This document shows positions 1-64,000 of a DNA stretch of 64,000 nt, piece after piece. The notes beneath the pieces were generated by a model. That model was not told where the DNA came from. It saw only the letters and a program-made list of their open reading frames with translations, and searched no databases. The first letter of the stretch is position 1, and each line of letters begins with the position of its first letter. This DNA is from a virus: the IMG/VR virus record IMGVR_UViG_3300042905_003268, positions 39,780 through 103,779 of that record. One strand, 5' to 3'. The position numbers were made by a program, and so were the translations under genes.

Positions 1-363
1 TAGTGTATCTGCTGTTATTATTTCAAGGAACTGCGGCGCTTTCTTAGCAAGGTATTCGCCGTGGCGAGTCCAGCCATGATTCCCATCGTGAAAATGACAA
101 TCAGCATTGGGGACGATCTTTCTGATATCTTTAAGGAACTGCTTTGTCTCACGGACTCCTCCATCATCTATAGAAATTGACATTTCTAGTGGCTTATCTG
201 CTGCCCACCTACTAGTGGAATCTGCATCGTCAATGTCACCAAGCAGATCTACTGCGTCTGGCTTAAACCACTTCATAACTTTAAGAAATAGGTCTACCTT
301 ACGCGGGTCGTGCCTAGGGAAGTGAACGTCTGAAACCATCATCCACTTTAGGTCGTTATTCAT
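1..363 (-). CDS. Calcineurin-like metallophosphoesterase (runs off the window edge)
   Basis: Own translation MNNDLKWMMVSDVHFP...LLGDIDD...HDGNHG has the DxH, GD and GNH motifs; not in the ORF track. Confidence 0.8.
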   Translation of the reverse strand, partial: MNNDLKWMMVSDVHFPRHDPRKVDLFLKVMKWFKPDAVDLLGDIDDADSTSRWAADKPLEMSISIDDGGVRETKQFLKDIRKIVPNADCHFHDGNHGWTRHGEYLAKKAPQFLEIITADTL

Positions 364-374
364 AAAATTCCTAT

Positions 375-635
375 CTATTTATGCGCTTTCATATGTTGAG
401 CGCGGGTACATACGAAAAGATTATACTCCTCGTTGCATTGTTTGTCACCATTAATGTGATGTACGGTTTCCCAGTCTTTTAATATTCTACAATATTTTTT
501 TTCCATGACCAGTCTATGCTCATAGTACCAGCCGCCTCCGAAGCACTTGGGATGCTCTGGAACCCATATTAATACATACCCATCTCGTATTATTTTTTTC
601 TTTTTATTCCATAAGGCAATAGGATTATATTTCAT
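375..635 (-). CDS. HNH endonuclease (HNH_3-like)
   Basis: YEHRLVME...VHHINGDKQCNEEYNL; likely start ATG 635 overlaps the upstream stop. Confidence 0.8.
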   Translation of the reverse strand: MKYNPIALWNKKKKIIRDGYVLIWVPEHPKCFGGGWYYEHRLVMEKKYCRILKDWETVHHINGDKQCNEEYNLFVCTRAQHMKAHK

Positions 636-1024
636 TAATCCGTTTCGCCCATTGCAATGCAATGAACTCTAGTTGATGGGGCAGAATTAATTATCTTAAA
701 CTTTACTCTGTCCTTAGTTAATTCTATTATATAAACATATGGATTTTTATCAGTAGACTGAGACATATTTTCTGCAGTTAAAACTACTGCTGGTGGATTT
801 TTATAATTAGATCCGAATGAAAATTCTAATTTATCATTCTTATTAAATAGTTTTCTATCAGCAAAAAACGCCAGATTCTCTAAATCTTTGAATGAACCCT
901 GAATGGAACTAAAAGATTTTTTTAATTTAGTCAACTGTTCCTCAACAGAATTTATCTTTTCAGATAAATCTTTGAGCATCTTATAGTCTATTCTTGCGTA
1001 TGCTTCATTAATGTCTACTGTCAT
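635..1024 (-). CDS. Hypothetical protein, coiled-coil N-terminus and beta-rich C-terminus (possibly tail-associated)
   Basis: 129-aa ORF tightly packed in the operon. Confidence 0.5.
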   Translation of the reverse strand: MTVDINEAYARIDYKMLKDLSEKINSVEEQLTKLKKSFSSIQGSFKDLENLAFFADRKLFNKNDKLEFSFGSNYKNPPAVVLTAENMSQSTDKNPYVYIIELTKDRVKFKIINSAPSTRVHCIAMGETD

Positions 1025-1026
1025 TT

Positions 1027-1188
1027 TTATTCAGATTCTTTCATCAATTCTTTAATCTTTTCATCTCGTAATGATATTTCTTCTGTCGCCTGTGCTTTTA
1101 ACATAGCCATCTGAATTTCGTAATTAGATGTAATTTGACCAATTCTATTCTGTAGTTCTTGTACTACTAATTCTATTGTACTGGACAT
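1027..1188 (-). CDS. Small coiled-coil hypothetical protein (53 aa)
   Basis: Own translation MSSTIELVVQELQNRIGQ...; fills the gap exactly with a TAATG overlap. Confidence 0.6.
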   Translation of the reverse strand: MSSTIELVVQELQNRIGQITSNYEIQMAMLKAQATEEISLRDEKIKELMKESE

Positions 1189-1451
1189 TAAACTACCTCT
1201 TCTATTTCTGGATACTCTAATAATAATTCTTGCAACCTAGAAATTAATATTTCTTCTTTTATATCATACTTTGCTAATTCTGCTTCACAAGATAGAATTA
1301 TTAACGAATTTGGATCGGGAAGTCCCTGCTCTTGTAAAATACTCAAATCGGCTATATACCTATTATATTGAACATTTTTTATTTGAGACCTTACGATTTG
1401 TTTTTTTTCTTCTCCTGATAATTCACTATAAGACATTGTTCCTCCATTCAC
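1188..1451 (-). CDS. Hypothetical protein
   Basis: ORF track; GGAGG precedes the probable start MSYSE. Confidence 0.55.
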   Translation of the reverse strand: MNGGTMSYSELSGEEKKQIVRSQIKNVQYNRYIADLSILQEQGLPDPNSLIILSCEAELAKYDIKEEILISRLQELLLEYPEIEEVV

Positions 1452-1466
1452 TATTATACATCATAC

Positions 1467-2021
1467 TTATTCATTTACCGGACAATCATTTAACCATCCA
1501 ACTATAACATATTTTTTACCTTCAGTAACGGGGAGGGCAGCATGATTGTAAATAAAGTTTGATGGGAAAATAACCAATTTTGGAGTCTTCGGCTTTACGT
1601 TTAGGTCAAAGAACTGGAAGTAGGTTTCTCCTCCAGAGTACTCACCTGGGTTTAAATATACTAAAATAGATATTGTTCTATAAAAAACATAATCACTATC
1701 AGAGTGTGGGAGGTACTGTCCTCCCTTAGAATATTTTAATATTCCTAAATCTACATTTTTTGTATAACTTGTTATGTATTTTTCACAGTAGTCGTCTATG
1801 CATTGATAAATATATAATTTTATTTTTTCTACAACATCGCTACTTTGGTCTAATAAATAATTTTTACTGGATCTAATAGATGTATTTATTTGATCTACCC
1901 CAACTCCAGAATTAACCCAACTATATATGTCGCTATTTATAATTTGATTATTTATCTCGTTGCATAGATTTTCTGGAAAATCATATTCTCTAATTCCTAA
2001 GGATAATTCTTTAGAATTCAT
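1467..2021 (-). CDS. 2OG-Fe(II) oxygenase, prolyl-4-hydroxylase-like
   Basis: HSD...YLN..YSGGETYF...IFPS...H..LPVTEGKKY. Confidence 0.85.
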   Translation of the reverse strand: MNSKELSLGIREYDFPENLCNEINNQIINSDIYSWVNSGVGVDQINTSIRSSKNYLLDQSSDVVEKIKLYIYQCIDDYCEKYITSYTKNVDLGILKYSKGGQYLPHSDSDYVFYRTISILVYLNPGEYSGGETYFQFFDLNVKPKTPKLVIFPSNFIYNHAALPVTEGKKYVIVGWLNDCPVNE

Positions 2022-2068
2022 ACTGACTCCGTACTATAATGGTTTTATTATACTAGATTGGATTATAA

Positions 2069-2641
2069 ATGCCTCACGAAAATAAAAGTTTTTATATGGT
2101 TAAAAATGCCATTCCTGCAGAAATGTCAAAACTTATTTACCAGTATGCCATTTTTGATCAAATAAAAACTGGTAGAGTGGGGGATCATCAAGTTCCTACG
2201 GCTCATGGTAAGTATGCAGATCCCCTAATGGAGTCTTTGCTTTTACTTGTTCAGCCTATTATTGAAAAAACAACAGGTCTTTCTCTATATCCAACATATG
2301 CTTATTATAGAATATATAGAAGAGGAGATATTCTAAAGCCACATTATGATCGTCCGTCCTGTGAAATATCTGCAAGTTTATGTATCGGACATAATTACGA
2401 AAATTATGAATGGCCCCTATTTGTTGATGACTCCAAAATAATATTAGAGCCTACAGATCTAGCAATTTATAAAGGTTTGGATTCGTTGCATTGGCGAGAT
2501 GAATTTTTAGGACCGCATAATGCTGTTCAAGTTCAAGCCTTTTTGCATTATGTGGACGAAAATGGTCCCTACCAGGAATACAAATACGATGGTCGTCCTG
2601 CGGTGGGATTTCCATCATCATCTAAAAGAATTATTGACTAA
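2069..2641 (+). CDS. 2OG-Fe(II) oxygenase (phage type)
   Basis: PTYAYYRIY...[13 protein letters not shown]...HWR...QAFLHYV. Confidence 0.75.
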
Positions 2642-5429
2642 GCCATTCTTTTCTATTGTATACGAGAGCATTTTGTGTAAAGAATATATCGTACGGTTCG
2701 CAATCAACAACATATACGATTTCTTCTATGTCTGTAGCAATTTCTACTGAATCTATTTGTCTCCACCCCATTAAATTATAATCAAATATCTTATATGTTG
2801 TATCTAAAAATACTGACTGAGTAAACGAGTACACCCCGTCCTTTTCAACCAAAATATTATGATTATCGGTAAACCATTCATTGTTTATTTTAACCATAGT
2901 GCCAGTAACTCGTCTTGCATAAATATTAGTTACTTCTGTTGTTGTGTATCCATTATTTGTGAAGGTTTCAGAACTCCAATTATCTACATCGAAAGTCTCT
3001 CCTGCTAATGGCACTTCAGAAATATCTAAGGACACAAGCATATCTCCTATAGACAAGTACTTTACTTCAACATATCCATAGTCTCTAGTAAGAACTTTTG
3101 TATCTGGTCCAAGGCTAGTTGCTGGTGGTGGTTTTGGTGCTGGTGTAGGCGTTGGTGTAGGCGTGGGTGTAGGCGTGGGTGTGGGTGTAGGCGTGGGTGT
3201 GGGTGTGGGTGTGGGTGTAGGCGTGGGTGTAGGCGTGGGTGTGGGTGTAGGCGTGGGTGTGGGTGTTGGTGTTGGTGTTGGGGCGGGACTTGGTGTTGTG
3301 AATGATGTGCTAGACGTTGAACTACCTCCTGCACCAGTTGCCGTTAGAGTTGCAGTATAAGAAGTTCCCGTGGAAAGGTCACTATCGAATCCTACCCCAA
3401 CAGAAAGACTGGTTGATGTTGTTGAATAACTAGTACTTCCTCCAAATGGGTTAGATATTACAATAGAATAAGAACTTGCATTAGTAGCAGACCATGACAG
3501 AGTAGCAGTTGTTGTTGTTGAGGAAGCACTAAAAGAAAAAATAGTGGGTGGAGGTGGTGGAGGACTTGTGGTTGTAAATGAAACGCCGTTTGAATTAGTC
3601 ACTTGCATTGTGTCACCAGCATAATTTATCGCTGCAACCTGAGCGTAGTAATTCCGTCCTGGTTCTAAACCTGTTGCAGTATATGGACTAGAAACATTAG
3701 AATATGTAAAGTCGAACTCTCCAATTACGTCTGTCACAAAAAGGGTGTACTCCGTGGCATAGGAGGAGTTGGTCCAACTAAATTTTGCAGAGTTTTGTCC
3801 TACATCACTTACAGATAGACTAAATGCTCCTGGATTTGGGGGATATGTATTTGCCGTAACGGATGCTGAATATGGACCAGTTCCAGTAGGATTAACTCCT
3901 GCTACTCTAAAGTAGTATAAAGTTCCCGCCGATAATCCTGTAACTGTAAAATTAGAACTAGAAGTTCCATTTACTGTAGTCCATGTTGAATTGTCAGTAC
4001 TGTATTGTATACGATAATACGGAGATGATAAATTAAATCCATATATCTCATTCCAAACTAAATACACCTGACTCTGACTTAATGTGTATGCTTGCAGTCC
4101 TGTCGGCGCTGGGGGAGGTGAAATTAGTGTAGTAAAACTTACAAGATTAGAGTTAGTAACATCTACTTCATTGACAGCCGCTACCTGTACATCATATGAA
4201 ACTCCTGGAGATAGTCCTGTTAAAGTATAGAAGGTTGATGTAATATTACTTACGGACTCACCATTTCCAAACTGGTCGGTATAAAATACAACATAATAAC
4301 TAGCATTACTTGATGCCGTCCAAGTTAAATTAACGCTATTCTGACCAACACTATTATATGAAAGTGTAAATGGCCCAGGAGAACTAAAAATAATTCCGGG
4401 CGAATTAGCAAAAGCATAGGCCCAGTCAGAAAATGTTGAATCAACCAAAAGCCTAGCGCCTACTCTGCATGTAACATAATATCCTATATCAGAATTTGAT
4501 AAAGTATAACTTGAAAAAAATGCTCCTGGTATCTCTGACCATGTAGAATTATTTAAACTTCTTACCCATTGATATGCATAAAACAATGTTCCAGTACCAG
4601 TCCATGTGCCATTACTATTTACCTGTTGAGTAGATCCTACAATTCTAAAGCCCGTAGTAGTTGGAAGAACAGTATTTACTGGTGCTGGAGGTGGGTCTGT
4701 TGTAAATGGCGTTCCTGTAAGAGATGCCGTATTTCCAGTAGAAGATTTTATTATTATCTGTGGAGTATATTCTGTACTCGGATCTAAGTTTGAAAAACTA
4801 TAAGATCTAGCAGAAGTACTAGATATTTCTCCACTATTTACCTGACCAGTTCCATCTCCAAAGGGGTAGTACAGGATTATTCTATATGTAGATTGATTTG
4901 TAGATTGCCATGAAAGTGTGGCGGAATTAAAAGTCTTTGATACTAAAACAAAATTAGAAACTGTAGGAATAATAGGTATGGAAACATTTTCACTATCCTG
5001 AGCCATTGTATCTGTTTCTGAATAAACTCTTAAAGTAAAAACATAATTACCTGGAGAAATATTATTTGTAATTGTATATGTCTTTAATTGAGTATATACT
5101 TCTGTTGTTGTAAATACCTGAGATGGATTATCTGTCCTGTAATAAGATATTACTATATATTCTTGATATTCTGAATCCCAATTTAAAGTAACAGACGATG
5201 GTGTTGTAGAATAATCTGTTATAGATACTGTTGGAGTTAAGGTTCCAAAAAACACCGTCCATCCTGTCATTGTGCCGAATGATGGTTCATATACCCACCC
5301 AACATCAACAGATTTCCAAGATAGGTTAGTACCATCACCCACCCATACTGCACTTACTAATTTATTTCCTGAGTCTCCCCAGGCTGGGCTAGCATTTGTA
5401 CTATCATATAGTCTTATTTGCTTTGGCAT
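2631..5429 (-). CDS. Virion-type protein: FN3 repeats, (PT)n tract and C-terminal Hint-like domain
   Basis: Repeated LxW...Y...TGL.PG..Y.V.V.A.N FN3 signature; PT repeat; [10 protein letters not shown] / TDNH / LVYN Hint blocks. Confidence 0.75.
3139..3290 (-). repeat. Coding (Pro-Thr)n tandem repeat
   Basis: GGTGTR/GGCGTG hexamer run on the + strand; encodes PTPTPT. Confidence 0.95.
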
Positions 5430-6742
5430 TACAAATACCTTAAGTGTATGTCTCCACGATTCGGAGTACCAGTCGGGCCGGAAGCACTAAATGTAATCTT
5501 ATTTCCATCGGATGGAGAGTTAATTCCGTTCTTATACCTGTTTCTTATAGTTGCAGGAGTTTCAACAGTTTCACCATCAATTGTAAATGATCCACCATTA
5601 TTGGTATCTATATTTACATCTTTTGATCTTAAAATAATGTTTCCCTGGGCACCAGCATCTATTAAAATTTTACCATCATTTCCCCCAAGAGCGCCTAAGG
5701 ATCTAACCACAAAGTACTGGGGGAAATTAGATGAAGTCGGTTCCCATCCAACAGTAGCCCTTTGGTAATCTGTTTGATCTACCCATCTTATTTTTGCAGG
5801 ATCTCCTCCACTTACTGCCTCTAATACAATATCTTTTCCATCCGTAGAAAGTAAAGAATAGGTCAAGGGGGCGCTTTCGGGCCAACCTGGAAGAACTTTT
5901 ACAGTTGCGGCCCCACCCTCAACAATAAGTCCAGTACTAGTTACTGTGCCCTTTATTGTTAATGATGTACTATCCCAATAAAATTTATCCTTTAATGAAA
6001 GTTTTCCAGTCGAATCGACATAGAATGCTGTTTGAATATCACGATATCCACTACCTATTTCTCCTGTTGGGTTAACTCTCGTTCCAACATAAATCTGACC
6101 GCGTGGGGATGAATCATTAGATTTAATAACTATTGGAACTAAAGTTCCTACACTAATTTGTTGATTAGCCTGCAGGGTTCCAGTTGTGATTTTATCTGCA
6201 CTTAGATCAGAAATATATGCATTAGCAAACATCGGAATGGCAGACGCCTGTGTAGTAGGTGAGGCAGAAGATCTTTGCCCACTCATATCTACTGCTATAA
6301 CATAGAACCATCTACTGGCTGTTTCTCCTGGAGCATTTACTGAAAGAGTCCCTTCTGAATATGCTCCTAATCCTGGCCTAGTAGCCTTGACAGTACCTAT
6401 TTGAGTACCACCAGAATTAGAATCGGTGGTGCTTACATATACTTCAAAGTAGTCTATGTCTGCTTCTAGGTTTCCTCCGCCGTTTTTTGTTGCATCATGC
6501 CTAAATCTAACAGTTTGAGGACCCATTGCTGATGCATTTCTAGAAGACTGTGTTGAAAGATCTGGAACAAATATCGTGGGCGCGGAGGGCTGAGATGGAG
6601 GATCTGTATCTCCTTTAACCTTTAATTTAAATAATTTAGACCAGTTACTATATGACCCATCTCTATATAATGCTCTTACTCTTATAGAATGATTGGAGTT
6701 AGGTTGTAACCCATCAATATTAAAAATTTTTTCCGTGGTCAT
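5429..6742 (-). CDS. Minor tail / fibre protein with FN3-like N-terminus
   Basis: [14 protein letters not shown]; [14 protein letters not shown] fibre-type motif; position after the tail tip genes. Confidence 0.6.
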
Positions 6743-7662
6743 ACAATTCTTACCCTATATTCTATATCTACTTCTATCCCAGGATTTTTCACGATATAGT
6801 CAGAAGAGGAGTTTCCTGATACAGATCCAATTAATGATCTACTTACTAAAGAAAATAAAGGATCTATCTCATCGGCATCATTAATTCTTATAGCGTCAAG
6901 GCTCGCTGCTGCGGTAGAACTTGTGGATGATGCTGAAATAATAATCTTTGATATAGTGTTATTAAAATTATTATTAGTAAGATTTCCTAATTGTGTTGTA
7001 AAAATTTTATAACCAGTAGTATTTGTTGGAAGAGTTACATTTATACTTTTAGATCCTGGAGAGGGCAACTGATCGTCCTGGAAGGTAATGGTGATGACTC
7101 TATTAGAGCCAGTAGCAGTAACATTATAAAGTATTGATAATGTATCTAAACTAGAATACCCAGATAAATCAACTGTAGAATTGGTTTGAGCATAGGCAGA
7201 AGCATTAGAAATATTTAAATTTCTTGATCCAACCCTAGATGTAGAAGAGAACAGGGAAGAAGATAGGATAGCACCATTTGAGTCTGCCCAAGTTTCATCA
7301 AAGTTAACTAAAACTCTATCATCAAATCCTTCTGAAGAAATATTTACTACAGATGAATATAACCCAATTTCATAAATTCTGCCATTGAATTCTGTAGGTA
7401 GCGTTCCACTAAGTATTAATTCATTATCCTCTACACTCTTTAAAAGAACTGGGACGCGAATTGATTCAAACTCTAGGGACCTGTCTGTTGCTGATGGAGC
7501 GGACGAATTGCTGGCTCCTATTGATAGCGCCCCAGCCCAGTCTGAGACTCCTCCAGCCATATATGTTCTAATAATATGCATACCATCATTAGTGATAATA
7601 TTTTTGCATTCCCCAACAAGTTTTTTATTATTATAAATAAAATATTTACCCTGCATTATCAA
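6739..7662 (-). CDS. Minor tail / baseplate protein
   Basis: NIITNDG...IYEIGL...IEYRV pattern; synteny. Confidence 0.5.
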   Translation of the reverse strand: MIMQGKYFIYNNKKLVGECKNIITNDGMHIIRTYMAGGVSDWAGALSIGASNSSAPSATDRSLEFESIRVPVLLKSVEDNELILSGTLPTEFNGRIYEIGLYSSVVNISSEGFDDRVLVNFDETWADSNGAILSSSLFSSTSRVGSRNLNISNASAYAQTNSTVDLSGYSSLDTLSILYNVTATGSNRVITITFQDDQLPSPGSKSINVTLPTNTTGYKIFTTQLGNLTNNNFNNTISKIIISASSTSSTAAASLDAIRINDADEIDPLFSLVSRSLIGSVSGNSSSDYIVKNPGIEVDIEYRVRIV

Positions 7663-8047
7663 TCCTCGTTATCTGAACTTCTATACTAGACATTTCTTTA
7701 TTAGTACTAATTGCCTTTGCAGTAACATCTACTACATACTCTCCATCAGAAGATATGTATAAATTTCCATATGCAAAATCTTCATCATAATCAAATTCTC
7801 CAGAGTCATTTAAAAATTTTATAGATTCTATAGCCCCAGGATTTTTTGAACCATCTGGAGTAGGTATTAAGTCTTCTACATCAGGATCTACTTCAATTTC
7901 ATCTGAATCACTAGATATCTGATCTTTATCTAATAAAGATTCAATAGCGTCTTCTATTGAAGCATCTGTATACTGTCTCGCTTCTGCAAGAATTTGCTTT
8001 CTTAGTATTTCTAAATCTACTGGGTTTTTTCTTGTAAAATCACTCAT
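7646..8047 (-). CDS. Hypothetical acidic protein in tail module
   Basis: ORF track; overlaps the neighbouring gene. Confidence 0.5.
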   Translation of the reverse strand: MSDFTRKNPVDLEILRKQILAEARQYTDASIEDAIESLLDKDQISSDSDEIEVDPDVEDLIPTPDGSKNPGAIESIKFLNDSGEFDYDEDFAYGNLYISSDGEYVVDVTAKAISTNKEMSSIEVQITRIDNAG

Positions 8048-8075
8048 ATGGCACCAATACTATTCTATCATTAAA

Positions 8076-8639
8076 TTATATATTTAGATCAAAAACTTTC
8101 TTTACTGGTTTTAAAATTATTTCCGTACTCAAGCCTTTATCAAATTTTTGTTTTATTGATGATACTATCCAGTATTGTGTTTCTGGGAATTCTACCTTAT
8201 ATGTTTTTATTTTAATTTTTGCTAGATCTCCTACCTGTATCAATGGGTTTGGGGAGATTTTTAAAGATAAATTTTTGTAGTACATATCATAGTATGCACT
8301 TATTATATACAGACAATAATTTGCAATTTCTTCATTTTGTATCCAAACTGATTCTACATCCAGTTGGGCGTCAAAGGAGCCAAGTTCAAGGTCTTCTGAA
8401 ACTTCATACGTTTCACCTTCAATAATTGTAGAACCCTTAACTATCAGACCTCCTCCAGATATGTTATTTGAAGATCCGGCACTTAAATAAATAGTCTGAT
8501 TGCTAGCATTTAATACTGCTATTCTAGCATCTTGAGGAGTTCCGGCAACTATACTAGTGGCTATAGCGTCCTCTGGAACTTCTACAATTTCTTCTATCAC
8601 AAGAATTTTATTGTATTTTTTATTTTTAGTTTTAGCCAT
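8076..8639 (-). CDS. Minor tail protein
   Basis: WIQ...NPLIQVGD...IKQKFD tail-hub-like C-terminal pattern. Confidence 0.5.
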   Translation of the reverse strand: MAKTKNKKYNKILVIEEIVEVPEDAIATSIVAGTPQDARIAVLNASNQTIYLSAGSSNNISGGGLIVKGSTIIEGETYEVSEDLELGSFDAQLDVESVWIQNEEIANYCLYIISAYYDMYYKNLSLKISPNPLIQVGDLAKIKIKTYKVEFPETQYWIVSSIKQKFDKGLSTEIILKPVKKVFDLNI

Positions 8640-11600
8640 TAGAATTCGTCCTTGGTGTCAGAATTTCTCAAATCATTATTTATTTTAACTGAATTTGATT
8701 CATAACTGTACCCTAAAAATTTTGCAGTAGCATTTCCAGATATTGGAAAATCATTAAATTCTATATTTAGTATTTTAAGGCCACGGGCGACTGGGGCACC
8801 TGTCCAGATAAAGTTATCTTTATTTAGTGGATTGTTTATAGAAAATTCTATATTCCTATTATATACAATTTGATTTAATAACGTATTCTTTCCTATGTAA
8901 AAAAGATTTCCGGCCTTTTCATCATAAGAATAATCATTTTCTATATCATCAATATTATCATTATTTAGATTTCTTGGGTCTGATTTTGAAGTAAACGCAA
9001 AGTCATCCAGCCAGCCTCTTCCATATTCTAATGCCACAAAGCCAAAGGTGCTGTCCTTATCTATTTTTAATTTTACTTCGTGTCCCACATCTATTATTTT
9101 TTCTGTCTTTTTCTCTTCCTTATCTTTCCCTTTTTTAATTTTTTGGAATATGCTGGTTGGACCGACATAAACTCTCATAGAATTTCTTGATGCATTAAAA
9201 TTTACATACAATTCTATTTGTTCGTTTTCTTCGAATAGTGTTTCATCAAGTTCCATACGGCCCTTTGGAACTATATTGTTTATAGTTCCATTAACTATTT
9301 CTTGAATAAATAATTTTACCTCAGTTTTTTTATCTTTAGACTCTGTTCCAGTAAATATAAAAAGCCCATCTTTTATTTTTCCAGATTCTATATTTACACC
9401 TATTGCTGCACCTAAGTATCCACTCTTATTTGCTGGTATATTACCTAATCCATACCTCATAAATAATTTTCTTTTACTTCCCACCGTATTATTTTTATTA
9501 GGAGTAATAATAATTCCACCATTAGTTTTTTCAGAAATTAAACTTATTCTTCCATTAGATAATGAATACTTACCATCTGACTTATCCAAGGAACTTACAT
9601 TATCGTACTTAGAGTCGAACTCTTTAGCGCTCCAGTCTTTTGGAGAATTAGCATTTACCGTAATATGTCTATCTGGGATAGTGCCAAATACCCCTCTCTC
9701 TACATTCATCAAATAGCCCGTGGGCTGGTAATAAATAGTTTTTGCTCCAAACCTGTCTGTGGCGTCAGAAATTATTGAAACTAGGTCTTCTCTATTCTTA
9801 ATTATTGCTTTAAACGATTCTCCAGAATTATTAATTTCATTGTTAGATATATTTACTGGAGTGAATATATATTCTAATCCATCGTATTTAACAATTTCAC
9901 TATCTATCAGAAGATACCCATTAAAATCTATAGTTTTATTTATATACTTTAAATTATCTATATTAAATTTTATAAATTTTTGAGACTTAGATGTTATTCC
10001 TGGGGCCGATAGTTCAAAGTAGGGGAGTACCAGTCCTTCTTGTTCCGGCTCCCACACAATCTTACTAGTATTTTTTACCAAAGATCCGCTGCTGTCAGAT
10101 AAAGTTTTTTTAACTTTCTTTCCTATTTTTGGCTGAGTGTAATATGGATATGGCTTTTTATATCTAAGAGTTATCTTTGAAGGTCTTTCATTTTCATCTA
10201 TTAAGAATGATGCTAAATTGCTAGTAGAATTACTATCTGTAAAATCTTGAATATTAACTACATATTCATTTGACACATTATTTAATCTTCTATTTATATC
10301 GTATAAAGATGTAAAACGAACTGCTCCAGTTTCATCTGCAAACATTGAAATTTGATAAACCTTGAATATATCATTCAAGGAGTCTGCTGCGGAATTATCT
10401 TTACTGCTCCAGTAATGATTTATAGATTCTAGATTATTTACTAAATTGTTTTCAGAATTATCATTGCTAAAACTTTTTAATATTCTTAAATCTGATAATT
10501 CATTAGACATATAATCAGAAAAACCTATTGAATCTAAAATACTATATATCACTTCTTGTATTGTTTTCCCCTTTAGATATAGCGGTCTTGACAAGGTTGA
10601 CTGCAGTCTTTTAATAATATCGTAGCATTCTACCTTTATAGTATTGTTAGATTCTGACCATAACTCAGAGTACATTACGAATGCCGGGACGGACGATTTA
10701 GTATTTGCTGGTCCAGAACCTGATAGGCTAGTATCTATATCGAAAAATCCGCGAAGTTTTACACCTCTTACTAGCATGTCTTTAAGTGGCGATCTTGACT
10801 GCTCACTACCAGATACATATATAGATGCATAGTTGCTTATAGGAACAATATCATTAGTTTCGGATGTTTGTAAATCTGGATTAGATATTATTATTGGTAT
10901 TTTACTAAAGTTTATTGTTGCTGAATTAGAAGATAAATTTCCTAGCGGTAGTGGAATAGAGTCGTCTGCTATTTCTTTATTTATAGAAAAATCTATTAAA
11001 TAGTCTGATAAATCTAATGATAGTCTAGGTGATATTTCTATAATATCTAGATAATTTAAATCAAATGCGGAGGTGCCACCCCTAATTTCATTATTACCAG
11101 ATGAATAAGATAATGAATTTATTTCAATCGCTATTGCTTTTATACTTACATATTTATCTATGTCTCCATTAGTTGAAGAAATTTTTGGATATGAATTATA
11201 TGCCCATTGATTAGATGACCATTGCGTTCCATTATAATATATTCTTAAAATTCCACTAGCATTAAATGATGCTGTTGCATGTGTTGCTATTTCTGTCCAG
11301 GCATTATTAATAAATGCTTTTATAGAAAAATTAGATGGTTTATTTATGATAGAATTTACTTTTATCACAACGTTATTTGTTTTAAAATCTTTTTTATAAA
11401 CACACCAAAATTTCTTACTGTCAGAGGAAGATCCAGACACATAGTAACTATTTGGGTTTCCTGCGTATGGAGCAACACTTCTTTGAATTCTAGAGAATCT
11501 TCTTGTGATAGCCCATCTCATAGCCATATGAACATTAGTACATTGTTGAGGAAATGTTTCTGTTGAAGATAAATTAACATTTACTGGACCAGTTTCTAGC

Positions 11601-12547
11601 AGGAATTCTCCAGGTCTATCTGGCGAAAAGATATTTTTTACTGGCATTATATCTGAACAATAAATCTCATATGGAGATACTTTAAAAGCAAAAATTTGAT
11701 CCACAAGAAGAGCGGCAACTTGTTCAGAATTAGTAGATATATCTATTCTTAATCTTACTTTATCTATATTAGAAGATAGTTTTGACTCATCTGGATTGGC
11801 AAAGTCTACAGATATAGTTTCCCAGTCTACTGCATTAACATTTATTCTTTTTGTAACTAGTTGAGTAAGAACTTCTTGATTATTCTTCATCCCGACCACA
11901 GTTAACACAACATCAAAATTTTCAGAATAACTACCTAATGGATTTTGTGATAATTGATAGTAGTAGTCAGACTTTAACATCATGTAAAATCTAACTCCAT
12001 CAGAAGCATTTGCATTATAATCTATATAATAAGAACTTTCTCCAACGGTTACAGATGCCCCTCTTACTGTTTTATCATTAATATTCTGTATAGAAGGATT
12101 ATTTGTAGTATAAACAATTTTACTTTTATCTGTTCCGGTTATAGTAGTAAACTTTCCATTAATATCATTAATATTTGTATCTACAAATATTTCTGATCCT
12201 ATTCCTATGTTATTTTTAATAGGAGATTTTGTTTTTAATGTAACTACTCCAGATTGAATACTTATATTATTAATAGTTATTGATTGTTCATCATAATCTG
12301 AAATTAATAATTTACAGTTAGTATCGGACCCTATTGATGTAGATATTCCTCTATTTACTGATTGTGGTGCGGGGGTAGATCCTGACGAATTTATAGTTGT
12401 TATTTCACTAAATGTTGGAGGAGATGCAGTACCGTACATATATGGATTTGATATTGCATTAGCATTCCACTCTGCAAAAATTCGTGGCTTTATGTCCAAG
12501 GAGTTGGACTTTGCGATATGCTCTCTTAAAGTGCTGTCTCCAAGCAT
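8639..12547 (-). CDS. Large minor tail (tail tip / hub) protein
   Basis: 1302 aa, second gene after the tape measure. Confidence 0.6.
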   Translation of the reverse strand: MLGDSTLREHIAKSNSLDIKPRIFAEWNANAISNPYMYGTASPPTFSEITTINSSGSTPAPQSVNRGISTSIGSDTNCKLLISDYDEQSITINNISIQSGVVTLKTKSPIKNNIGIGSEIFVDTNINDINGKFTTITGTDKSKIVYTTNNPSIQNINDKTVRGASVTVGESSYYIDYNANASDGVRFYMMLKSDYYYQLSQNPLGSYSENFDVVLTVVGMKNNQEVLTQLVTKRINVNAVDWETISVDFANPDESKLSSNIDKVRLRIDISTNSEQVAALLVDQIFAFKVSPYEIYCSDIMPVKNIFSPDRPGEFLLETGPVNVNLSSTETFPQQCTNVHMAMRWAITRRFSRIQRSVAPYAGNPNSYYVSGSSSDSKKFWCVYKKDFKTNNVVIKVNSIINKPSNFSIKAFINNAWTEIATHATASFNASGILRIYYNGTQWSSNQWAYNSYPKISSTNGDIDKYVSIKAIAIEINSLSYSSGNNEIRGGTSAFDLNYLDIIEISPRLSLDLSDYLIDFSINKEIADDSIPLPLGNLSSNSATINFSKIPIIISNPDLQTSETNDIVPISNYASIYVSGSEQSRSPLKDMLVRGVKLRGFFDIDTSLSGSGPANTKSSVPAFVMYSELWSESNNTIKVECYDIIKRLQSTLSRPLYLKGKTIQEVIYSILDSIGFSDYMSNELSDLRILKSFSNDNSENNLVNNLESINHYWSSKDNSAADSLNDIFKVYQISMFADETGAVRFTSLYDINRRLNNVSNEYVVNIQDFTDSNSTSNLASFLIDENERPSKITLRYKKPYPYYTQPKIGKKVKKTLSDSSGSLVKNTSKIVWEPEQEGLVLPYFELSAPGITSKSQKFIKFNIDNLKYINKTIDFNGYLLIDSEIVKYDGLEYIFTPVNISNNEINNSGESFKAIIKNREDLVSIISDATDRFGAKTIYYQPTGYLMNVERGVFGTIPDRHITVNANSPKDWSAKEFDSKYDNVSSLDKSDGKYSLSNGRISLISEKTNGGIIITPNKNNTVGSKRKLFMRYGLGNIPANKSGYLGAAIGVNIESGKIKDGLFIFTGTESKDKKTEVKLFIQEIVNGTINNIVPKGRMELDETLFEENEQIELYVNFNASRNSMRVYVGPTSIFQKIKKGKDKEEKKTEKIIDVGHEVKLKIDKDSTFGFVALEYGRGWLDDFAFTSKSDPRNLNNDNIDDIENDYSYDEKAGNLFYIGKNTLLNQIVYNRNIEFSINNPLNKDNFIWTGAPVARGLKILNIEFNDFPISGNATAKFLGYSYESNSVKINNDLRNSDTKDEF

Positions 12548-13014
12548 CAGATCTCCGTAAATTCAGCAGATACGTTCCAGTAATCAAAGTTCCGGTATCT
12601 CTTGATGACATCAAAACCGAAGTCAGTCCAATACACTTGACATGTCTCATCTACTGGGGCTTCTGCATTATTTCTTTTATATCTTAAAGTTAAAGTAAGT
12701 GGACTATAACAATATAATTCATAGTAAGCCTTCATTTTAGCAGCGTCAGCATTCCCGTCTGCCATCATTGTAGATACTGTAGGCATCATATCCCATGTAC
12801 ATGAAAAACCCTTTTTCTTAGAAATAATACTTTTTCTCATGGTTCCATCAGCCATTCTTTGAGAATTTTCTATTATTTCGTAGGAAACGCTAAGTGGCGA
12901 TCTTGAATGATCGGATAAAGTTAGTTGACCATTATTTGGTGTTGATGTAGAGAATTCAGAGGCGGCCTTACCATTGGCTTGAAGTCTAATAATTGATGGA
13001 ATTATAAATGTCAT
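12547..13014 (-). CDS. Distal-tail-like minor tail protein
   Basis: Directly follows the tape measure; RMADGTMRK...W...VSAEFTEI. Confidence 0.6.
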   Translation of the reverse strand: MTFIIPSIIRLQANGKAASEFSTSTPNNGQLTLSDHSRSPLSVSYEIIENSQRMADGTMRKSIISKKKGFSCTWDMMPTVSTMMADGNADAAKMKAYYELYCYSPLTLTLRYKRNNAEAPVDETCQVYWTDFGFDVIKRYRNFDYWNVSAEFTEI

Positions 13015-16000
13015 ACTCTAGTTACCGCCCCAACCATTCTTTCTTTTCTTTTAAGTGATTTCATTACGGCTTCTGCTATATCATCAGGAGATGAATTAGT
13101 CCCTGCTACGTTTACATTTATATTATACTCTACATTAGAAATTGGAGAGGAATCATTATTCATTCCAAACTTCCTGGAAAGCATTCCACCATCTCCCATT
13201 CTTTGGACATATCCAGGATACTTAGAAGAGAACATTCCTCCCATGGCTGCCTCTGGAAGTATACCCTTATTTACAGCATCCATAAAGTCTTTACCATAAT
13301 GACTTACAGCACTTGCATTCATTACATATTCGCCGTTGCTTATTAGTGCAAGAATATCGTCTGACGTTGGCCCACCCTTACCGTACACCTTCCCGCCCAT
13401 CTTAAATTTAGCAGTCGGTATTCCCATCCCAGCAATTGTTTCTGGTAAATATCTCTTTATTGCAGATCCGCCAGCACGCTGTCTGGCTCTATCCATTCCA
13501 GCGCCGTCAATTCCAGTAATTTGAGTTCCTAATGCTTCACTTCTAGCATGGAACATGCTTCCATTTCCTAGCGCCATGCCAACGTGATTAATTGGATTTG
13601 ATGTATTTACCCCATTTGGATAGTAGAAGAATAACAAGTCCCCAGGAAGCATATCGTTAACTCTTGATCCAGAACCACTTGAATATTGTGATGCAGATAA
13701 TGATGGGTGACCTGGGTCTACTCCAGCATAGGAATCATAGAGCCACTTAGTGGCAGTAGCGCATCCCCACCCGTTTGCTGGTCCATCTGCCCATGCTGCC
13801 CCAGATGAATATGGTGTTCCAACAAATCTTCTCGCATAGTCAGATATACCTTCTCCTAGTACAGTAAGATTTTCTTTACCTACTCTGACTAGTCCACCTT
13901 CAGCAAATTTAAATGGGGCAAGTCCTTCTCCAGTTTTTATAGAAACTAGATCCATTCCCAATGAGTCCTGAAGATACTTAAGTAATTGTTTATTCTCTGA
14001 AGACATAGAATCAATCTTAGATAGATCAAGTTGCCAGTAAGGTCCAACTCTTCTAAATCCAGATCCACTAAGCAATCTAGTTGGAGAAAGACCAATACTT
14101 TTAGCGTATCCAACTATCGAGTCATGATTATTTACAAAATCGTCGTGCTTTATTCTTCTAGGCATAAGAACATTTTCTGGGTCAAATGCTCTGTATGGTC
14201 TATCTGGAGAAATCTTTGTGTTTACTCCATGCTCAGTAACTACTTCTGCCCAGGCTGATTCTGGAATAAATTGTGCAAATTCGTCAGCCCAGCCAGTAGT
14301 TCCAAGAATCTGTGGCAAGTCTCCTACTGATATGTCTGTTGCCCAAATTCCTCTGCCAGCCCATCTTGAGAAAGATTTAGCAACATTTGGATCTGTTGTA
14401 GAGTATCCTCTAAAAACACCATGAACATTTGATTGTTCGCTTCTAGTTAATCCTCTATATAGTCTAATTAAATCTGTGTCTGAAAGTCCATAGTTTTGTC
14501 TTGCATATACAGAGTTTACTGATCTAATAAAGTCATGATCTAATAATGCTGTAGCCTTATCTGCAGATGTGCTAGTATCTTGTGCAGATATAGATGAATT
14601 CCTAACCTTTGACATAAACTCATCAAACGTCATGTCTCCGACTGCTGGGCTTCCAGATGCTGAAAGTTCATCGTAAATAGACTTAAATCTCTTTGCCTGA
14701 TTTGTGTCTCTAAGAATGTCTAGAACGCTCAATCCATGTTGATGCATTCTTGCTCCTGGATTTCCACCCATTGATGAACTATATGGTGGAGCATTGATTA
14801 CATCTAGTTTTCTTACATTTCCATTCTCGTCAAATATCTTTCCAATAAGGTCTGCTTTTTCTGCTGGAGTAATAGAAGGCCATGCAGTTTCTACATAATC
14901 CTCAAAGTCCTGTCTAGACATGCCTAGCATGTCTTCATAGTCCTTTGCTACAATATCTCTACTTGCTCTAGTTCCTGTGGCTCCAGCCTTTACACCTACT
15001 GGAATAAAACCGCTGGCCATGCTGCTGCTTCCCTTTCCGCCACCTGGGGCAAAGTCTAGCATGGAAGCAAGTAGTTCTGATCCTGAAGTATTTAGATAGT
15101 TGTCTCCACCAATAAGCGATCCGATAGAGGTTCTATTCCAATTTATTCTGTCTAAGAATGAATCTCCAGATCTTTCTGATCTCATAAATGGAGGAACAAA
15201 TCCCCCAAGTAGAAGGTCGGTTGTTGATGCTGCAATATTTCTTAATATTTGCCATATACCACCAACCTCTTCACCAATTCCTGGAGAGTAAAATGGTTGT
15301 CTAGTCATAGACATTATTGAAGCATTTCTTAATGCTTTATTGTATAGTCCCTTCATTACACCGCTGCCACCGCTCTGTCTTGTAGCCTGTGTATTTGAAT
15401 TACTATATCCACTAGTATATGTAGGTGTTCCACCAGAATATTGTGGTTTAGGCTTGTATCCACCAAGATACTTGTTACCGCTTGCTGCTGTTTCTGCACG
15501 GTCGGCAGAAACATATCCGCCAGTATAAAACTTTCTAGCATTAATTTGATCTAATAATTCTGTGCCATACTGACTAACACTAGAAGCCTTGATTACATAT
15601 TCTCCATCAGAAAGTAGAGCAGGAATTTTATCTTCTGTTGGACCGCCTGGACCGCTTACATATCCACCAGTAGCATACTGTGGCATAGTGGAGGTAAACA
15701 TTCCATCTGGAATTCCATCAAACACCCTCTGCCATAGTGATCTTGCCCCACCATCATAAATCTTTGGATTTCCAGTAATTTGGAAGGTATAGTTAGTTAA
15801 ATTAGTTTTAAGTATGTTATTAATTTCATCTACAGTTTCCTGCATTCTTGTGGTCATAGTGTTGTAGAAATTATCTGCAGCAGTCTTTACTTCTGCATCT
15901 ATTACACCACTTATTCCATTTGTTGGATCTGTAAATAATATTTTGTATGAATCTACTGCTGACTTAAATGTATCTGTTATTGTTGTAATAACGCCAGTTG

Positions 16001-19000
16001 CGGTGTCTGGAGGGATAACTAATCCATTGATAAGTCCAGCAATCATATCTTTGCCTAATAACTTATATACTTCTGAGGGAGAATTAGTTTTTGTTTCATC
16101 TCTCATCCATATTTCAAGCCACTTTATAGCCTGTCTAGTGGCAGCCTCTGTTGCCTGAACTCCATCAGTTAAACCTTTTTCTACTCCAAGCATCAGGTCA
16201 GATCCAATATTTTCTCCAGTAAGTTTTACTCCACCCGCATTAAATGTTGGACCAGTTTGTGCAGTACTTTGACCAGCAGCGGTTCTTGCCACCTCTTCTA
16301 ATCTATCTGCAGAAAGACCTAAATCAGATATTGTTGCGCCCTCAGACAATTGTTTGTTTATTTTTCTTAGTCTATCCTGCGCCTTAAGAATAATATCATT
16401 CCACTCAACCCATCTAGCAATTTCATCATCTATTCCCTTGCCATCAAAGTCCTCGCCGTACTGATCATATAGTTTCTTTGCTTTTCTATATGCTTCATCA
16501 GTTTCATATCCAAGATCATACAAGGCTCCGGCTATAACATCTATTTTTTCTTTAGGATTAAGTTCTTTATCCAGAAGTGCCCCGAAAACATCTGGCATTA
16601 CTTCTTTTAGATCTTCTCCTGCTACGCCCATCTTCTTCAATGAATCTTCTATAAACTTATAATCATCGGTTTGAGCAAACAGTTGATTATTGTTGTCTAT
16701 CCATGAATCATATAATTCATTTAATATTTGATCTATATTTTCTGCGGGTATATTTAACTTCTCTAGTTCTTGTCTATAAGACTTTACTCTATCACTATCG
16801 AAGAAGGCTGTCCATGGCCCCATTTGTGAAGTTCTTACTCTTAGTTCCGCACCCTCTGTCCAGTTAACAACTCCACTAGTTAGAACCTCTACCCTATTAG
16901 CAGTCCATTTCTGTTGTGCTGCTGAAGGACCAGTAGATCCCCCACCACCGCCGCCACCAGAAGAAGCATCTTGAAGTTTTTGAAGTCTTTCTTTTTCTTT
17001 TTCAGCGGCAGCAATTTTCTTATCTTCTCTTTCCTGCCTTCTTCTTTCAATCTCTTCTGCTTGATATTTTTCTTTTTCTGCATTTAATTGTGCCTGTAAA
17101 AGAGCCGCTTCCGCAAAATTGCCTTCTGCTGTTGCTCTGGCTATTTGATTTTCTAAGTCTTGTCTGCGTAGTGCAAAATCCACTTGCTTTTCTTGTAATT
17201 CAAGTAGTTTTTGACGCTCCTCACGTTCCTTTTGAATACCTTCAATTATCTTATCTTGTGCTTCAATAAGTTTGTCGTAGTAGTCTGATCCAGATCCTCC
17301 AGATCCTCCTCCAGCGTCACCTGAGTAATCTATGGCTCCTAATGCTGATTGAATTGCATCTTCTGGATTCGTCGCAGCCTGGGCGGTAGGAGTTGTTCCA
17401 ACTGGACTTCCTTGTATGAAAGAGGTCCAAACATTCGCTCTAAAGTTTGCAGGATTAGTTCTTGCCATATCAGCAAGTGCTGCCCAGTCTGTATTAACAT
17501 CAGCAATAACCATTGATACAATTCTTAATGCATCTTGAAGTTGAACTCCGCCTTCCATCATCATGGAGAATGCTCTACCAGCATCTGGAGACATTTCATT
17601 AATTTGTGTTTGTATTTCACCAATTAGTTGCTTATTACTATCTAAAGCATTTGCACTAGCGCCTAGTGAAGTTAAGAATTGATCAAATGTCTGCCCCCCA
17701 GAAGCCATGGCAGCAAATATTCCTTGAGCCATCATAGATGCTTCATTGCCAACAGCCCCCATAACGTCTTCTATTTCATATAAGTCTGGAGATATGGCAA
17801 CGACTTCTTTTAATGCTGGCAAGATATCAAGTATGAATTGATTAAATTCTGGTCCATATTGCTGACCATCTACAGAAAGCCCTTTCATAGCAGCATCTAC
17901 TGCTGGGTTACTTTCTGCTTCAGGATTAGTTATTCGTTCTTGAATTAATCCTAGCAGTTCTTCTAGAGTCATTCCAAATTGTTCTGCTATGCTATTGAGA
18001 TATACTGCAGTATCTGCTAAATTAGCCTGTTCACTTTCCCCAGTTTGAGGGTTAACTGCTAGTACTTCTTTCCCGCCTCTAGATTCTTCATACAACTGCT
18101 GTGCTTTTCTTAATCTATCTGCTTCTTTTTCAGTATAATCAGCACCCCTAATTACTCTATCAGCAATATCTTGTAATTGTGCTAGATACTTTGCTCCTAT
18201 TTCTTCTGGCTTTGTGCCAAGTTTTCCTATTCGATCTAACTCAGCATTTACAATTGGAGCAAATATTTCTTTACCAGTAGCAGATAAATAACCACCTATC
18301 ATGGTCTTAATGCTCTTTATATCCATGCCACCTAGAAGTGCTTCTGAAACCATCTTACTAAACATTGGATCATTAATAAATTGCTCTGCAGATTCCATAG
18401 ATGCAATTTGATCTCTTCTTCCAGCCTCAACACTTCCTGGCTCCGCGTTTGCTACAGCATTAGCAAACTCTCTTAACTTATTAGTAGCCTCTTGCGTTCT
18501 TAGATTAAATGCATTTAATGGTAAATCTTCTAATTGTTTTAACGGCTCTACATTAAAGAATTGTTTTTCTAGTTCTGTGAGTCCAGTCTTAGACGCTTCT
18601 ATTCCAGCCTTTAGTTTTGCAAGTTCTGCTGCTGCTTCTTCAGACCTTCTGCCAAAGAATGAAATTCCTTCTACAGCGACACCTATAGCAGCACCTATAG
18701 CAAGTCCCTTGGGTCCAAACATTGCGCCCATGCCAGTCATATTTGCTATATTTATTCCAGCATTCATTGCTTGCCCAGCCCCAGTATCTTCTCCAGGACG
18801 AGGTAGGAACATCGCAGCCATACTTGCAAGGCTTATTGCTCCTCCCAACTTGCCTCCCGCAAGCATTCCTCCTTTGTTAGAAGATATTGCTGCAGTTTGC
18901 CCTTCTCTTGCTACAGTTCCTTTATTAGTAGAATCACTATTTCTTTGGGTAGAAACAATATTTTCTGTAACTTCCAGAGATTGTCTTTCTCTTAATGCTG

Positions 19001-22000
19001 CTAATTGAATTTCTTCTTCAGAAAGTTCTTGACTAGCCCTATTACTTTGCAATATGGCTGTCTTTTTTCTTTCTGATGCGGCAACTAATTCTACATCTAA
19101 CTGCATAAGTCTTTGTTGAGCCTGATATTCTGCTTGCTTTGCAGCCTTGTATTGAGGGCTATTAGGACCATATCTTAATAACGCCTGTGCGCTTTCTTTT
19201 TGTGCTTTAGCATATGCTGCCTGTGCCTCCGCTTGATTCTTTGCAGCAAGTTGGTACTGTTCTTCTGCTGCAACATTTTCTTCCGACGCCATGGCCTCAC
19301 GCTGTCTGGCTTCTGCCAATCTTAATAATGCATCTACAAGTTTTTTATTTCCTGTTGCTAATGCAGCAGACATTTCTTGACTTATTTGAGCATCATTAAA
19401 CATTCTATCTGTGTACATTTGAATGGCATGTAGTAATGGATTTCTTAACCCGCCTTCGCCCATTCCTTTAATTCCAGCAGCAGAAAGTGTTTGTGTAGGA
19501 TCAATCTCGTATGGAGTTATTATTCTCTCTTTAACTAGTTCTGCTGTACGAACTGCTCTTTCTCGTCCCGCTGGCATGGCAAGCAGTTCTTGTTCGATTT
19601 TATCGAACTCTGCCGCGATTTCTTTAACTTTTTTATCTACGGCCTGATCAGTACCATCTATAGCAGATCTTAATTCACTTAAAGATGCGATTGGATCTCT
19701 ACCAGATTCTATATCCTGTGAATATTTTTTAAACGCTGCAGCAACTTCTTGATTCCCTGCTTCTGCTTTTTCTGCAGCAACTGAAAGAATAGCAAAATAC
19801 TCTGTAGACTGAGTTGTAAGTTTTTCCCATGTAGGAAGAATTTGCGCCAATTGCTCATCTGTTAATGCTCTAATTTGTGCTAGAGAGGCTTCTAATGCTG
19901 GTCCTGTGCCATGATAACCTCTAGATAAGTCTTCTAAGGCTTGTCTTCTAATTTCTGGAGTTATTGATTCTTCTCTTAATGAAACTAAATCTTGATAGAA
20001 ATTTTTAAGATCTTTCTGAACATCAGATCCTGCCTGATCAACAAATGTACCAAGCCCTAGTACTCCTCTTCCCCCCAGCATAGACTCTGGTGTTAGGTGG
20101 GAATACGTTACTCCAGCCTCTGCCCTGCCTTTATATCTTTGTCTTCCTTGCTCCTTAGTCCATGGAATTTCAGGAGTAGTATATGGAGTTCCTGGACCCA
20201 TTCTTACAATTGCTGCGGCTTCTGCATTGGCTAGAACACCCTGTGAAACCTGATCCAATCCTCCAGATGCACTCTTTGTATGATTTAATTGATTAACAAG
20301 TTCTTGAAGTTTTTTGACCAGGGTGTCCACAGCCTGGGCCATTGTATTCATAGCAGTACCTTGATCGTAAAGGCTTTCTGAGAGCAACTCTGAGGCATCT
20401 CTTGCAGCAATAGAGTCTAATGTTAATAGATCAAAGGCTCCCCTGCCCTCTTTCTTAAATGCCATTAATGTTGATATGCCTTTAACTAGATAGCCAAAGA
20501 AGTTACCTAGTACACCAGTAATCATAATAATTGGACCAAGTACCGCCGTGAATCCTAATAATCCATTAATAATATTTTTTATTGGGTCTGGTATAGCATT
20601 AAATATTTCTAATATTTTATTTCCAACATTTAGTAATATCGTGCCAATAGTTACAAATGTCTCACCGATTGGGATGAGGCTTGCCTTTAGTGATTCGAAA
20701 GCCCTTTGGAATTTACCAGTAACTGACTCTGTTACTGCTTTTAATTCTGCGTCTGCATTTTTTGCAAGTTCCTCTATGCTCATTCCTGCTATAGCAAACA
20801 CTTGTTCTGTCTGACTTCCCGCCCTGCCGAGGTTCGCTAGAAGAGCATTGATTCTTGAAAATTGGAACTTACCAAAGATCTGTTCGATAGATCTTTGTCT
20901 ACTTAAATCATCAAGTCCTGCTAAAGCAGACTGTAGATCCATCAGGGTTCCAATAACATCTCCAGCATTTTTATCTACAATACTTTTAATGTCTATGCCA
21001 AATCCTGACAGGACTTCCGTTGTTTGTTTTGTAGGATTAATCAAGGATGCTAGAGATGACTTGATTGCGTTGGCTGCCTCAGATGCAGATACGCCACCTT
21101 CACGCATAGCAACCATCATTGCTGCGAGATCCTCAACATCTCCACCCAGACCTTGCACAACTGGTCCAGCCTTAACAATTCCAGTTACTAAATCATTAAT
21201 TGTTGCAGAGGTTTGATTTTCTACAGCATTGAGTAAGTTAATGGATTGCGTTAGACCTTCTGTATCCTTTTTGAACACACTCTGAATTGAAAGAGTAGCC
21301 TTCATAGCCTCTTGTCTATCAACTTCTCCGAGTACTGATAATCTCATTGCCTCGCTAGTAGCGGCAAGCAACTCGTTGCCCTGCACTCCAGTAGCAGCAA
21401 TATCTGCAGCAATTCCTAGAGTTTCTTCAACTGAAACTCCCATAGTGCGAGCAATTTCTTGAGATAATGCTAGAGTTTCACTTCTTATTTTAGCCAACTC
21501 GCTAGAGTTAACCATACCCTTTGTTGCATCTCCATAAACCTTAGTAAGTCTTGTTAGTTGCTTATCAGCATCCATAAACGCTTTTCCAGCGGCTGCTCCA
21601 AAGATGGTGAGTGGTACGGTTAATCCTACTGTTAACTGCCTACCAGCCCATTGTGTATTCTTGCCCCAATTAATAATTTCAGTAGATCCATTAGCAACTA
21701 CTTGTCTAAAGATTCTGTATTCTTGATTAAGAATTCTTTGCTTTTCAATTCCTTCATCAATTCCTCTAGGAACAATTACTTGAGTAGCACCATCAGCCAT
21801 TCTCATGGTTGTGGAATTCATAAGCCTTACTTGTTCTCTTGCAAGTTGTCTAATTTGACCTAACTCGCCTCTTCTATAGTCAGAGGCTGCTTTAAATAAT
21901 TGACCAAGCCTAGCGCTACCAGACTCAAGGCTCCTGCCGAATCTAGTAGTTTCTGTTGTAAGGTTTACCATGTGTCGTTCAAACATGCCGCTACTATCAA

Positions 22001-22175
22001 TGGCGTTGTTGAACTGATTTTGGAATGATGATACTGAATTAGATAATGCAGAATTAAACCCAATGCTCATCATAGAGGCATTGAGAGAATCTATTTGAGA
22101 TCTTAATCTAGCAACTGAAGTTTCTACATTTCTAAAATTACCCGTAGCAACTATATTAAGTTCTATGCGACTCAT
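13011..22175 (-). CDS. Tape measure protein with C-terminal ART-like and NlpC/P60 domains
   Basis: 3054 aa, Ala/Gly-rich helical; GLTVPL..FG TMP core; follows the tail chaperone; NlpC/P60 GTPY...C...PGDLLFF...HVG. Confidence 0.9.
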   Translation of the reverse strand: MSRIELNIVATGNFRNVETSVARLRSQIDSLNASMMSIGFNSALSNSVSSFQNQFNNAIDSSGMFERHMVNLTTETTRFGRSLESGSARLGQLFKAASDYRRGELGQIRQLAREQVRLMNSTTMRMADGATQVIVPRGIDEGIEKQRILNQEYRIFRQVVANGSTEIINWGKNTQWAGRQLTVGLTVPLTIFGAAAGKAFMDADKQLTRLTKVYGDATKGMVNSSELAKIRSETLALSQEIARTMGVSVEETLGIAADIAATGVQGNELLAATSEAMRLSVLGEVDRQEAMKATLSIQSVFKKDTEGLTQSINLLNAVENQTSATINDLVTGIVKAGPVVQGLGGDVEDLAAMMVAMREGGVSASEAANAIKSSLASLINPTKQTTEVLSGFGIDIKSIVDKNAGDVIGTLMDLQSALAGLDDLSRQRSIEQIFGKFQFSRINALLANLGRAGSQTEQVFAIAGMSIEELAKNADAELKAVTESVTGKFQRAFESLKASLIPIGETFVTIGTILLNVGNKILEIFNAIPDPIKNIINGLLGFTAVLGPIIMITGVLGNFFGYLVKGISTLMAFKKEGRGAFDLLTLDSIAARDASELLSESLYDQGTAMNTMAQAVDTLVKKLQELVNQLNHTKSASGGLDQVSQGVLANAEAAAIVRMGPGTPYTTPEIPWTKEQGRQRYKGRAEAGVTYSHLTPESMLGGRGVLGLGTFVDQAGSDVQKDLKNFYQDLVSLREESITPEIRRQALEDLSRGYHGTGPALEASLAQIRALTDEQLAQILPTWEKLTTQSTEYFAILSVAAEKAEAGNQEVAAAFKKYSQDIESGRDPIASLSELRSAIDGTDQAVDKKVKEIAAEFDKIEQELLAMPAGRERAVRTAELVKERIITPYEIDPTQTLSAAGIKGMGEGGLRNPLLHAIQMYTDRMFNDAQISQEMSAALATGNKKLVDALLRLAEARQREAMASEENVAAEEQYQLAAKNQAEAQAAYAKAQKESAQALLRYGPNSPQYKAAKQAEYQAQQRLMQLDVELVAASERKKTAILQSNRASQELSEEEIQLAALRERQSLEVTENIVSTQRNSDSTNKGTVAREGQTAAISSNKGGMLAGGKLGGAISLASMAAMFLPRPGEDTGAGQAMNAGINIANMTGMGAMFGPKGLAIGAAIGVAVEGISFFGRRSEEAAAELAKLKAGIEASKTGLTELEKQFFNVEPLKQLEDLPLNAFNLRTQEATNKLREFANAVANAEPGSVEAGRRDQIASMESAEQFINDPMFSKMVSEALLGGMDIKSIKTMIGGYLSATGKEIFAPIVNAELDRIGKLGTKPEEIGAKYLAQLQDIADRVIRGADYTEKEADRLRKAQQLYEESRGGKEVLAVNPQTGESEQANLADTAVYLNSIAEQFGMTLEELLGLIQERITNPEAESNPAVDAAMKGLSVDGQQYGPEFNQFILDILPALKEVVAISPDLYEIEDVMGAVGNEASMMAQGIFAAMASGGQTFDQFLTSLGASANALDSNKQLIGEIQTQINEMSPDAGRAFSMMMEGGVQLQDALRIVSMVIADVNTDWAALADMARTNPANFRANVWTSFIQGSPVGTTPTAQAATNPEDAIQSALGAIDYSGDAGGGSGGSGSDYYDKLIEAQDKIIEGIQKEREERQKLLELQEKQVDFALRRQDLENQIARATAEGNFAEAALLQAQLNAEKEKYQAEEIERRRQEREDKKIAAAEKEKERLQKLQDASSGGGGGGGSTGPSAAQQKWTANRVEVLTSGVVNWTEGAELRVRTSQMGPWTAFFDSDRVKSYRQELEKLNIPAENIDQILNELYDSWIDNNNQLFAQTDDYKFIEDSLKKMGVAGEDLKEVMPDVFGALLDKELNPKEKIDVIAGALYDLGYETDEAYRKAKKLYDQYGEDFDGKGIDDEIARWVEWNDIILKAQDRLRKINKQLSEGATISDLGLSADRLEEVARTAAGQSTAQTGPTFNAGGVKLTGENIGSDLMLGVEKGLTDGVQATEAATRQAIKWLEIWMRDETKTNSPSEVYKLLGKDMIAGLINGLVIPPDTATGVITTITDTFKSAVDSYKILFTDPTNGISGVIDAEVKTAADNFYNTMTTRMQETVDEINNILKTNLTNYTFQITGNPKIYDGGARSLWQRVFDGIPDGMFTSTMPQYATGGYVSGPGGPTEDKIPALLSDGEYVIKASSVSQYGTELLDQINARKFYTGGYVSADRAETAASGNKYLGGYKPKPQYSGGTPTYTSGYSNSNTQATRQSGGSGVMKGLYNKALRNASIMSMTRQPFYSPGIGEEVGGIWQILRNIAASTTDLLLGGFVPPFMRSERSGDSFLDRINWNRTSIGSLIGGDNYLNTSGSELLASMLDFAPGGGKGSSSMASGFIPVGVKAGATGTRASRDIVAKDYEDMLGMSRQDFEDYVETAWPSITPAEKADLIGKIFDENGNVRKLDVINAPPYSSSMGGNPGARMHQHGLSVLDILRDTNQAKRFKSIYDELSASGSPAVGDMTFDEFMSKVRNSSISAQDTSTSADKATALLDHDFIRSVNSVYARQNYGLSDTDLIRLYRGLTRSEQSNVHGVFRGYSTTDPNVAKSFSRWAGRGIWATDISVGDLPQILGTTGWADEFAQFIPESAWAEVVTEHGVNTKISPDRPYRAFDPENVLMPRRIKHDDFVNNHDSIVGYAKSIGLSPTRLLSGSGFRRVGPYWQLDLSKIDSMSSENKQLLKYLQDSLGMDLVSIKTGEGLAPFKFAEGGLVRVGKENLTVLGEGISDYARRFVGTPYSSGAAWADGPANGWGCATATKWLYDSYAGVDPGHPSLSASQYSSGSGSRVNDMLPGDLLFFYYPNGVNTSNPINHVGMALGNGSMFHARSEALGTQITGIDGAGMDRARQRAGGSAIKRYLPETIAGMGIPTAKFKMGGKVYGKGGPTSDDILALISNGEYVMNASAVSHYGKDFMDAVNKGILPEAAMGGMFSSKYPGYVQRMGDGGMLSRKFGMNNDSSPISNVEYNINVNVAGTNSSPDDIAEAVMKSLKRKERMVGAVTRV

Positions 22176-22495
22176 GGCTCAACTACCTCCATGATGGCAT
22201 GGCCAAGTCCCACACCTACACCAAATCCTTGCTGGACGGCTGTGGCACCCTTTAGGTCTGCGATATCTGAAACTTCATCACTATCAGATATATCAATGCC
22301 CTGGATCATTGCAAAGAATTTTTGATCTTCATATCTGCGCTTTCTTTGAGCATTTAGCGTTGCTAATAACTCATCTACAGACAATTGATCTTCTAGTTCT
22401 TCATAGTTTTTCCAGTTTCCCAAAAGGAAAACCTCCGATTCTAAAGAGGCTAGATCTAAGTCGTCCCAACTAGAGCCGCCCCTAGGAGATTTGGG
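22172..22495 (-). CDS. Tail assembly chaperone, -1 frameshift extension (gpGT-like)
   Basis: The -1 frame is open from the slippery site CCCAAAT to the stop overlapping the TMP start; no independent ATG. Confidence 0.75.
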   Translation of the reverse strand, partial: PKSPRGGSSWDDLDLASLESEVFLLGNWKNYEELEDQLSVDELLATLNAQRKRRYEDQKFFAMIQGIDISDSDEVSDIADLKGATAVQQGFGVGVGLGHAIMEVVEP

Positions 22496-22791
22496 TCATT
22501 CATCTTTAACCCTCCACAAACCTCAAGAATCTTCATCATTGTAGGAATATTAACACTTTCCTCAAAGGCGTCCTTGTCTTCTGAAAGGTCTGGCCTAGTC
22601 TTTTCTAAACAAATCATAGAAGCCTGGATAAATATATCCATAGCATCTTCTTCACTCTTAACTTCTTCTGAGTCTAACTCTCTAATTACTTTCATAAATT
22701 TCTTTAACTGCTTAATTGGTAAAGGCTTGACAATGATCTTGTCTCCGTTTTCCAGTTCTAATTCAGCAGTATCATAAATTGTTGTTGCCAA
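22456..22791 (-). CDS. Tail assembly chaperone (gpG-like)
   Basis: Between major tail and TMP; AGGAGG RBS then TTG start at 22791. Confidence 0.8.
   Translation of the reverse strand: MATTIYDTAELELENGDKIIVKPLPIKQLKKFMKVIRELDSEEVKSEEDAMDIFIQASMICLEKTRPDLSEDKDAFEESVNIPTMMKILEVCGGLKMNDPNLLGAALVGTT
22489..22495 (-). other. Programmed -1 frameshift slippery heptamer C CCA AAT
   Basis: X XXY YYZ in frame, immediately after a -1-frame TGA. Confidence 0.75.
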
Positions 22792-22852
22792 TTTTTTCCT
22801 CCTAAGTAGCAATATAATTATATCAAAATGGCTGCTCAAAACATAAAGGATT

Positions 22853-22872
22853 GGCCCCGCATTTGCGGGGCC
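22853..22872 (-). terminator. Stem-loop after major tail gene
   Basis: GGCCCCGC-ATTT-GCGGGGCC perfect inverted repeat. Confidence 0.65.
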
Positions 22873-22905
22873 GCACCTTTACTACTTATTAAGTTATAAA
22901 TTTAA

Positions 22906-23616
22906 TTACTGTGTTGACCAAACGCGATCAAGAACCTCACCGTATTCAGCGGTTGGGAACTGTGGGTCTGGCAGGCAACGGAATGTAACAGGGTAGACAG
23001 TTGACTCATTTCTGCGGAGAGCGTGTGAAACGGTCTCCATTGAAAGTACACGACGAGCGAGATAAACTCTCTCAGACTTGTCTGCTGACAAGGATGTTGG
23101 TGCAGCGCCAATAGCAACGAGTCCTCTTTCTACAGGAGCCTCACCAAGTGAGCCTCCTTCAAGATTCATTACTCTTGCTGCTCCTGATCCTGATGGAGTT
23201 GCTGTGTATGATGCAACTGGTGTAGTTGTTGGTGTACCAGCAGATCCTCCTGTAACGACTGCTGTTGTTACAGCGGCGTCTTTTTGTCCGAATGCTGTGT
23301 TGATATTCTCGAATGTTCCTTCATTGAAGGAAGTACGAAGCATGACTCTCAACTGTGTCTTGAAGATACGGGCGGAGTCAAGGAGTTGATCAACTTCAAC
23401 CTCTCCGTACTGTGGTTCGTAAGAAACCTCAAGTCCTTCTGATGTGAAGCCAACATCTCTCCAGTCTGCTACTCCGTCGTTTAACAAGTATGCTGATGCC
23501 TTCTTGTTACCAAACGTCGGCATAGCCTTTGGATAACCTGAAACGTCTGTGCTGTCATTCTTGCTCAAGAAGATCTGTGCAGCACCTACGAGAATATTGG
23601 AAATAGATCCAGCCAT
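22906..23616 (-). CDS. Major tail protein
   Basis: NILVGAAQIF...DVGFTSEGLEVSYEP...VDQLLD; position upstream of the chaperone and TMP. Confidence 0.85.
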   Translation of the reverse strand: MAGSISNILVGAAQIFLSKNDSTDVSGYPKAMPTFGNKKASAYLLNDGVADWRDVGFTSEGLEVSYEPQYGEVEVDQLLDSARIFKTQLRVMLRTSFNEGTFENINTAFGQKDAAVTTAVVTGGSAGTPTTTPVASYTATPSGSGAARVMNLEGGSLGEAPVERGLVAIGAAPTSLSADKSERVYLARRVLSMETVSHALRRNESTVYPVTFRCLPDPQFPTAEYGEVLDRVWSTQ

Positions 23617-23710
23617 TTAAATTTTCACCTACCTTTCGGATATTAATTTATTAATATCCAGATTGATCATTCCTCTTTTATATAATAACATTGTTAAGTC
23701 GGAAAGCAAA

Positions 23711-24220
23711 CTATGTAAATCTTCCAGTTGAATTGACTTCTCTAGAATACTTATATGTTATTTGTACTACTCCAACTATTCTTCCGCCCTCTGATTCCGC
23801 TGGGGAGGGGCTGCTGACATAATCTAAACATGCAGAATAAAATTTTATTTTTGCCTGGTTGGTATTAAATGATTGTAAATCTTTACCAGATAAGTCTTTT
23901 CTTCTAAACAAATCAACCATGAGTTCTGTTATTTCCATTACTTTGCCGAATTTAGTTCCCACTATGGAATATGACATTGATTCTTCACAAATCCACCATT
24001 TATCCATATAATCATTTATTTCATAATCATAAATTATATATGTTTTATCTGGAAGAAGATTGTTGAATTCTGGAACCTCTTGTGCTGGTATTATTGGTAC
24101 TAAAGTTTTTGTAAAGTTATCTGGCCTATAATCATCCTCATCTAATACTCCAGATTCTTTAATTTCATTCCATAAAAAAGAATTTATTATAGATCTAGCA
24201 TTCTCTCTATATATTGTCAT
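23711..24220 (-). CDS. Tail terminator-like protein
   Basis: Synteny (immediately upstream of major tail) and size. Confidence 0.5.
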   Translation of the reverse strand: MTIYRENARSIINSFLWNEIKESGVLDEDDYRPDNFTKTLVPIIPAQEVPEFNNLLPDKTYIIYDYEINDYMDKWWICEESMSYSIVGTKFGKVMEITELMVDLFRRKDLSGKDLQSFNTNQAKIKFYSACLDYVSSPSPAESEGGRIVGVVQITYKYSREVNSTGRFT

Positions 24221-24945
24221 ATTACACTTCCAACTATTAGATGTGGGGATAGAGTTCTTTTAATAGCAGATCTGGCAGATGCTGGACCCGCTCCTTTCGC
24301 AGACAAGGCTCTTGCCACATTTACTTCTAAAGATTTTGGAATATTTTCTGTTTCTAACACATTGGGAAAATTTAATTTCCACCAAGTAACGAAGTGGTTT
24401 CTAAATGATCCACTTGTGTCTTGCCCTCCTGGATTCATAATATTTATTTTTTTACCTGGAGGGATAAAAACTATCCCACTATCTTTAGTGCTAAATGCAA
24501 TATTTCTAGATGTTATAAAAGATACAGGAGATCCAGACTCCATAACTTCCGCTTTTCTTTTAAAGACCCCACTCTTAGTTACTTTTTTACCAGTCTTACC
24601 AGATTTTCTTAGTTCTGGTGCTATTGGGCTGGACTTTTTTGAGTTATTAAATTTATAGTAAACGGATGCAGATGTAGACCCAGCCTGTCTCTTTATTATT
24701 CTAAAGAGCCTACCATTTTCTCTTCCCACCGCACCCCATTCATAAACATGGTGAAATGATTTTTTTGCAGATCTTGCGAGTAGATTGGTATGCTTAATAA
24801 ACTTTAATGCGGAAATAGAATATGCTGCCGTCATAATATCTCTTGATGTTTCAGAACTTGATAATTCCTGCATACCTCTAATTTTATTTTCTAGTTCCAT
24901 GTATAATTCATTTTTAGAAGACTCAGTAACCTTGATATTAATCAT
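24217..24945 (-). CDS. Neck / tail completion protein
   Basis: HHVYEWG...RLF; basic; synteny. Confidence 0.5.
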   Translation of the reverse strand: MINIKVTESSKNELYMELENKIRGMQELSSSETSRDIMTAAYSISALKFIKHTNLLARSAKKSFHHVYEWGAVGRENGRLFRIIKRQAGSTSASVYYKFNNSKKSSPIAPELRKSGKTGKKVTKSGVFKRKAEVMESGSPVSFITSRNIAFSTKDSGIVFIPPGKKINIMNPGGQDTSGSFRNHFVTWWKLNFPNVLETENIPKSLEVNVARALSAKGAGPASARSAIKRTLSPHLIVGSVI

Positions 24946-25363
24946 TACTCTGTACCGTAGTTCTTCTTAAATGATTTTCATAGTATTGAATATTTCCAAA
25001 TATGTCAAGTATCGGGTGTGAAGCATAGACCTCAAATATGGTATCTGGACTAGATATTCTATCTATTTCTTTATAAAGAGCAGTTCCAGAGTTATTTTTA
25101 ATTCCTGAAACGCGCCATCTTTTACTTAATTGCTCCATACTATACATTTTTGTTTCTAAATCTTCTGTATACTCTTTAGAAAAATATTTATTATCTGATG
25201 TTGCAGATCCACCGCTCTCTCTAATTGGATTTATAGCGCAAGATATATTTTTTAAAAGTGACCATCTTCTATCAATTTCGTTAGTAGATGGGTCTTGAGA
25301 TTCTATTTGATAATAAATATCAGCAGTCATATTGAATACAGAACTTTGTAAGCATCCATACAT
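24938..25363 (-). CDS. Head-tail stopper-like protein
   Basis: Synteny and size. Confidence 0.5.
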   Translation of the reverse strand: MYGCLQSSVFNMTADIYYQIESQDPSTNEIDRRWSLLKNISCAINPIRESGGSATSDNKYFSKEYTEDLETKMYSMEQLSKRWRVSGIKNNSGTALYKEIDRISSPDTIFEVYASHPILDIFGNIQYYENHLRRTTVQSND

Positions 25364-26307
25364 TAAATAATCACGGCCTGTATCATTTTAAATTTTTGCA
25401 AAATAGAATCTACTAGTGCATTGCCAGTACCATTAAATGACTGACTTGATAACTCTACAGACATTTGACCACTATTTATTTTTTTAACATATTTTGTTCT
25501 CCACAAAGAGTCGTTGCAAAGTAGGTCGTTAATTAAAAGATACATACATTGTTTAATTTCTACTGGCACATAATTCCATCCGAATGTGCCAGTTATTTCA
25601 TACCTATATCCATCTCTAAATCTACCCTTATTCAATCCTATGTAATCAAATTCTTCTTCTTCATCTATGTCATCGCCAGGATTTGTAGGAATTACTCTAA
25701 TTCCGTATCCAGTTTCAGTAACTTCTACCTCGTATCCAAAAACATTGTAGTTATTTGAGTTATTTATAACCAACTCATCATTTTCATATATTGATGAGAT
25801 ACTTATTATTTTTTCTAGTAGAAGAAGAACATCTGCCCCATCGCCATAAGCAACTACTGTTTTCTCATACTTACCAATAGAAAATCCAAGTTCGGTATCT
25901 ATCATCATTCTTGCAACACGGGCCGCGCTGCGTATTTTTTCATAAGAGTAATAGTTAGAGTCTTCTGGCCTCATAGAGAATCCAAGTTCGTCTACTATTT
26001 CATCTACTGTTGCATATGGGGTTACAACATATACATACTCTGTTTCGTGAATAGATCTGCCACTTATAGAATATGTCCATACTATTTTTAAAATCCTGTC
26101 TGTTGAAGTAGCAGAAGTTGGTAAATTATAGTAGTATTCACCCTCGTAGTTTGGATTAAGAATAGTAGCGCTACCACTTGCTACAAGTACTCCGGTTTCT
26201 GCATTTGTGACTACTACTGAAGGAGTAGAATCTGGCGCTACTGGCACACCATCCTTATAAGTAATTAATTCTATGGTGCCTACTGAGCCAGTATATGTTT
26301 CTATCAA
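25363..26307 (-). CDS. Head-tail adaptor
   Basis: PYATVDE...GTFGWNYVPVEIKQ...TGNALVDSIL. Confidence 0.7.
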   Translation of the reverse strand: MIETYTGSVGTIELITYKDGVPVAPDSTPSVVVTNAETGVLVASGSATILNPNYEGEYYYNLPTSATSTDRILKIVWTYSISGRSIHETEYVYVVTPYATVDEIVDELGFSMRPEDSNYYSYEKIRSAARVARMMIDTELGFSIGKYEKTVVAYGDGADVLLLLEKIISISSIYENDELVINNSNNYNVFGYEVEVTETGYGIRVIPTNPGDDIDEEEEFDYIGLNKGRFRDGYRYEITGTFGWNYVPVEIKQCMYLLINDLLCNDSLWRTKYVKKINSGQMSVELSSQSFNGTGNALVDSILQKFKMIQAVII

Positions 26308-26322
26308 TTGCCATCACTCCGA

Positions 26323-26706
26323 TTAATTATAGTATTCTTGAACCTCGCGTGGGGTAGCCATTCTAAATCCTTCTTGAGTTTCAAATATAAACTCTGCATC
26401 ATCTGGATGCATTACTGCGAATGGATGCTCTCTAGTAAATGTATATCCATTTACTTCATAGTGTGCATTCTCTCTATCCATTCTTACTAACACATCATTT
26501 GGACTGGACTCACGCTTTTTAGGCTTATCTAAAATATCTGGCTTTACTGTTTCCGCATTAAGAAATTTATCATACATTTCGTATGTGATTCCTTCTTCTT
26601 CTAATGCTGAAAGTATTGCACTCTTTGTCTTTGCATCTTCTAAATCAACAGCGAAATGATCCGCCACCTTTTTTAAATCAGCCGTTTTCATTGTATTAAA
26701 AGACAT
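26323..26706 (-). CDS. Hypothetical protein downstream of capsid
   Basis: ORF with AAGGAG RBS. Confidence 0.6.
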   Translation of the reverse strand: MSFNTMKTADLKKVADHFAVDLEDAKTKSAILSALEEEGITYEMYDKFLNAETVKPDILDKPKKRESSPNDVLVRMDRENAHYEVNGYTFTREHPFAVMHPDDAEFIFETQEGFRMATPREVQEYYN

Positions 26707-26750
26707 TAAAACTCCTTTTCCTCAACATTAATTATATCAGAAAAGGCGAA

Positions 26751-26774
26751 AGGGAGGGATTTTAACCCCTCCCT
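26751..26774 (-). terminator. Terminator-like hairpin after capsid gene
   Basis: AGGGAGGG...CCCTCCCT with a T-rich run on the minus strand. Confidence 0.6.
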
Positions 26775-26794
26775 AACGCACTAGATAACTAATT

Positions 26795-27793
26795 TCAGGA
26801 TGCGACCTTGACGTTCTTTACAACTACGAAAGAATCAAGATTTTCGATTGCCACACCAACACGGATGAAGAGTGTGTATTCAATTGTATCCTTCTTTGGC
26901 TTGAATTCACGGTAAACAGTAACATCACGCTTGATGCCGATAATGAAATTCTGTGGGAATGTCAAATGGACTTCACCATGATTTCCTGTTGCACCTGAGT
27001 AATCGCCAGAACGTGTCTCGTTGATTAACGGAACCTCAACTACTGGAATGCCGAATGCAAATGGAATAACTCCACCTGGGGCACCCTCAGGGGCTGCTGG
27101 ATTTCCACGAAGAATGCTTGAAGCGATATCTTCTGGTGTGGCTCCCTGGCCAATTGATGTCAAGTTGTACAAGTAGTCCTGAACCAAGTTGCTTCCGGTG
27201 AAGAAGCGCAACTGGTTACGACGTTGCTTGTATTTACGAGGCATTTTCTTGAGTGCGCTATTGAAGACTGCCTTAGTGATTGTAGCACCACCAGCATCAA
27301 CAACCTGTCCACCATTAAGGGCTAACTTACGGAAGCCATTAAATGCTTTGTAAAGGTTATCAGATGATAATGCTGTATCACCATTGAGTGCCAGATCTTC
27401 AATATCGTTGCCAGCCTGTGTTGCCATAAGGCGTGCGATATGATCTTCAAGGTCTGCTCCCTCAATGTTGTCCTCAAGGGATTCGCTTGAAAGTTCCCAG
27501 TCAAGACGGAGTTTCTTTGTTGTAAGAGAAACCTTGGTGAATGTTGCGCCACGGTCTGTTTGACCAGTAGCGGCTCCCTCTGTTGCGAGAACCATCAACT
27601 TTTCACCAACACCGACCTTATCGATCTCTGTTGTATCTGCACGCATACGGATTGTACGGGCTACGCGAGTTAAAATTGTTGCATCGAACATGTAGTCAAT
27701 GAAGCGATTTGATTGCTCTGGCTTTAAAAGGCCACCACCGCCTGCACCAACTTCAGTTGTGTCGATTACTTTTTGTAAAAGTTCATTGCTCAT
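26795..27793 (-). CDS. Major capsid protein (HK97 fold)
   Basis: GGLLKPEQSNRFID...ELSSESLEDNIEG...NDIEDLALNGD; follows the protease. Confidence 0.9.
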   Translation of the reverse strand: MSNELLQKVIDTTEVGAGGGGLLKPEQSNRFIDYMFDATILTRVARTIRMRADTTEIDKVGVGEKLMVLATEGAATGQTDRGATFTKVSLTTKKLRLDWELSSESLEDNIEGADLEDHIARLMATQAGNDIEDLALNGDTALSSDNLYKAFNGFRKLALNGGQVVDAGGATITKAVFNSALKKMPRKYKQRRNQLRFFTGSNLVQDYLYNLTSIGQGATPEDIASSILRGNPAAPEGAPGGVIPFAFGIPVVEVPLINETRSGDYSGATGNHGEVHLTFPQNFIIGIKRDVTVYREFKPKKDTIEYTLFIRVGVAIENLDSFVVVKNVKVAS

Positions 27794-27824
27794 TTTGCTT
27801 TTCACCTACCTTTCAGTTTATGTA

Positions 27825-29156
27825 TCATAGATCACGGGCTGCGAGGAATGATCCGCTCCAGATACTCTTTCTTATTGTTGTTTCTTCCTTTGATCCATCA
27901 AGATCGCCGGACTTTTTAACAGCAGTCTCACTTTCGACCAAATCGACTCTTTTTTCGATTGTATCGATTGCACTTTTTATATTTTCAACTGCCTTGCTGA
28001 GATTTTCATGTTTCTCGGCCAATTCTGTAATTTGAGCGTCGATAGTCTTGGTGATTTCTTCAACAGTCACCTTAGTTTCTTCTGCGCTCTTGCTGATGTT
28101 TTCTCCGAAGAATGTCTTGAGGTCTTCCAACATTTTAACAAAGTCGGGTTCTTCAACCTCAACATCGGAGTTTGCAGCCTTTTCTAAGTCTTCTCCCTCT
28201 TCATCTTCTGGAGAGGTTTCTTCTGCTACAGCCTCAACAGCCTCTGTTGCTTCCTCTGCAACCACGGCTCCTTTTTCTACAACTTCTTCAGTTGTTTCTT
28301 GAATTTCTGTAACTTCTTCACTTTTTTCAATTTCCATATTTTTTACTGCACCTCCTTCAATATTGGTTTCGTTGTCTGCCTGCTTTGTTATTGTTGGCTC
28401 AGGCATTTCTTCTGGATTATTTCCAGAAAGACTATCTTTGTTAACATGACGATCAATTGCCTTGCCAATTTCCTGATTCTTAGCAACGTCATTTGACTCT
28501 ACCCAACCGATATTAGTCATTTCTGAATCACAGACTAAACAGGTTGAGGAATCATTGTCTTTTGCTACTGCAATTTGATCTGACTCGCACCAGAAAATGT
28601 TATCCATCTTGATTTCTGTAGCAATTCCAGTTGCTACTAGTTGATCATCTACTTTCTGGATAGAAAACACGTTGGCAAGTTGGTTCGCTGGGCTATCTAC
28701 GAGGGAAAGTTCGACAAGTTCGTACTCTTTGATGACACGAACCATGTCATCACCCTTTTGAACTTTATCTACTTTTGTGATATTGCCACCGATAGAAAAT
28801 CCAGAAAGGGTGCCGTCAAGCACCTTTTCCCAGGTATCTTGTGCGCCCTTGGAGACATATGTATCTACAAAAACTCCACGATATGATTGTCCAGTTGACT
28901 TATCATAAAATTGCTCTTCTCTAAAGTTTGTTACCTTGCCGACAGCAATTGGTTGATGCATTTCACGGAGGTTGCCCCTAAATGTATCGAACGCCTTGAT
29001 AGAAGCGTCTGCATCAACAATATCGTTCTGTCGATCTACATTGTCTAATGTGGCAAATCCAGAAACTATTCTGCGCTCTTCATCGACTTTGAAGAACGGT
29101 ACGGACAGACTTATACGGTCGCCGTCACTATGCCAATAAGATTTAGTTATTTCCAT
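27825..29156 (-). CDS. Prohead protease with acidic scaffold-like C-terminus
   Basis: VSGFAT...LREMH...GFSIGG...ELSLVDSPAN (HK97-type protease). Confidence 0.9.
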   Translation of the reverse strand: MEITKSYWHSDGDRISLSVPFFKVDEERRIVSGFATLDNVDRQNDIVDADASIKAFDTFRGNLREMHQPIAVGKVTNFREEQFYDKSTGQSYRGVFVDTYVSKGAQDTWEKVLDGTLSGFSIGGNITKVDKVQKGDDMVRVIKEYELVELSLVDSPANQLANVFSIQKVDDQLVATGIATEIKMDNIFWCESDQIAVAKDNDSSTCLVCDSEMTNIGWVESNDVAKNQEIGKAIDRHVNKDSLSGNNPEEMPEPTITKQADNETNIEGGAVKNMEIEKSEEVTEIQETTEEVVEKGAVVAEEATEAVEAVAEETSPEDEEGEDLEKAANSDVEVEEPDFVKMLEDLKTFFGENISKSAEETKVTVEEITKTIDAQITELAEKHENLSKAVENIKSAIDTIEKRVDLVESETAVKKSGDLDGSKEETTIRKSIWSGSFLAARDL

Positions 29157-29207
29157 CTCAAATAAATTCTATCAACTATACAGATTAATACAAAATTTTA
29201 TGCACAA

Positions 29208-30791
29208 CTATTGCACAGATCTGCCATCGCCCTGTGGATTTCTTGCCTCTCCATCAATATCGGGCTGGTTTTGTTGACGCTCCTGATCTCTTCTTCTATT
29301 TCCAGTAGCCTGAGTTGTTTGCTCTGCTGCTGCGCGAGCATTAAGAACTATTGGAGTATCCCCGCCATCAAGGGCTGGGAGTCCTTTCTTTGCTCTAACT
29401 TCATTTGGAACAATAACTTGCATTCTAAGGTATCTTTCATCAATCTTAGATTGTGTATCCTCATCAGTAAGACTAAGTTCGTTAAACTTAAGAGAAAACA
29501 TATCTGTAAATTCACGGATTATTTTATTGATCTTTTTCTCAAAATAGTCCTGGGTAGGCTTGGTTACTTGCTCTCTGAAATTCTTATCCGCATCCCTTGC
29601 AGCAGCAAGTGATACCCCAGAACCCATGCTTACTTTAGTTACTGGAACTCTATGAGCCATAAGTATTTCGTCACGGTTTTCAAGGCGATAGTTTCTGAAT
29701 GAAGAGTCTTGTATGCCAGCCTCAACTGGCTCCATTTTAAACTCTACCTTTGTATTTCCATCATCTGCTGGAAGTGGAATATATAAAGATCTATGGTTTT
29801 TACCCTTTAATCCTGTCTGGAAAAATTCAAGAAGTTTCCTTTGGGAATCATTAGAAAGTTTAGCACCCTTTACTACAATAATGTACCTAGGAACAGCCTT
29901 ATTCTCAAAGTAGTCAAGGTTGAACTTGGATGCAAACTCGTCCCCTGCCAACGCGGGTAGTGCTGGAATGATATCTGGCACTCCATAATAATTATTTGTA
30001 GGAGTATACTTTTTAAAGTGGACTACTTCATTTGGACGGGGGTCGCTGCCTAGTGGGTCTGAAGTAGACTCATCTCCATAATTTCTAAAGAATACAATTC
30101 TATTGTTTACTATTTGAATAAATCCATCACGATTTCTTCTTACTCTCATATTAGAAGATGGAATATGACCAATATAGCCAATAGTTCCATCGACCTTGCG
30201 ACCAATTTCCATATATCCGTTACCAGTCGCATCATAATCAGTAAGAATTTTTTTCATGGTTTCTGTAAAAGATTCGTCCTCGTTTAAATTATCAATATCT
30301 TTCTTTAAACGAGTTTTTGCACGGGAAATTTTTCTTCTTAAGAAATTAAGTCTTTCTGAATCATTATCATCTATTTCTTCTATCTTATCTTTAGTTTCAT
30401 CTGTTTCAATAAGGTCGTATCCTAATCCAACGATGTTAGATACTTTAGCATCTACTGCGGCATGGTGGGGAGATGAAACCTCATATATTTTTGCCAAGTA
30501 GTCCATGTTATATGTCGGCTCAACTGCTTCAAACATGACGTACCCAGTCACATCTGGATCTTCTATTTTCTTAGATTTTACGCCAGATACTCCTTGATGA
30601 AACTTTTGTAGGCTTCTAGATGTTTTTCTTTTAAAGTTTGATGATAGGCCAGAATATTTTTTTAATTCTTCTGCTGGCATAAGAAATGGATCTGTATGCT
30701 CATCCTGTGATGAATAAAACCTAAAAATATCATCAGAAGAAGTTATTTGAATTTCTTGTGACTCTTCATCTTCTACATATTCAAATGACAT
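29208..30791 (-). CDS. Portal protein
   Basis: GNGYMEI...EVVHFK...YYGVP...FENKAVP...PNEVR..KGLP. Confidence 0.9.
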   Translation of the reverse strand: MSFEYVEDEESQEIQITSSDDIFRFYSSQDEHTDPFLMPAEELKKYSGLSSNFKRKTSRSLQKFHQGVSGVKSKKIEDPDVTGYVMFEAVEPTYNMDYLAKIYEVSSPHHAAVDAKVSNIVGLGYDLIETDETKDKIEEIDDNDSERLNFLRRKISRAKTRLKKDIDNLNEDESFTETMKKILTDYDATGNGYMEIGRKVDGTIGYIGHIPSSNMRVRRNRDGFIQIVNNRIVFFRNYGDESTSDPLGSDPRPNEVVHFKKYTPTNNYYGVPDIIPALPALAGDEFASKFNLDYFENKAVPRYIIVVKGAKLSNDSQRKLLEFFQTGLKGKNHRSLYIPLPADDGNTKVEFKMEPVEAGIQDSSFRNYRLENRDEILMAHRVPVTKVSMGSGVSLAAARDADKNFREQVTKPTQDYFEKKINKIIREFTDMFSLKFNELSLTDEDTQSKIDERYLRMQVIVPNEVRAKKGLPALDGGDTPIVLNARAAAEQTTQATGNRRRDQERQQNQPDIDGEARNPQGDGRSVQ

Positions 30792-31123
30792 TACTTAATA
30801 AGTCCTTTTTGGTGATTCATTAATTCATCTCTAGCAGCACCATAATCTAATTCATCGGGTATAAGACCCCACTCAAGCCTCTGCTTTTGATATTCATATT
30901 CTTCGTCTGTTACTCTACGGTGTCCTGATAAAAATACTGGCTTGCCTTCTTCTATTCCATATGATTTAGCAGCATCAGTTAACATTTTTATTTTGGCACG
31001 GTCCCCGCGTTTTGCTGGTATATTAAGGAAGTTTTTGTCATCATCTGCGACAATACTGCCATCTGGCATCTCCCAGAGGTACATTCCGTAGTCAGTTTCT
31101 TCTATTATTCTTACTTTTGGCAT
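30791..31123 (-). CDS. Hypothetical protein upstream of portal
   Basis: ORF with leaderless promoter. Confidence 0.6.
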   Translation of the reverse strand: MPKVRIIEETDYGMYLWEMPDGSIVADDDKNFLNIPAKRGDRAKIKMLTDAAKSYGIEEGKPVFLSGHRRVTDEEYEYQKQRLEWGLIPDELDYGAARDELMNHQKGLIK

Positions 31124-31129
31124 ACTAAA

Positions 31130-31138
31130 ATTGTACCA
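31130..31138 (-). promoter_or_regulatory. Extended -10 (TGGTACAAT), leaderless
   Basis: -10 ends 6 nt before ATG 31123. Confidence 0.6.
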
Positions 31139-31171
31139 TTTATTAGATAAAAGTGTAAAATATGTACAGTT

Positions 31172-33550
31172 TTACTCAGAAACAGATATGTTTTGCCATC
31201 TATTTTCTATAGCCTTAATCTTTGGAAGAGTTGTCATTTCAAAATACCTTCCTCCGTCGATAGATATTGATTGAACTGGTGATTGATTATCTAATAATGA
31301 AATTTCATCATCTTCTTCACATACAATTTTTACTCTTCCTATGAGTGCCTGATTTTTTAAATCTAAATAATTAGTGACGGAAGATGGAACATTTTCATTT
31401 ATTGTTAATTCTCCTACAGACCCAGACATTCCATTTAATCCAGACCTATCAGATCCTATAAATATAGTATCTGGTTCCGTAGTTCCAAAGTCTAGCGCTA
31501 TGTGATAGAAGTCTTTATCATTTAACTGCGTATTAGAGTTTGCCACGACTCCATCTACATATAAAGTAAACGTTCCGGTTTTCTGCAGCCCACCTGATGT
31601 ATAGGTTAATTTTTTATTTATAGATGATAAAGTATCTATTATTGTAAATGTCTCTGTTGTAGGGATCGAATCTAATTTAACTATAAAGTCTATAAATCTA
31701 ATAGTTGTTAGCCCAGAATCATCATATGGGTATACCATCCCACCACTAGTTTTTTGATTAATAAATTTAATTCCTAAATTATCTGGTTTAGATAAAATAG
31801 ATGATGATTCTGTATTTATAATATATGGCTCTACTTTTATTCCTGATGACGATGTAGGTATTGTAGATATTGTATATAATGCATTTTCTGATGCAATTTC
31901 AACATCTTGATATAAAACTAAATATAAATTATTAAAAACTGCCAGATCATTTTCAGAATCATCAGTAAATAAATTTATTTTTATGTTTATTGGATCATTG
32001 TTTTCATAATCCAAGTCTGGAATTATTGTATTTGAATTTATCTGTACATTGTTTACATATACTGTGGAATTTTTAGATGCAGTATTATATGTGATGCAAC
32101 TAGATAATATATTTTCCGTAGGGGTAAATGAATAGTACCATTGACCCCGCTGAGATACTTTTAGATTTCCTAATAACTTTAGGGTGTACTTACCTACGTC
32201 TGTAAAATTAATCTGAGAAAATTCTATTGCTTGATCTATTGTAAAATTTTTAATTTTACCCACTAGCGGGGTGTCTCCTGAAGAACTATTACCTAAAGTA
32301 AAAAATGGAGTTGATGACATGGCGGGGAAAGGATATTGATATGATAATTCTTGACTATTAACCTTTAATGAAACTAATTGATTATTAAAATTTACTGCAA
32401 CATTATGATATAAAGAAAAATTAGTTATTGCAGATGACTGCAAAATATTTTCTTCTGTCCCATCAAGGTACGTTAGAGACAAAGTGATCTTTTTATCTGC
32501 AGACTTATATAATCTGCATGATTGATAATTATCTAGGGGTCCAAACTCTAGCAATGTCTCTTCTTTTGCAGAATTATTTATTTGCTCTAGTACTTTTGAT
32601 TGGAATCTAATACAAAAATTGGAACTATTAATAGATTTTTTTATGTCAATTAAATTCAAGTATGTGGATTCTCCTAGAGAAAGCCCCTCCCCATTCAATT
32701 GATATTGATCTCCTATAATTATAGGATTTGCATACTCAACTAAGTTTATACTGTCTTCAAAAACTTCAATGTTATTTGATAGTGAATTCGATAGGGCGTC
32801 TGGTGATGTTAGTAGTACTTTTTGTTGACTAAGTATTGGCAAATATGACAGATTAAAATAGTCTGCTCCATATATAGAAGATATTTCTTTTAGTTTAGGC
32901 AAATATTTGCTCCATGCAGACCTTCTGTTTATTTGATTATTAGAAATTACATATGAATATAACGCTAGAGCATTTATAAAAAAGGGCATAGATGTGTTTG
33001 CAGAAGGACCAATTATTATATCTGGAGCAGATGTGTCTGGCAATAGGTACTCAGAACCCAGTAATATTTTTTCTATACTATTGTTTACTATAAGAGTAAG
33101 AACTTTATTTTCATATGTAATTGCTACATAATTAGAAGAATCCCATGTTGATACTGGAATAAAAACTTGTTGTGAGTCTGACTCTAGGTATATTTTATCT
33201 GATTTTATATAGCATTTTAAAAAATTTCCTATAGTAATTAAAGAATGATTATTCTCTATAGAAGATGATTCGATAGAAAAGAAGAACTCTATTGTAAAAT
33301 TTTTATTTTCTGAACCCTTTAAAAATAATCCATATACATTATCTATAGTCGCAGTTTTGTCATTTGTAAACTTGGCAGATTTTTTACATCCTGGAACTAT
33401 TGGTTTATAGTTATCTAAAATTCCAGAAATATTAATATTATTTGATCTTTTAGATAAGTCTTCTATACTAGTTGATCCAGCATTGTATTCAGGGGCAAAC
33501 TCCCAATATCCATAAGGATTTTCTGAAAGAACTATCTGGGAATATGACAT
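31172..33550 (-). CDS. Large virion-type protein with LamG/concanavalin-like domains
   Basis: MSYSQIVLSENPYGYW; FTIEFF...YVAITY...ALYSY lectin-fold pattern. Confidence 0.6.
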   Translation of the reverse strand: MSYSQIVLSENPYGYWEFAPEYNAGSTSIEDLSKRSNNINISGILDNYKPIVPGCKKSAKFTNDKTATIDNVYGLFLKGSENKNFTIEFFFSIESSSIENNHSLITIGNFLKCYIKSDKIYLESDSQQVFIPVSTWDSSNYVAITYENKVLTLIVNNSIEKILLGSEYLLPDTSAPDIIIGPSANTSMPFFINALALYSYVISNNQINRRSAWSKYLPKLKEISSIYGADYFNLSYLPILSQQKVLLTSPDALSNSLSNNIEVFEDSINLVEYANPIIIGDQYQLNGEGLSLGESTYLNLIDIKKSINSSNFCIRFQSKVLEQINNSAKEETLLEFGPLDNYQSCRLYKSADKKITLSLTYLDGTEENILQSSAITNFSLYHNVAVNFNNQLVSLKVNSQELSYQYPFPAMSSTPFFTLGNSSSGDTPLVGKIKNFTIDQAIEFSQINFTDVGKYTLKLLGNLKVSQRGQWYYSFTPTENILSSCITYNTASKNSTVYVNNVQINSNTIIPDLDYENNDPINIKINLFTDDSENDLAVFNNLYLVLYQDVEIASENALYTISTIPTSSSGIKVEPYIINTESSSILSKPDNLGIKFINQKTSGGMVYPYDDSGLTTIRFIDFIVKLDSIPTTETFTIIDTLSSINKKLTYTSGGLQKTGTFTLYVDGVVANSNTQLNDKDFYHIALDFGTTEPDTIFIGSDRSGLNGMSGSVGELTINENVPSSVTNYLDLKNQALIGRVKIVCEEDDEISLLDNQSPVQSISIDGGRYFEMTTLPKIKAIENRWQNISVSE

Positions 33551-33556
33551 ATATTA

Positions 33557-33562
33557 ATTATA
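33557..33562 (-). promoter_or_regulatory. -10 TATAAT, leaderless
   Basis: 6 nt before ATG 33550. Confidence 0.55.
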
Positions 33563-33564
33563 TC

Positions 33565-34137
33565 TTATTTATACCAGAATACTGGGCAAATGTATCTTTC
33601 AGAGCCATATGCTGGTTTAGGATCATGAATATAAGGGTGGGTAGAGGGGAATATTATCATGCTACCCGCCTCTGGCTTTATAGAAAGCCCATAATTTGGA
33701 AACTCAAGTTCTCCACCCTCGTAATCATCATTTAAGTAAAGAACTCCAGATATGTATGCATTTTGAGAATCATCAGTATGCGGACCCATGAATGTTCCTT
33801 CATGATACTTACATATAAGTGGAGGTATTAAAGATTTTAAAGTTAAATTATTTTTTTCAGAATAATTTTCAGCAGACATAGATATAGCATTAAAAATAAT
33901 ATCATATAAATATTTTTCTTCAATTGTGGATTCTTTATATTTATGATAATTTATTTTTTTTAAATCACCGAATAAAGTAGGACTATTCCCAGATGATTTC
34001 CATTCAGACCAAGAACCTATCAGACTTCCTTTAGATCCCACACTATTTATTAAATCTATTATTTTTAAATTTTTAGGTATTAAATCTCGGTAATAATGTA
34101 TTTTAGTGTCATCAATTCCCAGATCTTCCTGGATCAT
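33565..34137 (-). CDS. 2OG-Fe(II) oxygenase, P4H-like
   Basis: HTD...YLNDDYEGGEL.FP...H...ERY. Confidence 0.85.
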   Translation of the reverse strand: MIQEDLGIDDTKIHYYRDLIPKNLKIIDLINSVGSKGSLIGSWSEWKSSGNSPTLFGDLKKINYHKYKESTIEEKYLYDIIFNAISMSAENYSEKNNLTLKSLIPPLICKYHEGTFMGPHTDDSQNAYISGVLYLNDDYEGGELEFPNYGLSIKPEAGSMIIFPSTHPYIHDPKPAYGSERYICPVFWYK

Positions 34138-34871
34138 GCGAACTTATTTCCCTTTGCCCATTCTTCTCTTTGCTGCTCTTGTTCTTTTCTTATGTTCTTT
34201 ATTTCTTCTTCCCACTCTAATTTTAATTCTTCAGAGTAGTCTGCATCACTATAGTCCCAGAAAGAAACCATGGTGTATCTAGTTCCTTTAGTTATTTCTG
34301 AAACACCATGTATATTTTCTACCCCTCCTGGAAAGCATATTAAAGAATATGCATTAGGCTTAAAGGATATATCATGCTCTGGAAAATAAAGTTGTCCACC
34401 TTCATAGTCATCATTTAGGTACAAAATTCCAACATACTTATTTATTTGAAAAGAATTTGGATTTCCATCAAAATCGGAGTTATCTGAATGTACTGATGCG
34501 AAGCCCCCTACGTCCCATTTTTGTGCATGAGAGGTGTTTGGTTTTACCTTCTTATCAAAGATTTTTTCTATTGCTTCTTGAAATTTTAAACTAATAGATG
34601 GAAAAAAATTTCTGTCTAAATTGAATTTATCTAGATCTTCATCTCCTGGCATTAAGCCCATACCAGAAGATCCATAAAATGCTATTGGACCCCACATATC
34701 TGCTTTGCACTCAAAGTACTCTGTCATTGCTTTTGCAGTATCTGGAGAGACAAAGTTTGGCACTTCTATAATTCTATTTTTTTCTACACCTAGTCTACTT
34801 TTTTCATTTAAATTATCTTCATCTTTATAAATTATGAAATCTTTTTCATCAATATTTTCAATTATACTCAT
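34134..34871 (-). CDS. 2OG-Fe(II) oxygenase, P4H-like
   Basis: HSD...YLNDDYEGGQLYFP...HGV..ITKGTRY. Confidence 0.85.
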   Translation of the reverse strand: MSIIENIDEKDFIIYKDEDNLNEKSRLGVEKNRIIEVPNFVSPDTAKAMTEYFECKADMWGPIAFYGSSGMGLMPGDEDLDKFNLDRNFFPSISLKFQEAIEKIFDKKVKPNTSHAQKWDVGGFASVHSDNSDFDGNPNSFQINKYVGILYLNDDYEGGQLYFPEHDISFKPNAYSLICFPGGVENIHGVSEITKGTRYTMVSFWDYSDADYSEELKLEWEEEIKNIRKEQEQQREEWAKGNKFA

Positions 34872-35539
34872 GGCTTTCTATCTCCCGTATGCTTCATTAT
34901 CGTCCAAAAGAAGGGGACTGTGTATCTAATTCCAGACTTGACCTCTCTAATTCCATGTATATAGTTCATATCTCCAGGGAAAAAGTAGGCAGCACCTTTC
35001 TTGGGCTTAAATTCTATTCCTTGGTTTGGGAAGTAAAGTTCCCCGCCCTCATAATCATCATTAATATAAAAAAGACCAGCGATATCATACCAAGGGAAAC
35101 TATTAGGCTTTCCTGCGTCTGGACCCTCATGTAATTCTTTATCTGCATGAGGCATTTGAAGTTGCCCTGGCAACCACCTGACCATTGCGGGGGTGGTTGG
35201 ATGAACATCTACATTAAAAAAAGAATCAACTTCTTTTTTTAACCTATCCACCATTTCTTCAATTGTATCAACTATAGATGGATCTGTTTTCATTATATTT
35301 GGATATGTAACAACTCTATCTACCCAATAACTGTGGTCGTATGTGACAGTTCCATTTTCGTTTATATCACTTTCAGTAACGTCCCATACTTTATTATTTC
35401 TTATAAAGTTATTTAATTTAATTATTTCTTCATCTAAAATAAAATTTTCTATAGTTACAATATTAGAGGCATCTTTGCCAAAGAAGCCGGAAGGAGTTAT
35501 GGATACGGGATCTCCCTGTATTCTATCTCTATCTACCAT
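34868..35539 (-). CDS. 2OG-Fe(II) oxygenase, P4H-like
   Basis: HAD...YINDDYEGGELYFP...HGI..VKSGIRY. Confidence 0.85.
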   Translation of the reverse strand: MVDRDRIQGDPVSITPSGFFGKDASNIVTIENFILDEEIIKLNNFIRNNKVWDVTESDINENGTVTYDHSYWVDRVVTYPNIMKTDPSIVDTIEEMVDRLKKEVDSFFNVDVHPTTPAMVRWLPGQLQMPHADKELHEGPDAGKPNSFPWYDIAGLFYINDDYEGGELYFPNQGIEFKPKKGAAYFFPGDMNYIHGIREVKSGIRYTVPFFWTIMKHTGDRKP

Positions 35540-36261
35540 TACACATACTTCCTTCTATGCCATACTTCATTTAAATATACTCCGCCGTTTGGTACTCTAT
35601 ACTTTATAGAGTTTTCAATTATTCTATTTTCCATGGAGAATGGATCTATCACCTTATGGCTATGTTCCCAATCTTCTCTCTTAAATGGAAAAAGTTGTAC
35701 ATATGGAGTTCCTTTAGGTATTATACCAGACCAATCCTTTGCTATAAAAAACGGTATAGTCCCAGGAATGTCTACGCAATCTGAATCAACTACTCCAGAA
35801 GTATTTAGGAATGGTAAATCAAATCTATTGAATGGCTGAGAAAACAATACACTATATCCTTCTGGAACTGAAGGCATCCAATCTGGCCACCAGGCAAAGT
35901 GTTTATCTCTATACCCCATTGGACTTTCAAACCCTGGCATTTTGTCTCTATAATGAATAAAATCTTGGCACTTTGGGTCAGAAATATCTACATGGAGTTC
36001 TCCATCCTCTTCAATAAATTCTATATCGCAAGGTGTTTTTAACACATATCCAGTTGCAAGTATGTCATATATTGCTGGGCAGGCTTTCCATGAAGGTATT
36101 TTACCTCCATCCATTCCAATAAAATCGTTTCCATCTTCGTCTTTTGCGTATCTATCCGCCTTTAAATACCACTCAGGGATTTCTTTAGATGCTGGACCAG
36201 GAGCGCTAGCACTTTTTTTATTCAGCCAGGTGCGGCTTGGAACAAATTCTATTTTATTCAT
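35539..36261 (-). CDS. Conserved phage protein (DUF6065-like / dUTPase-like beta fold)
   Basis: IPEWY...KACP..YD...GY...SGVVD.D...IPKGTPYVQLFPFKRE; paralog of 42959..43651. Confidence 0.5.
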   Translation of the reverse strand: MNKIEFVPSRTWLNKKSASAPGPASKEIPEWYLKADRYAKDEDGNDFIGMDGGKIPSWKACPAIYDILATGYVLKTPCDIEFIEEDGELHVDISDPKCQDFIHYRDKMPGFESPMGYRDKHFAWWPDWMPSVPEGYSVLFSQPFNRFDLPFLNTSGVVDSDCVDIPGTIPFFIAKDWSGIIPKGTPYVQLFPFKREDWEHSHKVIDPFSMENRIIENSIKYRVPNGGVYLNEVWHRRKYV

Positions 36262-36955
36262 GCTCCACTCTCATAGTTATTTTTTTAACTTCATGTTCTC
36301 CTGCTTTATTACCTTTATGATCTATAGCATTTCGATAAAAATGTGTCCACTCCCCCTTGGAATTCATTTCTTCAGAAACTACTGCTTTTTCTCTGTTAAA
36401 GATATTCCATTCTTCAGAATTCATAAAATCTGGATTTTTATTTTTAACTACCAATTCAATATTATTAATTTCAGATAAAGATACTGGAAGTATTGATGCT
36501 AGTGGCGTGCCCTTTGGAATAAATATTTCCTCATCTTGTTTTGTTACCATTAAAGAAATAGGAAGTTGATTATATAGAACAGAAGTACTGATTATTGTGC
36601 TAATACATTGTACTCCATCTATAAATACATTAGGAGGAGGCATAGTTAATATTGAAATATTTTCTTCTGGAGAAAAAATAATTCCCGTATCAATACTAAC
36701 TGTTCTATTGGCTCTTCTATTTGAAACATACATATTTTCAGTAATTATATCTACATAATTATTTTCGCTTTTACTTTTTAATGTAAATCTAATATCTTCT
36801 TGAAATGATATTGACCATCCTAGCCTATTTGCCATAGTTAATGGAAAACATTGGTATGCATGTTTGTCAAATGTCTCGTCCATCCAGTCTCTATGTGGAG
36901 GCATTTGATCTATAATGCATGGAGATTCTTTACTTCTATAGGCAACTATTTTCAT
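36254..36955 (-). CDS. DUF6065-like protein
   Basis: RDWMD...HAYQCFPLTMANRLGW...PPN...KGTP. Confidence 0.6.
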   Translation of the reverse strand: MKIVAYRSKESPCIIDQMPPHRDWMDETFDKHAYQCFPLTMANRLGWSISFQEDIRFTLKSKSENNYVDIITENMYVSNRRANRTVSIDTGIIFSPEENISILTMPPPNVFIDGVQCISTIISTSVLYNQLPISLMVTKQDEEIFIPKGTPLASILPVSLSEINNIELVVKNKNPDFMNSEEWNIFNREKAVVSEEMNSKGEWTHFYRNAIDHKGNKAGEHEVKKITMRVEHE

Positions 36956-37656
36956 TAATTCCCGGTTTCTTGATAAAAATTATTATTATGAAATTTATCT
37001 GAATAGTCCAACATTGTAACGATAGAATACTTTGTACCGCTTACAACTGGCAATGATTTATGTGGATACATAAAGTTAGATGGGAATACGAAAAGGTCAC
37101 CCGCCCTTGGCTTGATTTTTAGTTTCTGTAGCCTAAATTCTAACTCTCCGCCTTCATAGTCATCATTAGGATATCCTACTAAAGATACTACGCAGTTGTA
37201 AGAATATCCATGGTCTGTATGCTCTTGGAAGTGTTGTCCTGGCCCATACTTAACAAAATTCATGGCCTCCCAGTATCTAACCTCACCAATATTAAATGAT
37301 CTACAATAATTTTTTACTGCAGGAAGTTTTAGATCGTACAGTTCTTGCCATAAACTTTTTAACTTTTCTCCAGAGTCAGAATTATCATGCTCTATATCAC
37401 TTCTTTTATATTTAAAGTCAAAGCAATCTCTGTACTCTGGCATTTTCATTCCGTACCCGACCATCGCCTCTTGATAGAAATACATGTTAGAAGAATCATT
37501 AAGAACTTCTTCTACCTTATCAATAGAGTGCTTGGGAACTAAGTCTCTGTACACAAAAATTCCAGGCCCAACCTGATCTACTGAACTCCAAGTTTCCTTA
37601 TCGTATCGATAGAAATCCTGTATTCTTTTACTTACATCATCTTGATTCTCTTGCAC
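36955..37656 (-). CDS. 2OG-Fe(II) oxygenase, P4H-like
   Basis: HTD...NDDYEGGEL.F...FPS...H..LPV.SGTKY. Confidence 0.85.
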   Translation of the reverse strand: MQENQDDVSKRIQDFYRYDKETWSSVDQVGPGIFVYRDLVPKHSIDKVEEVLNDSSNMYFYQEAMVGYGMKMPEYRDCFDFKYKRSDIEHDNSDSGEKLKSLWQELYDLKLPAVKNYCRSFNIGEVRYWEAMNFVKYGPGQHFQEHTDHGYSYNCVVSLVGYPNDDYEGGELEFRLQKLKIKPRAGDLFVFPSNFMYPHKSLPVVSGTKYSIVTMLDYSDKFHNNNFYQETGN

Positions 37657-37671
37657 ACTACACCTCTCAAT

Positions 37672-38406
37672 TTAATAAATTAGTTTTTCATTGACTAAAT
37701 TGTAGTCAAAGTACTTCATTCTTCCCCTGGAATTATAATCACTCATAACTACTAATGAATATTTTGTTCCACTTATCATAGGAAGAGATGCATGTTCATA
37801 AATATATGTTGAAGGGAAAATAAACAAGTCCCCGCGCTCTGGCTTTACTTTAAGATCAAATCGCGGGAAATATAATTCTCCACCTTCGTAGTTATCATTT
37901 AAATATCCAACCATAGAAATGGTAGATACATAGGCTGGACCGTGATCTGCATGAATATTAAAATGCTTTCCTTGACCATCATACTTTACAAAATTAAATA
38001 CTTCAAAGTAGTTGACTTGAACTCCCCAGTACTGCCCGTAGTCTTGAGAGCAGGGAAATAAATGTTGAAAACTTTTTTCATGTATATTATATAACTCATG
38101 ATTTTCATCATTTTTTTCACCCAGGCATCCGTGTCCAATTTTAAAATCAACACAGTTTCTTGCGTCTAGCAGAGGATCTTTTGATTCGGTGACTGTGGCA
38201 CTTTGCCAATTATATAAAGAGTTTTTATTTAATTTTTTTTCTAAGGTTTCAATGATATTACTACATAATTCTTCTGGAAAACAATTTTTATATATGTTGA
38301 TTCCTAGTGCTGGATTTTCAACAATTATATTGTTAGATATGCTTCTAGGTGTTTTCCTATTAGTATCTGTTTCTGATCGATCTTTGTTATGCCAATCATT
38401 CATCAT
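37672..38406 (-). CDS. 2OG-Fe(II) oxygenase, P4H-like
   Basis: HAD...YLNDNYEGGELYFP...H..LPMISGTKY; start moved to the ATG after AAGGA. Confidence 0.85.
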   Translation of the reverse strand: MMNDWHNKDRSETDTNRKTPRSISNNIIVENPALGINIYKNCFPEELCSNIIETLEKKLNKNSLYNWQSATVTESKDPLLDARNCVDFKIGHGCLGEKNDENHELYNIHEKSFQHLFPCSQDYGQYWGVQVNYFEVFNFVKYDGQGKHFNIHADHGPAYVSTISMVGYLNDNYEGGELYFPRFDLKVKPERGDLFIFPSTYIYEHASLPMISGTKYSLVVMSDYNSRGRMKYFDYNLVNEKLIY

Positions 38407-39715
38407 TTTCCTTATTATTATATACCACGCAGTCCTGAGAAATATAGAATTTTTCAGTATCACATTCAATTATATAAGAATTAACTGAAACATTTTCAAT
38501 GCATTCTATATTTTCTACAGCAGTCCAGTTCATGTCGTTAACATTAAAAATTTCATAAGACTCATCTATTTCTGAAGCGGATGTAAATTGTACCAATCCA
38601 TCTTTCTTACTAAGGATATGAGTATTATCAACAAACCAGTTGCTATTTATCTGATAGATAGATGAATCCCTATTATCTACAGAAATATTAACTACCTCTG
38701 TCTCTTTTGCTTCTATGTCATCTATTGATGCAAAGTCTTCTTCTGGAATGGCAAGTCCATATATATCTTGTATATTTAGAGTAAGAACCTTGTCACCCTC
38801 CTGAAGTTCTTGGGCAGCGACATATCCATCTACCGTCAAAATGTAGGTGTCGGATGATGTTGATGTAAATCTTGGGAACCTTGGTGGGAAGAACGGTGGG
38901 AAGAATGGGAACCTTGGTGGGAAGAACGGTGGGAAGAACGGGAACCTTGGGGGAAAAAATGGAGGGAAGAACGGTGGAAAAAACGGTGGGAAGAATGGAA
39001 AAAATGGTGGGAAGAATGGAAAAAATGGAGGAAAGAATGGAGGAAAGAATGGAGGGAAAAACGGGAAGAATGGGAAGAACGGAGGAAAGAATGGTGGGAA
39101 GAATGGTGGGAAGAATGGAGCCGTTGTTGTAACGCTAGAAGAATATGGAGACCATTCACTAAAACCATTAGCATTTTCTGTTCTTACTCTGTAGGTTTGA
39201 GAAGTTCCACCTTCTTGCGCTACTGTAACTGATGTTGATGTAGTGTTTCCAGATTTAGCATCAGTACTTTCCCAATAATATCTTATTAATGCCTTTCCGC
39301 CATTTGCTGGAACACTCCAGGAAACTGTGTCTTCATTCGCTACTGATGATGATGCAGTAGGCGCAGACATAGTTTGCGGTACGGTTGTTACAGCAATAGA
39401 GGTGCTATTCGCAGACGGAGAAGAGTTTCCTGAAGAATTTGTTGCAATAACATAAAATTGATAATTACCAGCAGCAATTCCAGATACAGTTATTGGTGAT
39501 GAAGATCCTGATGCTGTGTACCCGCCAGTTGCTGAATACACAGTATATGATGTTGCTGGAGTAGATTCTGCAGGAAGAGAAAAAGATACGGTAGCCGCGC
39601 CATTATTAAATGCTCTACCAGTACCAATATCAGTTGCAGAAACATTAATAGGTGGGGAGGGTGCCAAAAAGTCGTTCTGCTGTGCAGACCTATTGCCAGA
39701 TTCTTTCTTAGCCAC
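38396..39715 (-). CDS. Virion-type protein: two FN3 domains, (PPFF)n tract and C-terminal Hint-like domain
   Basis: FN3 motifs; ~84-aa P/F(R) tract; STSSDTYILTVDG...EGDKVL...VVYN. Confidence 0.75.
   Translation of the reverse strand: MAKKESGNRSAQQNDFLAPSPPINVSATDIGTGRAFNNGAATVSFSLPAESTPATSYTVYSATGGYTASGSSSPITVSGIAAGNYQFYVIATNSSGNSSPSANSTSIAVTTVPQTMSAPTASSSVANEDTVSWSVPANGGKALIRYYWESTDAKSGNTTSTSVTVAQEGGTSQTYRVRTENANGFSEWSPYSSSVTTTAPFFPPFFPPFFPPFFPFFPFFPPFFPPFFPPFFPFFPPFFPFFPPFFPPFFPPFFPPRFPFFPPFFPPRFPFFPPFFPPRFPRFTSTSSDTYILTVDGYVAAQELQEGDKVLTLNIQDIYGLAIPEEDFASIDDIEAKETEVVNISVDNRDSSIYQINSNWFVDNTHILSKKDGLVQFTSASEIDESYEIFNVNDMNWTAVENIECIENVSVNSYIIECDTEKFYISQDCVVYNNKENDE
38867..39118 (-). repeat. 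Coding Pro/Phe tandem repeat
   Basis: GGGAAGAAYGGW-type 12-mers and 9-mers with synonymous variation. Confidence 0.95.
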
Positions 39716-39749
39716 TTTTCTCCCAGGTATCAGTAATCAGTATATCATA

Positions 39750-40766
39750 TTAAGTTTTAAGATCGCCATATACGATCCAAGAATTAGACGCTCTCTTTAA
39801 TAGAGTACATGAAGACCATCTTGTTCTTAGTTTTAGGCCAGGGGTGGCATTTACAGTAACTCCTACTGCTCCCGCAATTGTTACTTCTCCAGTATTTATT
39901 TGAAATACGTCAATGCTTGACCCTATTGGATAATTTAATGTCGAATCTGCTGGTATTGTTACTGTGGTTGCAGATGTACTATCCATTTCAATAATATTAT
40001 CTCTTAAGGTGAGAGCGTCAAGTGTATAACTAGATGTTTTATTTATAAATGATGATATAGAAGGAACGCCAACCTTAGTCTGAGTACCATCAGAAAATGC
40101 CACTCCAGAACTTGCTGTAACAAGTCCAGAGAATGTTGGGGCATTAACTACAGATACCTGTGTTCCAGAAACTGAAGTGTTTGTACCAGCAGTTATTGCT
40201 CCCGCTCCAGAGAATTGACTAAATGTTATTGGATCAGAACCTATAGTTCCTACAATTTCTGTCTGAACCCACCCAGTATTATCATTTGAAGTTCCTCCAG
40301 TTACGAATACAAAGTCTCCGCCATCAATTTCTGCTGGGGAATCAAAGTCAGACGCTCTTACCAATGCTGTTCCATTGAATACATAAATACCATTTTGAGA
40401 TGAGGTAGATTGATTCTTAACAAGTACTCTCATATTTGTGGTAAGGGTCACATTGTCAATAGAGGCGGGAGGAGATGAAAGATTAGAAATATTAGTTGTT
40501 GTAGCAGTAGCACATGATTCGTGTATATGAAGACCTTCTGTCGTTGAATCCACATATTCTTTTGTGGCAGCGTGCATTGCCTGAGTAGGGTCTGCATGTA
40601 AGGTAATAAATCCTGTGAAGGTATCTCCTGATTTACTGGCTTTACCGTCAACAGTTGTTGATAACGAACCTAATGCTGCTTCTGTGGCATAGTCTTCCAG
40701 GTCGGGGATTTTGATTGCTACATCTACCCACTCAGTTCCAGTCCATACTTTTATAGGTTTAGCCAT
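39750..40766 (-). CDS. Fibre / adaptor virion protein
   Basis: HAATKEYVD; RVLVKNQ...QNGIY; C-terminal domain shared with 44703..47138. Confidence 0.65.
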   Translation of the reverse strand: MAKPIKVWTGTEWVDVAIKIPDLEDYATEAALGSLSTTVDGKASKSGDTFTGFITLHADPTQAMHAATKEYVDSTTEGLHIHESCATATTTNISNLSSPPASIDNVTLTTNMRVLVKNQSTSSQNGIYVFNGTALVRASDFDSPAEIDGGDFVFVTGGTSNDNTGWVQTEIVGTIGSDPITFSQFSGAGAITAGTNTSVSGTQVSVVNAPTFSGLVTASSGVAFSDGTQTKVGVPSISSFINKTSSYTLDALTLRDNIIEMDSTSATTVTIPADSTLNYPIGSSIDVFQINTGEVTIAGAVGVTVNATPGLKLRTRWSSCTLLKRASNSWIVYGDLKT

Positions 40767-40772
40767 AGTTTA

Positions 40773-40778
40773 ATTATA
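40773..40778 (-). promoter_or_regulatory. -10 TATAAT, leaderless
   Basis: 6 nt before ATG 40766. Confidence 0.55.
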
Positions 40779-40783
40779 TCCTA

Positions 40784-41113
40784 TTAAAATTCTTCTATAG
40801 GTTGTACTGGACCCATGTCTTTCCAGGAAATGCTTTCTTCATCCCAGAACCAGGATCTGGTGTCATCATTTGGTACTCCTATTGGTGGAACCCAGGTGTT
40901 ATCAATTAATATCCATGATGGATACGGGCTTGGCATAATAATATTATTATTTTCTATAATACAACCTTCAAATACCTCTTCTTCAGATTCAACAATATCA
41001 AACTCCGAGTCTTTAAACTCATCTAATGTCGTACATGAAGATATTGCTGCATCCATATTGTCAGCAATAATAACCCTTTTTATTATATTGTTTTGTATAA
41101 TTGCAAACTTCAT
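40784..41113 (-). CDS. Small Trp/Pro-rich fibre-associated protein
   Basis: PSPYPSW..W.PP...W.WDE...W. Confidence 0.5.
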   Translation of the reverse strand: MKFAIIQNNIIKRVIIADNMDAAISSCTTLDEFKDSEFDIVESEEEVFEGCIIENNNIIMPSPYPSWILIDNTWVPPIGVPNDDTRSWFWDEESISWKDMGPVQPIEEF

Positions 41114-41123
41114 ATTAACTCCT

Positions 41124-42026
41124 TTATAGCCATGCGATATATATTACACCTGGAGATCCAGATCCTCCACCTACACCATTCCAGAAGCCGCCGCCTCCGC
41201 CTGCGCCATACCCTGTGGCATTACCTCCCCCAGCGCCGCTACACCTACCACCTTTTCCTATTTCATATCTACCAGCAGGCCACTCTTGAACCTCTCCTCC
41301 AAGCCCCGCCGTAGTAGATCCACATATAACTGGAGTCCCATATCTTTTATGACTTTCATATTGTGCCCCTGATGGAATATAGTTTGCTGCAGACGCGAAG
41401 GAGCCATTCAGACTAGAATAATTTCCTAATTTTGTTTCTCCAGAAGTATTAGAGGCTCCATGTGCTATAGCAGCACTTACTGTAGATATTTCTGAGCCAG
41501 TAAGAAGTACATTATGAACTATATTTACATGTCCAGTTCTTCCTCCTCCTCCCACAGATGTTCCTCCTGCTGAAGCACCACCATTCATGCCTCCTCCTAC
41601 TAAAACTAAGGTAGCCCTACCTGATTTACTTGGTGTTATTCCAGAAGAAGTTATTACTTCAAAGTTGGTCTTAGTGCTTTCTAATAAATCACTACCAATA
41701 AATTCCAGAGAAACTTGTACTGCTGGGGTAATTGAAGATATTGTTCCATCTTCACCTGTAGCAGTAACCCTTTTTTCTATCCATACTGAAGTGGCGCTAG
41801 AAGAAACAACAAGGTAGGATGCTCCGCCAGTTAGCGTTATATTCGATCCAACGAGAGTTCCACTATCATTGTATGCCCTTATATCTAGGTCTGTGGTGGC
41901 AGGATTTGTACTTATTTTCCATGTACCTCTTTTTAAGTTTGCATAGACTCCATAAGCAGTATTAGTATTGCTTACAGTATTTATAGAAAATTTTTCGGAA
42001 GTAGATCCTAATATACTTATTGCCAT
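41124..42026 (-). CDS. Glycine-rich virion-type protein
   Basis: VLVGGG...GAGGGGG...GGSGSPGVIYI. Confidence 0.6.
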   Translation of the reverse strand: MAISILGSTSEKFSINTVSNTNTAYGVYANLKRGTWKISTNPATTDLDIRAYNDSGTLVGSNITLTGGASYLVVSSSATSVWIEKRVTATGEDGTISSITPAVQVSLEFIGSDLLESTKTNFEVITSSGITPSKSGRATLVLVGGGMNGGASAGGTSVGGGGRTGHVNIVHNVLLTGSEISTVSAAIAHGASNTSGETKLGNYSSLNGSFASAANYIPSGAQYESHKRYGTPVICGSTTAGLGGEVQEWPAGRYEIGKGGRCSGAGGGNATGYGAGGGGGFWNGVGGGSGSPGVIYIAWL

Positions 42027-42334
42027 TAAGTAATTTCAACCCCAGTTATGTGAATAGTTAAGGCAGATCCTGTTGCTGCCCCACCCTTAATTATTTCAGT
42101 AGTATTTAATGCTTGCTTTAAATCTATAACGGAAGCAGTATTTGCAGGAATAGTTGTTCCAGAAAGAATTGCTACGTCATTTAATGATAAAGTTACTGTT
42201 GTATCGCTTCCTGTGATATTTGTAACAACGATATTGGTTATTATAGTAGTTGTTGAGGAAGGAACTGTATATAGAGTAGTTGAGGTAGTAGTTGTTAGAG
42301 TAGTTCTAGCAAGTGGTTTTATAACATTTGGCAT
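42026..42334 (-). CDS. Small beta-rich virion-type protein
   Basis: TLYTVP...I.V.N...ITGVEIT. Confidence 0.55.
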   Translation of the reverse strand: MPNVIKPLARTTLTTTTSTTLYTVPSSTTTIITNIVVTNITGSDTTVTLSLNDVAILSGTTIPANTASVIDLKQALNTTEIIKGGAATGSALTIHITGVEIT

Positions 42335-42540
42335 TATAGGGCTCCCGCAATAACAAGTAGTTGATCATTACTTATTGTACCAGATATTGAAGAAATAGAA
42401 CTGGTTACTGTGCTGGCAAAGTTGGCGTCATCATTTATTGCTGCCGCCAATTCATTTAAAGTATCTAAAGCAGAAGGGGCACCATCTAAAATTATAGACC
42501 CCGCGCCCAATAAATTAGCAATATCTCTTGATCTTGACAT
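42334..42540 (-). CDS. Mini-protein with tail-fibre helical motif
   Basis: DGAPSALDTLNELAAAINDDANFASTVT. Confidence 0.6.
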   Translation of the reverse strand: MSRSRDIANLLGAGSIILDGAPSALDTLNELAAAINDDANFASTVTSSISSISGTISNDQLLVIAGAL

Positions 42541-42547
42541 ATATTAA

Positions 42548-42745
42548 TTATATCCCATTATCAGGATTAATAAAAGTAGAATTATCTTCATCATAATTCC
42601 AACCAGGCATTACTTCTGTATTTTTTAATTCTAAAATTAATGGGTTCTGAGAAAATATTGCTGCAAACGCATCATCAACCCATATACAATCAGCAACTAC
42701 TCCATCTACAATGAAGGCAAATCTTCTGTTTGTTTCTCTATTCAT
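42548..42745 (-). CDS. Small hypothetical protein
   Basis: FAFIVDGVV...GWNYD; resembles 43656..43886. Confidence 0.55.
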   Translation of the reverse strand: MNRETNRRFAFIVDGVVADCIWVDDAFAAIFSQNPLILELKNTEVMPGWNYDEDNSTFINPDNGI

Positions 42746-42959
42746 CTTCCGCCTGCCACTTTCCTATAGGACATTCAGCATTTGGCAGTTTTACTTTTTG
42801 TGTCATGAAACACCCGCATTTTTTGCATTGCTTTGTAGTTTTTATTAATTCAGGACATATCAAACATTTAGACAGTCTATAGTCCTGAATCTCTTCAGAA
42901 ACCTTAGAAATATTTGGATTTATTAAATCCCAAGGTTTTGCTTTTTTCTTTTTAAACAT
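42738..42959 (-). CDS. Small Cys-rich metal-binding protein (DUF6171-like)
   Basis: R..C..C...QCKKCGCFM..K......CPIGKW. Confidence 0.6.
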   Translation of the reverse strand: MFKKKKAKPWDLINPNISKVSEEIQDYRLSKCLICPELIKTTKQCKKCGCFMTQKVKLPNAECPIGKWQAEDE

Positions 42960-43651
42960 TATAAAAACCTTTTTTTAGTCCAAAAATTATCTCTGTAGTA
43001 TCCTCTTTTTACAGATCTACATTTTATTCCCTGACAACTTGCTTGATGAGATAAACTTTTGTCTACGGACATGGCCCAGGATTCTCTTTTAAATGGTATT
43101 ATTTGACATATTGGAGTTCCTGCTGGGATAACTCCTTCAAAGGAGGCGTCAAAAAAGAAGGGTATATTGCCCCAGGAATGCATTTTATCAGAATCTACTA
43201 TTGAAGATACAGTACTAAAAGGCAAATCTTTTCTGTTTAGAGGATGAGTAAATAAAACGGAATGTTTTTTAGGAACTTTTATTCCCCATAAACCTTTCCA
43301 GGTCATGTGATTTATTAAGTTATCATTTCCTCTAGGCATTTTTTCTCCTAGTTTGTTGTCTCTCTCTACGACAAGTGGTAGGTTGCCTTCCCATTCAACA
43401 ATTACGTTTCCATTTTCTTTAGTTACATATACATTATTTTGTAATAATATAAAATATCCAGATATTAAAGAATCTAGGTATGGCATACATGCCTTTATTC
43501 CGCTTTTTAAATCCTCGTCTTCAGAAACTATGTGATGCTCTGACTTCATATACCATTCTGGAATAGCAGATCCCGACTTTATTGGAGATATAACTTCTTG
43601 CCCGGAATCTAATAGTTCTAGAGAAGGAATAAATTTAATGTTTTTAATCAT
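42959..43651 (-). CDS. Conserved phage protein, paralog of 35539..36261
   Basis: IPEWY...KACMP.LD...GY...IPAGTPICQIIPFKRE. Confidence 0.55.
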   Translation of the reverse strand: MIKNIKFIPSLELLDSGQEVISPIKSGSAIPEWYMKSEHHIVSEDEDLKSGIKACMPYLDSLISGYFILLQNNVYVTKENGNVIVEWEGNLPLVVERDNKLGEKMPRGNDNLINHMTWKGLWGIKVPKKHSVLFTHPLNRKDLPFSTVSSIVDSDKMHSWGNIPFFFDASFEGVIPAGTPICQIIPFKRESWAMSVDKSLSHQASCQGIKCRSVKRGYYRDNFWTKKRFL

Positions 43652-43655
43652 TAAA

Positions 43656-43886
43656 TCAACTTTCAGTATTAACTATGAAGTTTTGACCATCCCATATAGA
43701 TCCTACCGGAATAACGGTATTTTCTGCAATTTGTACAAATATAGGATTGCTTCCTAGAACGCTGGCTGCTCTGTCATGAACTTTAAAAGTTGTAGCCGCT
43801 ACTCCATTAACAACTGCAACAAAAACGTACGGGGTGGGAAGTGAATCCGTTGTGAAGGGTGGTATTTCGGGAAGTATTTCTGACAT
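43656..43886 (-). CDS. Small hypothetical protein
   Basis: FVAVVNGV...GSIWDG. Confidence 0.55.
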   Translation of the reverse strand: MSEILPEIPPFTTDSLPTPYVFVAVVNGVAATTFKVHDRAASVLGSNPIFVQIAENTVIPVGSIWDGQNFIVNTES

Positions 43887-43893
43887 GTCACTC

Positions 43894-44706
43894 CTAACTT
43901 AAATTAAATTTTGTAACTGAGTTTCCTTGATTATCTGATGATGATAATATTATACCAGACTTGCTTGCTGGAGAAGATATTGTTTGATTCATAGATCCTA
44001 TATTATTTGTCATGTTTGTGTCGCTATAGGCTATTGCATTTAAAGAAGTTCCAGATATTGTTGCTTTAATAGTCAATATTGTGGCGCTTGCAGAAGCATT
44101 AAATATCGTACTAACAGTATTTGATACAGATCTTATTAAAGTTAAAAATCTATTTATTCCAGATGTTGTATAACTACAGTCATAATAATTTATGTAACTA
44201 CAGTCATAATAGGTCGGACATGACCAACTCCCGCATGTGGCTGGAACACAAGTTTCTGTACATGCATCTGAATTAAAGAAAAATTGACCATATCCTGCTG
44301 GGCAACTAAGAGTACAGTAAGAGCCGCAATACCATTCACAGTATCCGTAGGAAACACAGGTAGCGGGAACATAATTGCTACACGTTTGCGGCACATAAGT
44401 AGAAAAGTTTTGCTCTCTTCTATATACTCCCCACCAATTTCCAGAATCTGAAACCCAAAATGCTATTCCTCCGCCAGAAGATACATTTGCCACTAAAGTT
44501 TGAGAAGTTGGAGAGGCAACATCAATTGTTGCTATTGGATACGAACTAGCAGAGTCTGATGAAGTTGTTGTATTAGATGATATTGACCAAGTTCCTCTAA
44601 TATTTTTCCATGGACTACCTAAAGATCCATTTGATCTATTAAATAAATCGGTAAACGTTTTAAATCCTCTTTTAGAAGATGATACTAAGCCAATTAAAAA
44701 ACTCAT
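43894..44706 (-). CDS. Virion-type beta protein with a Cys/Tyr-rich insert
   Basis: DLFNRSNGSLG..W scaffold; ~75-aa insert with many Cys and Tyr. Confidence 0.6.
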   Translation of the reverse strand: MSFLIGLVSSSKRGFKTFTDLFNRSNGSLGSPWKNIRGTWSISSNTTTSSDSASSYPIATIDVASPTSQTLVANVSSGGGIAFWVSDSGNWWGVYRREQNFSTYVPQTCSNYVPATCVSYGYCEWYCGSYCTLSCPAGYGQFFFNSDACTETCVPATCGSWSCPTYYDCSYINYYDCSYTTSGINRFLTLIRSVSNTVSTIFNASASATILTIKATISGTSLNAIAYSDTNMTNNIGSMNQTISSPASKSGIILSSSDNQGNSVTKFNLS

Positions 44707-47138
44707 GTTGTAATGTTACCAATTAGGACCCAGGTATTTTCTGCTCTTTTTATTAATGATGCTCCCGCCCATTGACCAGACAATTTTGTTCCTGAATCAA
44801 AACTGTTTACTGTTACTCCTACTCCCGCCTGAATGGTAGTCTGACCAGAACCAGTTTGAACAATATCAATTCTACTACCAACAGGGAACTCAACAGATGA
44901 ATTAGGTGGAACGGTAACAGTATTTGCAGAAGAATTATTCATTTCAACGAATTTGGTAGCATCTGCCAGAACTAAAGTATATGATGTTCCGGTTTGAGCA
45001 TTGCTAGAAATAACTTTATCTAATTTTGTTGAAATTTCAGTACTTACAAAGGCCGTAGTAGCAATTTGAGTAGTATTAGTTCCTGAGGTTGCTGTAGGAG
45101 CAGCGGGAACTCCAGTAAATGTTGGAGAGGCTATGTTTGCTTTTAACGCAAGGGAAGTGTCTATTTGAGAACTTGTATATGTGTTTGCTACATTAAGTAC
45201 ATTAAGTGCCACTATTTCAACAACATCGTTGGTTGTGGCGGCTGTTGATAAAACAACTGTTAAACCATCTGTAGCAGTATAATCAGTTCCTCTTAGAAGA
45301 AGAACTCCATTTAGATATACTTGCTCTCTACCTGGAGTATATTCTAAAAGAACTCCCGCGCTAGATATTCCAGAAAATGAAGATTGAGAGCCAGTCAAAA
45401 CTCTCGTCCATCTAACATAATGATGTGGATCTAATCCTGTTACATCAACGTCTGACTCTACCCAAATATCCCCCACCGCTGGAGATGATGGCGCTGTTGC
45501 AGAATATTTTAATGAATTAATTGCAGACCATGAAGGGTTAGTTCCATCTGTTGTTAAATATTTACCAGAATGGCTTGTTTGTGAAGGAACTCCTACCAGC
45601 CCAACCACCGTTGCTGAAGTAAGAGTAACCGTTCCAGTAAATGTTGGAGAGGCTAGTGGAGCATATGTAGTAGAGGCTACTGAAGAGTCTAATTTTCCAT
45701 TTACCTGTGTTTGGAGTGCAGAAACGGTGATGCTTGATGCTTTACCGTCTACCTCTGTTTGTAATGAAGATAAAGAAGAAGTGGATGCCTTAGCATTTAA
45801 TTGAGTTTGTATACTAGAAGTAACTCCATCTAGATAACCAATTTCTATATTAGAAACATCACCGATTGATGTTGTGGCGGGTAGTAATACAGTTCCAGTA
45901 AATGTTGGGGAGTTTAATCTTGCAACAGAACTACTTATATACGAATCAGATATGGCAGTTCCGTTCCATGTTCCAGAAGTAATTGTTCCAACAGAACTTA
46001 TAGAAGAATTTCCTGTAAATGTAGAAAGAGCAGTATTTTCTACATTAGATAGACCAAGTACTGTTTTTGCTGCGGCAATATCTGCTGAAGCAATTATGCT
46101 TCTTCCATATTCAGTTAATGTAGCGGTTGAAAAAACATTCTGCGCGTTTCCATTAAAATAAAGTATTGTATTTGCAGTATTAGTTAATCCAGATATAGAT
46201 AGTAGGTTTGGATCACTTATACTAAAGTTTAATTTTCTACTAACATTGTTAAAGTCTACCGACACACCAGATTCAGTATTGTTAGAAACCATGTTTCCAA
46301 CAGTATCTTCAACTTGAGCCGTTTGGAATGGAATTGTACCCCAGGATAAAGTGTCACCATTTGTTGTGAGAAATTTATTCTCTTGGTATTGCTGATTTGG
46401 AATTACTTCATTAATAATTGATTTATTCTGCCATAAACCTAAAGTAGAGTTATATACTATTGTGTGTCCAGTTAATGGACTTGATATAGATACATTATGA
46501 ATTTCATCTAGTTCATATCCATTTTGTACATTGACAAAAATTTGACCATTATTTTGTTGAACTCTAGTAACTATACCTATAAAAACCGTGTGAATTGGAG
46601 CGGCGGGTTTGTTAGCAGTCCCATAAAGGAGATTTCCATTTGTACCCAGCCAAACTGGATCTCCTGCGGTGGCTGAAGAAGTATTTAATCCAGAAATCAA
46701 TCCTTCTGTAACAACAAACCCTATATCATTAGTAGATAGGTTTTGTTCCAAAAGACCCAATGTTTTTGATGAAGTTAATTCTGAAGAATTTGATGCTTTA
46801 GAAACAATTTTATTTGTACCATCTGCAGATGATACATAAACGGCTTGTCCTTTATTTATTGCCTCTGCCGCTTTTACATTATGCTTAACTTGAGATGTAT
46901 AATTATCTATCCACTCGGTATTGTAATTTGTTGCATCAATTTTTGCTAATATCTGACCACTTGTTCCGCCTATTGGAACGCCAGATCCGCCGCTTGCAGA
47001 AAAAGCAACCCATGCAGATCCATCATAATATTTAAAACTATTACTTACAGTATTATAATAAATTTCACCAGCAGTACCAGTTGCAGGGTCTGCTGCTAAA
47101 TTTACAATTCTTTGAGTAGATAATAGTCTTTTAGCCAT
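44703..47138 (-). CDS. Tail-fibre-like virion protein
   Basis: Repeated ASPTFTG motifs; TQIATTAFV; conserved C-terminal module. Confidence 0.7.
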   Translation of the reverse strand: MAKRLLSTQRIVNLAADPATGTAGEIYYNTVSNSFKYYDGSAWVAFSASGGSGVPIGGTSGQILAKIDATNYNTEWIDNYTSQVKHNVKAAEAINKGQAVYVSSADGTNKIVSKASNSSELTSSKTLGLLEQNLSTNDIGFVVTEGLISGLNTSSATAGDPVWLGTNGNLLYGTANKPAAPIHTVFIGIVTRVQQNNGQIFVNVQNGYELDEIHNVSISSPLTGHTIVYNSTLGLWQNKSIINEVIPNQQYQENKFLTTNGDTLSWGTIPFQTAQVEDTVGNMVSNNTESGVSVDFNNVSRKLNFSISDPNLLSISGLTNTANTILYFNGNAQNVFSTATLTEYGRSIIASADIAAAKTVLGLSNVENTALSTFTGNSSISSVGTITSGTWNGTAISDSYISSSVARLNSPTFTGTVLLPATTSIGDVSNIEIGYLDGVTSSIQTQLNAKASTSSLSSLQTEVDGKASSITVSALQTQVNGKLDSSVASTTYAPLASPTFTGTVTLTSATVVGLVGVPSQTSHSGKYLTTDGTNPSWSAINSLKYSATAPSSPAVGDIWVESDVDVTGLDPHHYVRWTRVLTGSQSSFSGISSAGVLLEYTPGREQVYLNGVLLLRGTDYTATDGLTVVLSTAATTNDVVEIVALNVLNVANTYTSSQIDTSLALKANIASPTFTGVPAAPTATSGTNTTQIATTAFVSTEISTKLDKVISSNAQTGTSYTLVLADATKFVEMNNSSANTVTVPPNSSVEFPVGSRIDIVQTGSGQTTIQAGVGVTVNSFDSGTKLSGQWAGASLIKRAENTWVLIGNITT

Positions 47139-47144
47139 AGTTAT

Positions 47145-47150
47145 ATTATA
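47145..47150 (-). promoter_or_regulatory. -10 TATAAT, leaderless
   Basis: 6 nt before ATG 47138. Confidence 0.55.
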
Positions 47151-47160
47151 CCTTTATACT

Positions 47161-47188
47161 GGTGGGGAGGTAAAAATACCTCCCCACC
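47161..47188 (-). terminator. Terminator-like hairpin
   Basis: GGTGGGGAGGTA...TACCTCCCCACC. Confidence 0.65.
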
Positions 47189-47198
47189 GAATATAAAA

Positions 47199-48251
47199 TT
47201 AGCCTACTGTTACTACCTTGTAGTTAGTAGTACCTGATGGTGCGGCTGCAAATCTGATTGTTACTACAGAAGTTGATGTTCTCTCAATATCTACTTCTAC
47301 TGTATCGTATGGTGATGCAGCATCGTATACTTGAACTTGAACTTCTCTTGTTCCCAGGTTATGCGTAATTGCAAACGCTGTAGTAGCGGTATCTCCAGCA
47401 ATGTTACCAACATGCTTTCTTGCTACTGAATGATAATTAGTTCCATCATTTGTTAGTGTCCATAGGTCTGAGGTCTCATTCCACAGAATGCTAACATTTG
47501 TAGAATCTCCTCTTTCAACCTCTAGACCAGCGTTCAATGATGGAACTCCAGTAACACCCTTGTTAAGAAGAACAATATTGTCTTCAACTTCAAGCGTTGC
47601 TGTATTGAGTGCTGTAGTAGTTCCATCTACTGTCAGGTTTCCAGAAACAACAAGGTTATTATTAACTGTAGTAGTTCCTGTTGCAGCGCCAACAGATACA
47701 GTTGTTGCGGCTCCACCAACATTCAATGTTGTAGCATTAGCATTAAACAATGAAGCAGTTGTGGCAGTTGTTGTAACGTCACCACCATTAACAGCAGCAT
47801 CACCAGAAAGAGTTAATCCTACGAAGGATACTGAATCTGATGTTCCTACTGCCTGACCAATTGCAACGGTTGGGCTTGATCCTTCTGCTGGTGTATGTGT
47901 TACTGTAACACCAGTACCAGCGGTAATATCATTAACAAAGTTGCCTGTAGTATCAGTACCTAATGCCACAGAATTAGAAGCAATTGTTGTGCTAATGGTA
48001 ATTGTTCCATTAGAAACGTTTGCTGTACCAGTTACGTCACCTTCTAATGTAACGGTAGATGCTGCATTTGCTCCAATTGCTAATGGTTGCCATGCAGTAC
48101 CATCATAAATTTTTAATCTGTTGTTTGTTGAATCAAAGTAGACCCGACCCTTTACGCCAGAAGGCTCAGAGGCCGCTGGCAGATTTTGAATTACGGCATT
48201 CTGTAATTCATTAGTGCCGAGGTCTAAACTAACTAAAAATCTTTTAGCCAT
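47199..48251 (-). CDS. Fibre-like virion protein
   Basis: VSGNLTVDGTTT..N...VEDN..LN; AGLEVERG; ITHNLGT. Confidence 0.65.
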   Translation of the reverse strand: MAKRFLVSLDLGTNELQNAVIQNLPAASEPSGVKGRVYFDSTNNRLKIYDGTAWQPLAIGANAASTVTLEGDVTGTANVSNGTITISTTIASNSVALGTDTTGNFVNDITAGTGVTVTHTPAEGSSPTVAIGQAVGTSDSVSFVGLTLSGDAAVNGGDVTTTATTASLFNANATTLNVGGAATTVSVGAATGTTTVNNNLVVSGNLTVDGTTTALNTATLEVEDNIVLLNKGVTGVPSLNAGLEVERGDSTNVSILWNETSDLWTLTNDGTNYHSVARKHVGNIAGDTATTAFAITHNLGTREVQVQVYDAASPYDTVEVDIERTSTSVVTIRFAAAPSGTTNYKVVTVG

Positions 48252-48266
48252 TTTTTATTTCACCTC

Positions 48267-48674
48267 TCATGATAAATATGCCTTTCCAGCGAAAGGGGAT
48301 GCAAATGTAGCGATAATGGTATTTACATTTGCATATGTGTAATTTCCAACTACTATCGTACCCGCAGAGTCAACTACTTCAATACTTGGATAATATTCCA
48401 AATTATGATTTATCGTCCAAGTACTTGAAGCGACTCCTTGTGTGTGTGTATACGTTCCAGGAAGACTAACTGGCTCTCCCCAGGCTCCACCTGTCTTTGG
48501 GCCGTACATTTTATATCTTGAAGTATCTATGTAAAAATCACCATTTTCACCTAAAGAAGATGATGGTGGGCCTGCACCATTTAATACTCCATTTCCTCTG
48601 GCACCTTGAATTCCTACTGAATTTATTTCTACAACATTTTCTATTCTTTCAACTGATATATTATTATGTGTCAT
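48267..48674 (-). CDS. Small virion-type protein with short collagen-like segment
   Basis: GIQGARG; G..GDFYID...YGPK; WTINHNL. Confidence 0.55.
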   Translation of the reverse strand: MTHNNISVERIENVVEINSVGIQGARGNGVLNGAGPPSSSLGENGDFYIDTSRYKMYGPKTGGAWGEPVSLPGTYTHTQGVASSTWTINHNLEYYPSIEVVDSAGTIVVGNYTYANVNTIIATFASPFAGKAYLS

Positions 48675-49012
48675 CGTATAACCGCCGAAGAAGTAGAAAT
48701 ATATCCTTTTAGTATTGTTGTTTGAGTTCCATTGGAAGATCTGATTTGTAACTGATAAGCAGCGCTTGGCAGAGTAAATTTTCTAGTTTGAGATGGATTA
48801 AATTGTATATCCAGTACTCCTGTAGATGGAGTTATCGTTATTCCAGATTGTTCATTTATTGAAGCGCATAAAATTTTACCAGATGGCTCGTTTCTAACGT
48901 CCATCTTTGCAGAATACCCGCTCAAATTTATAGGGGTCCCATTTGAATTTTTGTATATAACTCTAATTGCAAATGTGTCACCTTGAACTACTTTAAAATT
49001 TACTTCTTCCAT
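48671..49012 (-). CDS. BppU-like fibre-anchoring domain protein
   Basis: QGDTF...PINLSGYSAKM...YQLQI...ILKG. Confidence 0.55.
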   Translation of the reverse strand: MEEVNFKVVQGDTFAIRVIYKNSNGTPINLSGYSAKMDVRNEPSGKILCASINEQSGITITPSTGVLDIQFNPSQTRKFTLPSAAYQLQIRSSNGTQTTILKGYISTSSAVIR

Positions 49013-49063
49013 ATAAAAATAGACACCTCTTAGTTAAAATTATAACATCTATCAAGACTAATA

Positions 49064-49098
49064 CAGAAAGCCCACCGTGGCGGAACGGTGGGCCTTCT
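49064..49098 (-). terminator. Hairpin after endolysin gene
   Basis: GCCCACCGT...ACGGTGGGC. Confidence 0.6.
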
Positions 49099-49116
49099 GC
49101 GTGGGTGGCGGGGCAA

Positions 49117-50016
49117 TTAAGGCTTATCTTTGCCGAATAACGCAATCCATGTTTCGGCGTTTGGCTTTCCAGTTCTAAGTTCTCTAGGAAGATTAAGAGA
49201 TCTTTGGTATCTCTTCAAATCTTTTTCTGGAAACTTCTGAACTCCAACCTTTTCTGGAGCGTATCTTAACACACCAAGATCGTACATTCTACAAGCAACT
49301 CGCCAGGTAGCCTTATTTGCTGCATTAGCAACTATTGCTCTATCTGCGGCTGCACGGGATGGAATTGTTTCATCCCATTGCTTATGCTTTATACGATACT
49401 TGCGTGCTTCTGCTCTCCAGAAATTTTGATCATAATATTGTCTAAGTGTATCGTTCTTACGATATCTGAATGGACCATAGTTCTTTTCTCCAAGGAACGG
49501 TCCTGAGTCAGTCCAATCTCCGTGTGTAATAATACGAGATCCGTCTTCAGGCCATTCATTGAGATCCCATAGTGCTGCAAGTGTTCTAGCAACTTGTTCT
49601 ACTTGGTAGGAATTGATTGTCTTTCCTTTACCTGGATCATCAATTTCAATTCCCCAGGCTCTCCAATGAAGCACATTGCCAACACCAACACCTACTGCTG
49701 ACCATGGACCACCGTCGCCACTATGGTAAGTCGCGCCTGCGCTAAGATACCAATTTGTTGACTTGTCTTTACCAACTAATTGATTTGCTACTGCCATTGG
49801 AGCATACGCTGTAACTGCCCAGTATAGAGATGGTGCGCCATTTCCTTCACGGGCAGAAGCGGTAGATGTGTGATGCACAACACATGCCTGCATTCCATTT
49901 GACCATGGGTTGCCCTTCTTATCCCAATCCTTATAGAATTTGGCATCCACACCGTGTTCAATTAAGGCTTTCTGAATCTCCTGAGGAGTTGGTTGTTTAA
50001 CCATTTGCATCATCAT
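49117..50016 (-). CDS. Endolysin, N-acetylmuramoyl-L-alanine amidase (Amidase_2-like)
   Basis: VVHHT...YHSG...GIEI...ITHGDW...KND; C-terminal peptidoglycan-binding-like segment. Confidence 0.8.
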   Translation of the reverse strand: MMMQMVKQPTPQEIQKALIEHGVDAKFYKDWDKKGNPWSNGMQACVVHHTSTASAREGNGAPSLYWAVTAYAPMAVANQLVGKDKSTNWYLSAGATYHSGDGGPWSAVGVGVGNVLHWRAWGIEIDDPGKGKTINSYQVEQVARTLAALWDLNEWPEDGSRIITHGDWTDSGPFLGEKNYGPFRYRKNDTLRQYYDQNFWRAEARKYRIKHKQWDETIPSRAAADRAIVANAANKATWRVACRMYDLGVLRYAPEKVGVQKFPEKDLKRYQRSLNLPRELRTGKPNAETWIALFGKDKP

Positions 50017-50134
50017 CCTTGTCTACAATTAATGCAGGATCAATAGGGTCTTCTTCGGGGATGAAGTCTGCTGGTGGGTGATCTGTGTACATGTCTGCAA
50101 GATCGACTGCACCGCCATCTTGTAAATCAGGCAT
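49997..50134 (-). CDS. 45-aa acidic peptide in lysis cassette
   Basis: Own translation MPDLQDGGAVDLAD...DDDANG; overlaps both neighbours. Confidence 0.5.
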   Translation of the reverse strand: MPDLQDGGAVDLADMYTDHPPADFIPEEDPIDPALIVDKDDDANG

Positions 50135-50354
50135 TTGAGTTAACTCCGAATCTGTGATCTGTAGGATCAAGTGCTGTAATAACTAAGGGTAGAACTGAGG
50201 CAACTCCTGCTGCCAACCATGTTCTTAAATCAGAAGAATCTACTGCAAAAAGGTCTGCGCCGTCTGCTAAGAATAGCCCTAGTATGACTGCTGCAAAGAC
50301 CTTAACATACGAAACTACTGCCTTGCCAATTTTTGATTCCATAAAATTATTCAT
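50127..50354 (-). CDS. Putative holin
   Basis: Two hydrophobic helices, LDP.D.RFG tail, upstream of the amidase. Confidence 0.65.
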   Translation of the reverse strand: MNNFMESKIGKAVVSYVKVFAAVILGLFLADGADLFAVDSSDLRTWLAAGVASVLPLVITALDPTDHRFGVNSNA

Positions 50355-50379
50355 TTCTTACCTCCAATTAAGTATATCA

Positions 50380-51018
50380 TTAATCAACTATGCTTGTAAT
50401 GGTTCTATCAGAAACATTACCTTTTTTACCAAAAAATAGAACTAGGGTGTCTCTAAGTCCCATCTCCACTAAGTTTACGCTATGCGGATATAAGTGATCA
50501 CCCTTAAATATTATAAGGTCACCACACTTAGGCTTTATAATTAAATCTTGTTTTGGAAATACTAACTCTCCTCCTAAATAGTCCACCCCATGGTCATTAA
50601 AATACAATAAGGCAGAATACTCTTGCTCCTCTGGTATTCCATCTGGTCTATTAGGCTTTCCATCTAGGGTTGTAGAGTCGGAGTGAAGACCATTATGCGC
50701 CCCTGGAGCCATAACATGGTAAGCAAACTGTACTAAATCTAACTGCTGTTGGAAAAAAACTTCTAGGTTATTTTTTATTTCTAATACTAACTTTGTTATT
50801 TTTATGCTTAAATCTTTGTCAGAGAATCCATTAACAAACTGAAGTGGATTTTCTTCACTCAGCATAGACGCCTCTTTTGAATTCTTAAAACCAACTTTAC
50901 TAGGAAATGTGTTAGCGTTGTATTCATTATTAGTAACAGTTTTTCTAAAGTAATTAGTTATATATTCAGCGTCTTCTCTAGAAATAAAATTATTTATAAT
51001 TTTTAACTGTTCAGTCAT
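50380..51018 (-). CDS. 2OG-Fe(II) oxygenase, P4H-like
   Basis: HSD...YFND...GGELVFP...HSV...R. Confidence 0.8.
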   Translation of the reverse strand: MTEQLKIINNFISREDAEYITNYFRKTVTNNEYNANTFPSKVGFKNSKEASMLSEENPLQFVNGFSDKDLSIKITKLVLEIKNNLEVFFQQQLDLVQFAYHVMAPGAHNGLHSDSTTLDGKPNRPDGIPEEQEYSALLYFNDHGVDYLGGELVFPKQDLIIKPKCGDLIIFKGDHLYPHSVNLVEMGLRDTLVLFFGKKGNVSDRTITSIVD

Positions 51019-52946
51019 GATATATCTACTATTTCACATCCAGTATCTGCGCTACAGGCAAGTTCTTGAGATCCCTTAGTGCCGTCTTCTGTTTCGTAAA
51101 ATACCATGTCAGACCAGCGAATATCCTTTGGCATCTTGGCAAGAAGTAGTTCGTACTCTTCCTTTGTAGCGTCTTGGTATGGAGCCTGCTTATAAGTGTG
51201 ATCAGAATATGGAAGGAATGAGATTCCAGACACTTCATCAAAATTTTTCCACACCCAGGCTCCCACATCCATCCATTCATCTTCTTTAACTGAAACAGTA
51301 ATAGATGGTTTATGCTCGCACCATGCACGCTGATAGGTTAGCCAAATATCTAAATGCTCTACTGCTGTAAGATCATTACGCAAAACCGCGTCTTTTGGTG
51401 CCTTGATTGGGAATGAGAATACTGTTGTATCGTTTGGCTTCATAACATCGTCTTCTGCTGGCACACCAGAATCAACAAGAAACTTTGTTAATGGATCTTT
51501 CTTGTCTCCGCGAACTGTACGAATGTAATAATCATTGTGCCATGGATGCATACCAGAAGAAACTCCTGTTAATTGAGAAACTGTTCCAGAAGGCTTAACA
51601 CATGTAATGGCAGCGGAAGGATTAATTCCTATAACTTTTGCCTCTTCTTGATTAACCTTTACGGCATGTTCTCTAAGATTATTTAATACCTGAGATAGTT
51701 TATCTAGACCTGATTGCCCTGACATTAATTTGTTTCCAAATTGTCCAGTTATTGAGACTCCAAGTAGTCTTTCTTCTTCAGTATTATCTTTCCATATCTT
51801 TCTAAGATACTTAAAATTAGTTAATGTTGACTGCCACGTTCCAAGGATTGTGGCTAGTTCTACTTTACGCATAAGAGTTTTTTCTGTGTCGTCCTCTCGC
51901 ACTACTACTTCTGACAGGTTGCAGAACTGGTACGGACGTAAAATAATTTCAGAACATGGGTTCGTTCCATATCTAATTTCTGGATCTCTGCGACCGTACT
52001 TTGCTGCCTGCCCCTGGGCGGCGGCTACGTTATAGATCCCTCGTTCTCCAGACTTGCTTTCATAAAGGTTCTTCCATTCTGACATAAAATCAGACATACT
52101 TGGACGACCAGAATAAGCAACAGAGTTATTTGAAAGAGCGCGTTGTGAATTGTATTCCCACCATGCGCCGTGCTTTGCACGCGCCATATCATGATCATTA
52201 AGATCAGAAAGTGAAATCATGGCGGATCTACGAACACCTCCTACTACAACAACCTCTCCAATTTTGCACATAATGTCATGTGCCTCTAAAGGTCTTAATC
52301 TTCTTCCTGATGCGCCCTTAATGATGTTTACACAGAAGTCAAATAATTGAACCAATGGTTCTGGTCCTGAGGCGCGTCCTCCGAAAGTTTTAAGTCTTGC
52401 TCCTGCTGGCCTAACCTTAGAGATATCCCATGTTGGAATCTGTCCCTGCCATAATAATGCAAGTAGTTCTCTTAAAGCCTTGGCCCATCCAGCCTTAGAA
52501 TCTTCAACAACAATTGTTGTGTTTGTTTTTTCAAAATGCTCGTTAACGGTGGGAAGTTTGTCTACATAGACGCTTTCTACAGAAAAGCCCACCCCTGTTC
52601 CACACATTAGAATATACATAGCCTCATCGAATGATCTAAGACTATCTACTGGAAGGAATGAACAGTTATATCCTGCAACATTGTCTCTTTCTAGGGCGGG
52701 TCCTGAGGTCATGATTGCTCGCATCGAAGGCATGATATTTCTATTAAATACTTCATCTCTTAATTCAGATACTAGTTGTTCTGATGGTTCGTAGCCACAC
52801 TCTTCCTTTAAATGTGTACGCATAAAAGTAAAGTATCTGTCTACTGTTTCACCCCACGCTTCTCTACGATTTTCATCAGAAAGCCATCTAGCATAACGGC
52901 TTAAAGCAATAAAGTTTTCATAGTGGTTATCAATACCTTGTGACAT
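51015..52946 (-). CDS. nrdJ: Class II (B12-dependent) ribonucleotide reductase
   Basis: YNCSF, TNPCSEI, CVKPSGT, C-terminal ACSADTGC; no beta-subunit gene nearby. Confidence 0.9.
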   Translation of the reverse strand: MSQGIDNHYENFIALSRYARWLSDENRREAWGETVDRYFTFMRTHLKEECGYEPSEQLVSELRDEVFNRNIMPSMRAIMTSGPALERDNVAGYNCSFLPVDSLRSFDEAMYILMCGTGVGFSVESVYVDKLPTVNEHFEKTNTTIVVEDSKAGWAKALRELLALLWQGQIPTWDISKVRPAGARLKTFGGRASGPEPLVQLFDFCVNIIKGASGRRLRPLEAHDIMCKIGEVVVVGGVRRSAMISLSDLNDHDMARAKHGAWWEYNSQRALSNNSVAYSGRPSMSDFMSEWKNLYESKSGERGIYNVAAAQGQAAKYGRRDPEIRYGTNPCSEIILRPYQFCNLSEVVVREDDTEKTLMRKVELATILGTWQSTLTNFKYLRKIWKDNTEEERLLGVSITGQFGNKLMSGQSGLDKLSQVLNNLREHAVKVNQEEAKVIGINPSAAITCVKPSGTVSQLTGVSSGMHPWHNDYYIRTVRGDKKDPLTKFLVDSGVPAEDDVMKPNDTTVFSFPIKAPKDAVLRNDLTAVEHLDIWLTYQRAWCEHKPSITVSVKEDEWMDVGAWVWKNFDEVSGISFLPYSDHTYKQAPYQDATKEEYELLLAKMPKDIRWSDMVFYETEDGTKGSQELACSADTGCEIVDIS

Positions 52947-53011
52947 TTGTTCTCCTTGACCCCATATCTGGGAAATAAATTTATATAATTACTATGGTAT
53001 CATTCTGGCGT

Positions 53012-54031
53012 TTATGAGGCGCGACTTTTAAGAATTTTTTTAATTCTTTCCGATGTTGCTTGTGTCACAATATCCCAATCATATTCCATATGAACCTTAA
53101 AAGAATTTTTGTAAGAAAGTTTTGAGTAGTTATCATAGTTATTAACTAGATCAGACATTGAACTAGTTAGATCTGATATATCTACACTATATATTTTCCC
53201 AGGATGTAGCATAGGATATTCACTATCAGTTAGTGTAGAATTTAATGGATTTGTTATGTACTCTTTATAATCTGCCCAGTCATATGTAGATATTGTTGGC
53301 ATACCTGTAGCAATCGCCTGGAGCGGCATAAACCCAAAGCCCTCTCCCATGGTAGGGTACACCATGGCATTTGACCTATGATATAAATGTATCATCTGTT
53401 CATGACTGAGGTAGTCATCGATTATTTTTATATTTTTATAGTTAGAGTCTGGACTTCCCAGTATTGAGCCGTCTGGTGCATATACTCTAGTTGTATTTAT
53501 TGAAGAGACTTTAAGTATTAATTGAAAAGAATCATCATTTCCGAACAACTGAGTAAAAGCATCTACAACAAGTTGCCCATTCTTTCTAACCTGAGGCTCT
53601 CCTATATGAAGGAATCTAAATACGTCAGATCTATTTCTTTTTAATGGAGACCAGTCCATGGTTATGCCGTGACTATAGACAAATATATCTTCTCGGCCCG
53701 TAGTATTTTTAAATATGTCTGCTGTCCATTGTGATGTAGCCCACAGTTCGTCAACAGATAACATTGGATCAATCCAGCCATCTTTTAATTCTGTAGATTC
53801 CCAGGCCGTGTATCCAATTCTGTATTGTCCTGGATAAAACTTATAGTCCGTTGGGAACCCCATAGATATTCCAATTGGACAATTGTCAGAATCTATTTCT
53901 GAAGAAATATTGGCTCTTTCAAAGGCGTTTATTATTTCATAAGAGGCATGTCCATAGCCCATAATATCATGATAGCCCTGTACCATTTTTTTCATATTTT
54001 CAGCAGCAGTAGTAAAAGAAACGTCACCCAT
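53012..54031 (-). CDS. Glycosyltransferase (GT-B, GT4-like)
   Basis: RKN...AF...EGFGFMPLQAIATGMP; start at the leaderless ATG 6 nt after TGCTATACT. Confidence 0.8.
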   Translation of the reverse strand: MGDVSFTTAAENMKKMVQGYHDIMGYGHASYEIINAFERANISSEIDSDNCPIGISMGFPTDYKFYPGQYRIGYTAWESTELKDGWIDPMLSVDELWATSQWTADIFKNTTGREDIFVYSHGITMDWSPLKRNRSDVFRFLHIGEPQVRKNGQLVVDAFTQLFGNDDSFQLILKVSSINTTRVYAPDGSILGSPDSNYKNIKIIDDYLSHEQMIHLYHRSNAMVYPTMGEGFGFMPLQAIATGMPTISTYDWADYKEYITNPLNSTLTDSEYPMLHPGKIYSVDISDLTSSMSDLVNNYDNYSKLSYKNSFKVHMEYDWDIVTQATSERIKKILKSRAS

Positions 54032-54145
54032 CGAAAAAGTATAGCATTGTATACTTAATGAGTCCATGTGGCGGGAATCACATAATAATATTCGCCATAT
54101 GCTAAGATCATATGTACAATTGCAATATATAAAGAAAGAAGCAAT

Positions 54146-54376
54146 ATGATTGATATAAGAATATTGAGTAAATATTATCAATATAGTTTAAAAGATAAAG
54201 TACTACCCATCAGGTGTAGTATAGATCCAGAACATCCTATTTTAATTCCTAATTTACAGATTGATGATGAGTGGAACGACATAGTTTATTTATATTGTAT
54301 TGATTGTAATTTTAAGTTATATCCTGGTACACAGTTGATTCAGAATATGGAAAAAGTGCTAGAAGAAAATGAATAA
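54146..54376 (+). CDS. Small Zn-binding hypothetical protein
   Basis: C.....H...CIDC. Confidence 0.55.
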   Translation: MIDIRILSKYYQYSLKDKVLPIRCSIDPEHPILIPNLQIDDEWNDIVYLYCIDCNFKLYPGTQLIQNMEKVLEENE

Positions 54377-54704
54377 CTTATCATTTCAGGAAAATAACTT
54401 CTCATTTCAGCAATTAGAAATACTTAGCAGCGTATTTGTTAGCAACAGTCATAGAGATAACTTTCTTCTTAATGTCGGAAAGGCTAACGCTACATCAGAA
54501 ATAGAATGTTTCAATAATTATTTTAATATTGATAAGTGTTTAAATTTTAAATCATGGACAGAGGATGATTTAGACAAATTTGATTCAGTAATTTCTAATT
54601 TAGTAATTAAAAGATGGGTGTGGCCTGTAACTTTAAGGGCTTTAAATGCTAGTATGGCTTTAAATGAAGAAAGAGTAGGAGTAACAGGATCTCATCTCCT
54701 GTAA
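54369..54704 (+). CDS. Hypothetical protein
   Basis: ORF track; overlaps its neighbours. Confidence 0.5.
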   Translation: MNNLSFQENNFSFQQLEILSSVFVSNSHRDNFLLNVGKANATSEIECFNNYFNIDKCLNFKSWTEDDLDKFDSVISNLVIKRWVWPVTLRALNASMALNEERVGVTGSHLL

Positions 54705-55414
54705 TGATTAAAATGAAAAAAATTGATGTTCTTAATGTTGGCTATGTTGGATTAGTTTCAACTATGGGAAATGATTTAGAAGTTGCTAATGCTGCTAGAG
54801 TTTCCTTTGATAAAAGAAGTGAATTAGATATGACTGGTCTTTTGAAAAGTAAAGATAAGAAACTAATTGACTTTCTTTGGAAAGAAGAACATACATCTCC
54901 CTTTAGGCATTGCGTTCTTTCTTTTGAAATTTACGCGCCACTTATGGTAGCACGCCAACATTGGAAGTATGCCGTTGCCTCCACATTCGTAGACGATCAG
55001 AACGGATGGAATGAGTCGTCACGCAGATACATCACAGAGGAACCCGCCTTCTATATCCCAACAGCGGAAGACTGGAGAAGTGCCCCTGAGAACTCTAAGC
55101 AGGGATCAGGAGAGCCAATTAATTACGGTCTAGGGATAGAACTCACGATGAGATTATTTAACACAATTGAGGCCGCAGAAAAGGAATACCAGAACGCCCT
55201 GGATATGGGTGTATGTGCAGAACAGGCTAGATTGTTCCTTCCTGCATATGGCATGTATGTGCGATACAGGTGGACAACATCACTTCATGGAGTTATGCAC
55301 TTCCTTCAGCAGAGATTAGCCCACGACGCACAGAAAGAAATAACAGATTATGCTCTTGCAATGAAGTCGCTCGCAGGAGAAGCATTTCCTTATTCATTGA
55401 GTCTTGTCACATGA
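54704..55414 (+). CDS. thyX: Flavin-dependent thymidylate synthase
   Basis: ANAARVSF...HTSPF...ARQ...NESSRRY...EQAR..LP...AQKEI. Confidence 0.9.
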   Translation: MIKMKKIDVLNVGYVGLVSTMGNDLEVANAARVSFDKRSELDMTGLLKSKDKKLIDFLWKEEHTSPFRHCVLSFEIYAPLMVARQHWKYAVASTFVDDQNGWNESSRRYITEEPAFYIPTAEDWRSAPENSKQGSGEPINYGLGIELTMRLFNTIEAAEKEYQNALDMGVCAEQARLFLPAYGMYVRYRWTTSLHGVMHFLQQRLAHDAQKEITDYALAMKSLAGEAFPYSLSLVT

Positions 55415-55578
55415 GAGCCTGGATTGAAAATGATGACGATATTACGCCATATGTCGAAATTGACATATACGAGGGCGGGGAAATGATAGAAGCAATAGGA
55501 TTTCAGATGAGGCCACTACCATGGCGTATAGAGTTTGATACAATAGATATTCTAGATGAGGAGCAAGACGATGACTGA
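55411..55578 (+). CDS. Small acidic hypothetical protein
   Basis: ATGA overlap with thyX. Confidence 0.5.
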   Translation: MRAWIENDDDITPYVEIDIYEGGEMIEAIGFQMRPLPWRIEFDTIDILDEEQDDD

Positions 55579-55762
55579 CGAGCAGTTTGAAATTGTTCAA
55601 GAGTTATTATCAGCAATATATATTCAATTAGCACGCAATTACGATATCTTGTGTATTAGTACAAGTAATCAAGAGAAGATGCTTGAAATGTACAATAGAC
55701 ACAAAGAAGGAAAGGTCTTTGCTCCCGCCCCCGCTTTGATTATGGATGAAGATGAGCAGTAA
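55571..55762 (+). CDS. Hypothetical protein
   Basis: GAGGAG RBS before MTDEQF. Confidence 0.55.
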   Translation: MTDEQFEIVQELLSAIYIQLARNYDILCISTSNQEKMLEMYNRHKEGKVFAPAPALIMDEDEQ

Positions 55763-55834
55763 CGATATTCAATTTCTTATTTTGATACTGCTTTGTGCAA
55801 CTTTACTCACTCTTGGTATGACTTGGAAAAAATA

Positions 55835-56191
55835 ATGACAAGAAATGAAAAACGAAATAGAGATCGTAAGATCAAATGGTCTATGTCTGGTCTTATTAAG
55901 AGATCTAGAGGATGTGAAAGTGAATCTTGCCCTCTTCCCCCCGATTTTTCATTTGAATCTGTCGATTTAGATTTTGACCACATAAATCCTAACCAAAAGA
56001 AAGGCAATGTATCAGATCTGATACGATCTGACTATGCATGGGACACTATCTACAAGGAGATAAGTAAATGTCGTGTGATATGTAAAATATGTCATGCGAG
56101 ACATTCCCGTGATACCCGCGCTTCCTATAATGAACATAGGACTCCAATTGATGATGAGCCTACTAGTATTTCTCATTTTCTTGGCATATAG
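55835..56191 (+). CDS. HNH endonuclease
   Basis: C....C...LDFDHINP..K...EISKCRVICKICH..H. Confidence 0.75.
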   Translation: MTRNEKRNRDRKIKWSMSGLIKRSRGCESESCPLPPDFSFESVDLDFDHINPNQKKGNVSDLIRSDYAWDTIYKEISKCRVICKICHARHSRDTRASYNEHRTPIDDEPTSISHFLGI

Positions 56192-56205
56192 GCACGATCT
56201 TGCCT

Positions 56206-56263
56206 AATACTGCATTATAGTGCAGTATTTTTTAGTTTTTACTGCATTGTAGTGCAGTAAAAC
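56206..56263. repeat. Tandem pair of palindromes TACTGCATTRTAGTGCAGTA
   Basis: Two near-identical inverted repeats seen directly; probable terminator or protein-binding site. Confidence 0.7.
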
Positions 56264-56631
56264 TTCTCATAAATGGAAGATATCTTATCATTTTTGATAA
56301 CTATACCATTTGCCGTTATAAAACTGTTATATTTTAATTTGATGAAAATGTTAATGGCTTGCTAATTTGGATGATACACTTTCTTGGTAGCGCAAAATCG
56401 GACAAATAGTGCGCCCATACATATTATGTCCGTGTCAAGTTATTTCGTGGAATATTTACCAAATCTTTACAATTGTATGCCCGTTTTGCCTGAATATTTT
56501 TCGTACGTTTTCGAACAATTGTTCGGTGATCTAGATCACACGATTCTTGATAGACATATCGGACAGTAAGCGTTTCCAATGTCAGACCCCCATGTCAGAC
56601 TAGATACATGAGCAAGAGAGAGGAGGTGACC

Positions 56632-56775
56632 ATGAGAATCACCAAGGCTACCGTCCGTAGCATCGTCAAGAATGCGCGATGCAACGACTGTGGAGAAAAG
56701 CACTACGCTGCAATGGCTATCGTCAATGACGATATCCTGTGCGCTAACTGTCATCAGGCTAAGGCTTTCGCCTGA
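56632..56775 (+). CDS. Small zinc-ribbon protein (47 aa)
   Basis: AGGAGG RBS; CNDC...CANC. Confidence 0.6.
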   Translation: MRITKATVRSIVKNARCNDCGEKHYAAMAIVNDDILCANCHQAKAFA

Positions 56776-56881
56776 CTGTCAGACCCTCATGGTAGGGTGT
56801 ACCTATAACTGAATATTCCTAGGCAAATAAGCCCCATGAGGGATGAGCCCTAGGCCACACCGTAAGAAAGAAAGGTAAGAA

Positions 56882-57142
56882 ATGATTAGCACTACTCCCA
56901 TCAGGACTCCTAAGAGTCCCGCACCCGCTTGCCGTTGCAGCGAGTGCATCCTTGATCCCTTCAACTCGCATGGGATCTACATGATCGGAGCCTACAAGGT
57001 TCCGTCAGTCCTTTCGCTCCGTGGTGGGCGAGTCACTAAGCCTCAGGTTGCATGGGAGTGCGTTAGCACCATCAGCCAGGGTCGAATGACTGAGGTGTTC
57101 CCCTTCGCTCAGTCTGATGAGGATCGGAGGTGGCTTATCTAA
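56882..57142 (+). CDS. Hypothetical protein
   Basis: GAAAGG RBS; CRCSEC. Confidence 0.55.
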   Translation: MISTTPIRTPKSPAPACRCSECILDPFNSHGIYMIGAYKVPSVLSLRGGRVTKPQVAWECVSTISQGRMTEVFPFAQSDEDRRWLI

Positions 57143-57312
57143 TGAACGCATCACCATACCGTGGCATTGCGCCACGACAGAGTACAGCGCAACGTGCGCG
57201 GCGTGCATTGGTTGCTCGCATTGGTCACGATGCTGCAGCACAACAGGATGCAGATCGCATCGACTACTACCGTGCGCTCATCGCGCAGGCCAAGGCCCAA
57301 AAAAGCCTTTAG
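57142..57312 (+). CDS. Hypothetical protein
   Basis: TAATG overlap; GGAGG RBS. Confidence 0.55.
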   Translation: MNASPYRGIAPRQSTAQRARRALVARIGHDAAAQQDADRIDYYRALIAQAKAQKSL

Positions 57313-57366
57313 ATATAAGGGTTTTTCAGACACCTAAAAAAGCCTTATAAAATAAGGGTTTTTGGA

Positions 57367-57413
57367 GCGCGGCTAAGATCTTGTCCGCGCCAGCGGACAT
57401 GTCAAGTTACGAC
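57367..57413. repeat. Composite element copy 1 (24-bp palindrome + GTCAAGTTACGAC)
   Basis: GCGCGGCTAAGATCTTGTCCGCGC. Confidence 0.9.
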
Positions 57414-57533
57414 ACATTAAAAACTCCTTGGAAAATTTCCTGGAAAAATTGTTTTTAAATTTTTTTGAAAATGTCCAATTTGTATGCATTCTGGATTTGA
57501 CCATTGTCAGTCCCCTAGTGTAGAGTCGGAGAC

Positions 57534-57650
57534 ATGAGAAAGACACCATGCACAGGGATTCATAAGTCCACTATCGCTTCCGGCCTCTCCTTCTGGTGCG
57601 CTGGTTGTGGAGAGTGGAACGTCGTCAACGGAAAGGCGGTCAGGGCATGA
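57534..57650 (+). CDS. 38-aa Cys-containing peptide (leaderless)
   Basis: ATG 7 nt after TAGAGT; ATGA overlap with the next gene. Confidence 0.5.
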   Translation: MRKTPCTGIHKSTIASGLSFWCAGCGEWNVVNGKAVRA

Positions 57651-57928
57651 TCGATTCAGTAGATCGTATCGTCACCACTCCAATGCGAGAGTGTCCTCCA
57701 TTTGTAGAGGGCATCCTTGGAGAGAATGACAGGGGCTTGCTCCATACTAGGTGGTTCATCATCGAACCGCTAGAGGATGACTGGTTCCTTGTGACCGACA
57801 CGCAGGGCAATGCCATGCAATCGCGTGGCTCTGCTATGGTAAAGTGGCTCAAGCCTGAAGACAAGAATGACCCTGTAATCCAAGCAGAACTGATCACAGG
57901 ACTGGCTTCTATGGGATTGGAATTCTAG
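57647..57928 (+). CDS. Hypothetical protein
   Basis: ORF track, start MIDSV. Confidence 0.55.
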   Translation: MIDSVDRIVTTPMRECPPFVEGILGENDRGLLHTRWFIIEPLEDDWFLVTDTQGNAMQSRGSAMVKWLKPEDKNDPVIQAELITGLASMGLEF

Positions 57929-58016
57929 TGTTCCGCAAATGCGCTAACTGTGGCAGGCTTCTACTGTCAGACACCCGTGGTAACTTTGGATCATGCACAT
58001 GCGAGAGGGAGGAATC

Positions 58017-58103
58017 ATGAGGACATTCGCACAGCATGTCTTGTCATTCGTCATCATTAGCGGTATCCTTACTGCTATGGCTATCGTAGGAGGAATGGAA
58101 TGA
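58017..58103 (+). CDS. 28-aa membrane peptide
   Basis: GGAGG RBS; single hydrophobic helix; ATGA overlap. Confidence 0.45.
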   Translation: MRTFAQHVLSFVIISGILTAMAIVGGME

Positions 58104-58375
58104 TTACCCGCGCAGAAACAGTCGGGAAGCACTATCTAGTCAATGCTCGCGCATCTATCTCGCATCCAATGGCCGATGAGGTTTCTATCGCCATGGGTTC
58201 GGGAGCCTATGCACGCTTCCCGCATTCTGTCGAACTTGCATTCTTCAAGAATGGGGATTGGGTAACTGAGCCTCTGCCAGAGTTGGCAGACTACTACTCG
58301 CATGAGGTCTACCCGTATGTTTCTCTGATCGAATTTGCAATGTTCATGGAGAACTTTGGGACGGGGGGAGAGTGA
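58100..58375 (+). CDS. Hypothetical protein
   Basis: AGGAGG RBS. Confidence 0.6.
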   Translation: MITRAETVGKHYLVNARASISHPMADEVSIAMGSGAYARFPHSVELAFFKNGDWVTEPLPELADYYSHEVYPYVSLIEFAMFMENFGTGGE

Positions 58376-58376
58376 C

Positions 58377-58565
58377 ATGTTTCGTCTATCCATCATAGAT
58401 AGCGAAAGTGGTTACACTTTCGAATGGAATGGTTCGCACACCGTAGAGATTCGTTCTGCTAGTGGTAAGGTATTCGATGTGTTTTCGTTTGGCATGACTG
58501 AAAAGGGAACGCGACCTACATTCGTAGAGTTTGCTGCGGCTGCTGAAAGGTGGTTGTCGGAATGA
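58377..58565 (+). CDS. Hypothetical protein
   Basis: MFRLSIIDSESG...; packed operon. Confidence 0.55.
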   Translation: MFRLSIIDSESGYTFEWNGSHTVEIRSASGKVFDVFSFGMTEKGTRPTFVEFAAAAERWLSE

Positions 58566-58756
58566 AAATAGCAGAACGCCGTCCATTCGATATCAATATG
58601 ACAATGCAATGGAATGACATACAGGAATTGCTCACACGATGCAAGCGCATGTGGGCATGTGCTGAGAATCCTGGCGACTTCGAAACTTTGGAAGAACTGG
58701 AGAAGGCTCTACACATTCTTGCGGAGAATATTCGAACTAGACTTGACAAATCTTAG
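58562..58756 (+). CDS. Hypothetical protein
   Basis: ATGA overlap. Confidence 0.55.
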   Translation: MKIAERRPFDINMTMQWNDIQELLTRCKRMWACAENPGDFETLEELEKALHILAENIRTRLDKS

Positions 58757-58757
58757 A

Positions 58758-58804
58758 GCGCGGACAAGATCTTAGCCGCGCCAGGAGCGGTGTCAAGTTA
58801 CGAC
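58758..58804. repeat. Composite element copy 2 (core is the exact reverse complement of copy 1)
   Basis: GCGCGGACAAGATCTTAGCCGCGC + GTCAAGTTACGAC. Confidence 0.9.
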
Positions 58805-58864
58805 GATAAGAAATTTTCCCTGGAATTTCTTGTCATTGTCGGAGGGGTATGCTAGGATTTTTCC

Positions 58865-59011
58865 ATGATCAAGAATCGCAAGCGCACCCGTGATGAAATT
58901 CAGCGTACCTTGGAATTGCGTCGGAGTAATATCGCGCAACCCCATCGGAATAAGGCTAAGTATTCTCGTAAGCCTAAGCATCGTGATCGTTTCGTTATCG
59001 AAAATGACTGA
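58865..59011 (+). CDS. 48-aa very basic peptide with ArfA-like tail
   Basis: Leaderless; PHRNKAKYSRKPKH. Confidence 0.55.
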   Translation: MIKNRKRTRDEIQRTLELRRSNIAQPHRNKAKYSRKPKHRDRFVIEND

Positions 59012-59053
59012 TTCCCTCTTCCCAATGTCGGACCCTAGTGCTAGGATCATTTC

Positions 59054-59611
59054 ATGATTACAGTTACCGCCCCTGAGGGCACAGTCGCATTTGCTACCTA
59101 CGCCGCTCGCTTTGAGAGCCTTATCATGACCGCCACCCTCGCGCAGATGGAGCAAGCAGCCGTCTGGTATCGTGACGCGGAGGAAGTTGCGGAGGAGGTT
59201 GCTCGCAACCTTGACACTACCCTAGAGGTAGGCGCATCCATCGTCGCAGCATTCTCGCCGCGTGAGCGTTGGTCCACTAACGTCGCTAAGGCTATCGCAT
59301 TCTCGCTCGGTCAGACCCCTAAGGGATTGGGCAATAATCTTCGCATGGCGGAGGCTTCTATCCTCATGGGATTCGATGCGCTCAAGGGTGCCAAGACTAA
59401 TGCATTCGCTCGCGCTATTGCAGGCGACGCTAACGCTGTCGTCATCGACGTTTGGATGATGCGAGCCGCTGGCATGGATACCGACTCTCCTAATAAGTCT
59501 CAGTACGCGCTACTTTCGGAGGCTGTCGTGGCTGTCGCGCAGCAATTCGGAATCACCCCGCGCACCGCGCAGGCTCTTATCTGGATTATCGTGCGAGGGG
59601 GTGCAGCATGA
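59054..59611 (+). CDS. Conserved phage protein (DUF7178-like, possibly HhH-glycosylase fold)
   Basis: WY...AAFSPRERW..N...K...F...IDVWMMR...QALIW. Confidence 0.55.
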   Translation: MITVTAPEGTVAFATYAARFESLIMTATLAQMEQAAVWYRDAEEVAEEVARNLDTTLEVGASIVAAFSPRERWSTNVAKAIAFSLGQTPKGLGNNLRMAEASILMGFDALKGAKTNAFARAIAGDANAVVIDVWMMRAAGMDTDSPNKSQYALLSEAVVAVAQQFGITPRTAQALIWIIVRGGAA

Positions 59612-59766
59612 CATACTTTGCAATGGATGGAAACTATGGAAGCGCACACGGCCTAGTTGTCATTGACACTAGCGGGTGGACTGATAAAGATTGGGATAGG
59701 GTAGAGAGTGCAACCGATGATGATAGGTTCATCGTCGCGGTCGTTATTGCGGAGGAATACTCATGA
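59608..59766 (+). CDS. Hypothetical protein (52 aa)
   Basis: Own translation MTYFAMDGNYG...; ATGA overlaps. Confidence 0.55.
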   Translation: MTYFAMDGNYGSAHGLVVIDTSGWTDKDWDRVESATDDDRFIVAVVIAEEYS

Positions 59767-59821
59767 ACGATATCACGCTAGAGAACTTTCGGGAGATGCT
59801 GCGCGATTTTGTGGGGGTGTG

Positions 59822-59926
59822 ATGACTGACGCTATCGCATGGCTCTCAGTATTGGGTGCGGCTGTAGTATTTCTAGCACCGTTTGCCGTAGTGTATTTTA
59901 TCGTCACCGCTTTTTGGAAAAGGTAG
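59822..59926 (+). CDS. 34-aa membrane peptide
   Basis: Hydrophobic helix ending WKR. Confidence 0.45.
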   Translation: MTDAIAWLSVLGAAVVFLAPFAVVYFIVTAFWKR

Positions 59927-59930
59927 CCGA

Positions 59931-59998
59931 CAGGGTTGCGTGTGCAACCCTGCGCGGCCAAGATCTTGTCCGCGCCCTGCGCGGTGTCAAGTTACGAC
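59931..59998. repeat. Composite element copy 3 with upstream CAGGGTTGC hairpin
   Basis: CAGGGTTGC-GTGT-GCAACCCTG, then GCGCGGCCAAGATCTTGTCCGCGC and GTCAAGTTACGAC. Confidence 0.9.
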
Positions 59999-60121
59999 AC
60001 ACCGTATTTTTCCCCAGAATTTGTGATCTATACCACATAGAATATGACCGATAATCGGATTTCGATTGGGTGAATGTCAGACCCCCATGATAGCCTTAGG
60101 GCATAGAAAGAAAGGCTAGTA

Positions 60122-60310
60122 ATGAACAACACTCTCCATTCCCACCTCGTTTGCTGCTTTTGCGACAACGAGATTGACCTCGATGCCAAGTGGTGCGGCC
60201 TTTGCCGTGAATACAAGGGCATCATGACCGTGGAAGCCTTTGAGGACTACCTCAAGGTTGCCTATGATTGCAATTGCTTGTCAGACCTAGATGATAGGAT
60301 CTCAGCATGA
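60122..60310 (+). CDS. Small zinc-binding protein
   Basis: CCFC...CGLCREYKG; GAAAGG RBS. Confidence 0.6.
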   Translation: MNNTLHSHLVCCFCDNEIDLDAKWCGLCREYKGIMTVEAFEDYLKVAYDCNCLSDLDDRISA

Positions 60311-60834
60311 ACCTAGAAGAACTATACGAGAATTTCCTCCGTTTGGAGGCCACCCTTGACCTTGACCCCAACCCTTGGGTGTCAGACCCTGATGATAAGG
60401 TGAAGCCATGACAACATACAAGGTGTTCGTAGATGGAGAGTTCTTTTCCACGGTCGCCACCCGCGAGGGTGCTGAGACTATCCGAGACTTTTGGGCATCA
60501 CCCCGTCAGACCGTTGAGATTGTGGAGGTGGGAGCATGACCACAGTAGAGTTTGAGAAGGCATGGCTAGATAACTACTACATGCTTGGCGACCATGCATT
60601 CGACTATGCGCGGTGCATGTATCTGGACGACGGCACTCTGATTGTCGATGGGGTGCGCTATGAGGAGGTGCCTTTCTAATGCAGAATATCTACAAGGTCT
60701 ACTACGGTGGACAGTACATGTGTTCATTCTTTGAGCGTGATGCTGCGCTCAACTGGATTGTCGATCTCGCTGCTGAAGGCGAGGGGGATTTCGGAGACTA
60801 CGAGATTCTGGATGGGAGTGATTTTCCTGCTTAG
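60307..60834 (+). CDS. Run of four tiny overlapping ORFs (60307-60411, 60408-60539, 60536-60679, 60679-60834)
   Basis: Own translation; ATGA/TAATG coupling, with leaderless or GGAGG-led starts. Confidence 0.55.
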
Positions 60835-60962
60835 GTCCCGACGCAATGTTGGCAAGCACCGCCTGCGGTGCTACTTCGGGTGCTGCTTGTCAGTCCCCTC
60901 CGATAAGATGGAACGTAGAATCATCAAGCGCAAGGAAGCGCGTGAATGGAAGAAGGATCAGA

Positions 60963-61172
60963 ATGTGGCAGGATAGTGCAGCGTGCAAGGATGCGGACAG
61001 CAACCTGTTTCTCTCAGGTGTTGCCTCGCGCATCGAAAAGGCTAAGTCGATTTGTGCAACGTGCAGCGTTGTGCAGGATTGCCTCGCATTTGCAATTCGC
61101 AACGAGGATTTTGAGCCGCATGTCTATGGTGGCATGACGGGTGTAGAGCGTAAGAGATTGGCGGGTGTGTGA
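60963..61172 (+). CDS. whiB: WhiB-family Fe-S transcription regulator
   Basis: WQDSAAC...AKSICATCSVVQDC...VYGGMT..ER. Confidence 0.85.
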   Translation: MWQDSAACKDADSNLFLSGVASRIEKAKSICATCSVVQDCLAFAIRNEDFEPHVYGGMTGVERKRLAGV

Positions 61173-61436
61173 TGGTAAAGGTAGAGATGCCTCGCGCAGA
61201 TTGGGATGCAGTCCTAACGTGTCTGCGGGAACTGATGGATCAGGGATGGATCGTGAAGTCCCTCTACAATGACATTATCGACCAAGTAGACGAACAGGAG
61301 TACTGATATGAGTTACCTTGACTACCTTCCCGCCGATGGCAATTTCTCAGAGGATGAACTGTGGGAGGCCATCGCAGAAGATTTGGGAGTCGATCCCTCA
61401 GAGATCATGGATGGGGATTTGGTGGATTTTATCTAG
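61172..61436 (+). CDS. Two small acidic ORFs (61172-61306, 61308-61436)
   Basis: Own translation; coupled start/stop and AGGAG RBS. Confidence 0.5.
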
Positions 61437-61443
61437 TTGTCGC

Positions 61444-61513
61444 CAGGGTTGCGAGTGCAACCCTGCGCGGCCAAGATCTTGTCCGCGTAAAAAAAATAAA
61501 AATAGTTTACGAC
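61444..61513. repeat. Composite element copy 4 with CAGGGTTGC hairpin
   Basis: Near-identical to copy 3 through the palindrome; TTTACGAC box. Confidence 0.85.
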
Positions 61514-61518
61514 GAGGC

Positions 61519-61547
61519 TTGACAGCCCCTGGAATTTCTGATAGGTT
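61519..61547 (+). promoter_or_regulatory. Sigma-A-type promoter TTGACA-17-TAGGTT
   Basis: Consensus -35 and spacing. Confidence 0.6.
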
Positions 61548-61571
61548 TGGCTCATCAACCTAGGAGGAAAA

Positions 61572-61706
61572 ATGGCTCGCTGTGAAGACTACCCGTGCTG
61601 CGGTCACACCGACGGCCTTGGCTGCAACTACAACCCTGGCGATTACTACTGGCGTAAGGTAATGTCTCCTGACTATGACCCCTACTATGATGAAGGGGAG
61701 TACTGA
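61572..61706 (+). CDS. 44-aa Cys/Tyr-rich peptide
   Basis: AGGAGG RBS; MARCEDYPCCGH. Confidence 0.6.
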   Translation: MARCEDYPCCGHTDGLGCNYNPGDYYWRKVMSPDYDPYYDEGEY

Positions 61707-61707
61707 G

Positions 61708-61754
61708 GGGCGGGTAAGTTCTTAGCCGCGCAATAAAATCTAGTCAATTACGAC
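61708..61754. repeat. Composite element copy 5 (degenerate)
   Basis: GGGCGGGTAAGTTCTTAGCCGCGC + GTCAATTACGAC. Confidence 0.75.
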
Positions 61755-61845
61755 GATTAAGAAATTTCTCCAGAATTCCCAGAATTTTTCCTTGTGGCTG
61801 TCATACCCCTAGGCTATAGTAGTACTACAACAGAAAAGAGGGAAC

Positions 61846-62046
61846 ATGATTGCTACTATCCGTACTCCCTCCCGCTCATCCACGGGCGCGGGGGTATTTG
61901 AAGCAATCAAGCATGGCGTAGAGTATGATGTATATGATGATACCCATTTCGATATCACGATTCATAATCAGACCCGCGCAAACTTGATTGCGAAAGCGGC
62001 AAATGGTAAGATTGTTGCCGTAGTTGATGCACTTCCCGTTTACTAG
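61846..62046 (+). CDS. Hypothetical protein
   Basis: ORF track; GAGGG RBS. Confidence 0.55.
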   Translation: MIATIRTPSRSSTGAGVFEAIKHGVEYDVYDDTHFDITIHNQTRANLIAKAANGKIVAVVDALPVY

Positions 62047-62061
62047 TAGAAGGAGAAAATA

Positions 62062-62223
62062 ATGGCAAGCAAGAAGAGCAAGACCCCTAAGTTCACCTAC
62101 CTTGAGACCTGGAATACCCGTTATGGTGTCCAGACTCGTATTGTCACTCGTCAGAATGGCAAGTTCATTGACTCCACCCCCGCGTTGGAGACATTGAAGC
62201 ACGGCATCCCTGCTGGTCGATAG
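62062..62223 (+). CDS. Small basic hypothetical protein
   Basis: AAGGAG RBS; MASKKSKTPKF. Confidence 0.55.
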   Translation: MASKKSKTPKFTYLETWNTRYGVQTRIVTRQNGKFIDSTPALETLKHGIPAGR

Positions 62224-62263
62224 TAGGAAGATCCTGGGTATGATCGCTAAAACTGCCCATCTA

Positions 62264-62344
62264 GCCCGAGTGGTGGAATTGGCAGACACGCACGACTCAA
62301 AATCGTGTTCCATTGGAGTGTGGGTTCAAGTCCCACCTTGGGCA
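62264..62344 (+). tRNA. tRNA-Leu(CAA)
   Basis: GCCCGAG/CTTGGGC acceptor stem, CACGA-CTCAAAA-TCGTG anticodon arm, variable arm, GGTTCAAGTCC; no encoded CCA. Confidence 0.92.
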
Positions 62345-62347
62345 CTA

Positions 62348-62437
62348 GGTGGGGGTATGTGACCCGCTATCACACCTTGTTTGGCGAATGGAAGGTGGGA
62401 TTCCTTCCTAAGATAGCATCGACTCACTCCCCCACCG
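62348..62437 (+). ncRNA. Candidate structured RNA
   Basis: Nested stems GGTGGGGG/CCCCCACC, GTGA/TCAC, GCTATC/GATAGC, GGAAGG/CCTTCC. Confidence 0.45.
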
Positions 62438-62504
62438 ACTAAAGTCTTGACGGCGGTCAGGGCTTATGCTACGATTCTACTACCTACTACAGAAAGAGAC
62501 CGAT

Positions 62505-62894
62505 ATGGGAGACCGCGCTAACTTTGGAATCCGTCAGAATGACGGCAACATCATCTTCATCTACGGACATTGGGCAGGCGAGGGTATGCTTGCTAAGTTT
62601 GCTAATGCTCTTGACCATGTTCAGAATGTTGGTCGTATTGACGACCAGGCTTATGCAAATCGCATCATCATCTCGCAGTTGGTTGGCGAGTCTTGGTCTG
62701 GCGATCTTGGCTGGGGTGTTACTGTGAACTACCTCGCAGACAACGAGCATAAGGTTCCTGTGTATGACTTTGCACTCCGCGAGGTAACTCTCTATGACTA
62801 TGATTGGAAGTCGGGAGTTCTGACTGATATCATTGTCACGTTCTCGCTGAACGAGTTCATCAACAAGTACGCCAAGACCTTGATGGAGGTCTGA
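62505..62894 (+). CDS. Conserved phage hypothetical protein
   Basis: MGDRANFG...IYGHWAG. Confidence 0.6.
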   Translation: MGDRANFGIRQNDGNIIFIYGHWAGEGMLAKFANALDHVQNVGRIDDQAYANRIIISQLVGESWSGDLGWGVTVNYLADNEHKVPVYDFALREVTLYDYDWKSGVLTDIIVTFSLNEFINKYAKTLMEV

Positions 62895-62895
62895 A

Positions 62896-63318
62896 ATGAT
62901 TGATCCTAGTATGACTGACATTCATCCATTCCCGCCCACGATGCAGGAGTTGGAGCAGAGGTACCGCGATCTTGAGAAGAAACTTGCCGATATGGAGTGT
63001 GACCGCGATTTCTGGCGGGGCAAGGCTCATGAGAAGCAGTCTATGATTGACAACCTTGAGGAATACATCAAGGATCAGTTTGACTACATCGATGAGAATG
63101 TATCTCAGAGCATTGTCGAAATCTTTGGTCTTAATATCACCAAGGACTACGATGTGACAGTTACCGTCACATTCTCTGGTACTGTTAGTGTTCCTCTGAA
63201 CTACGACATGGATAACCTTGAGAATGATCTGAATGCCAGTCTTGAGGCAACATACTACAGCGATATAGAGTCTGATTTCTCAGAGGATCGTATGGATATC
63301 GACTGGACAGAGAGTTAG
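62896..63318 (+). CDS. Hypothetical protein (coiled coil, acidic)
   Basis: GGAGG RBS. Confidence 0.6.
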   Translation: MIDPSMTDIHPFPPTMQELEQRYRDLEKKLADMECDRDFWRGKAHEKQSMIDNLEEYIKDQFDYIDENVSQSIVEIFGLNITKDYDVTVTVTFSGTVSVPLNYDMDNLENDLNASLEATYYSDIESDFSEDRMDIDWTES

Positions 63319-63350
63319 GCAGCGGTGGTATCCTAACTACGCCTCCGCCC

Positions 63351-63387
63351 TGCAGACCTGAGCATGTCTTGCATAATAAACTGCTCA
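63351..63387 (+). ncRNA. Candidate H-type pseudoknot just 5' of tRNA-Glu
   Basis: TGCAGAC/GTCTTGCA stem; loop TGAGCA pairs with downstream TGCTCA. Confidence 0.45.
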
Positions 63388-63390
63388 CAC

Positions 63391-63463
63391 GCCCCCATCA
63401 TCTAGTGGCCTAGGATACTGCCCTTTCAAGGCAGCGGCGCGGGTTCGAATCCCGTTGGGGGTA
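63391..63463 (+). tRNA. tRNA-Glu(TTC)
   Basis: GCCCCCA/TGGGGGT acceptor stem, CTGCC-CTTTCAA-GGCAG, GGTTCGAATCC; no encoded CCA. Confidence 0.92.
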
Positions 63464-63465
63464 CT

Positions 63466-63512
63466 CCGCGTGCAAGATCTTGGCCGCGCCAGCGGCATAA
63501 GTCAATTACGAC
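63466..63512. repeat. Composite element copy 6
   Basis: CCGCGTGCAAGATCTTGGCCGCGC + GTCAATTACGAC. Confidence 0.85.
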
Positions 63513-63612
63513 GGAAGGATATTTTCCCCAGATTTTTTAGAAATATCCTTGCCCAATGTCAGTCCCAGGGTGTATAGTTCTTCTATAAGTTCAATCAACT
63601 AAGGAGATACAT

Positions 63613-64000
63613 ATGGCACACGCAGTAGAGATTGGCGCTAACGGAGAGCAGGCTTTTGCTTCCTTCCGCGAACCCGCTTGGCATGGTCTTGGCACCGTGT
63701 TCTTTGAGGAGAAGTCCACCCAGGAGATGCTGGATGCGGCCTACCTGTCCAACTGGAACGTTCGCCTTGAGGCCGTTCCTTACCCTTCCGACTACAATGT
63801 GATCACGCCTTCCTACATGGTACTGCGTGACAACCCCTTTGACCAGGGTACTGACGTTCTCGCTACCGTTGGTGAGCGTTACCACGTTCTTCAGAACGAG
63901 GATCTTTTCGACTTTGGCGATGCGCTGCTTGACGGTGGTCGCTGGGAGACTGCTGGCTCTATTCGTCAGGGTCGCGTTGTGTTCGGTTCGCTTGCGCTTG
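63613..64000 (+). CDS. DUF932-family protein (runs off the window edge)
   Basis: Own translation MAH...REPAWHGLGT...VGERY.VLQN...WETAGS..GR.VF; AAGGAG RBS. Confidence 0.8.
   Translation, partial: MAHAVEIGANGEQAFASFREPAWHGLGTVFFEEKSTQEMLDAAYLSNWNVRLEAVPYPSDYNVITPSYMVLRDNPFDQGTDVLATVGERYHVLQNEDLFDFGDALLDGGRWETAGSIRQGRVVFGSLAL

Follow-up and report, generated by a model that had tools for sequence, protein, structure and literature searches.

A tailed-phage gene cassette pairing a Pro/Phe-repeat Hint protein with prolyl-hydroxylase-like oxygenases as candidate modification enzymes

Described systems and the phage locus

The closest precedent comes from the chlorovirus PBCV-1, whose prolyl 4-hydroxylase (P4H) is reported to hydroxylate peptides with the sequence of Pro-rich repeats encoded by the virus itself (Eriksson et al. 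1999; PMC3634087, PMC7019647); hydroxyproline was not detected in PBCV-1 virion proteins (PMC7019647). Marine cyanomyoviruses carry 2OG-Fe(II) oxygenases in multiple copies per genome, with no known substrate, and these have been described as 'auxiliary metabolic genes' (PMC3037559).

We analysed a window of 64,000 nucleotides from an uncultured freshwater (lake) phage. Its major capsid protein shares 65% identity with those of ~130-kb Streptomyces phages, which makes a lineage of actinobacterial phages probable. On the minus strand, a gene for a protein with a Pro/Phe tract is followed by five PF13640 oxygenases and two DUF6065 proteins, tightly packed. As in PBCV-1, the enzymes are virus-encoded, single-domain and of the collagen-type P4H family, and both genomes also encode proline-rich repeat proteins, the presumed substrates. 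The phage module differs in belonging to a tailed phage of bacteria, in the number of its diverged paralogs (five to ten, forming an operon that immediately follows the repeat gene), in having a Pro/Phe polymer with a Hint cap as its repeat, and in its DUF6065 partners; peptide activity was measured for PBCV-1, whereas for the phage module it is predicted.

Collagen modification (P4H, P3H1, LH3) also brings several related 2OG oxygenases to one repetitive structural protein, as we propose for the phage, and the phage oxygenase profile matches the clade that holds these enzymes and the mimivirus lysyl hydroxylase 6ax6. Unlike collagen, however, the phage tract has no Gly-X-Y repeat, and the cassette has no peptide-substrate-binding or PDI subunit and no glycosyltransferase. 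Plant and algal extensins share the Pro-rich repeats, which small P4Hs hydroxylate there, and one member of the tract-protein family has a sub-threshold Extensin_1 match. In contrast to extensins, the phage tract is dominated by aromatic residues and lacks Ser-Pro(n) motifs, and the protein is made in the cytoplasm, without a signal peptide or an adjacent glycosyltransferase (the one nearest to the cassette, at 53012-54181, lies outside it). The cyanomyovirus oxygenases belong to the same Pfam family, at ~33% identity, and likewise occur in several copies per genome, but those of the cyanophage examined are dispersed amid replication genes with no adjoining tract gene, whereas the phage cassette is fixed behind the repeat protein.

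The tract protein

38396..39715, minus strand: tract gene P0001, 439 aa, GTG start; conserved N-terminal peptide, two FN3 domains, Pro/Phe tract, Hint
39122..39661, minus strand: two FN3 domains (~residues 19-113 and 118-198), from the ortholog profile against the PDB
38867..39118, minus strand: Pro/Phe tract of 84 residues (200-283), in PFF and PPFF units
38399..38866, minus strand: C-terminal Hint/bacterial-intein-like domain from AF2 and Foldseek, putative nucleophile Ser285 (codon 38861-38863)

The original prediction had described a gene with two FN3 domains, a tract of ~84 Pro and Phe residues with a few Arg, and a Hint-like domain, and the translation, ortholog profile and AF2/Foldseek results all agree with it. 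The 439-aa translation is stop-free, and its N-terminal part has >458 relatives in IMG/VR. With Pfam alone the FN3 match is weak and below threshold, and the phrog_31 match is weak too, but a profile built on six orthologs matches FN3 domains of titin, fibronectin and chitinase in the PDB over positions 19-113 and 118-200, with E down to 3e-33. The tract comprises 38 Pro, 42 Phe and 4 Arg, the Arg all at its C-terminal end in three PPRF units and a final PRF. The best Foldseek match of the Hint model (pLDDT 87.6) is 2lwy, a bacterial intein-like domain of C. thermocellum (E 1.8e-6, TM 0.67/0.75); inteins and Hedgehog 1at0 (E 1.8e-4) come next, and on this model we are confident that the domain has a Hint/bacterial-intein-like fold.

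Tract codons are mixed (CCA 25, CCG 7, CCT 5, CCC 1; TTC 29, TTT 13), which had been read as a sign of selection on the peptide. Taken within the tract this is a weak argument, because the antisense frame, a (GGKN)n reading that is bound to be open, is silent at the same third positions. The claim itself stands on a comparison with the relative L005: over the final 45 codons of the tract, the two genes differ by 13 synonymous and 0 non-synonymous changes; the tract peptide is under purifying selection. The sense frame is continuous with the conserved FN3 and Hint domains. Tract length varies, from 84 aa here to 82 in L005 and 76 in a near-identical contig (L004/L006). Relatives carry Tyr, His, Ser, Asn or Cys in place of Phe, while Pro is retained in nearly all tract classes.

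The Hint family is rare, with 41 representatives in 1.84 billion proteins. Over 110 unique members, Ser/Cys1 is present in 89 of the 98 aligned, (S/T)xxH in ~80% and the block-F Asp in 83. Like BIL and Hedgehog/Hog domains, the family has the Hint fold, a C-terminal position, Ser/Cys at position 1 and no C-extein, with (S/T)xxH and the block-F Asp in most members. It differs from them in being rare and separate, in always lying behind a Pro- or aromatic-rich low-complexity tract, in a last block that is mostly (H/Y/F)-Asp rather than His-Asn, and in having no sterol-recognition region. The P0001 copy differs further: Ser1 is present, but the block-B His register and the block-F EPYD motif are lost, at a dN/dS of 0.25 against L005. 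In most members the Hint may self-cleave at Ser/Cys1, which would make the tract a free C-terminal end, the state that many Hint-less relatives encode directly (their proteins end 3-25 residues past the tract). Cleavage in P0001 may be slow or lost, since blocks B and F are degenerate.

Enzymes and neighbouring genes

37672..38469, minus strand: oxygenase 1, ortholog group A (PF13640 E 2.7e-11; B. anthracis P4H 3itq E 2.7e-6)
36955..37656, minus strand: oxygenase 2, tandem copy of group A (PF13640 E 1.3e-14; LH3 and P4H matches)
36254..36955, minus strand: DUF6065 protein, group b (PF19541 E 5e-28, 98.6 bits), of the same HMM family as the next gene
35539..36261, minus strand: DUF6065-like protein, group e (phrog_7084 E 1.4e-33)
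34868..35539, minus strand: oxygenase 3, group C (PF13640 E 1.5e-6)
34134..34871, minus strand: oxygenase 4, group D (PF13640 E 3.3e-8)
33565..34137, minus strand: oxygenase 5, group F (PF13640 E 8.5e-12; PKHD-type hydroxylase and P4H matches)

The five HxD...H oxygenases that the original prediction placed directly downstream all score above the PF13640 gathering threshold; the probable start of oxygenase 1 is the 38406 ATG, within the last bases of the tract gene. H, D and H are invariant, with Lys/Arg after the distal His, in all seven oxygenases of the window. The oxygenase profile matches 57 PDB sequences, of which the named ones are protein prolyl/lysyl hydroxylases or PKHD-type hydroxylases: B. 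anthracis P4H 3itq (6e-11, full length), P3H1 8k0e (1e-10), 5c5t (1e-8), LH3 (6e-7), 6ax6 (a collagen lysyl hydroxylase, 3e-4) and PHD2. No AlkB, TET/JBP or thymine hydroxylase is among the 57. We take 5c5t (228 residues, listed simply as 'prolyl 4-hydroxylase') to be the PBCV-1 enzyme. These sequence matches support placing the cassette oxygenases in the prolyl/lysyl-hydroxylase clade, in keeping with the predicted class, which included prolyl 4-hydroxylases.

Both DUF6065-like genes were also correctly called, that of group e as a distant relative of the group b protein through phrog_7084, common to both. The group e model (AF2 pLDDT 95) reaches a VIA-align Z of 9.6 to dUTPase 3h6x, and its best 22 structure matches are all of the dUTPase superfamily or dUTPase fold; the predicted DUF6065 fold is a dUTPase-like beta-barrel. 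A PDB sequence search with this protein gave no match to dUTPases or any other entry, and the b-type copy lacks the motif-3-like Asp pair. Neither DUF6065 protein is an oxygenase.

39750..40766, minus strand: fibre/decoration-like protein upstream of the tract gene (phrog matches to head decoration, tail fibre and virion structural families)
44703-47138: fibre/decoration-like gene
31172..33550, minus strand: 792-aa Laminin_G_3 (concanavalin-like) protein (PF13385 E 5e-12)
29208-30791, same minus-strand run as the cassette: portal gene
27825-29156: protease gene
26795-27805: capsid gene

The cassette is bounded by the fibre/decoration-like genes on one side and the portal, protease and capsid genes on the other. 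The Laminin_G_3 gene begins 15 nt past the last oxygenase, and the portal gene comes next. All the way from the tract gene to the portal gene, across the array and the LamG gene, neighbouring genes overlap or abut, and this packing predicts one expression unit. The cassette had been assigned to the virion gene block; we infer membership of a virion/late structural block from its position between fibre-like and head genes, and display of the tract protein on the particle is putative.

Conservation and competing explanations

Co-occurrence of tract genes and oxygenases across phages had been proposed as a check, and in IMG/VR relatives the order T-A-A-b-e-C-D-(F/I...) recurs (T, tract gene), with its own ortholog group at each position and up to 10 oxygenases per locus. 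Among 50 tract genes with 6 kb on both sides, 117 oxygenases lie within 6 kb downstream and 3 upstream; in the PFF class the first begins 5-80 nt from the tract gene's stop. Sampling from DUF6065 instead, with tract ORFs detected without homology, gave 66 usable loci; in 60 of them a Pro/aromatic tract ORF immediately precedes the array. Oxygenase count rises with tract proline fraction (rho 0.69, n=88 unique FN3-family genes): tracts with at least 30% Pro have at least three oxygenases in 48/48 cases, and no oxygenase lies near the Pro-free FGAFGA and FYN tracts, though these occupy the same genome slot. Under phylogenetic control ~3 of 10 independent pairs are informative, all in the expected direction (p ~0.25). 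Together these results support a conserved module of a repeat protein and dedicated tailoring enzymes over a chance neighbourhood.

A second pairing lies 33 kb from the first in the same genome:

2631..5429, minus strand: P0004, 932 aa, a second family member with an FN3 array, a (Thr-Pro)n tract and a Hint
1467..2021, minus strand: oxygenase downstream of the P0004 gene (PF13640 E 3.9e-14)

The P0004 Hint carries canonical Ser1, TxxH and CEPYD motifs. Its ortholog in L085 (P0007) has a PFF-type tract where P0004 has (TP)n, and Pro is therefore the common denominator.

The best reading, to which we give about an even chance, is that the five oxygenases hydroxylate tract prolines, with the (Thr-Pro)n tract of P0004 as a probable further target. 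Among candidate substrates for these orphan phage enzymes, the Pro/Phe tract is the likeliest. Four to five of the paralogs diverged long ago, and each could be fitted to its own sequence context or ring position, much as the work on collagen is divided between P4H, P3H and lysyl hydroxylase. The added hydroxyl groups would make a very hydrophobic polyproline-like rod differ in stiffness, solubility and hydrogen bonding, or would offer sugar handles, and the two dUTPase-fold DUF6065 proteins would be constant partners. The broader description, of an accessory protein of surface type (FN3-FN3, Pro/Phe polymer, Hint) paired with its own modification enzymes, we likewise hold to be evenly balanced. 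We counted against hydroxylation the report on hydroxyproline in PBCV-1 virions, the Hint motif loss in P0001, the Hint loci without oxygenases, the fibre and portal neighbours common to almost all loci and the small number of informative pairs under phylogenetic control.

It is rather unlikely, though not negligibly so, that the targets of the oxygenases and DUF6065 proteins are host proteins or other proteins of the virion (fibres, the LamG protein), adjacency reflecting a co-inherited fibre-to-portal block. Nearly all sampled loci have homologous fibre and portal neighbours (a homolog of the 39750..40766 protein is upstream in most), and so one ancestral arrangement could account for the synteny. 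The underpowered independent contrasts also fit this, as do the 15 of 37 Hint-defined loci without oxygenase or DUF6065 nearby, some with Pro-rich APPADPP linkers, and the up to 10 oxygenases, many for one simple repeat. Against it stand the 5-80 nt spacing in the PFF class, the two Pro-free tract classes without adjoining oxygenases in the same slot, and the second pairing.

That the cassette targets nucleotides, DNA or 2OG/succinate metabolism, as proposed for cyanophage 2OG-Fe(II) oxygenases, is improbable. It would fit the dUTPase/dCTP-deaminase superfamily fold of DUF6065 (Z up to 9.6), the cyanomyovirus homologs amid gp43, UvsX and gp41, the published proposals of DNA repair and 2OG modulation (PMC3037559), and the seventh oxygenase, which does not adjoin a tract gene:

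50380..51018, minus strand: PF13640 oxygenase (E 6e-9), adjoining the ribonucleotide reductase (RNR) gene
51015-52946: RNR

We counted this seventh gene, the cyanomyovirus homologs among replication genes with no tract gene, and the hint of nucleotide chemistry in the DUF6065 fold against proline hydroxylation. However, the oxygenase profile matches only protein and PKHD-type hydroxylases, the cassette sits inside the late structural run, and DUF6065 lacks both a sequence-level dUTPase match and, in the b-type copy, the Asp pair.

Slightly more doubtful again is that the tract stays unmodified and serves as a low-complexity linker or sticky segment like FG repeats, with the P0001 Hint as a structural end-knob and the enzymes as unrelated passengers. 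The existence of FGAFGA and FYN tracts, and a Hint whose dN/dS is 0.25 although its catalytic blocks are degenerate, agree with it; the close spacing behind PFF-class genes, the Pro-free tracts without oxygenases, the second pairing and the position-specific enzyme ortholog groups that stay with the tract gene over long divergence do not. Finally, although Phe makes up half of the tract and the oxygenases include several diverged paralogs, the RiPP-like system or Phe hydroxylation to DOPA-like adhesive chemistry of the original prediction is very improbable: its substrate-plus-tailoring layout survives as the conserved module, but the 'precursor' is a 439-aa FN3 protein, the cassette lacks a leader/core peptide, recognition element, peptidase and exporter, no enzyme class for Phe hydroxylation is present, the matched clade targets Pro or Lys side chains, and Phe is the position freely swapped in relatives.

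The window also holds a third, divergent DUF6065-like gene:

42959..43651, minus strand: DUF6065-like (HMM E 2.5e-21, without a Pfam match)

Layout of the locus and coding of the Pro/Phe tract

The window is the 64-kb end of an IMG/VR virus record of 103.8 kb, whose completeness is estimated at 84%, and all genes between about 2.6 and 54 kb lie on its minus strand. The original prediction described a gene encoding two FN3 domains, a tract of Pro and Phe and a Hint-like domain, followed by five oxygenases and two DUF6065-type genes. We found every one of these elements at the positions described.

Main features of the locus (window positions)
2631..5429, minus strand: P0004, the 932-residue Hint paralog, with an FN3 array and a (Thr-Pro)n tract
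13011-22175, minus strand: ORF of 3054 aa in the tail region, presumably the tape measure protein
33565-38469, minus strand: array of five PF13640 oxygenase genes and two DUF6065-type genes
38396..39715, minus strand: tract gene, encoding P0001
38867..39118, minus strand: Pro/Phe tract, 84 residues (38 Pro, 42 Phe, 4 Arg)
62264-62345: tRNA Leu-CAA
63391-63464: tRNA Glu-TTC

Behind the tract gene, the order is oxygenase, oxygenase, DUF6065, DUF6065-like and three further oxygenases, and these seven genes overlap or abut. The gene for a 792-aa concanavalin-like protein begins 15 nt past the array and is followed by the portal, prohead protease and major capsid genes, while fibre- or decoration-like proteins are encoded upstream of the tract gene. 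Scans for promoters and terminators did no better than scans of shuffled sequence. Across the final 8 kb (56000-64000) G+C climbs from about 0.37 to 0.50, and this part carries short plus-strand ORFs together with the two tRNA genes.

P0001 has 439 residues, beginning with an N-terminal peptide that is conserved among its relatives. Two FN3 domains follow at positions 19-113 and 118-200, where a profile of six orthologs matches the FN3 domains of titin, fibronectin and chitinase. The tract itself is built of PFF and PPFF units, with Arg-containing units at its end (three PPRF and a final PRF). Variation of synonymous codons along the tract had been taken as a sign of selection on the peptide. 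This argument is weak, because the third positions that vary are silent in the antisense reading too; there the frame is (GGKN)n, which cannot contain stops. Selection on the peptide is instead supported by comparison of relatives. In one contig the flanks are 99% identical and the tract is 8 residues shorter. In a relative whose flanks are 77-87% identical, the tract has stayed pure PFF/PPFF and the PPRF units are shared; over the last 45 tract codons, this relative differs by 13 synonymous and 0 non-synonymous substitutions. We rejected the antisense plus-strand reading as the coding frame, both because the sense frame runs unbroken into the conserved FN3 and Hint domains and because substitutions among relatives are conservative in the sense frame only. 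Neither megablast of the region nor tblastn of the tract protein matched any cultured-phage record, so no cultured relative has the tract gene.

The enzymes of the array

All five array oxygenases score above the Pfam gathering threshold for PF13640 (29.5-55.4 bits against a cut-off of 27), as do the products of 1467-2021 and 50380-51018, giving seven in the window. For six of the seven, one of the window's two Hint-tract genes lies upstream at a distance of at most two genes. The enzymes are single-domain proteins of 190-265 residues, and in their alignment the iron triad HxD...H (H173, D175, H226) is invariant. Each also has a Lys or Arg about 10 positions past the distal His (GTKY, GIRY, GTRY, SERY, GKKY, GLRD), which by analogy is a putative ligand of the 2OG C5-carboxylate. 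A profile of the seven matches 57 PDB sequences, the top one being the Bacillus anthracis P4H (6e-11, nearly full length); other leading matches are prolyl 3-hydroxylase 1, the small P4H entry 5c5t, PiuC-type hydroxylases, LH3 and PHD2. No nucleic-acid oxygenase is among the 57. We also considered an eighth candidate, the plus-strand ORF 2069-2641 (190 aa), which is convergent with the P0004 gene and overlaps its stop. It contains HYD...H motifs, but with no Pfam match and an hhalign probability of 2.5% it was not confirmed as an oxygenase.

The DUF6065 gene at 36254-36955 matches PF19541 at 98.6 bits (cut-off 26.6). The gene at 35539-36261 has no Pfam match and is joined to it by phrog_7084 and by a local HMM common to both. 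A structural model of DUF6065 (pLDDT 95) is a dUTPase-like beta barrel: VIA-align gave Z 9.6 over about 120 residues, with the top 22 chains all of the dUTPase superfamily or fold, and Foldseek agrees. This fold excludes DUF6065 as a further oxygenase or cupin. We found no similarity between DUF6065 and dUTPases at the sequence level; of the two copies, that at 35539-36261 has an IDxD-like motif and that at 36254-36955 lacks it. More than 586 close relatives exist in IMG/VR; our search of the literature on DUF6065 returned nothing. A nucleotide or metabolic role of the cassette, for which the dUTPase-like fold speaks and against which the oxygenase profile's PDB matches stand, is improbable.

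The Hint domain

The C-terminal domain of P0001 (156 residues) was modelled with AlphaFold on 42 homologs and has a Hint fold (pLDDT 87.6). Its best structural match is the Clostridium thermocellum bacterial intein-like (BIL) domain 2lwy (E 1.8e-6, TM 0.67/0.75), followed by inteins and then the Hedgehog autoprocessing domain; all 43 Foldseek matches in the PDB at E <= 1e-3 are BIL domains, inteins or Hedgehog. The family is rare, with 41 representatives among 1.84 billion proteins. In every member the domain is C-terminal and comes after a low-complexity tract that is Pro-rich and/or aromatic, of the classes PFFPP, FGFTP, GFYH, PPYYNPP, APPADPP or poly-Pro; FN3 or PASTA domains make up the N-terminal modules.

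Catalytic columns of the Hint family (110 unique sequences; position 1 counted from 98 aligned)
Position 1: Ser 72, Cys 17 (of 98 aligned)
Block B, Ser/Thr column: 95
Block B, His column: 82
Block F, Asp column: 83
Last residue: Asp 67, Asn 30 (of 110)

P0004 carries the full set of catalytic motifs, and both the block B TxxH and the block F Asp are found in it and in about 80% of the family. P0001 keeps the position-1 nucleophile (Ser285) and has lost these two motifs: in block B, Val and Thr occupy the T and H columns with a His off by one (close relatives have Tyr there), and block F reads ECDTEK where the family has DCEPYD. Despite the lost block B register and EPYD, the domain is under purifying selection, with dN/dS of 0.25 against the related locus L005. 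Looking for the marks of an intein, namely a C-extein with Cys, Ser or Thr at +1 and a terminal His-Asn, we found instead that in most members 0-10 residues follow the domain; in P0001, the +1 residue is Asn. Judged by these motifs, the family shows the pattern of N-terminal autoprocessing domains (BIL or Hog type) rather than that of splicing inteins.

Of the FN3-family relatives, about forty percent lack the Hint domain and stop 3-25 residues past the tract, some of them ending in Cys-rich tails, and presence of the domain switches at least 11 times on the N-terminal tree. The Hint-less proteins and the repeated switches would fit self-removal of the Hint domain, after which the protein would end in the tract. 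Among the Hint-less loci, the PFC-type ones (L014, L023, L030, L032 and L071) have tracts of repeated F-C-P-x units, while L038, L062, L069, L076 and L079 have Cys-rich tails such as GGCPPRC and CPECTKGCPC; such sequences suggest that the free end takes part in disulfide or metal chemistry.

Linkage, candidate substrate and host

With the N-terminal FN3 part as a query we retrieved more than 458 IMG/VR relatives, and read 80 loci. An aromatic low-complexity tract follows the two FN3 domains in 80 of 80. Once the enzymes were sorted into sequence clusters, the gene order proved strikingly constant, T-A-A-b-e-C-D-(F, I, ...), where T is the tract gene, capitals are oxygenase ortholog groups and lower-case letters are DUF6065 groups (b, 36254-36955; e, 35539-36261). 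Because each position has its own ortholog group and paralogs of one array share only about 20-37% identity, the array is old and its members are specialised. FG-type tracts are followed by another DUF6065 group (g), often only 10-40 nt downstream, and by 0-3 distant oxygenases of groups H and N; at these loci DUF6065 is the sole enzyme-like gene directly behind the tract gene. The Hint-defined sample of 37 loci adds the patterns T-J-K, T-P-m and T-o, and 15 of the 37 have neither oxygenase nor DUF6065.

The linkage is directional and is also seen in the reciprocal sample. Counting around the 50 genes that have 6 kb of sequence on either side, we found 117 oxygenases downstream versus 3 upstream. 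Of 79 loci sampled by DUF6065, 66 had enough upstream sequence, and in 60 of these 66 an ORF called as Pro/aromatic tract by composition only lies directly upstream of the array. Two further observations concern the tracts themselves. The 932-aa FN3-array protein at window 2631-5429 and its ortholog at L085:8001-10463 (likewise P0007, a further Hint-family protein) have near-identical N-termini. Ahead of the Hint domain the window protein has a (Thr-Pro)n tract and the relative, in the corresponding position, a PFF/PFFQ-type tract, so tract classes are exchangeable between orthologs. In L048, the tandem FN3-family genes 7923-8726 and 8765-9607 have a Pro-free (F/Y)YN-repeat tract and no Hint, with no oxygenase or DUF6065 within 10 kb.

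We compared oxygenase number with tract proline in 88 unique FN3-family genes, each with at least 6 kb downstream. The count correlates with the Pro fraction (rho 0.69) and with the number of Pro residues (rho 0.73), and none of the 48 tracts that are 30% Pro or richer has fewer than three oxygenases.

Mean oxygenase count by Pro content of the tract
Pro <5%: 0
Pro 5-25%: 1.1
Pro 25-36%: 5.6
Pro >36%: 6.4

After phylogenetic control the relation is not established. It is not significant at the level of clusters (rho 0.34, p 0.18, 17 clusters), and the 10 independent pairs on supported branches of the N-terminal tree, an underpowered set, gave about 3.4 in the same direction and 0 in the opposite (p about 0.25). 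Pairs taken from the Hint-domain tree, equally underpowered, gave the same picture.

The best reading, to which we give an even chance, is that the oxygenases would hydroxylate prolines of the Pro/Phe tract and of the paralog's (TP)n tract. The main rival is that they act on another protein and that the synteny is simply inherited. Homologous fibre and portal neighbours are common to nearly all loci, and much of the synteny is thus explained by one arrangement in an ancestor; we consider this rival rather unlikely. The original interpretation stands in part: proline hydroxylation is retained as the best reading, and two other elements found no support. One was Phe hydroxylation with DOPA-like chemistry. 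The other was a RiPP-like system, for which the candidate precursor is a 439-aa FN3 protein and the cassette holds only oxygenases and DUF6065 genes, with no short leader/core precursor, recognition element, leader peptidase and/or exporter found in it.

In collagen, including that of mimivirus, several 2OG oxygenases act on one repeat protein. The nearest precedent for the module, a viral P4H paired with the virus's own Pro-rich repeats, is the chlorovirus PBCV-1, whose small P4H hydroxylates peptides matching those repeats (PMC3634087, PMC7019647); hydroxyproline was not detected in PBCV-1 virions (PMC7019647). Our literature searches found no description of a tract gene-oxygenase module and nothing linking hydroxyproline to bacteriophage virions and 2-oxoglutarate, and a freshwater phage paper does not mention oxygenases. 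Among the "auxiliary" genes of aquatic phages that still lack an explanation, those for P4H-type 2OG-Fe(II) oxygenases are some of the commonest. DNA repair and modulation of 2OG have been discussed as functions of these enzymes, for which no substrate is known (PMC3037559). The cyanophage enzymes belong to the same Pfam family as the array's and likewise have no known substrate; unlike the array, in the cyanophage genome that we examined they lie among replication genes, with no tract gene nearby.

More tentatively, with the balance slightly against it, a tailed phage may here make collagen- or extensin-like material: a Pro/aromatic polymer on a virion appendage, hydroxylated at multiple positions by specialised P4H-type enzymes, with dUTPase-fold DUF6065 partners and release by Hint autoprocessing. 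If true, the widespread "orphan" phage 2OG-Fe(II) oxygenases would have a structural-protein substrate rather than a metabolic role. The module, which recurs in hundreds of lake-virome contigs, offers a concrete and cheaply testable candidate substrate encoded immediately upstream of the oxygenases. Confirmation would make this the first case, in the literature that our searches reached, of a bacteriophage structural protein with enzymatically hydroxylated proline. It would also add a new role for Hint domains and a naturally occurring Pro/Phe polymer of unusual material properties; if the proposal were refuted, the very tight, conserved linkage would still call for another explanation.

With regard to the host, the lake MAGs in which DUF6065 relatives turn up, on short contigs, span many phyla. 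Mis-binned phage DNA is the most likely source of these contigs, which therefore do not identify the host. The family includes members with PASTA domains, which points to Gram-positive hosts, and the capsid protein shares 65% identity with those of Streptomyces phages of about 130 kb. A freshwater actinobacterial host is likely.

Follow-up and report, generated by a model that had tools for sequence, protein, structure and literature searches.

A repeated palindromic module in the early-gene array of an uncultured actinobacterial siphovirus: a probable PeSL-like regulatory boundary and joint for homologous recombination

What is the role of a palindrome that recurs at the ends of gene blocks in the early region of a phage genome? 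The question was raised by a 64,000-nt stretch (the window) covering positions 39780-103779 of the IMG/VR virus record IMGVR_UViG_3300042905_003268, in which an earlier note had described six copies of a 24-nt imperfect palindrome. These were confirmed at 57367, 58758 and 59952 (no mismatch), 61465 (one mismatch), 61708 and 63466 (two mismatches each). No further match to the 24-nt pattern was found in the 64-kb window, and none of 100 shuffled sequences contained any match (0 expected by chance). A TTACGAC box ends 23 nt past the palindrome in five copies and 25 nt past it in the copy at 61465, on the plus strand throughout. As had been reported, every copy is intergenic and closes a block, lying directly after a stop codon (2 nt upstream at 58758 and 61708), a terminator-like hairpin (57367, 59952 and 61465) or the 3' end of a tRNA (63466). 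Each copy is followed by a predicted promoter, and the proposed unit of site, promoter and small genes stands. The copies and their surroundings in the window are as follows (L157 and L161 are relatives discussed below).

56433-56460, plus strand: relic right half of a module without palindrome, TGTCAAGTTA...TGGAAT, read directly, at the start of the GC-rich array
57300-57363, no strand assigned: two tandem A-run/hairpin/T-run terminators left of copy 1, closing the upstream unit
57367-57446, plus strand: copy 1, composite element (palindrome 57367-57390, TGTCAA 57400-57405, TTACGAC 57407-57413)
57425-57446, plus strand: two TTCCnGGAA-like boxes of copy 1
58758-58826, plus strand: copy 2, composite element, left breakpoint of the cassette missing in L161
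58865-59926, plus strand: cassette B, encoding a 48-aa basic protein, a DUF7178 protein and three small ORFs; block missing from L161
59932-59951, plus strand: GC hairpin AGGGTTGC-GTGT-GCAACCCT, adjoining copy 3
59952-60020, plus strand: copy 3, composite element, right breakpoint of the deletion in L161; also a junction partner in L157
60963-61172: WhiB gene in cassette C
61445-61464, plus strand: GC hairpin adjoining copy 4
61465-61547, plus strand: copy 4, composite element without TGTCAA, TTACGAC 25 nt past the palindrome
61708-61789, plus strand: copy 5, composite element with centre AAGTTCTT
63466-63534, plus strand: copy 6, composite element directly after tRNA-Glu (63391-63464)

The array is cut by the edge of the window. 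A scan of the whole record revealed two additional copies outside it, at record positions 329 and 3686. The independent metagenome contig L160, which carries exactly eight copies, links the end of the record to its start, giving a circle from which only 477 nt are missing, and this gap falls inside a 331-aa DUF932 ORF. The closed circle has eight copies across about 11 kb, all in the GC-rich array. An assembly chimera was rejected as the origin of the 37%/50% GC split, as independent contigs from other samples cross both junctions. The source is an uncultured actinobacterial siphovirus, marked by a 3054-aa tape measure and WhiB genes; its portal is nearest to those of Streptomyces phages of the Stanwilliamsviridae, a distant relation at 58-59% identity. 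Most ORFs of the array have no Pfam match. Searches of 50,697 phage records with megablast and blastn returned no cultured relative matching the region or the module. In the Streptomyces phage Muntaha, nearest by portal, the palindrome and PafBC-type boxes are both absent. For a conserved 124-aa protein encoded near the last copy, there was no PDB or Atlas relative and no significant Pfam match.

The conserved core is GCGG-nn-AAGATCTT-nn-CCGC, which is shorter than the pattern first described, and its centre columns are invariant or at least 90% conserved over 28 copies. The order within the module is as follows: the variable-sequence hairpin or tRNA of the upstream unit, the core, TGTCAA 9-11 nt further on, and one to four TTACG boxes, after which an A/T tract and one or more TTCCnGGAA boxes follow in this phage. 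A fixed-spacing TTACGA-N17-yrGAAT pattern was found at 10 sites and may represent yet another promoter. Seven phage lineages, with nearly all of their cassette genes different, retain the module, and the comparison identified it as the sole sequence common to different cassettes.

If the palindrome were an intrinsic terminator or an RNA hairpin, it would fold in the upstream transcript and end or stabilise it. Its location at the 3' end of every cassette agrees with such a function, a GC stem with a GATC loop is possible, and variant copies retain the arms despite a changed centre; moreover, the stem-loops of T4-type phages known as PeSLs terminate without a canonical U-tract (PMC2839356). However, no covariation was detected in the arms (paired cells 73.3% against 74.3% in shuffles, covariation score 0.097 against 0.103), and of 27 copies, 19 lack pairing at 4/25 and 17 at 9/20. 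As the arms do not covary, the palindrome is not a selected RNA stem. An invariant loop is also unexpected in a terminator, no palindrome carries a U-tract and the terminator scan picked up none of them. In most copies, the fold of minimum energy relies on different pairings (z-scores from -5.5 to -0.5), and directly upstream there are already separate, stronger hairpins, unrelated in sequence and often closed by UUCG loops. Termination or stabilisation by the palindrome is considered very unlikely. A search against Rfam returned nothing beyond two tRNAs.

Promoter signals overlap the palindrome. On the antisense strand, an exact TTGACA is located 16-17 nt from yAAGAT in 20 of 27 copies (seven phages), and a TTGACT in three more. 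On the sense strand, eight of the 27 copies display an exact TTGACA and 16 a match of at least 4/6, the background rate of such -35 matches being 0.3% for 6/6 and 12% for at least 4/6. Spacers of 16 and 17 nt both occur and their sequences are unrelated, as promoters would show. The operator-like palindrome probably encloses a bidirectional core promoter for sigma-A: the centre would supply yAAGAT -10-like hexamers on both strands which, with TTGACA 16-17 nt off, would make up a core promoter of the sigma-A type. Its predicted direction is mainly backwards, giving antisense transcription of the cassette before it, and in one third of the copies forwards too. Four variant copies (43095, 44171 and 45824 in G003, and near 7420 in L102) have kept the GCGG..CCGC arms and TGTCAAG and have lost the AAGATCTT centre; therefore, TGTCAAG is not solely the -35 box for that -10. 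A reading of TGTCAA as a -26 box of the PafBC type, served by a separate -10 ten nt on, was rejected, TAnnnT being absent there. The predicted promoters in the window are the following.

57378-57405, minus strand: copy 1, predicted antisense sigma-A-type promoter (TTGACA, 16 nt, CAAGAT)
57505-57526, plus strand: PafBC-type forward promoter after copy 1, -10 to ATG 7 nt (leaderless)
58743-58770, plus strand: copy 2, sense TTGACA, 16 nt, CAAGAT, sharing the palindrome centre
58769-58796, minus strand: copy 2, antisense TTGACA, 16 nt, TAAGAT, top promoter-like site of the region in a neutral scan (10/12)
58837-58858, plus strand: PafBC-type forward promoter after copy 2, -10 to ATG 6 nt
59963-59990, minus strand: copy 3, antisense TTGACA, 16 nt, CAAGAT
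60075-60096, plus strand: PafBC-type forward promoter of cassette C
61519-61547, plus strand: canonical TTGACA-N17-TAGGTT promoter, closing copy 4
61719-61747, minus strand: copy 5, antisense TTGACT, 17 nt, TAAGAA
61799-61820, plus strand: forward promoter TGTCAT-N10-TATAGT after copy 5
63477-63505, minus strand: copy 6, antisense TTGACT, 17 nt, CAAGAT
63557-63578, plus strand: PafBC-type forward promoter of the DUF932 gene (63613 onward)

The forward promoter predicted for each cassette lies 20-110 nt beyond the boxes and is usually of the PafBC type (tGTCrG-N10-TAnnnT), otherwise canonical (TTGACA-N17-TAnnnT). These predicted promoters fit the tGTCgg(N10)tA(N3)T motif, which has no -35 box, published for the PafBC-dependent 'sigma adaptation' promoters of mycobacteria (PMC8635444). 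Twelve PafBC-type sites are present on the plus strand of the array against three scattered over the other 92 kb. A leaderless layout is frequent, with the ATG 6-7 nt past the -10 in six of 11 forward promoters. The likeness to the mycobacterial promoters is exact in geometry and in the lack of a -35 box, and it concerns the promoters next to the palindrome, not the palindrome itself. In contrast to the mycobacterial case, the sites are arranged in series on a phage genome, and the phage has no WYL protein. Should the forward promoters be real, the early genes of the phage would be tied to the DNA-damage activator of the host.

The same symmetric word can be read as an array of operators only, where the palindrome would bind a dimeric regulator of phage or host that switches the early cassettes off or on together, and the TTGACA flanks as well as recombination would be incidental. 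The conservation of the centre and of the GCGG/CCGC arms as sequence, without covariation, points in this direction, as do the fixed distance from the palindrome to TGTCAA and the many conserved copies in early intergenic DNA. Furthermore, AAGATCTT is more constrained than the phage's own variable -10 hexamers, and positions 3-4 and 7-8 of a dual TAnnnT, which are expected to be free, are fixed. On the other hand, a separate explanation would be required for the 20 of 27 copies in which an exact TTGACA lies at 16-17 nt, and a distance to the forward promoter varying from 20 to 110 nt is poorly suited to activation or repression by contact. When most ORFs of the near-complete genome were scanned against Pfam, no HTH_3, WYL or other DNA-binding family was detected besides the two WhiB proteins; the supposed regulator therefore has no candidate, and it could be a small protein of an unrecognised family. 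A host operator was rejected, since a scan of 185,579 bacterial genomes for the palindrome with GTCAA gave 32 hits without any true copy of the element. About 29 of the 32 lie in a crotonase-like gene of Actinomycetota (chiefly Mycobacteriales), where they match the coding motif GAGKIFSAGGNVKEM, and are a codon coincidence. A pure operator array is considered unlikely. A role of the AGATCT and GATC words in Dam methylation or restriction was rejected as well, neither word being enriched or depleted outside the copies.

Going back to the bidirectional core promoter, arms and centre are invariant, do not covary and are conserved beyond the needs of a -10 box; they are probably the docking site of a dimeric regulator, which would switch all modules jointly. 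Together with the adjoining hairpins, the module may insulate each self-promoted cassette, and a function as insulator, raised in the earlier note, or as regulator site is plausible. Only tentatively, the cassette boundary can be described as a switchable two-faced promoter, with a sigma-A core in an operator palindrome giving antisense RNA backwards and sometimes transcription forwards, while the sense genes would be PafBC-dependent. If this were true, one regulator together with the damage signal of the host would set the balance of sense and antisense in about ten early cassettes, and the module would let phages exchange cassettes as ready-wired units.

A scan of the record and its relatives, as suggested in the earlier note, located gene-content breakpoints inside the module. 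L161 lacks exactly record positions 98583-99731, the cassette flanked by copies 2 (58758) and 3 (59952), and a single hybrid element remains. In L157, copy 1 is joined to cassette C; in L158 and L165, a tRNA cassette is missing and the junction falls within the 22-nt promoter box. The order of cassettes differs between L102 and L035, with junctions at TGTCAAG and at TGTCAGACCCC. Between G000 and G001/L160, a patch of about 40 nt over palindrome and spacer is swapped within flanks that are otherwise about 99% identical. The crossover sites vary from the right arm and spacer (L161) to the TGTCAAG and TGTCAG box (L102/L035) and the promoter box (L158). Such variation within the module fits homologous, not site-specific, exchange. 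Mosaic boundaries are partly found elsewhere, for example at the 3' end of tRNA-Leu. Gene content is nearly non-overlapping among G000, G003 and G006, and contigs of this phage group repeatedly terminate inside the array. RecA and RuvC are encoded by the phage. The comparison shows cassettes deleted, inserted, swapped and reordered at the module by what appears, from the sequences, to be homologous recombination.

The shuffling proposed earlier thus survives as a region split into cassettes that are lost or reordered at the element, but not in its integron-like mode. A site cut by a dedicated recombinase, either an integron-like attC or an inversion site, would account for imperfect palindromes at cassette ends, for the loss and reordering of cassettes at the element, and for the palindrome cores facing either way (copy 2 is the exact reverse complement of copy 1). 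Phage_integrase (PF00589) and Resolvase (PF00239) were nevertheless absent from a six-frame search of the record, which misses only about 0.5 kb; every cassette possesses its own promoter, and the crossover point is not fixed between relatives. Flip-flop of the palindrome core was rejected, with three pairs seen against about 0.4 expected, an estimate from four variable positions that does not place them clearly above chance. Compared with integron attC sites, which also are imperfect palindromes at the 3' ends of cassettes that are gained, lost and reordered, the element further differs by showing no R/L box pattern. Integron cassettes are mostly promoterless and read from a shared promoter, with a fixed crossover point and the tyrosine recombinase IntI beside the array. 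Site-specific recombination is judged highly improbable.

Equally improbable are landing sites for a protein acting in DNA entry or replication, such as an injection-pause or origin-associated array. A DnaA-box cluster adjoins the array in G000, G006 and G003, and in the cultured phages most closely related to this one, the homologous arm finishes at the physical end of the genome. Against this, the copies are spread over 11 kb, one per cassette and in register with gene starts rather than with an origin, the cultured relative Muntaha has no element, and nothing links the copies to entry. An N4-like hairpin promoter for an injected RNA polymerase was rejected, since the 3054-aa protein is the tape measure (PhageMin_Tail, NlpC/P60); no polymerase-like giant protein was found.

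Taken as a whole, the element is probably a regulatory module of the PeSL kind that marks unit boundaries in a hyperplastic array of early genes, and at the same time a joint for homologous recombination; it is neither integron-like nor a plain terminator. The contrary picture named in the earlier note, a plain terminator with breakpoints unrelated to the element, does not describe the locus on either count. Conserved inverted repeats of phiC31 are repressor operators in the early region, and cluster A mycobacteriophages have stoperators; these phages are temperate and their repressor is known. The present module resembles both in having many near-identical short intergenic sites in an actinophage early region, near promoters and terminators without U-tract, but it has another sequence, no integrase and no repressor candidate.

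The PeSLs, or promoter-early stem-loops, of T4-type myoviruses (Arbiol et al., 2010, PMC2839356; Comeau et al., 2014, PMC4122927) are cassettes whose stem-loops lie between or over the -35 and -10 boxes (PMC2839356). A PeSL is further characterised by a motif promoter driving the gene downstream, by promoter and terminator activity in reporters and by excised mini-circles. The present module shares with PeSLs an intergenic, repeated combination of sigma-70-type boxes in which a GC-rich inverted repeat falls between or over -35 and -10, a hyperplastic region with the element upstream of small ORFans, and indels, replacements and reordering between relatives that break in the motif. It differs in its carrier, an actinobacterial siphovirus instead of a T4-type myovirus, in an exact -35 that mostly points backwards, away from the genes, and in genes predicted to depend on another promoter further downstream, in most cases of the PafBC type. 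Its inverted repeat is an invariant word without covariation, and TTACGA and TTCCnGGAA boxes are added. Cassette shuffling at repeated promoter/stem-loop modules is a known concept and not new. PeSL-style modular shuffling, described for T4-type phages that infect Gram-negative hosts, is extended here to an actinobacterial siphovirus that is large and uncultured, with cassette joints mapped to the nucleotide in natural populations. The predicted regulatory unit is compact, combining an operator-like symmetric word over a bidirectional core with antisense-facing consensus promoters and PafBC-type forward promoters.

Symmetry of the -10 element gives rise to bidirectional promoters in bacteria (Warman et al., 2021, described in PMC10268837). 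There, as in the present module, a single short symmetric core serves -10-like hexamers on both strands. In the present module, the overlap of the hexamers is 2 nt and the predicted starts are about 15 nt apart, against a modal 18 in PMC10268837; a perfect -35 is possible on both sides, and conserved GC arms surround the core. At copy 1, antisense RNA would run into two bidirectional terminators almost immediately.

The 24-nt palindromic pattern that the earlier note had placed at window positions 57367, 58758, 59952, 61465, 61708 and 63466 matched at these six sites and nowhere else in the window, with zero matches in shuffled sequences. As claimed, the distance from the palindrome to the end of the TTACGAC box was 23 nt for five copies and 25 nt for the one at 61465. 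The window covers 39780-103779 of the IMG/VR virus record, an entry of 103,779 nt, and two further copies were located outside it, at record positions 329 and 3686, so that the observation is confirmed and enlarged to eight copies. L160, a 14,035-nt metagenome contig from a different sample, spans record 94981 to the record end and continues through record 1-4129; it carries exactly eight element copies. Comparison with this contig left a gap of only 477 nt between record end and start, within a 331-aa DUF932 ORF (closure region, L160 4029-5024). Since L160 bridges the record ends in this way, the genome is essentially complete and self-closing, and the array of early genes divided by the element is a single stretch of about 11 kb. 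The record is labelled 84% complete and linear; its ends are nevertheless closed by the independent contig.

The G+C content was about 50% in the 11-kb array (window 56500-64000 versus the rest) and about 37% elsewhere in the genome, and the same two levels were seen in the related phages G003 and G006. Chimeric assembly as the origin of this split was ruled out because independent contigs cross both junctions. One idea is that the higher G+C of the array may reflect escape from Lsr2-type silencing of AT-rich DNA. The array genes are on the + strand without exception, with a ThyX operon upstream and a cluster of DnaA boxes at the end, where the + strand array borders on the main body of the genome, which is on the minus strand. 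In G006 and G003, too, an element copy has DnaA boxes next to it.

Features of the array and its surroundings
window 56433: relic right half of an element
window 58865-59011: 48-aa very basic protein, weak DUF7230 match
record 2415-2789 (L023:2415-2786): 124-aa protein, kept in the relatives G003, G006, G009 and G010, in each case close to the last copy of the element
record 3764-4208 (L023): nine DnaA boxes (TTATCCACA and variants) with three TTACGA-N17-CAGAAT motifs interspersed among them, where the two directions of transcription meet
record 4222-19000 (L119): second WhiB gene, within the minus-strand region

The gene set of the phage, an actinophage of siphovirus type, includes two WhiB proteins, DUF7178, DUF932, DNA polymerase III alpha, DnaB, primase, RecA and RuvC, its tape measure protein has 3054 aa, and its portal is 58-59% identical to portals of Streptomyces phages (Stanwilliamsviridae). 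Several 2OG-Fe(II) oxygenases, a pyrimidine-dimer glycosylase, a dCMP deaminase and a PNKP-like phosphatase are encoded near the second WhiB gene. A six-frame search of the genome returned no integrase, resolvase, WYL or HTH_3 protein.

The array gene content of this phage, G003 and G006 is nearly non-overlapping, and the module (palindrome, TGTCAA and TTACGA boxes) is retained in all three. Contig L161 (86-90% identical) lacks record 98583-99731, i.e. cassette B, and has in its place a single hybrid element that combines the copy-2 palindrome with a spacer, TGTCAAG and TTACGAC derived from copy 3. In contig L157, the copy-1 element is joined straight to cassette C. The cassettes follow the order B-C-D in contig L102 versus C-B in L035 (about 90% identical), with junctions at TGTCAAG and at the TGTCAGACCCC box, and the tRNA cassette of L102 is missing from L158 and L165, the junction being within a 22-nt promoter box. 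The cassettes of a 66-aa protein and of DUF932 are in reversed order between this phage and G006. Around copy 1, this phage and its relative G001/L160 are about 99% identical except for a patch of about 40 nt limited to palindrome and spacer. The crossover points differ among these joints. Given also that no recombinase was found and that RecA and RuvC are encoded, the cassettes are probably exchanged by homologous recombination between repeated modules. The earlier interpretation of the element as a cassette-shuffling site is partly supported: cassette structure and shuffling are borne out by the joints in L161, L157, L102/L035 and L158/L165, while an integron-type mechanism was rejected in favour of homologous recombination at a putative regulatory module, given the varied crossovers and the lack of any integrase or resolvase in the search. 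Contigs of this phage group tend to terminate inside the array, as expected of a region variable within populations.

Twenty-eight element copies from seven phage lineages (G000/G001, where G000 is the present phage, G003, G006, G008, G009, G010 and G011) were aligned, giving the conserved word GCGG-nn-AAGATCTT-nn-CCGC. No covariation of the arms was detected, neither in paired cells (73.3% versus 74.3% in column shuffles) nor in the covariation score (0.097 versus 0.103); two of the ten arm pairs are unpaired in most copies, and RNA folds did not use the palindrome pairing consistently. No U-tract follows the palindrome and no element copy was called in a terminator scan. A plain terminator with unrelated breakpoints, the alternative named in the earlier note, was rejected on these grounds, and the breakpoints of relatives do fall in the module. 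Most copies have, directly to their left, either a tRNA 3' end or a separate stable hairpin whose sequence is unrelated and whose loop is often UUCG. These are probably where the upstream units end, and we read the palindrome as a putative DNA-level signal. The hexamers CCGCGG and GCGCGC are absent from the whole record, versus about 5-7 expected in each compartment, which may reflect restriction-site avoidance.

The palindrome centre supplies -10-like hexamers on both strands with a 2-nt overlap. Of 27 copies, 20 carry an exact TTGACA on the antisense strand at 16 or 17 nt from yAAGAT, and three others a TTGACT; the sense-strand counts are 8 copies with a perfect TTGACA and 16 that match at least 4/6 bases, against a background of 0.3% at 6/6 and 12% at 4/6 or better. 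The spacers between TTGACA and yAAGAT are unrelated in sequence and occur in both lengths, and the top-ranking site of the region in a neutral consensus scan was the antisense one of copy 2. The hexamer overlap sets the predicted start sites about 15 nt apart, inside the 7-25 nt spacing that defines bidirectional bacterial promoters (PMC10268837). Geometry and conservation are the basis on which we infer that the element would function at the level of transcription. The AAGATCTT centre and the GCGG/CCGC arms are under tighter constraint than a -10 needs, the forward -10 hexamers of the phage varying freely, which hints at additional recognition of the word by a dimeric protein. The rival view of the element as an operator array is partly viable and may be correct in part.

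TGTCAA is followed by one or two TTACGA boxes in this phage and by as many as four in G006, G008 and G011. At ten + strand sites of this phage, yrGAAT, part of a TTCCnGGAA-like inverted box, lies exactly 17 nt (once 16) past TTACGA; in G003, the sequence found at this spacing is TCACGGGAAT. The cassette genes are driven by their own predicted promoters, 20-110 nt past the downstream boxes. Most of these have the form tGTCrG-N10-TAnnnT, which fits the mycobacterial 'sigma adaptation' motif of the DNA-damage activator PafBC, tGTCgg(N10)tA(N3)T (PMC8635444). Twelve + strand PafBC-type sites are located in the array (window 56777-63578 and record 3328), versus three dispersed sites in the remaining 92 kb; having no WYL protein, the phage would rely on host PafBC. 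An ATG lies 6-7 nt past the -10 in 6/11 forward promoters, the arrangement seen in leaderless actinobacterial mRNAs, and these six are predicted to be leaderless. At window 62345-62475, this phage and G001/L160 differ in their tRNA-Leu allele, in a 96-nt insert and in the promoter that follows, with a canonical TTGACG-N17-TACGAT in the former and a PafBC-type TGTCAGACCC box in the relative, a predicted swap of promoter type at one site.

The closest known system is the promoter-early stem-loop (PeSL) cassette of T4-type phages (PMC2839356, PMC4122927), which shares with the element the combination of promoter boxes and GC inverted repeats, a position in a hyperplastic region of ORFans, and breakpoints that fall within the motif. 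The commonest PeSL layout places the stem-loop between -35 and -10 (PMC2839356). In many element copies the right arm is able to pair with the spacer, giving a stem-loop between -35 and -10. Unlike PeSLs, the element occurs in a siphovirus-type actinophage, its backward-facing -35 predominates, its inverted repeat is invariant without covariation, it carries extra boxes, and the cassette genes have separate PafBC-type promoters.

The N-terminus of the 124-aa protein (…GERGRFTAEMMTAL…) is similar by eye to the Lsr2 DNA-binding motif and its tail is Cys/His-rich; no match was obtained in Pfam, PDB or Atlas. The 48-aa basic protein is the first gene past an element in this phage and in G006, and is among the very few array genes common to these two and G003.
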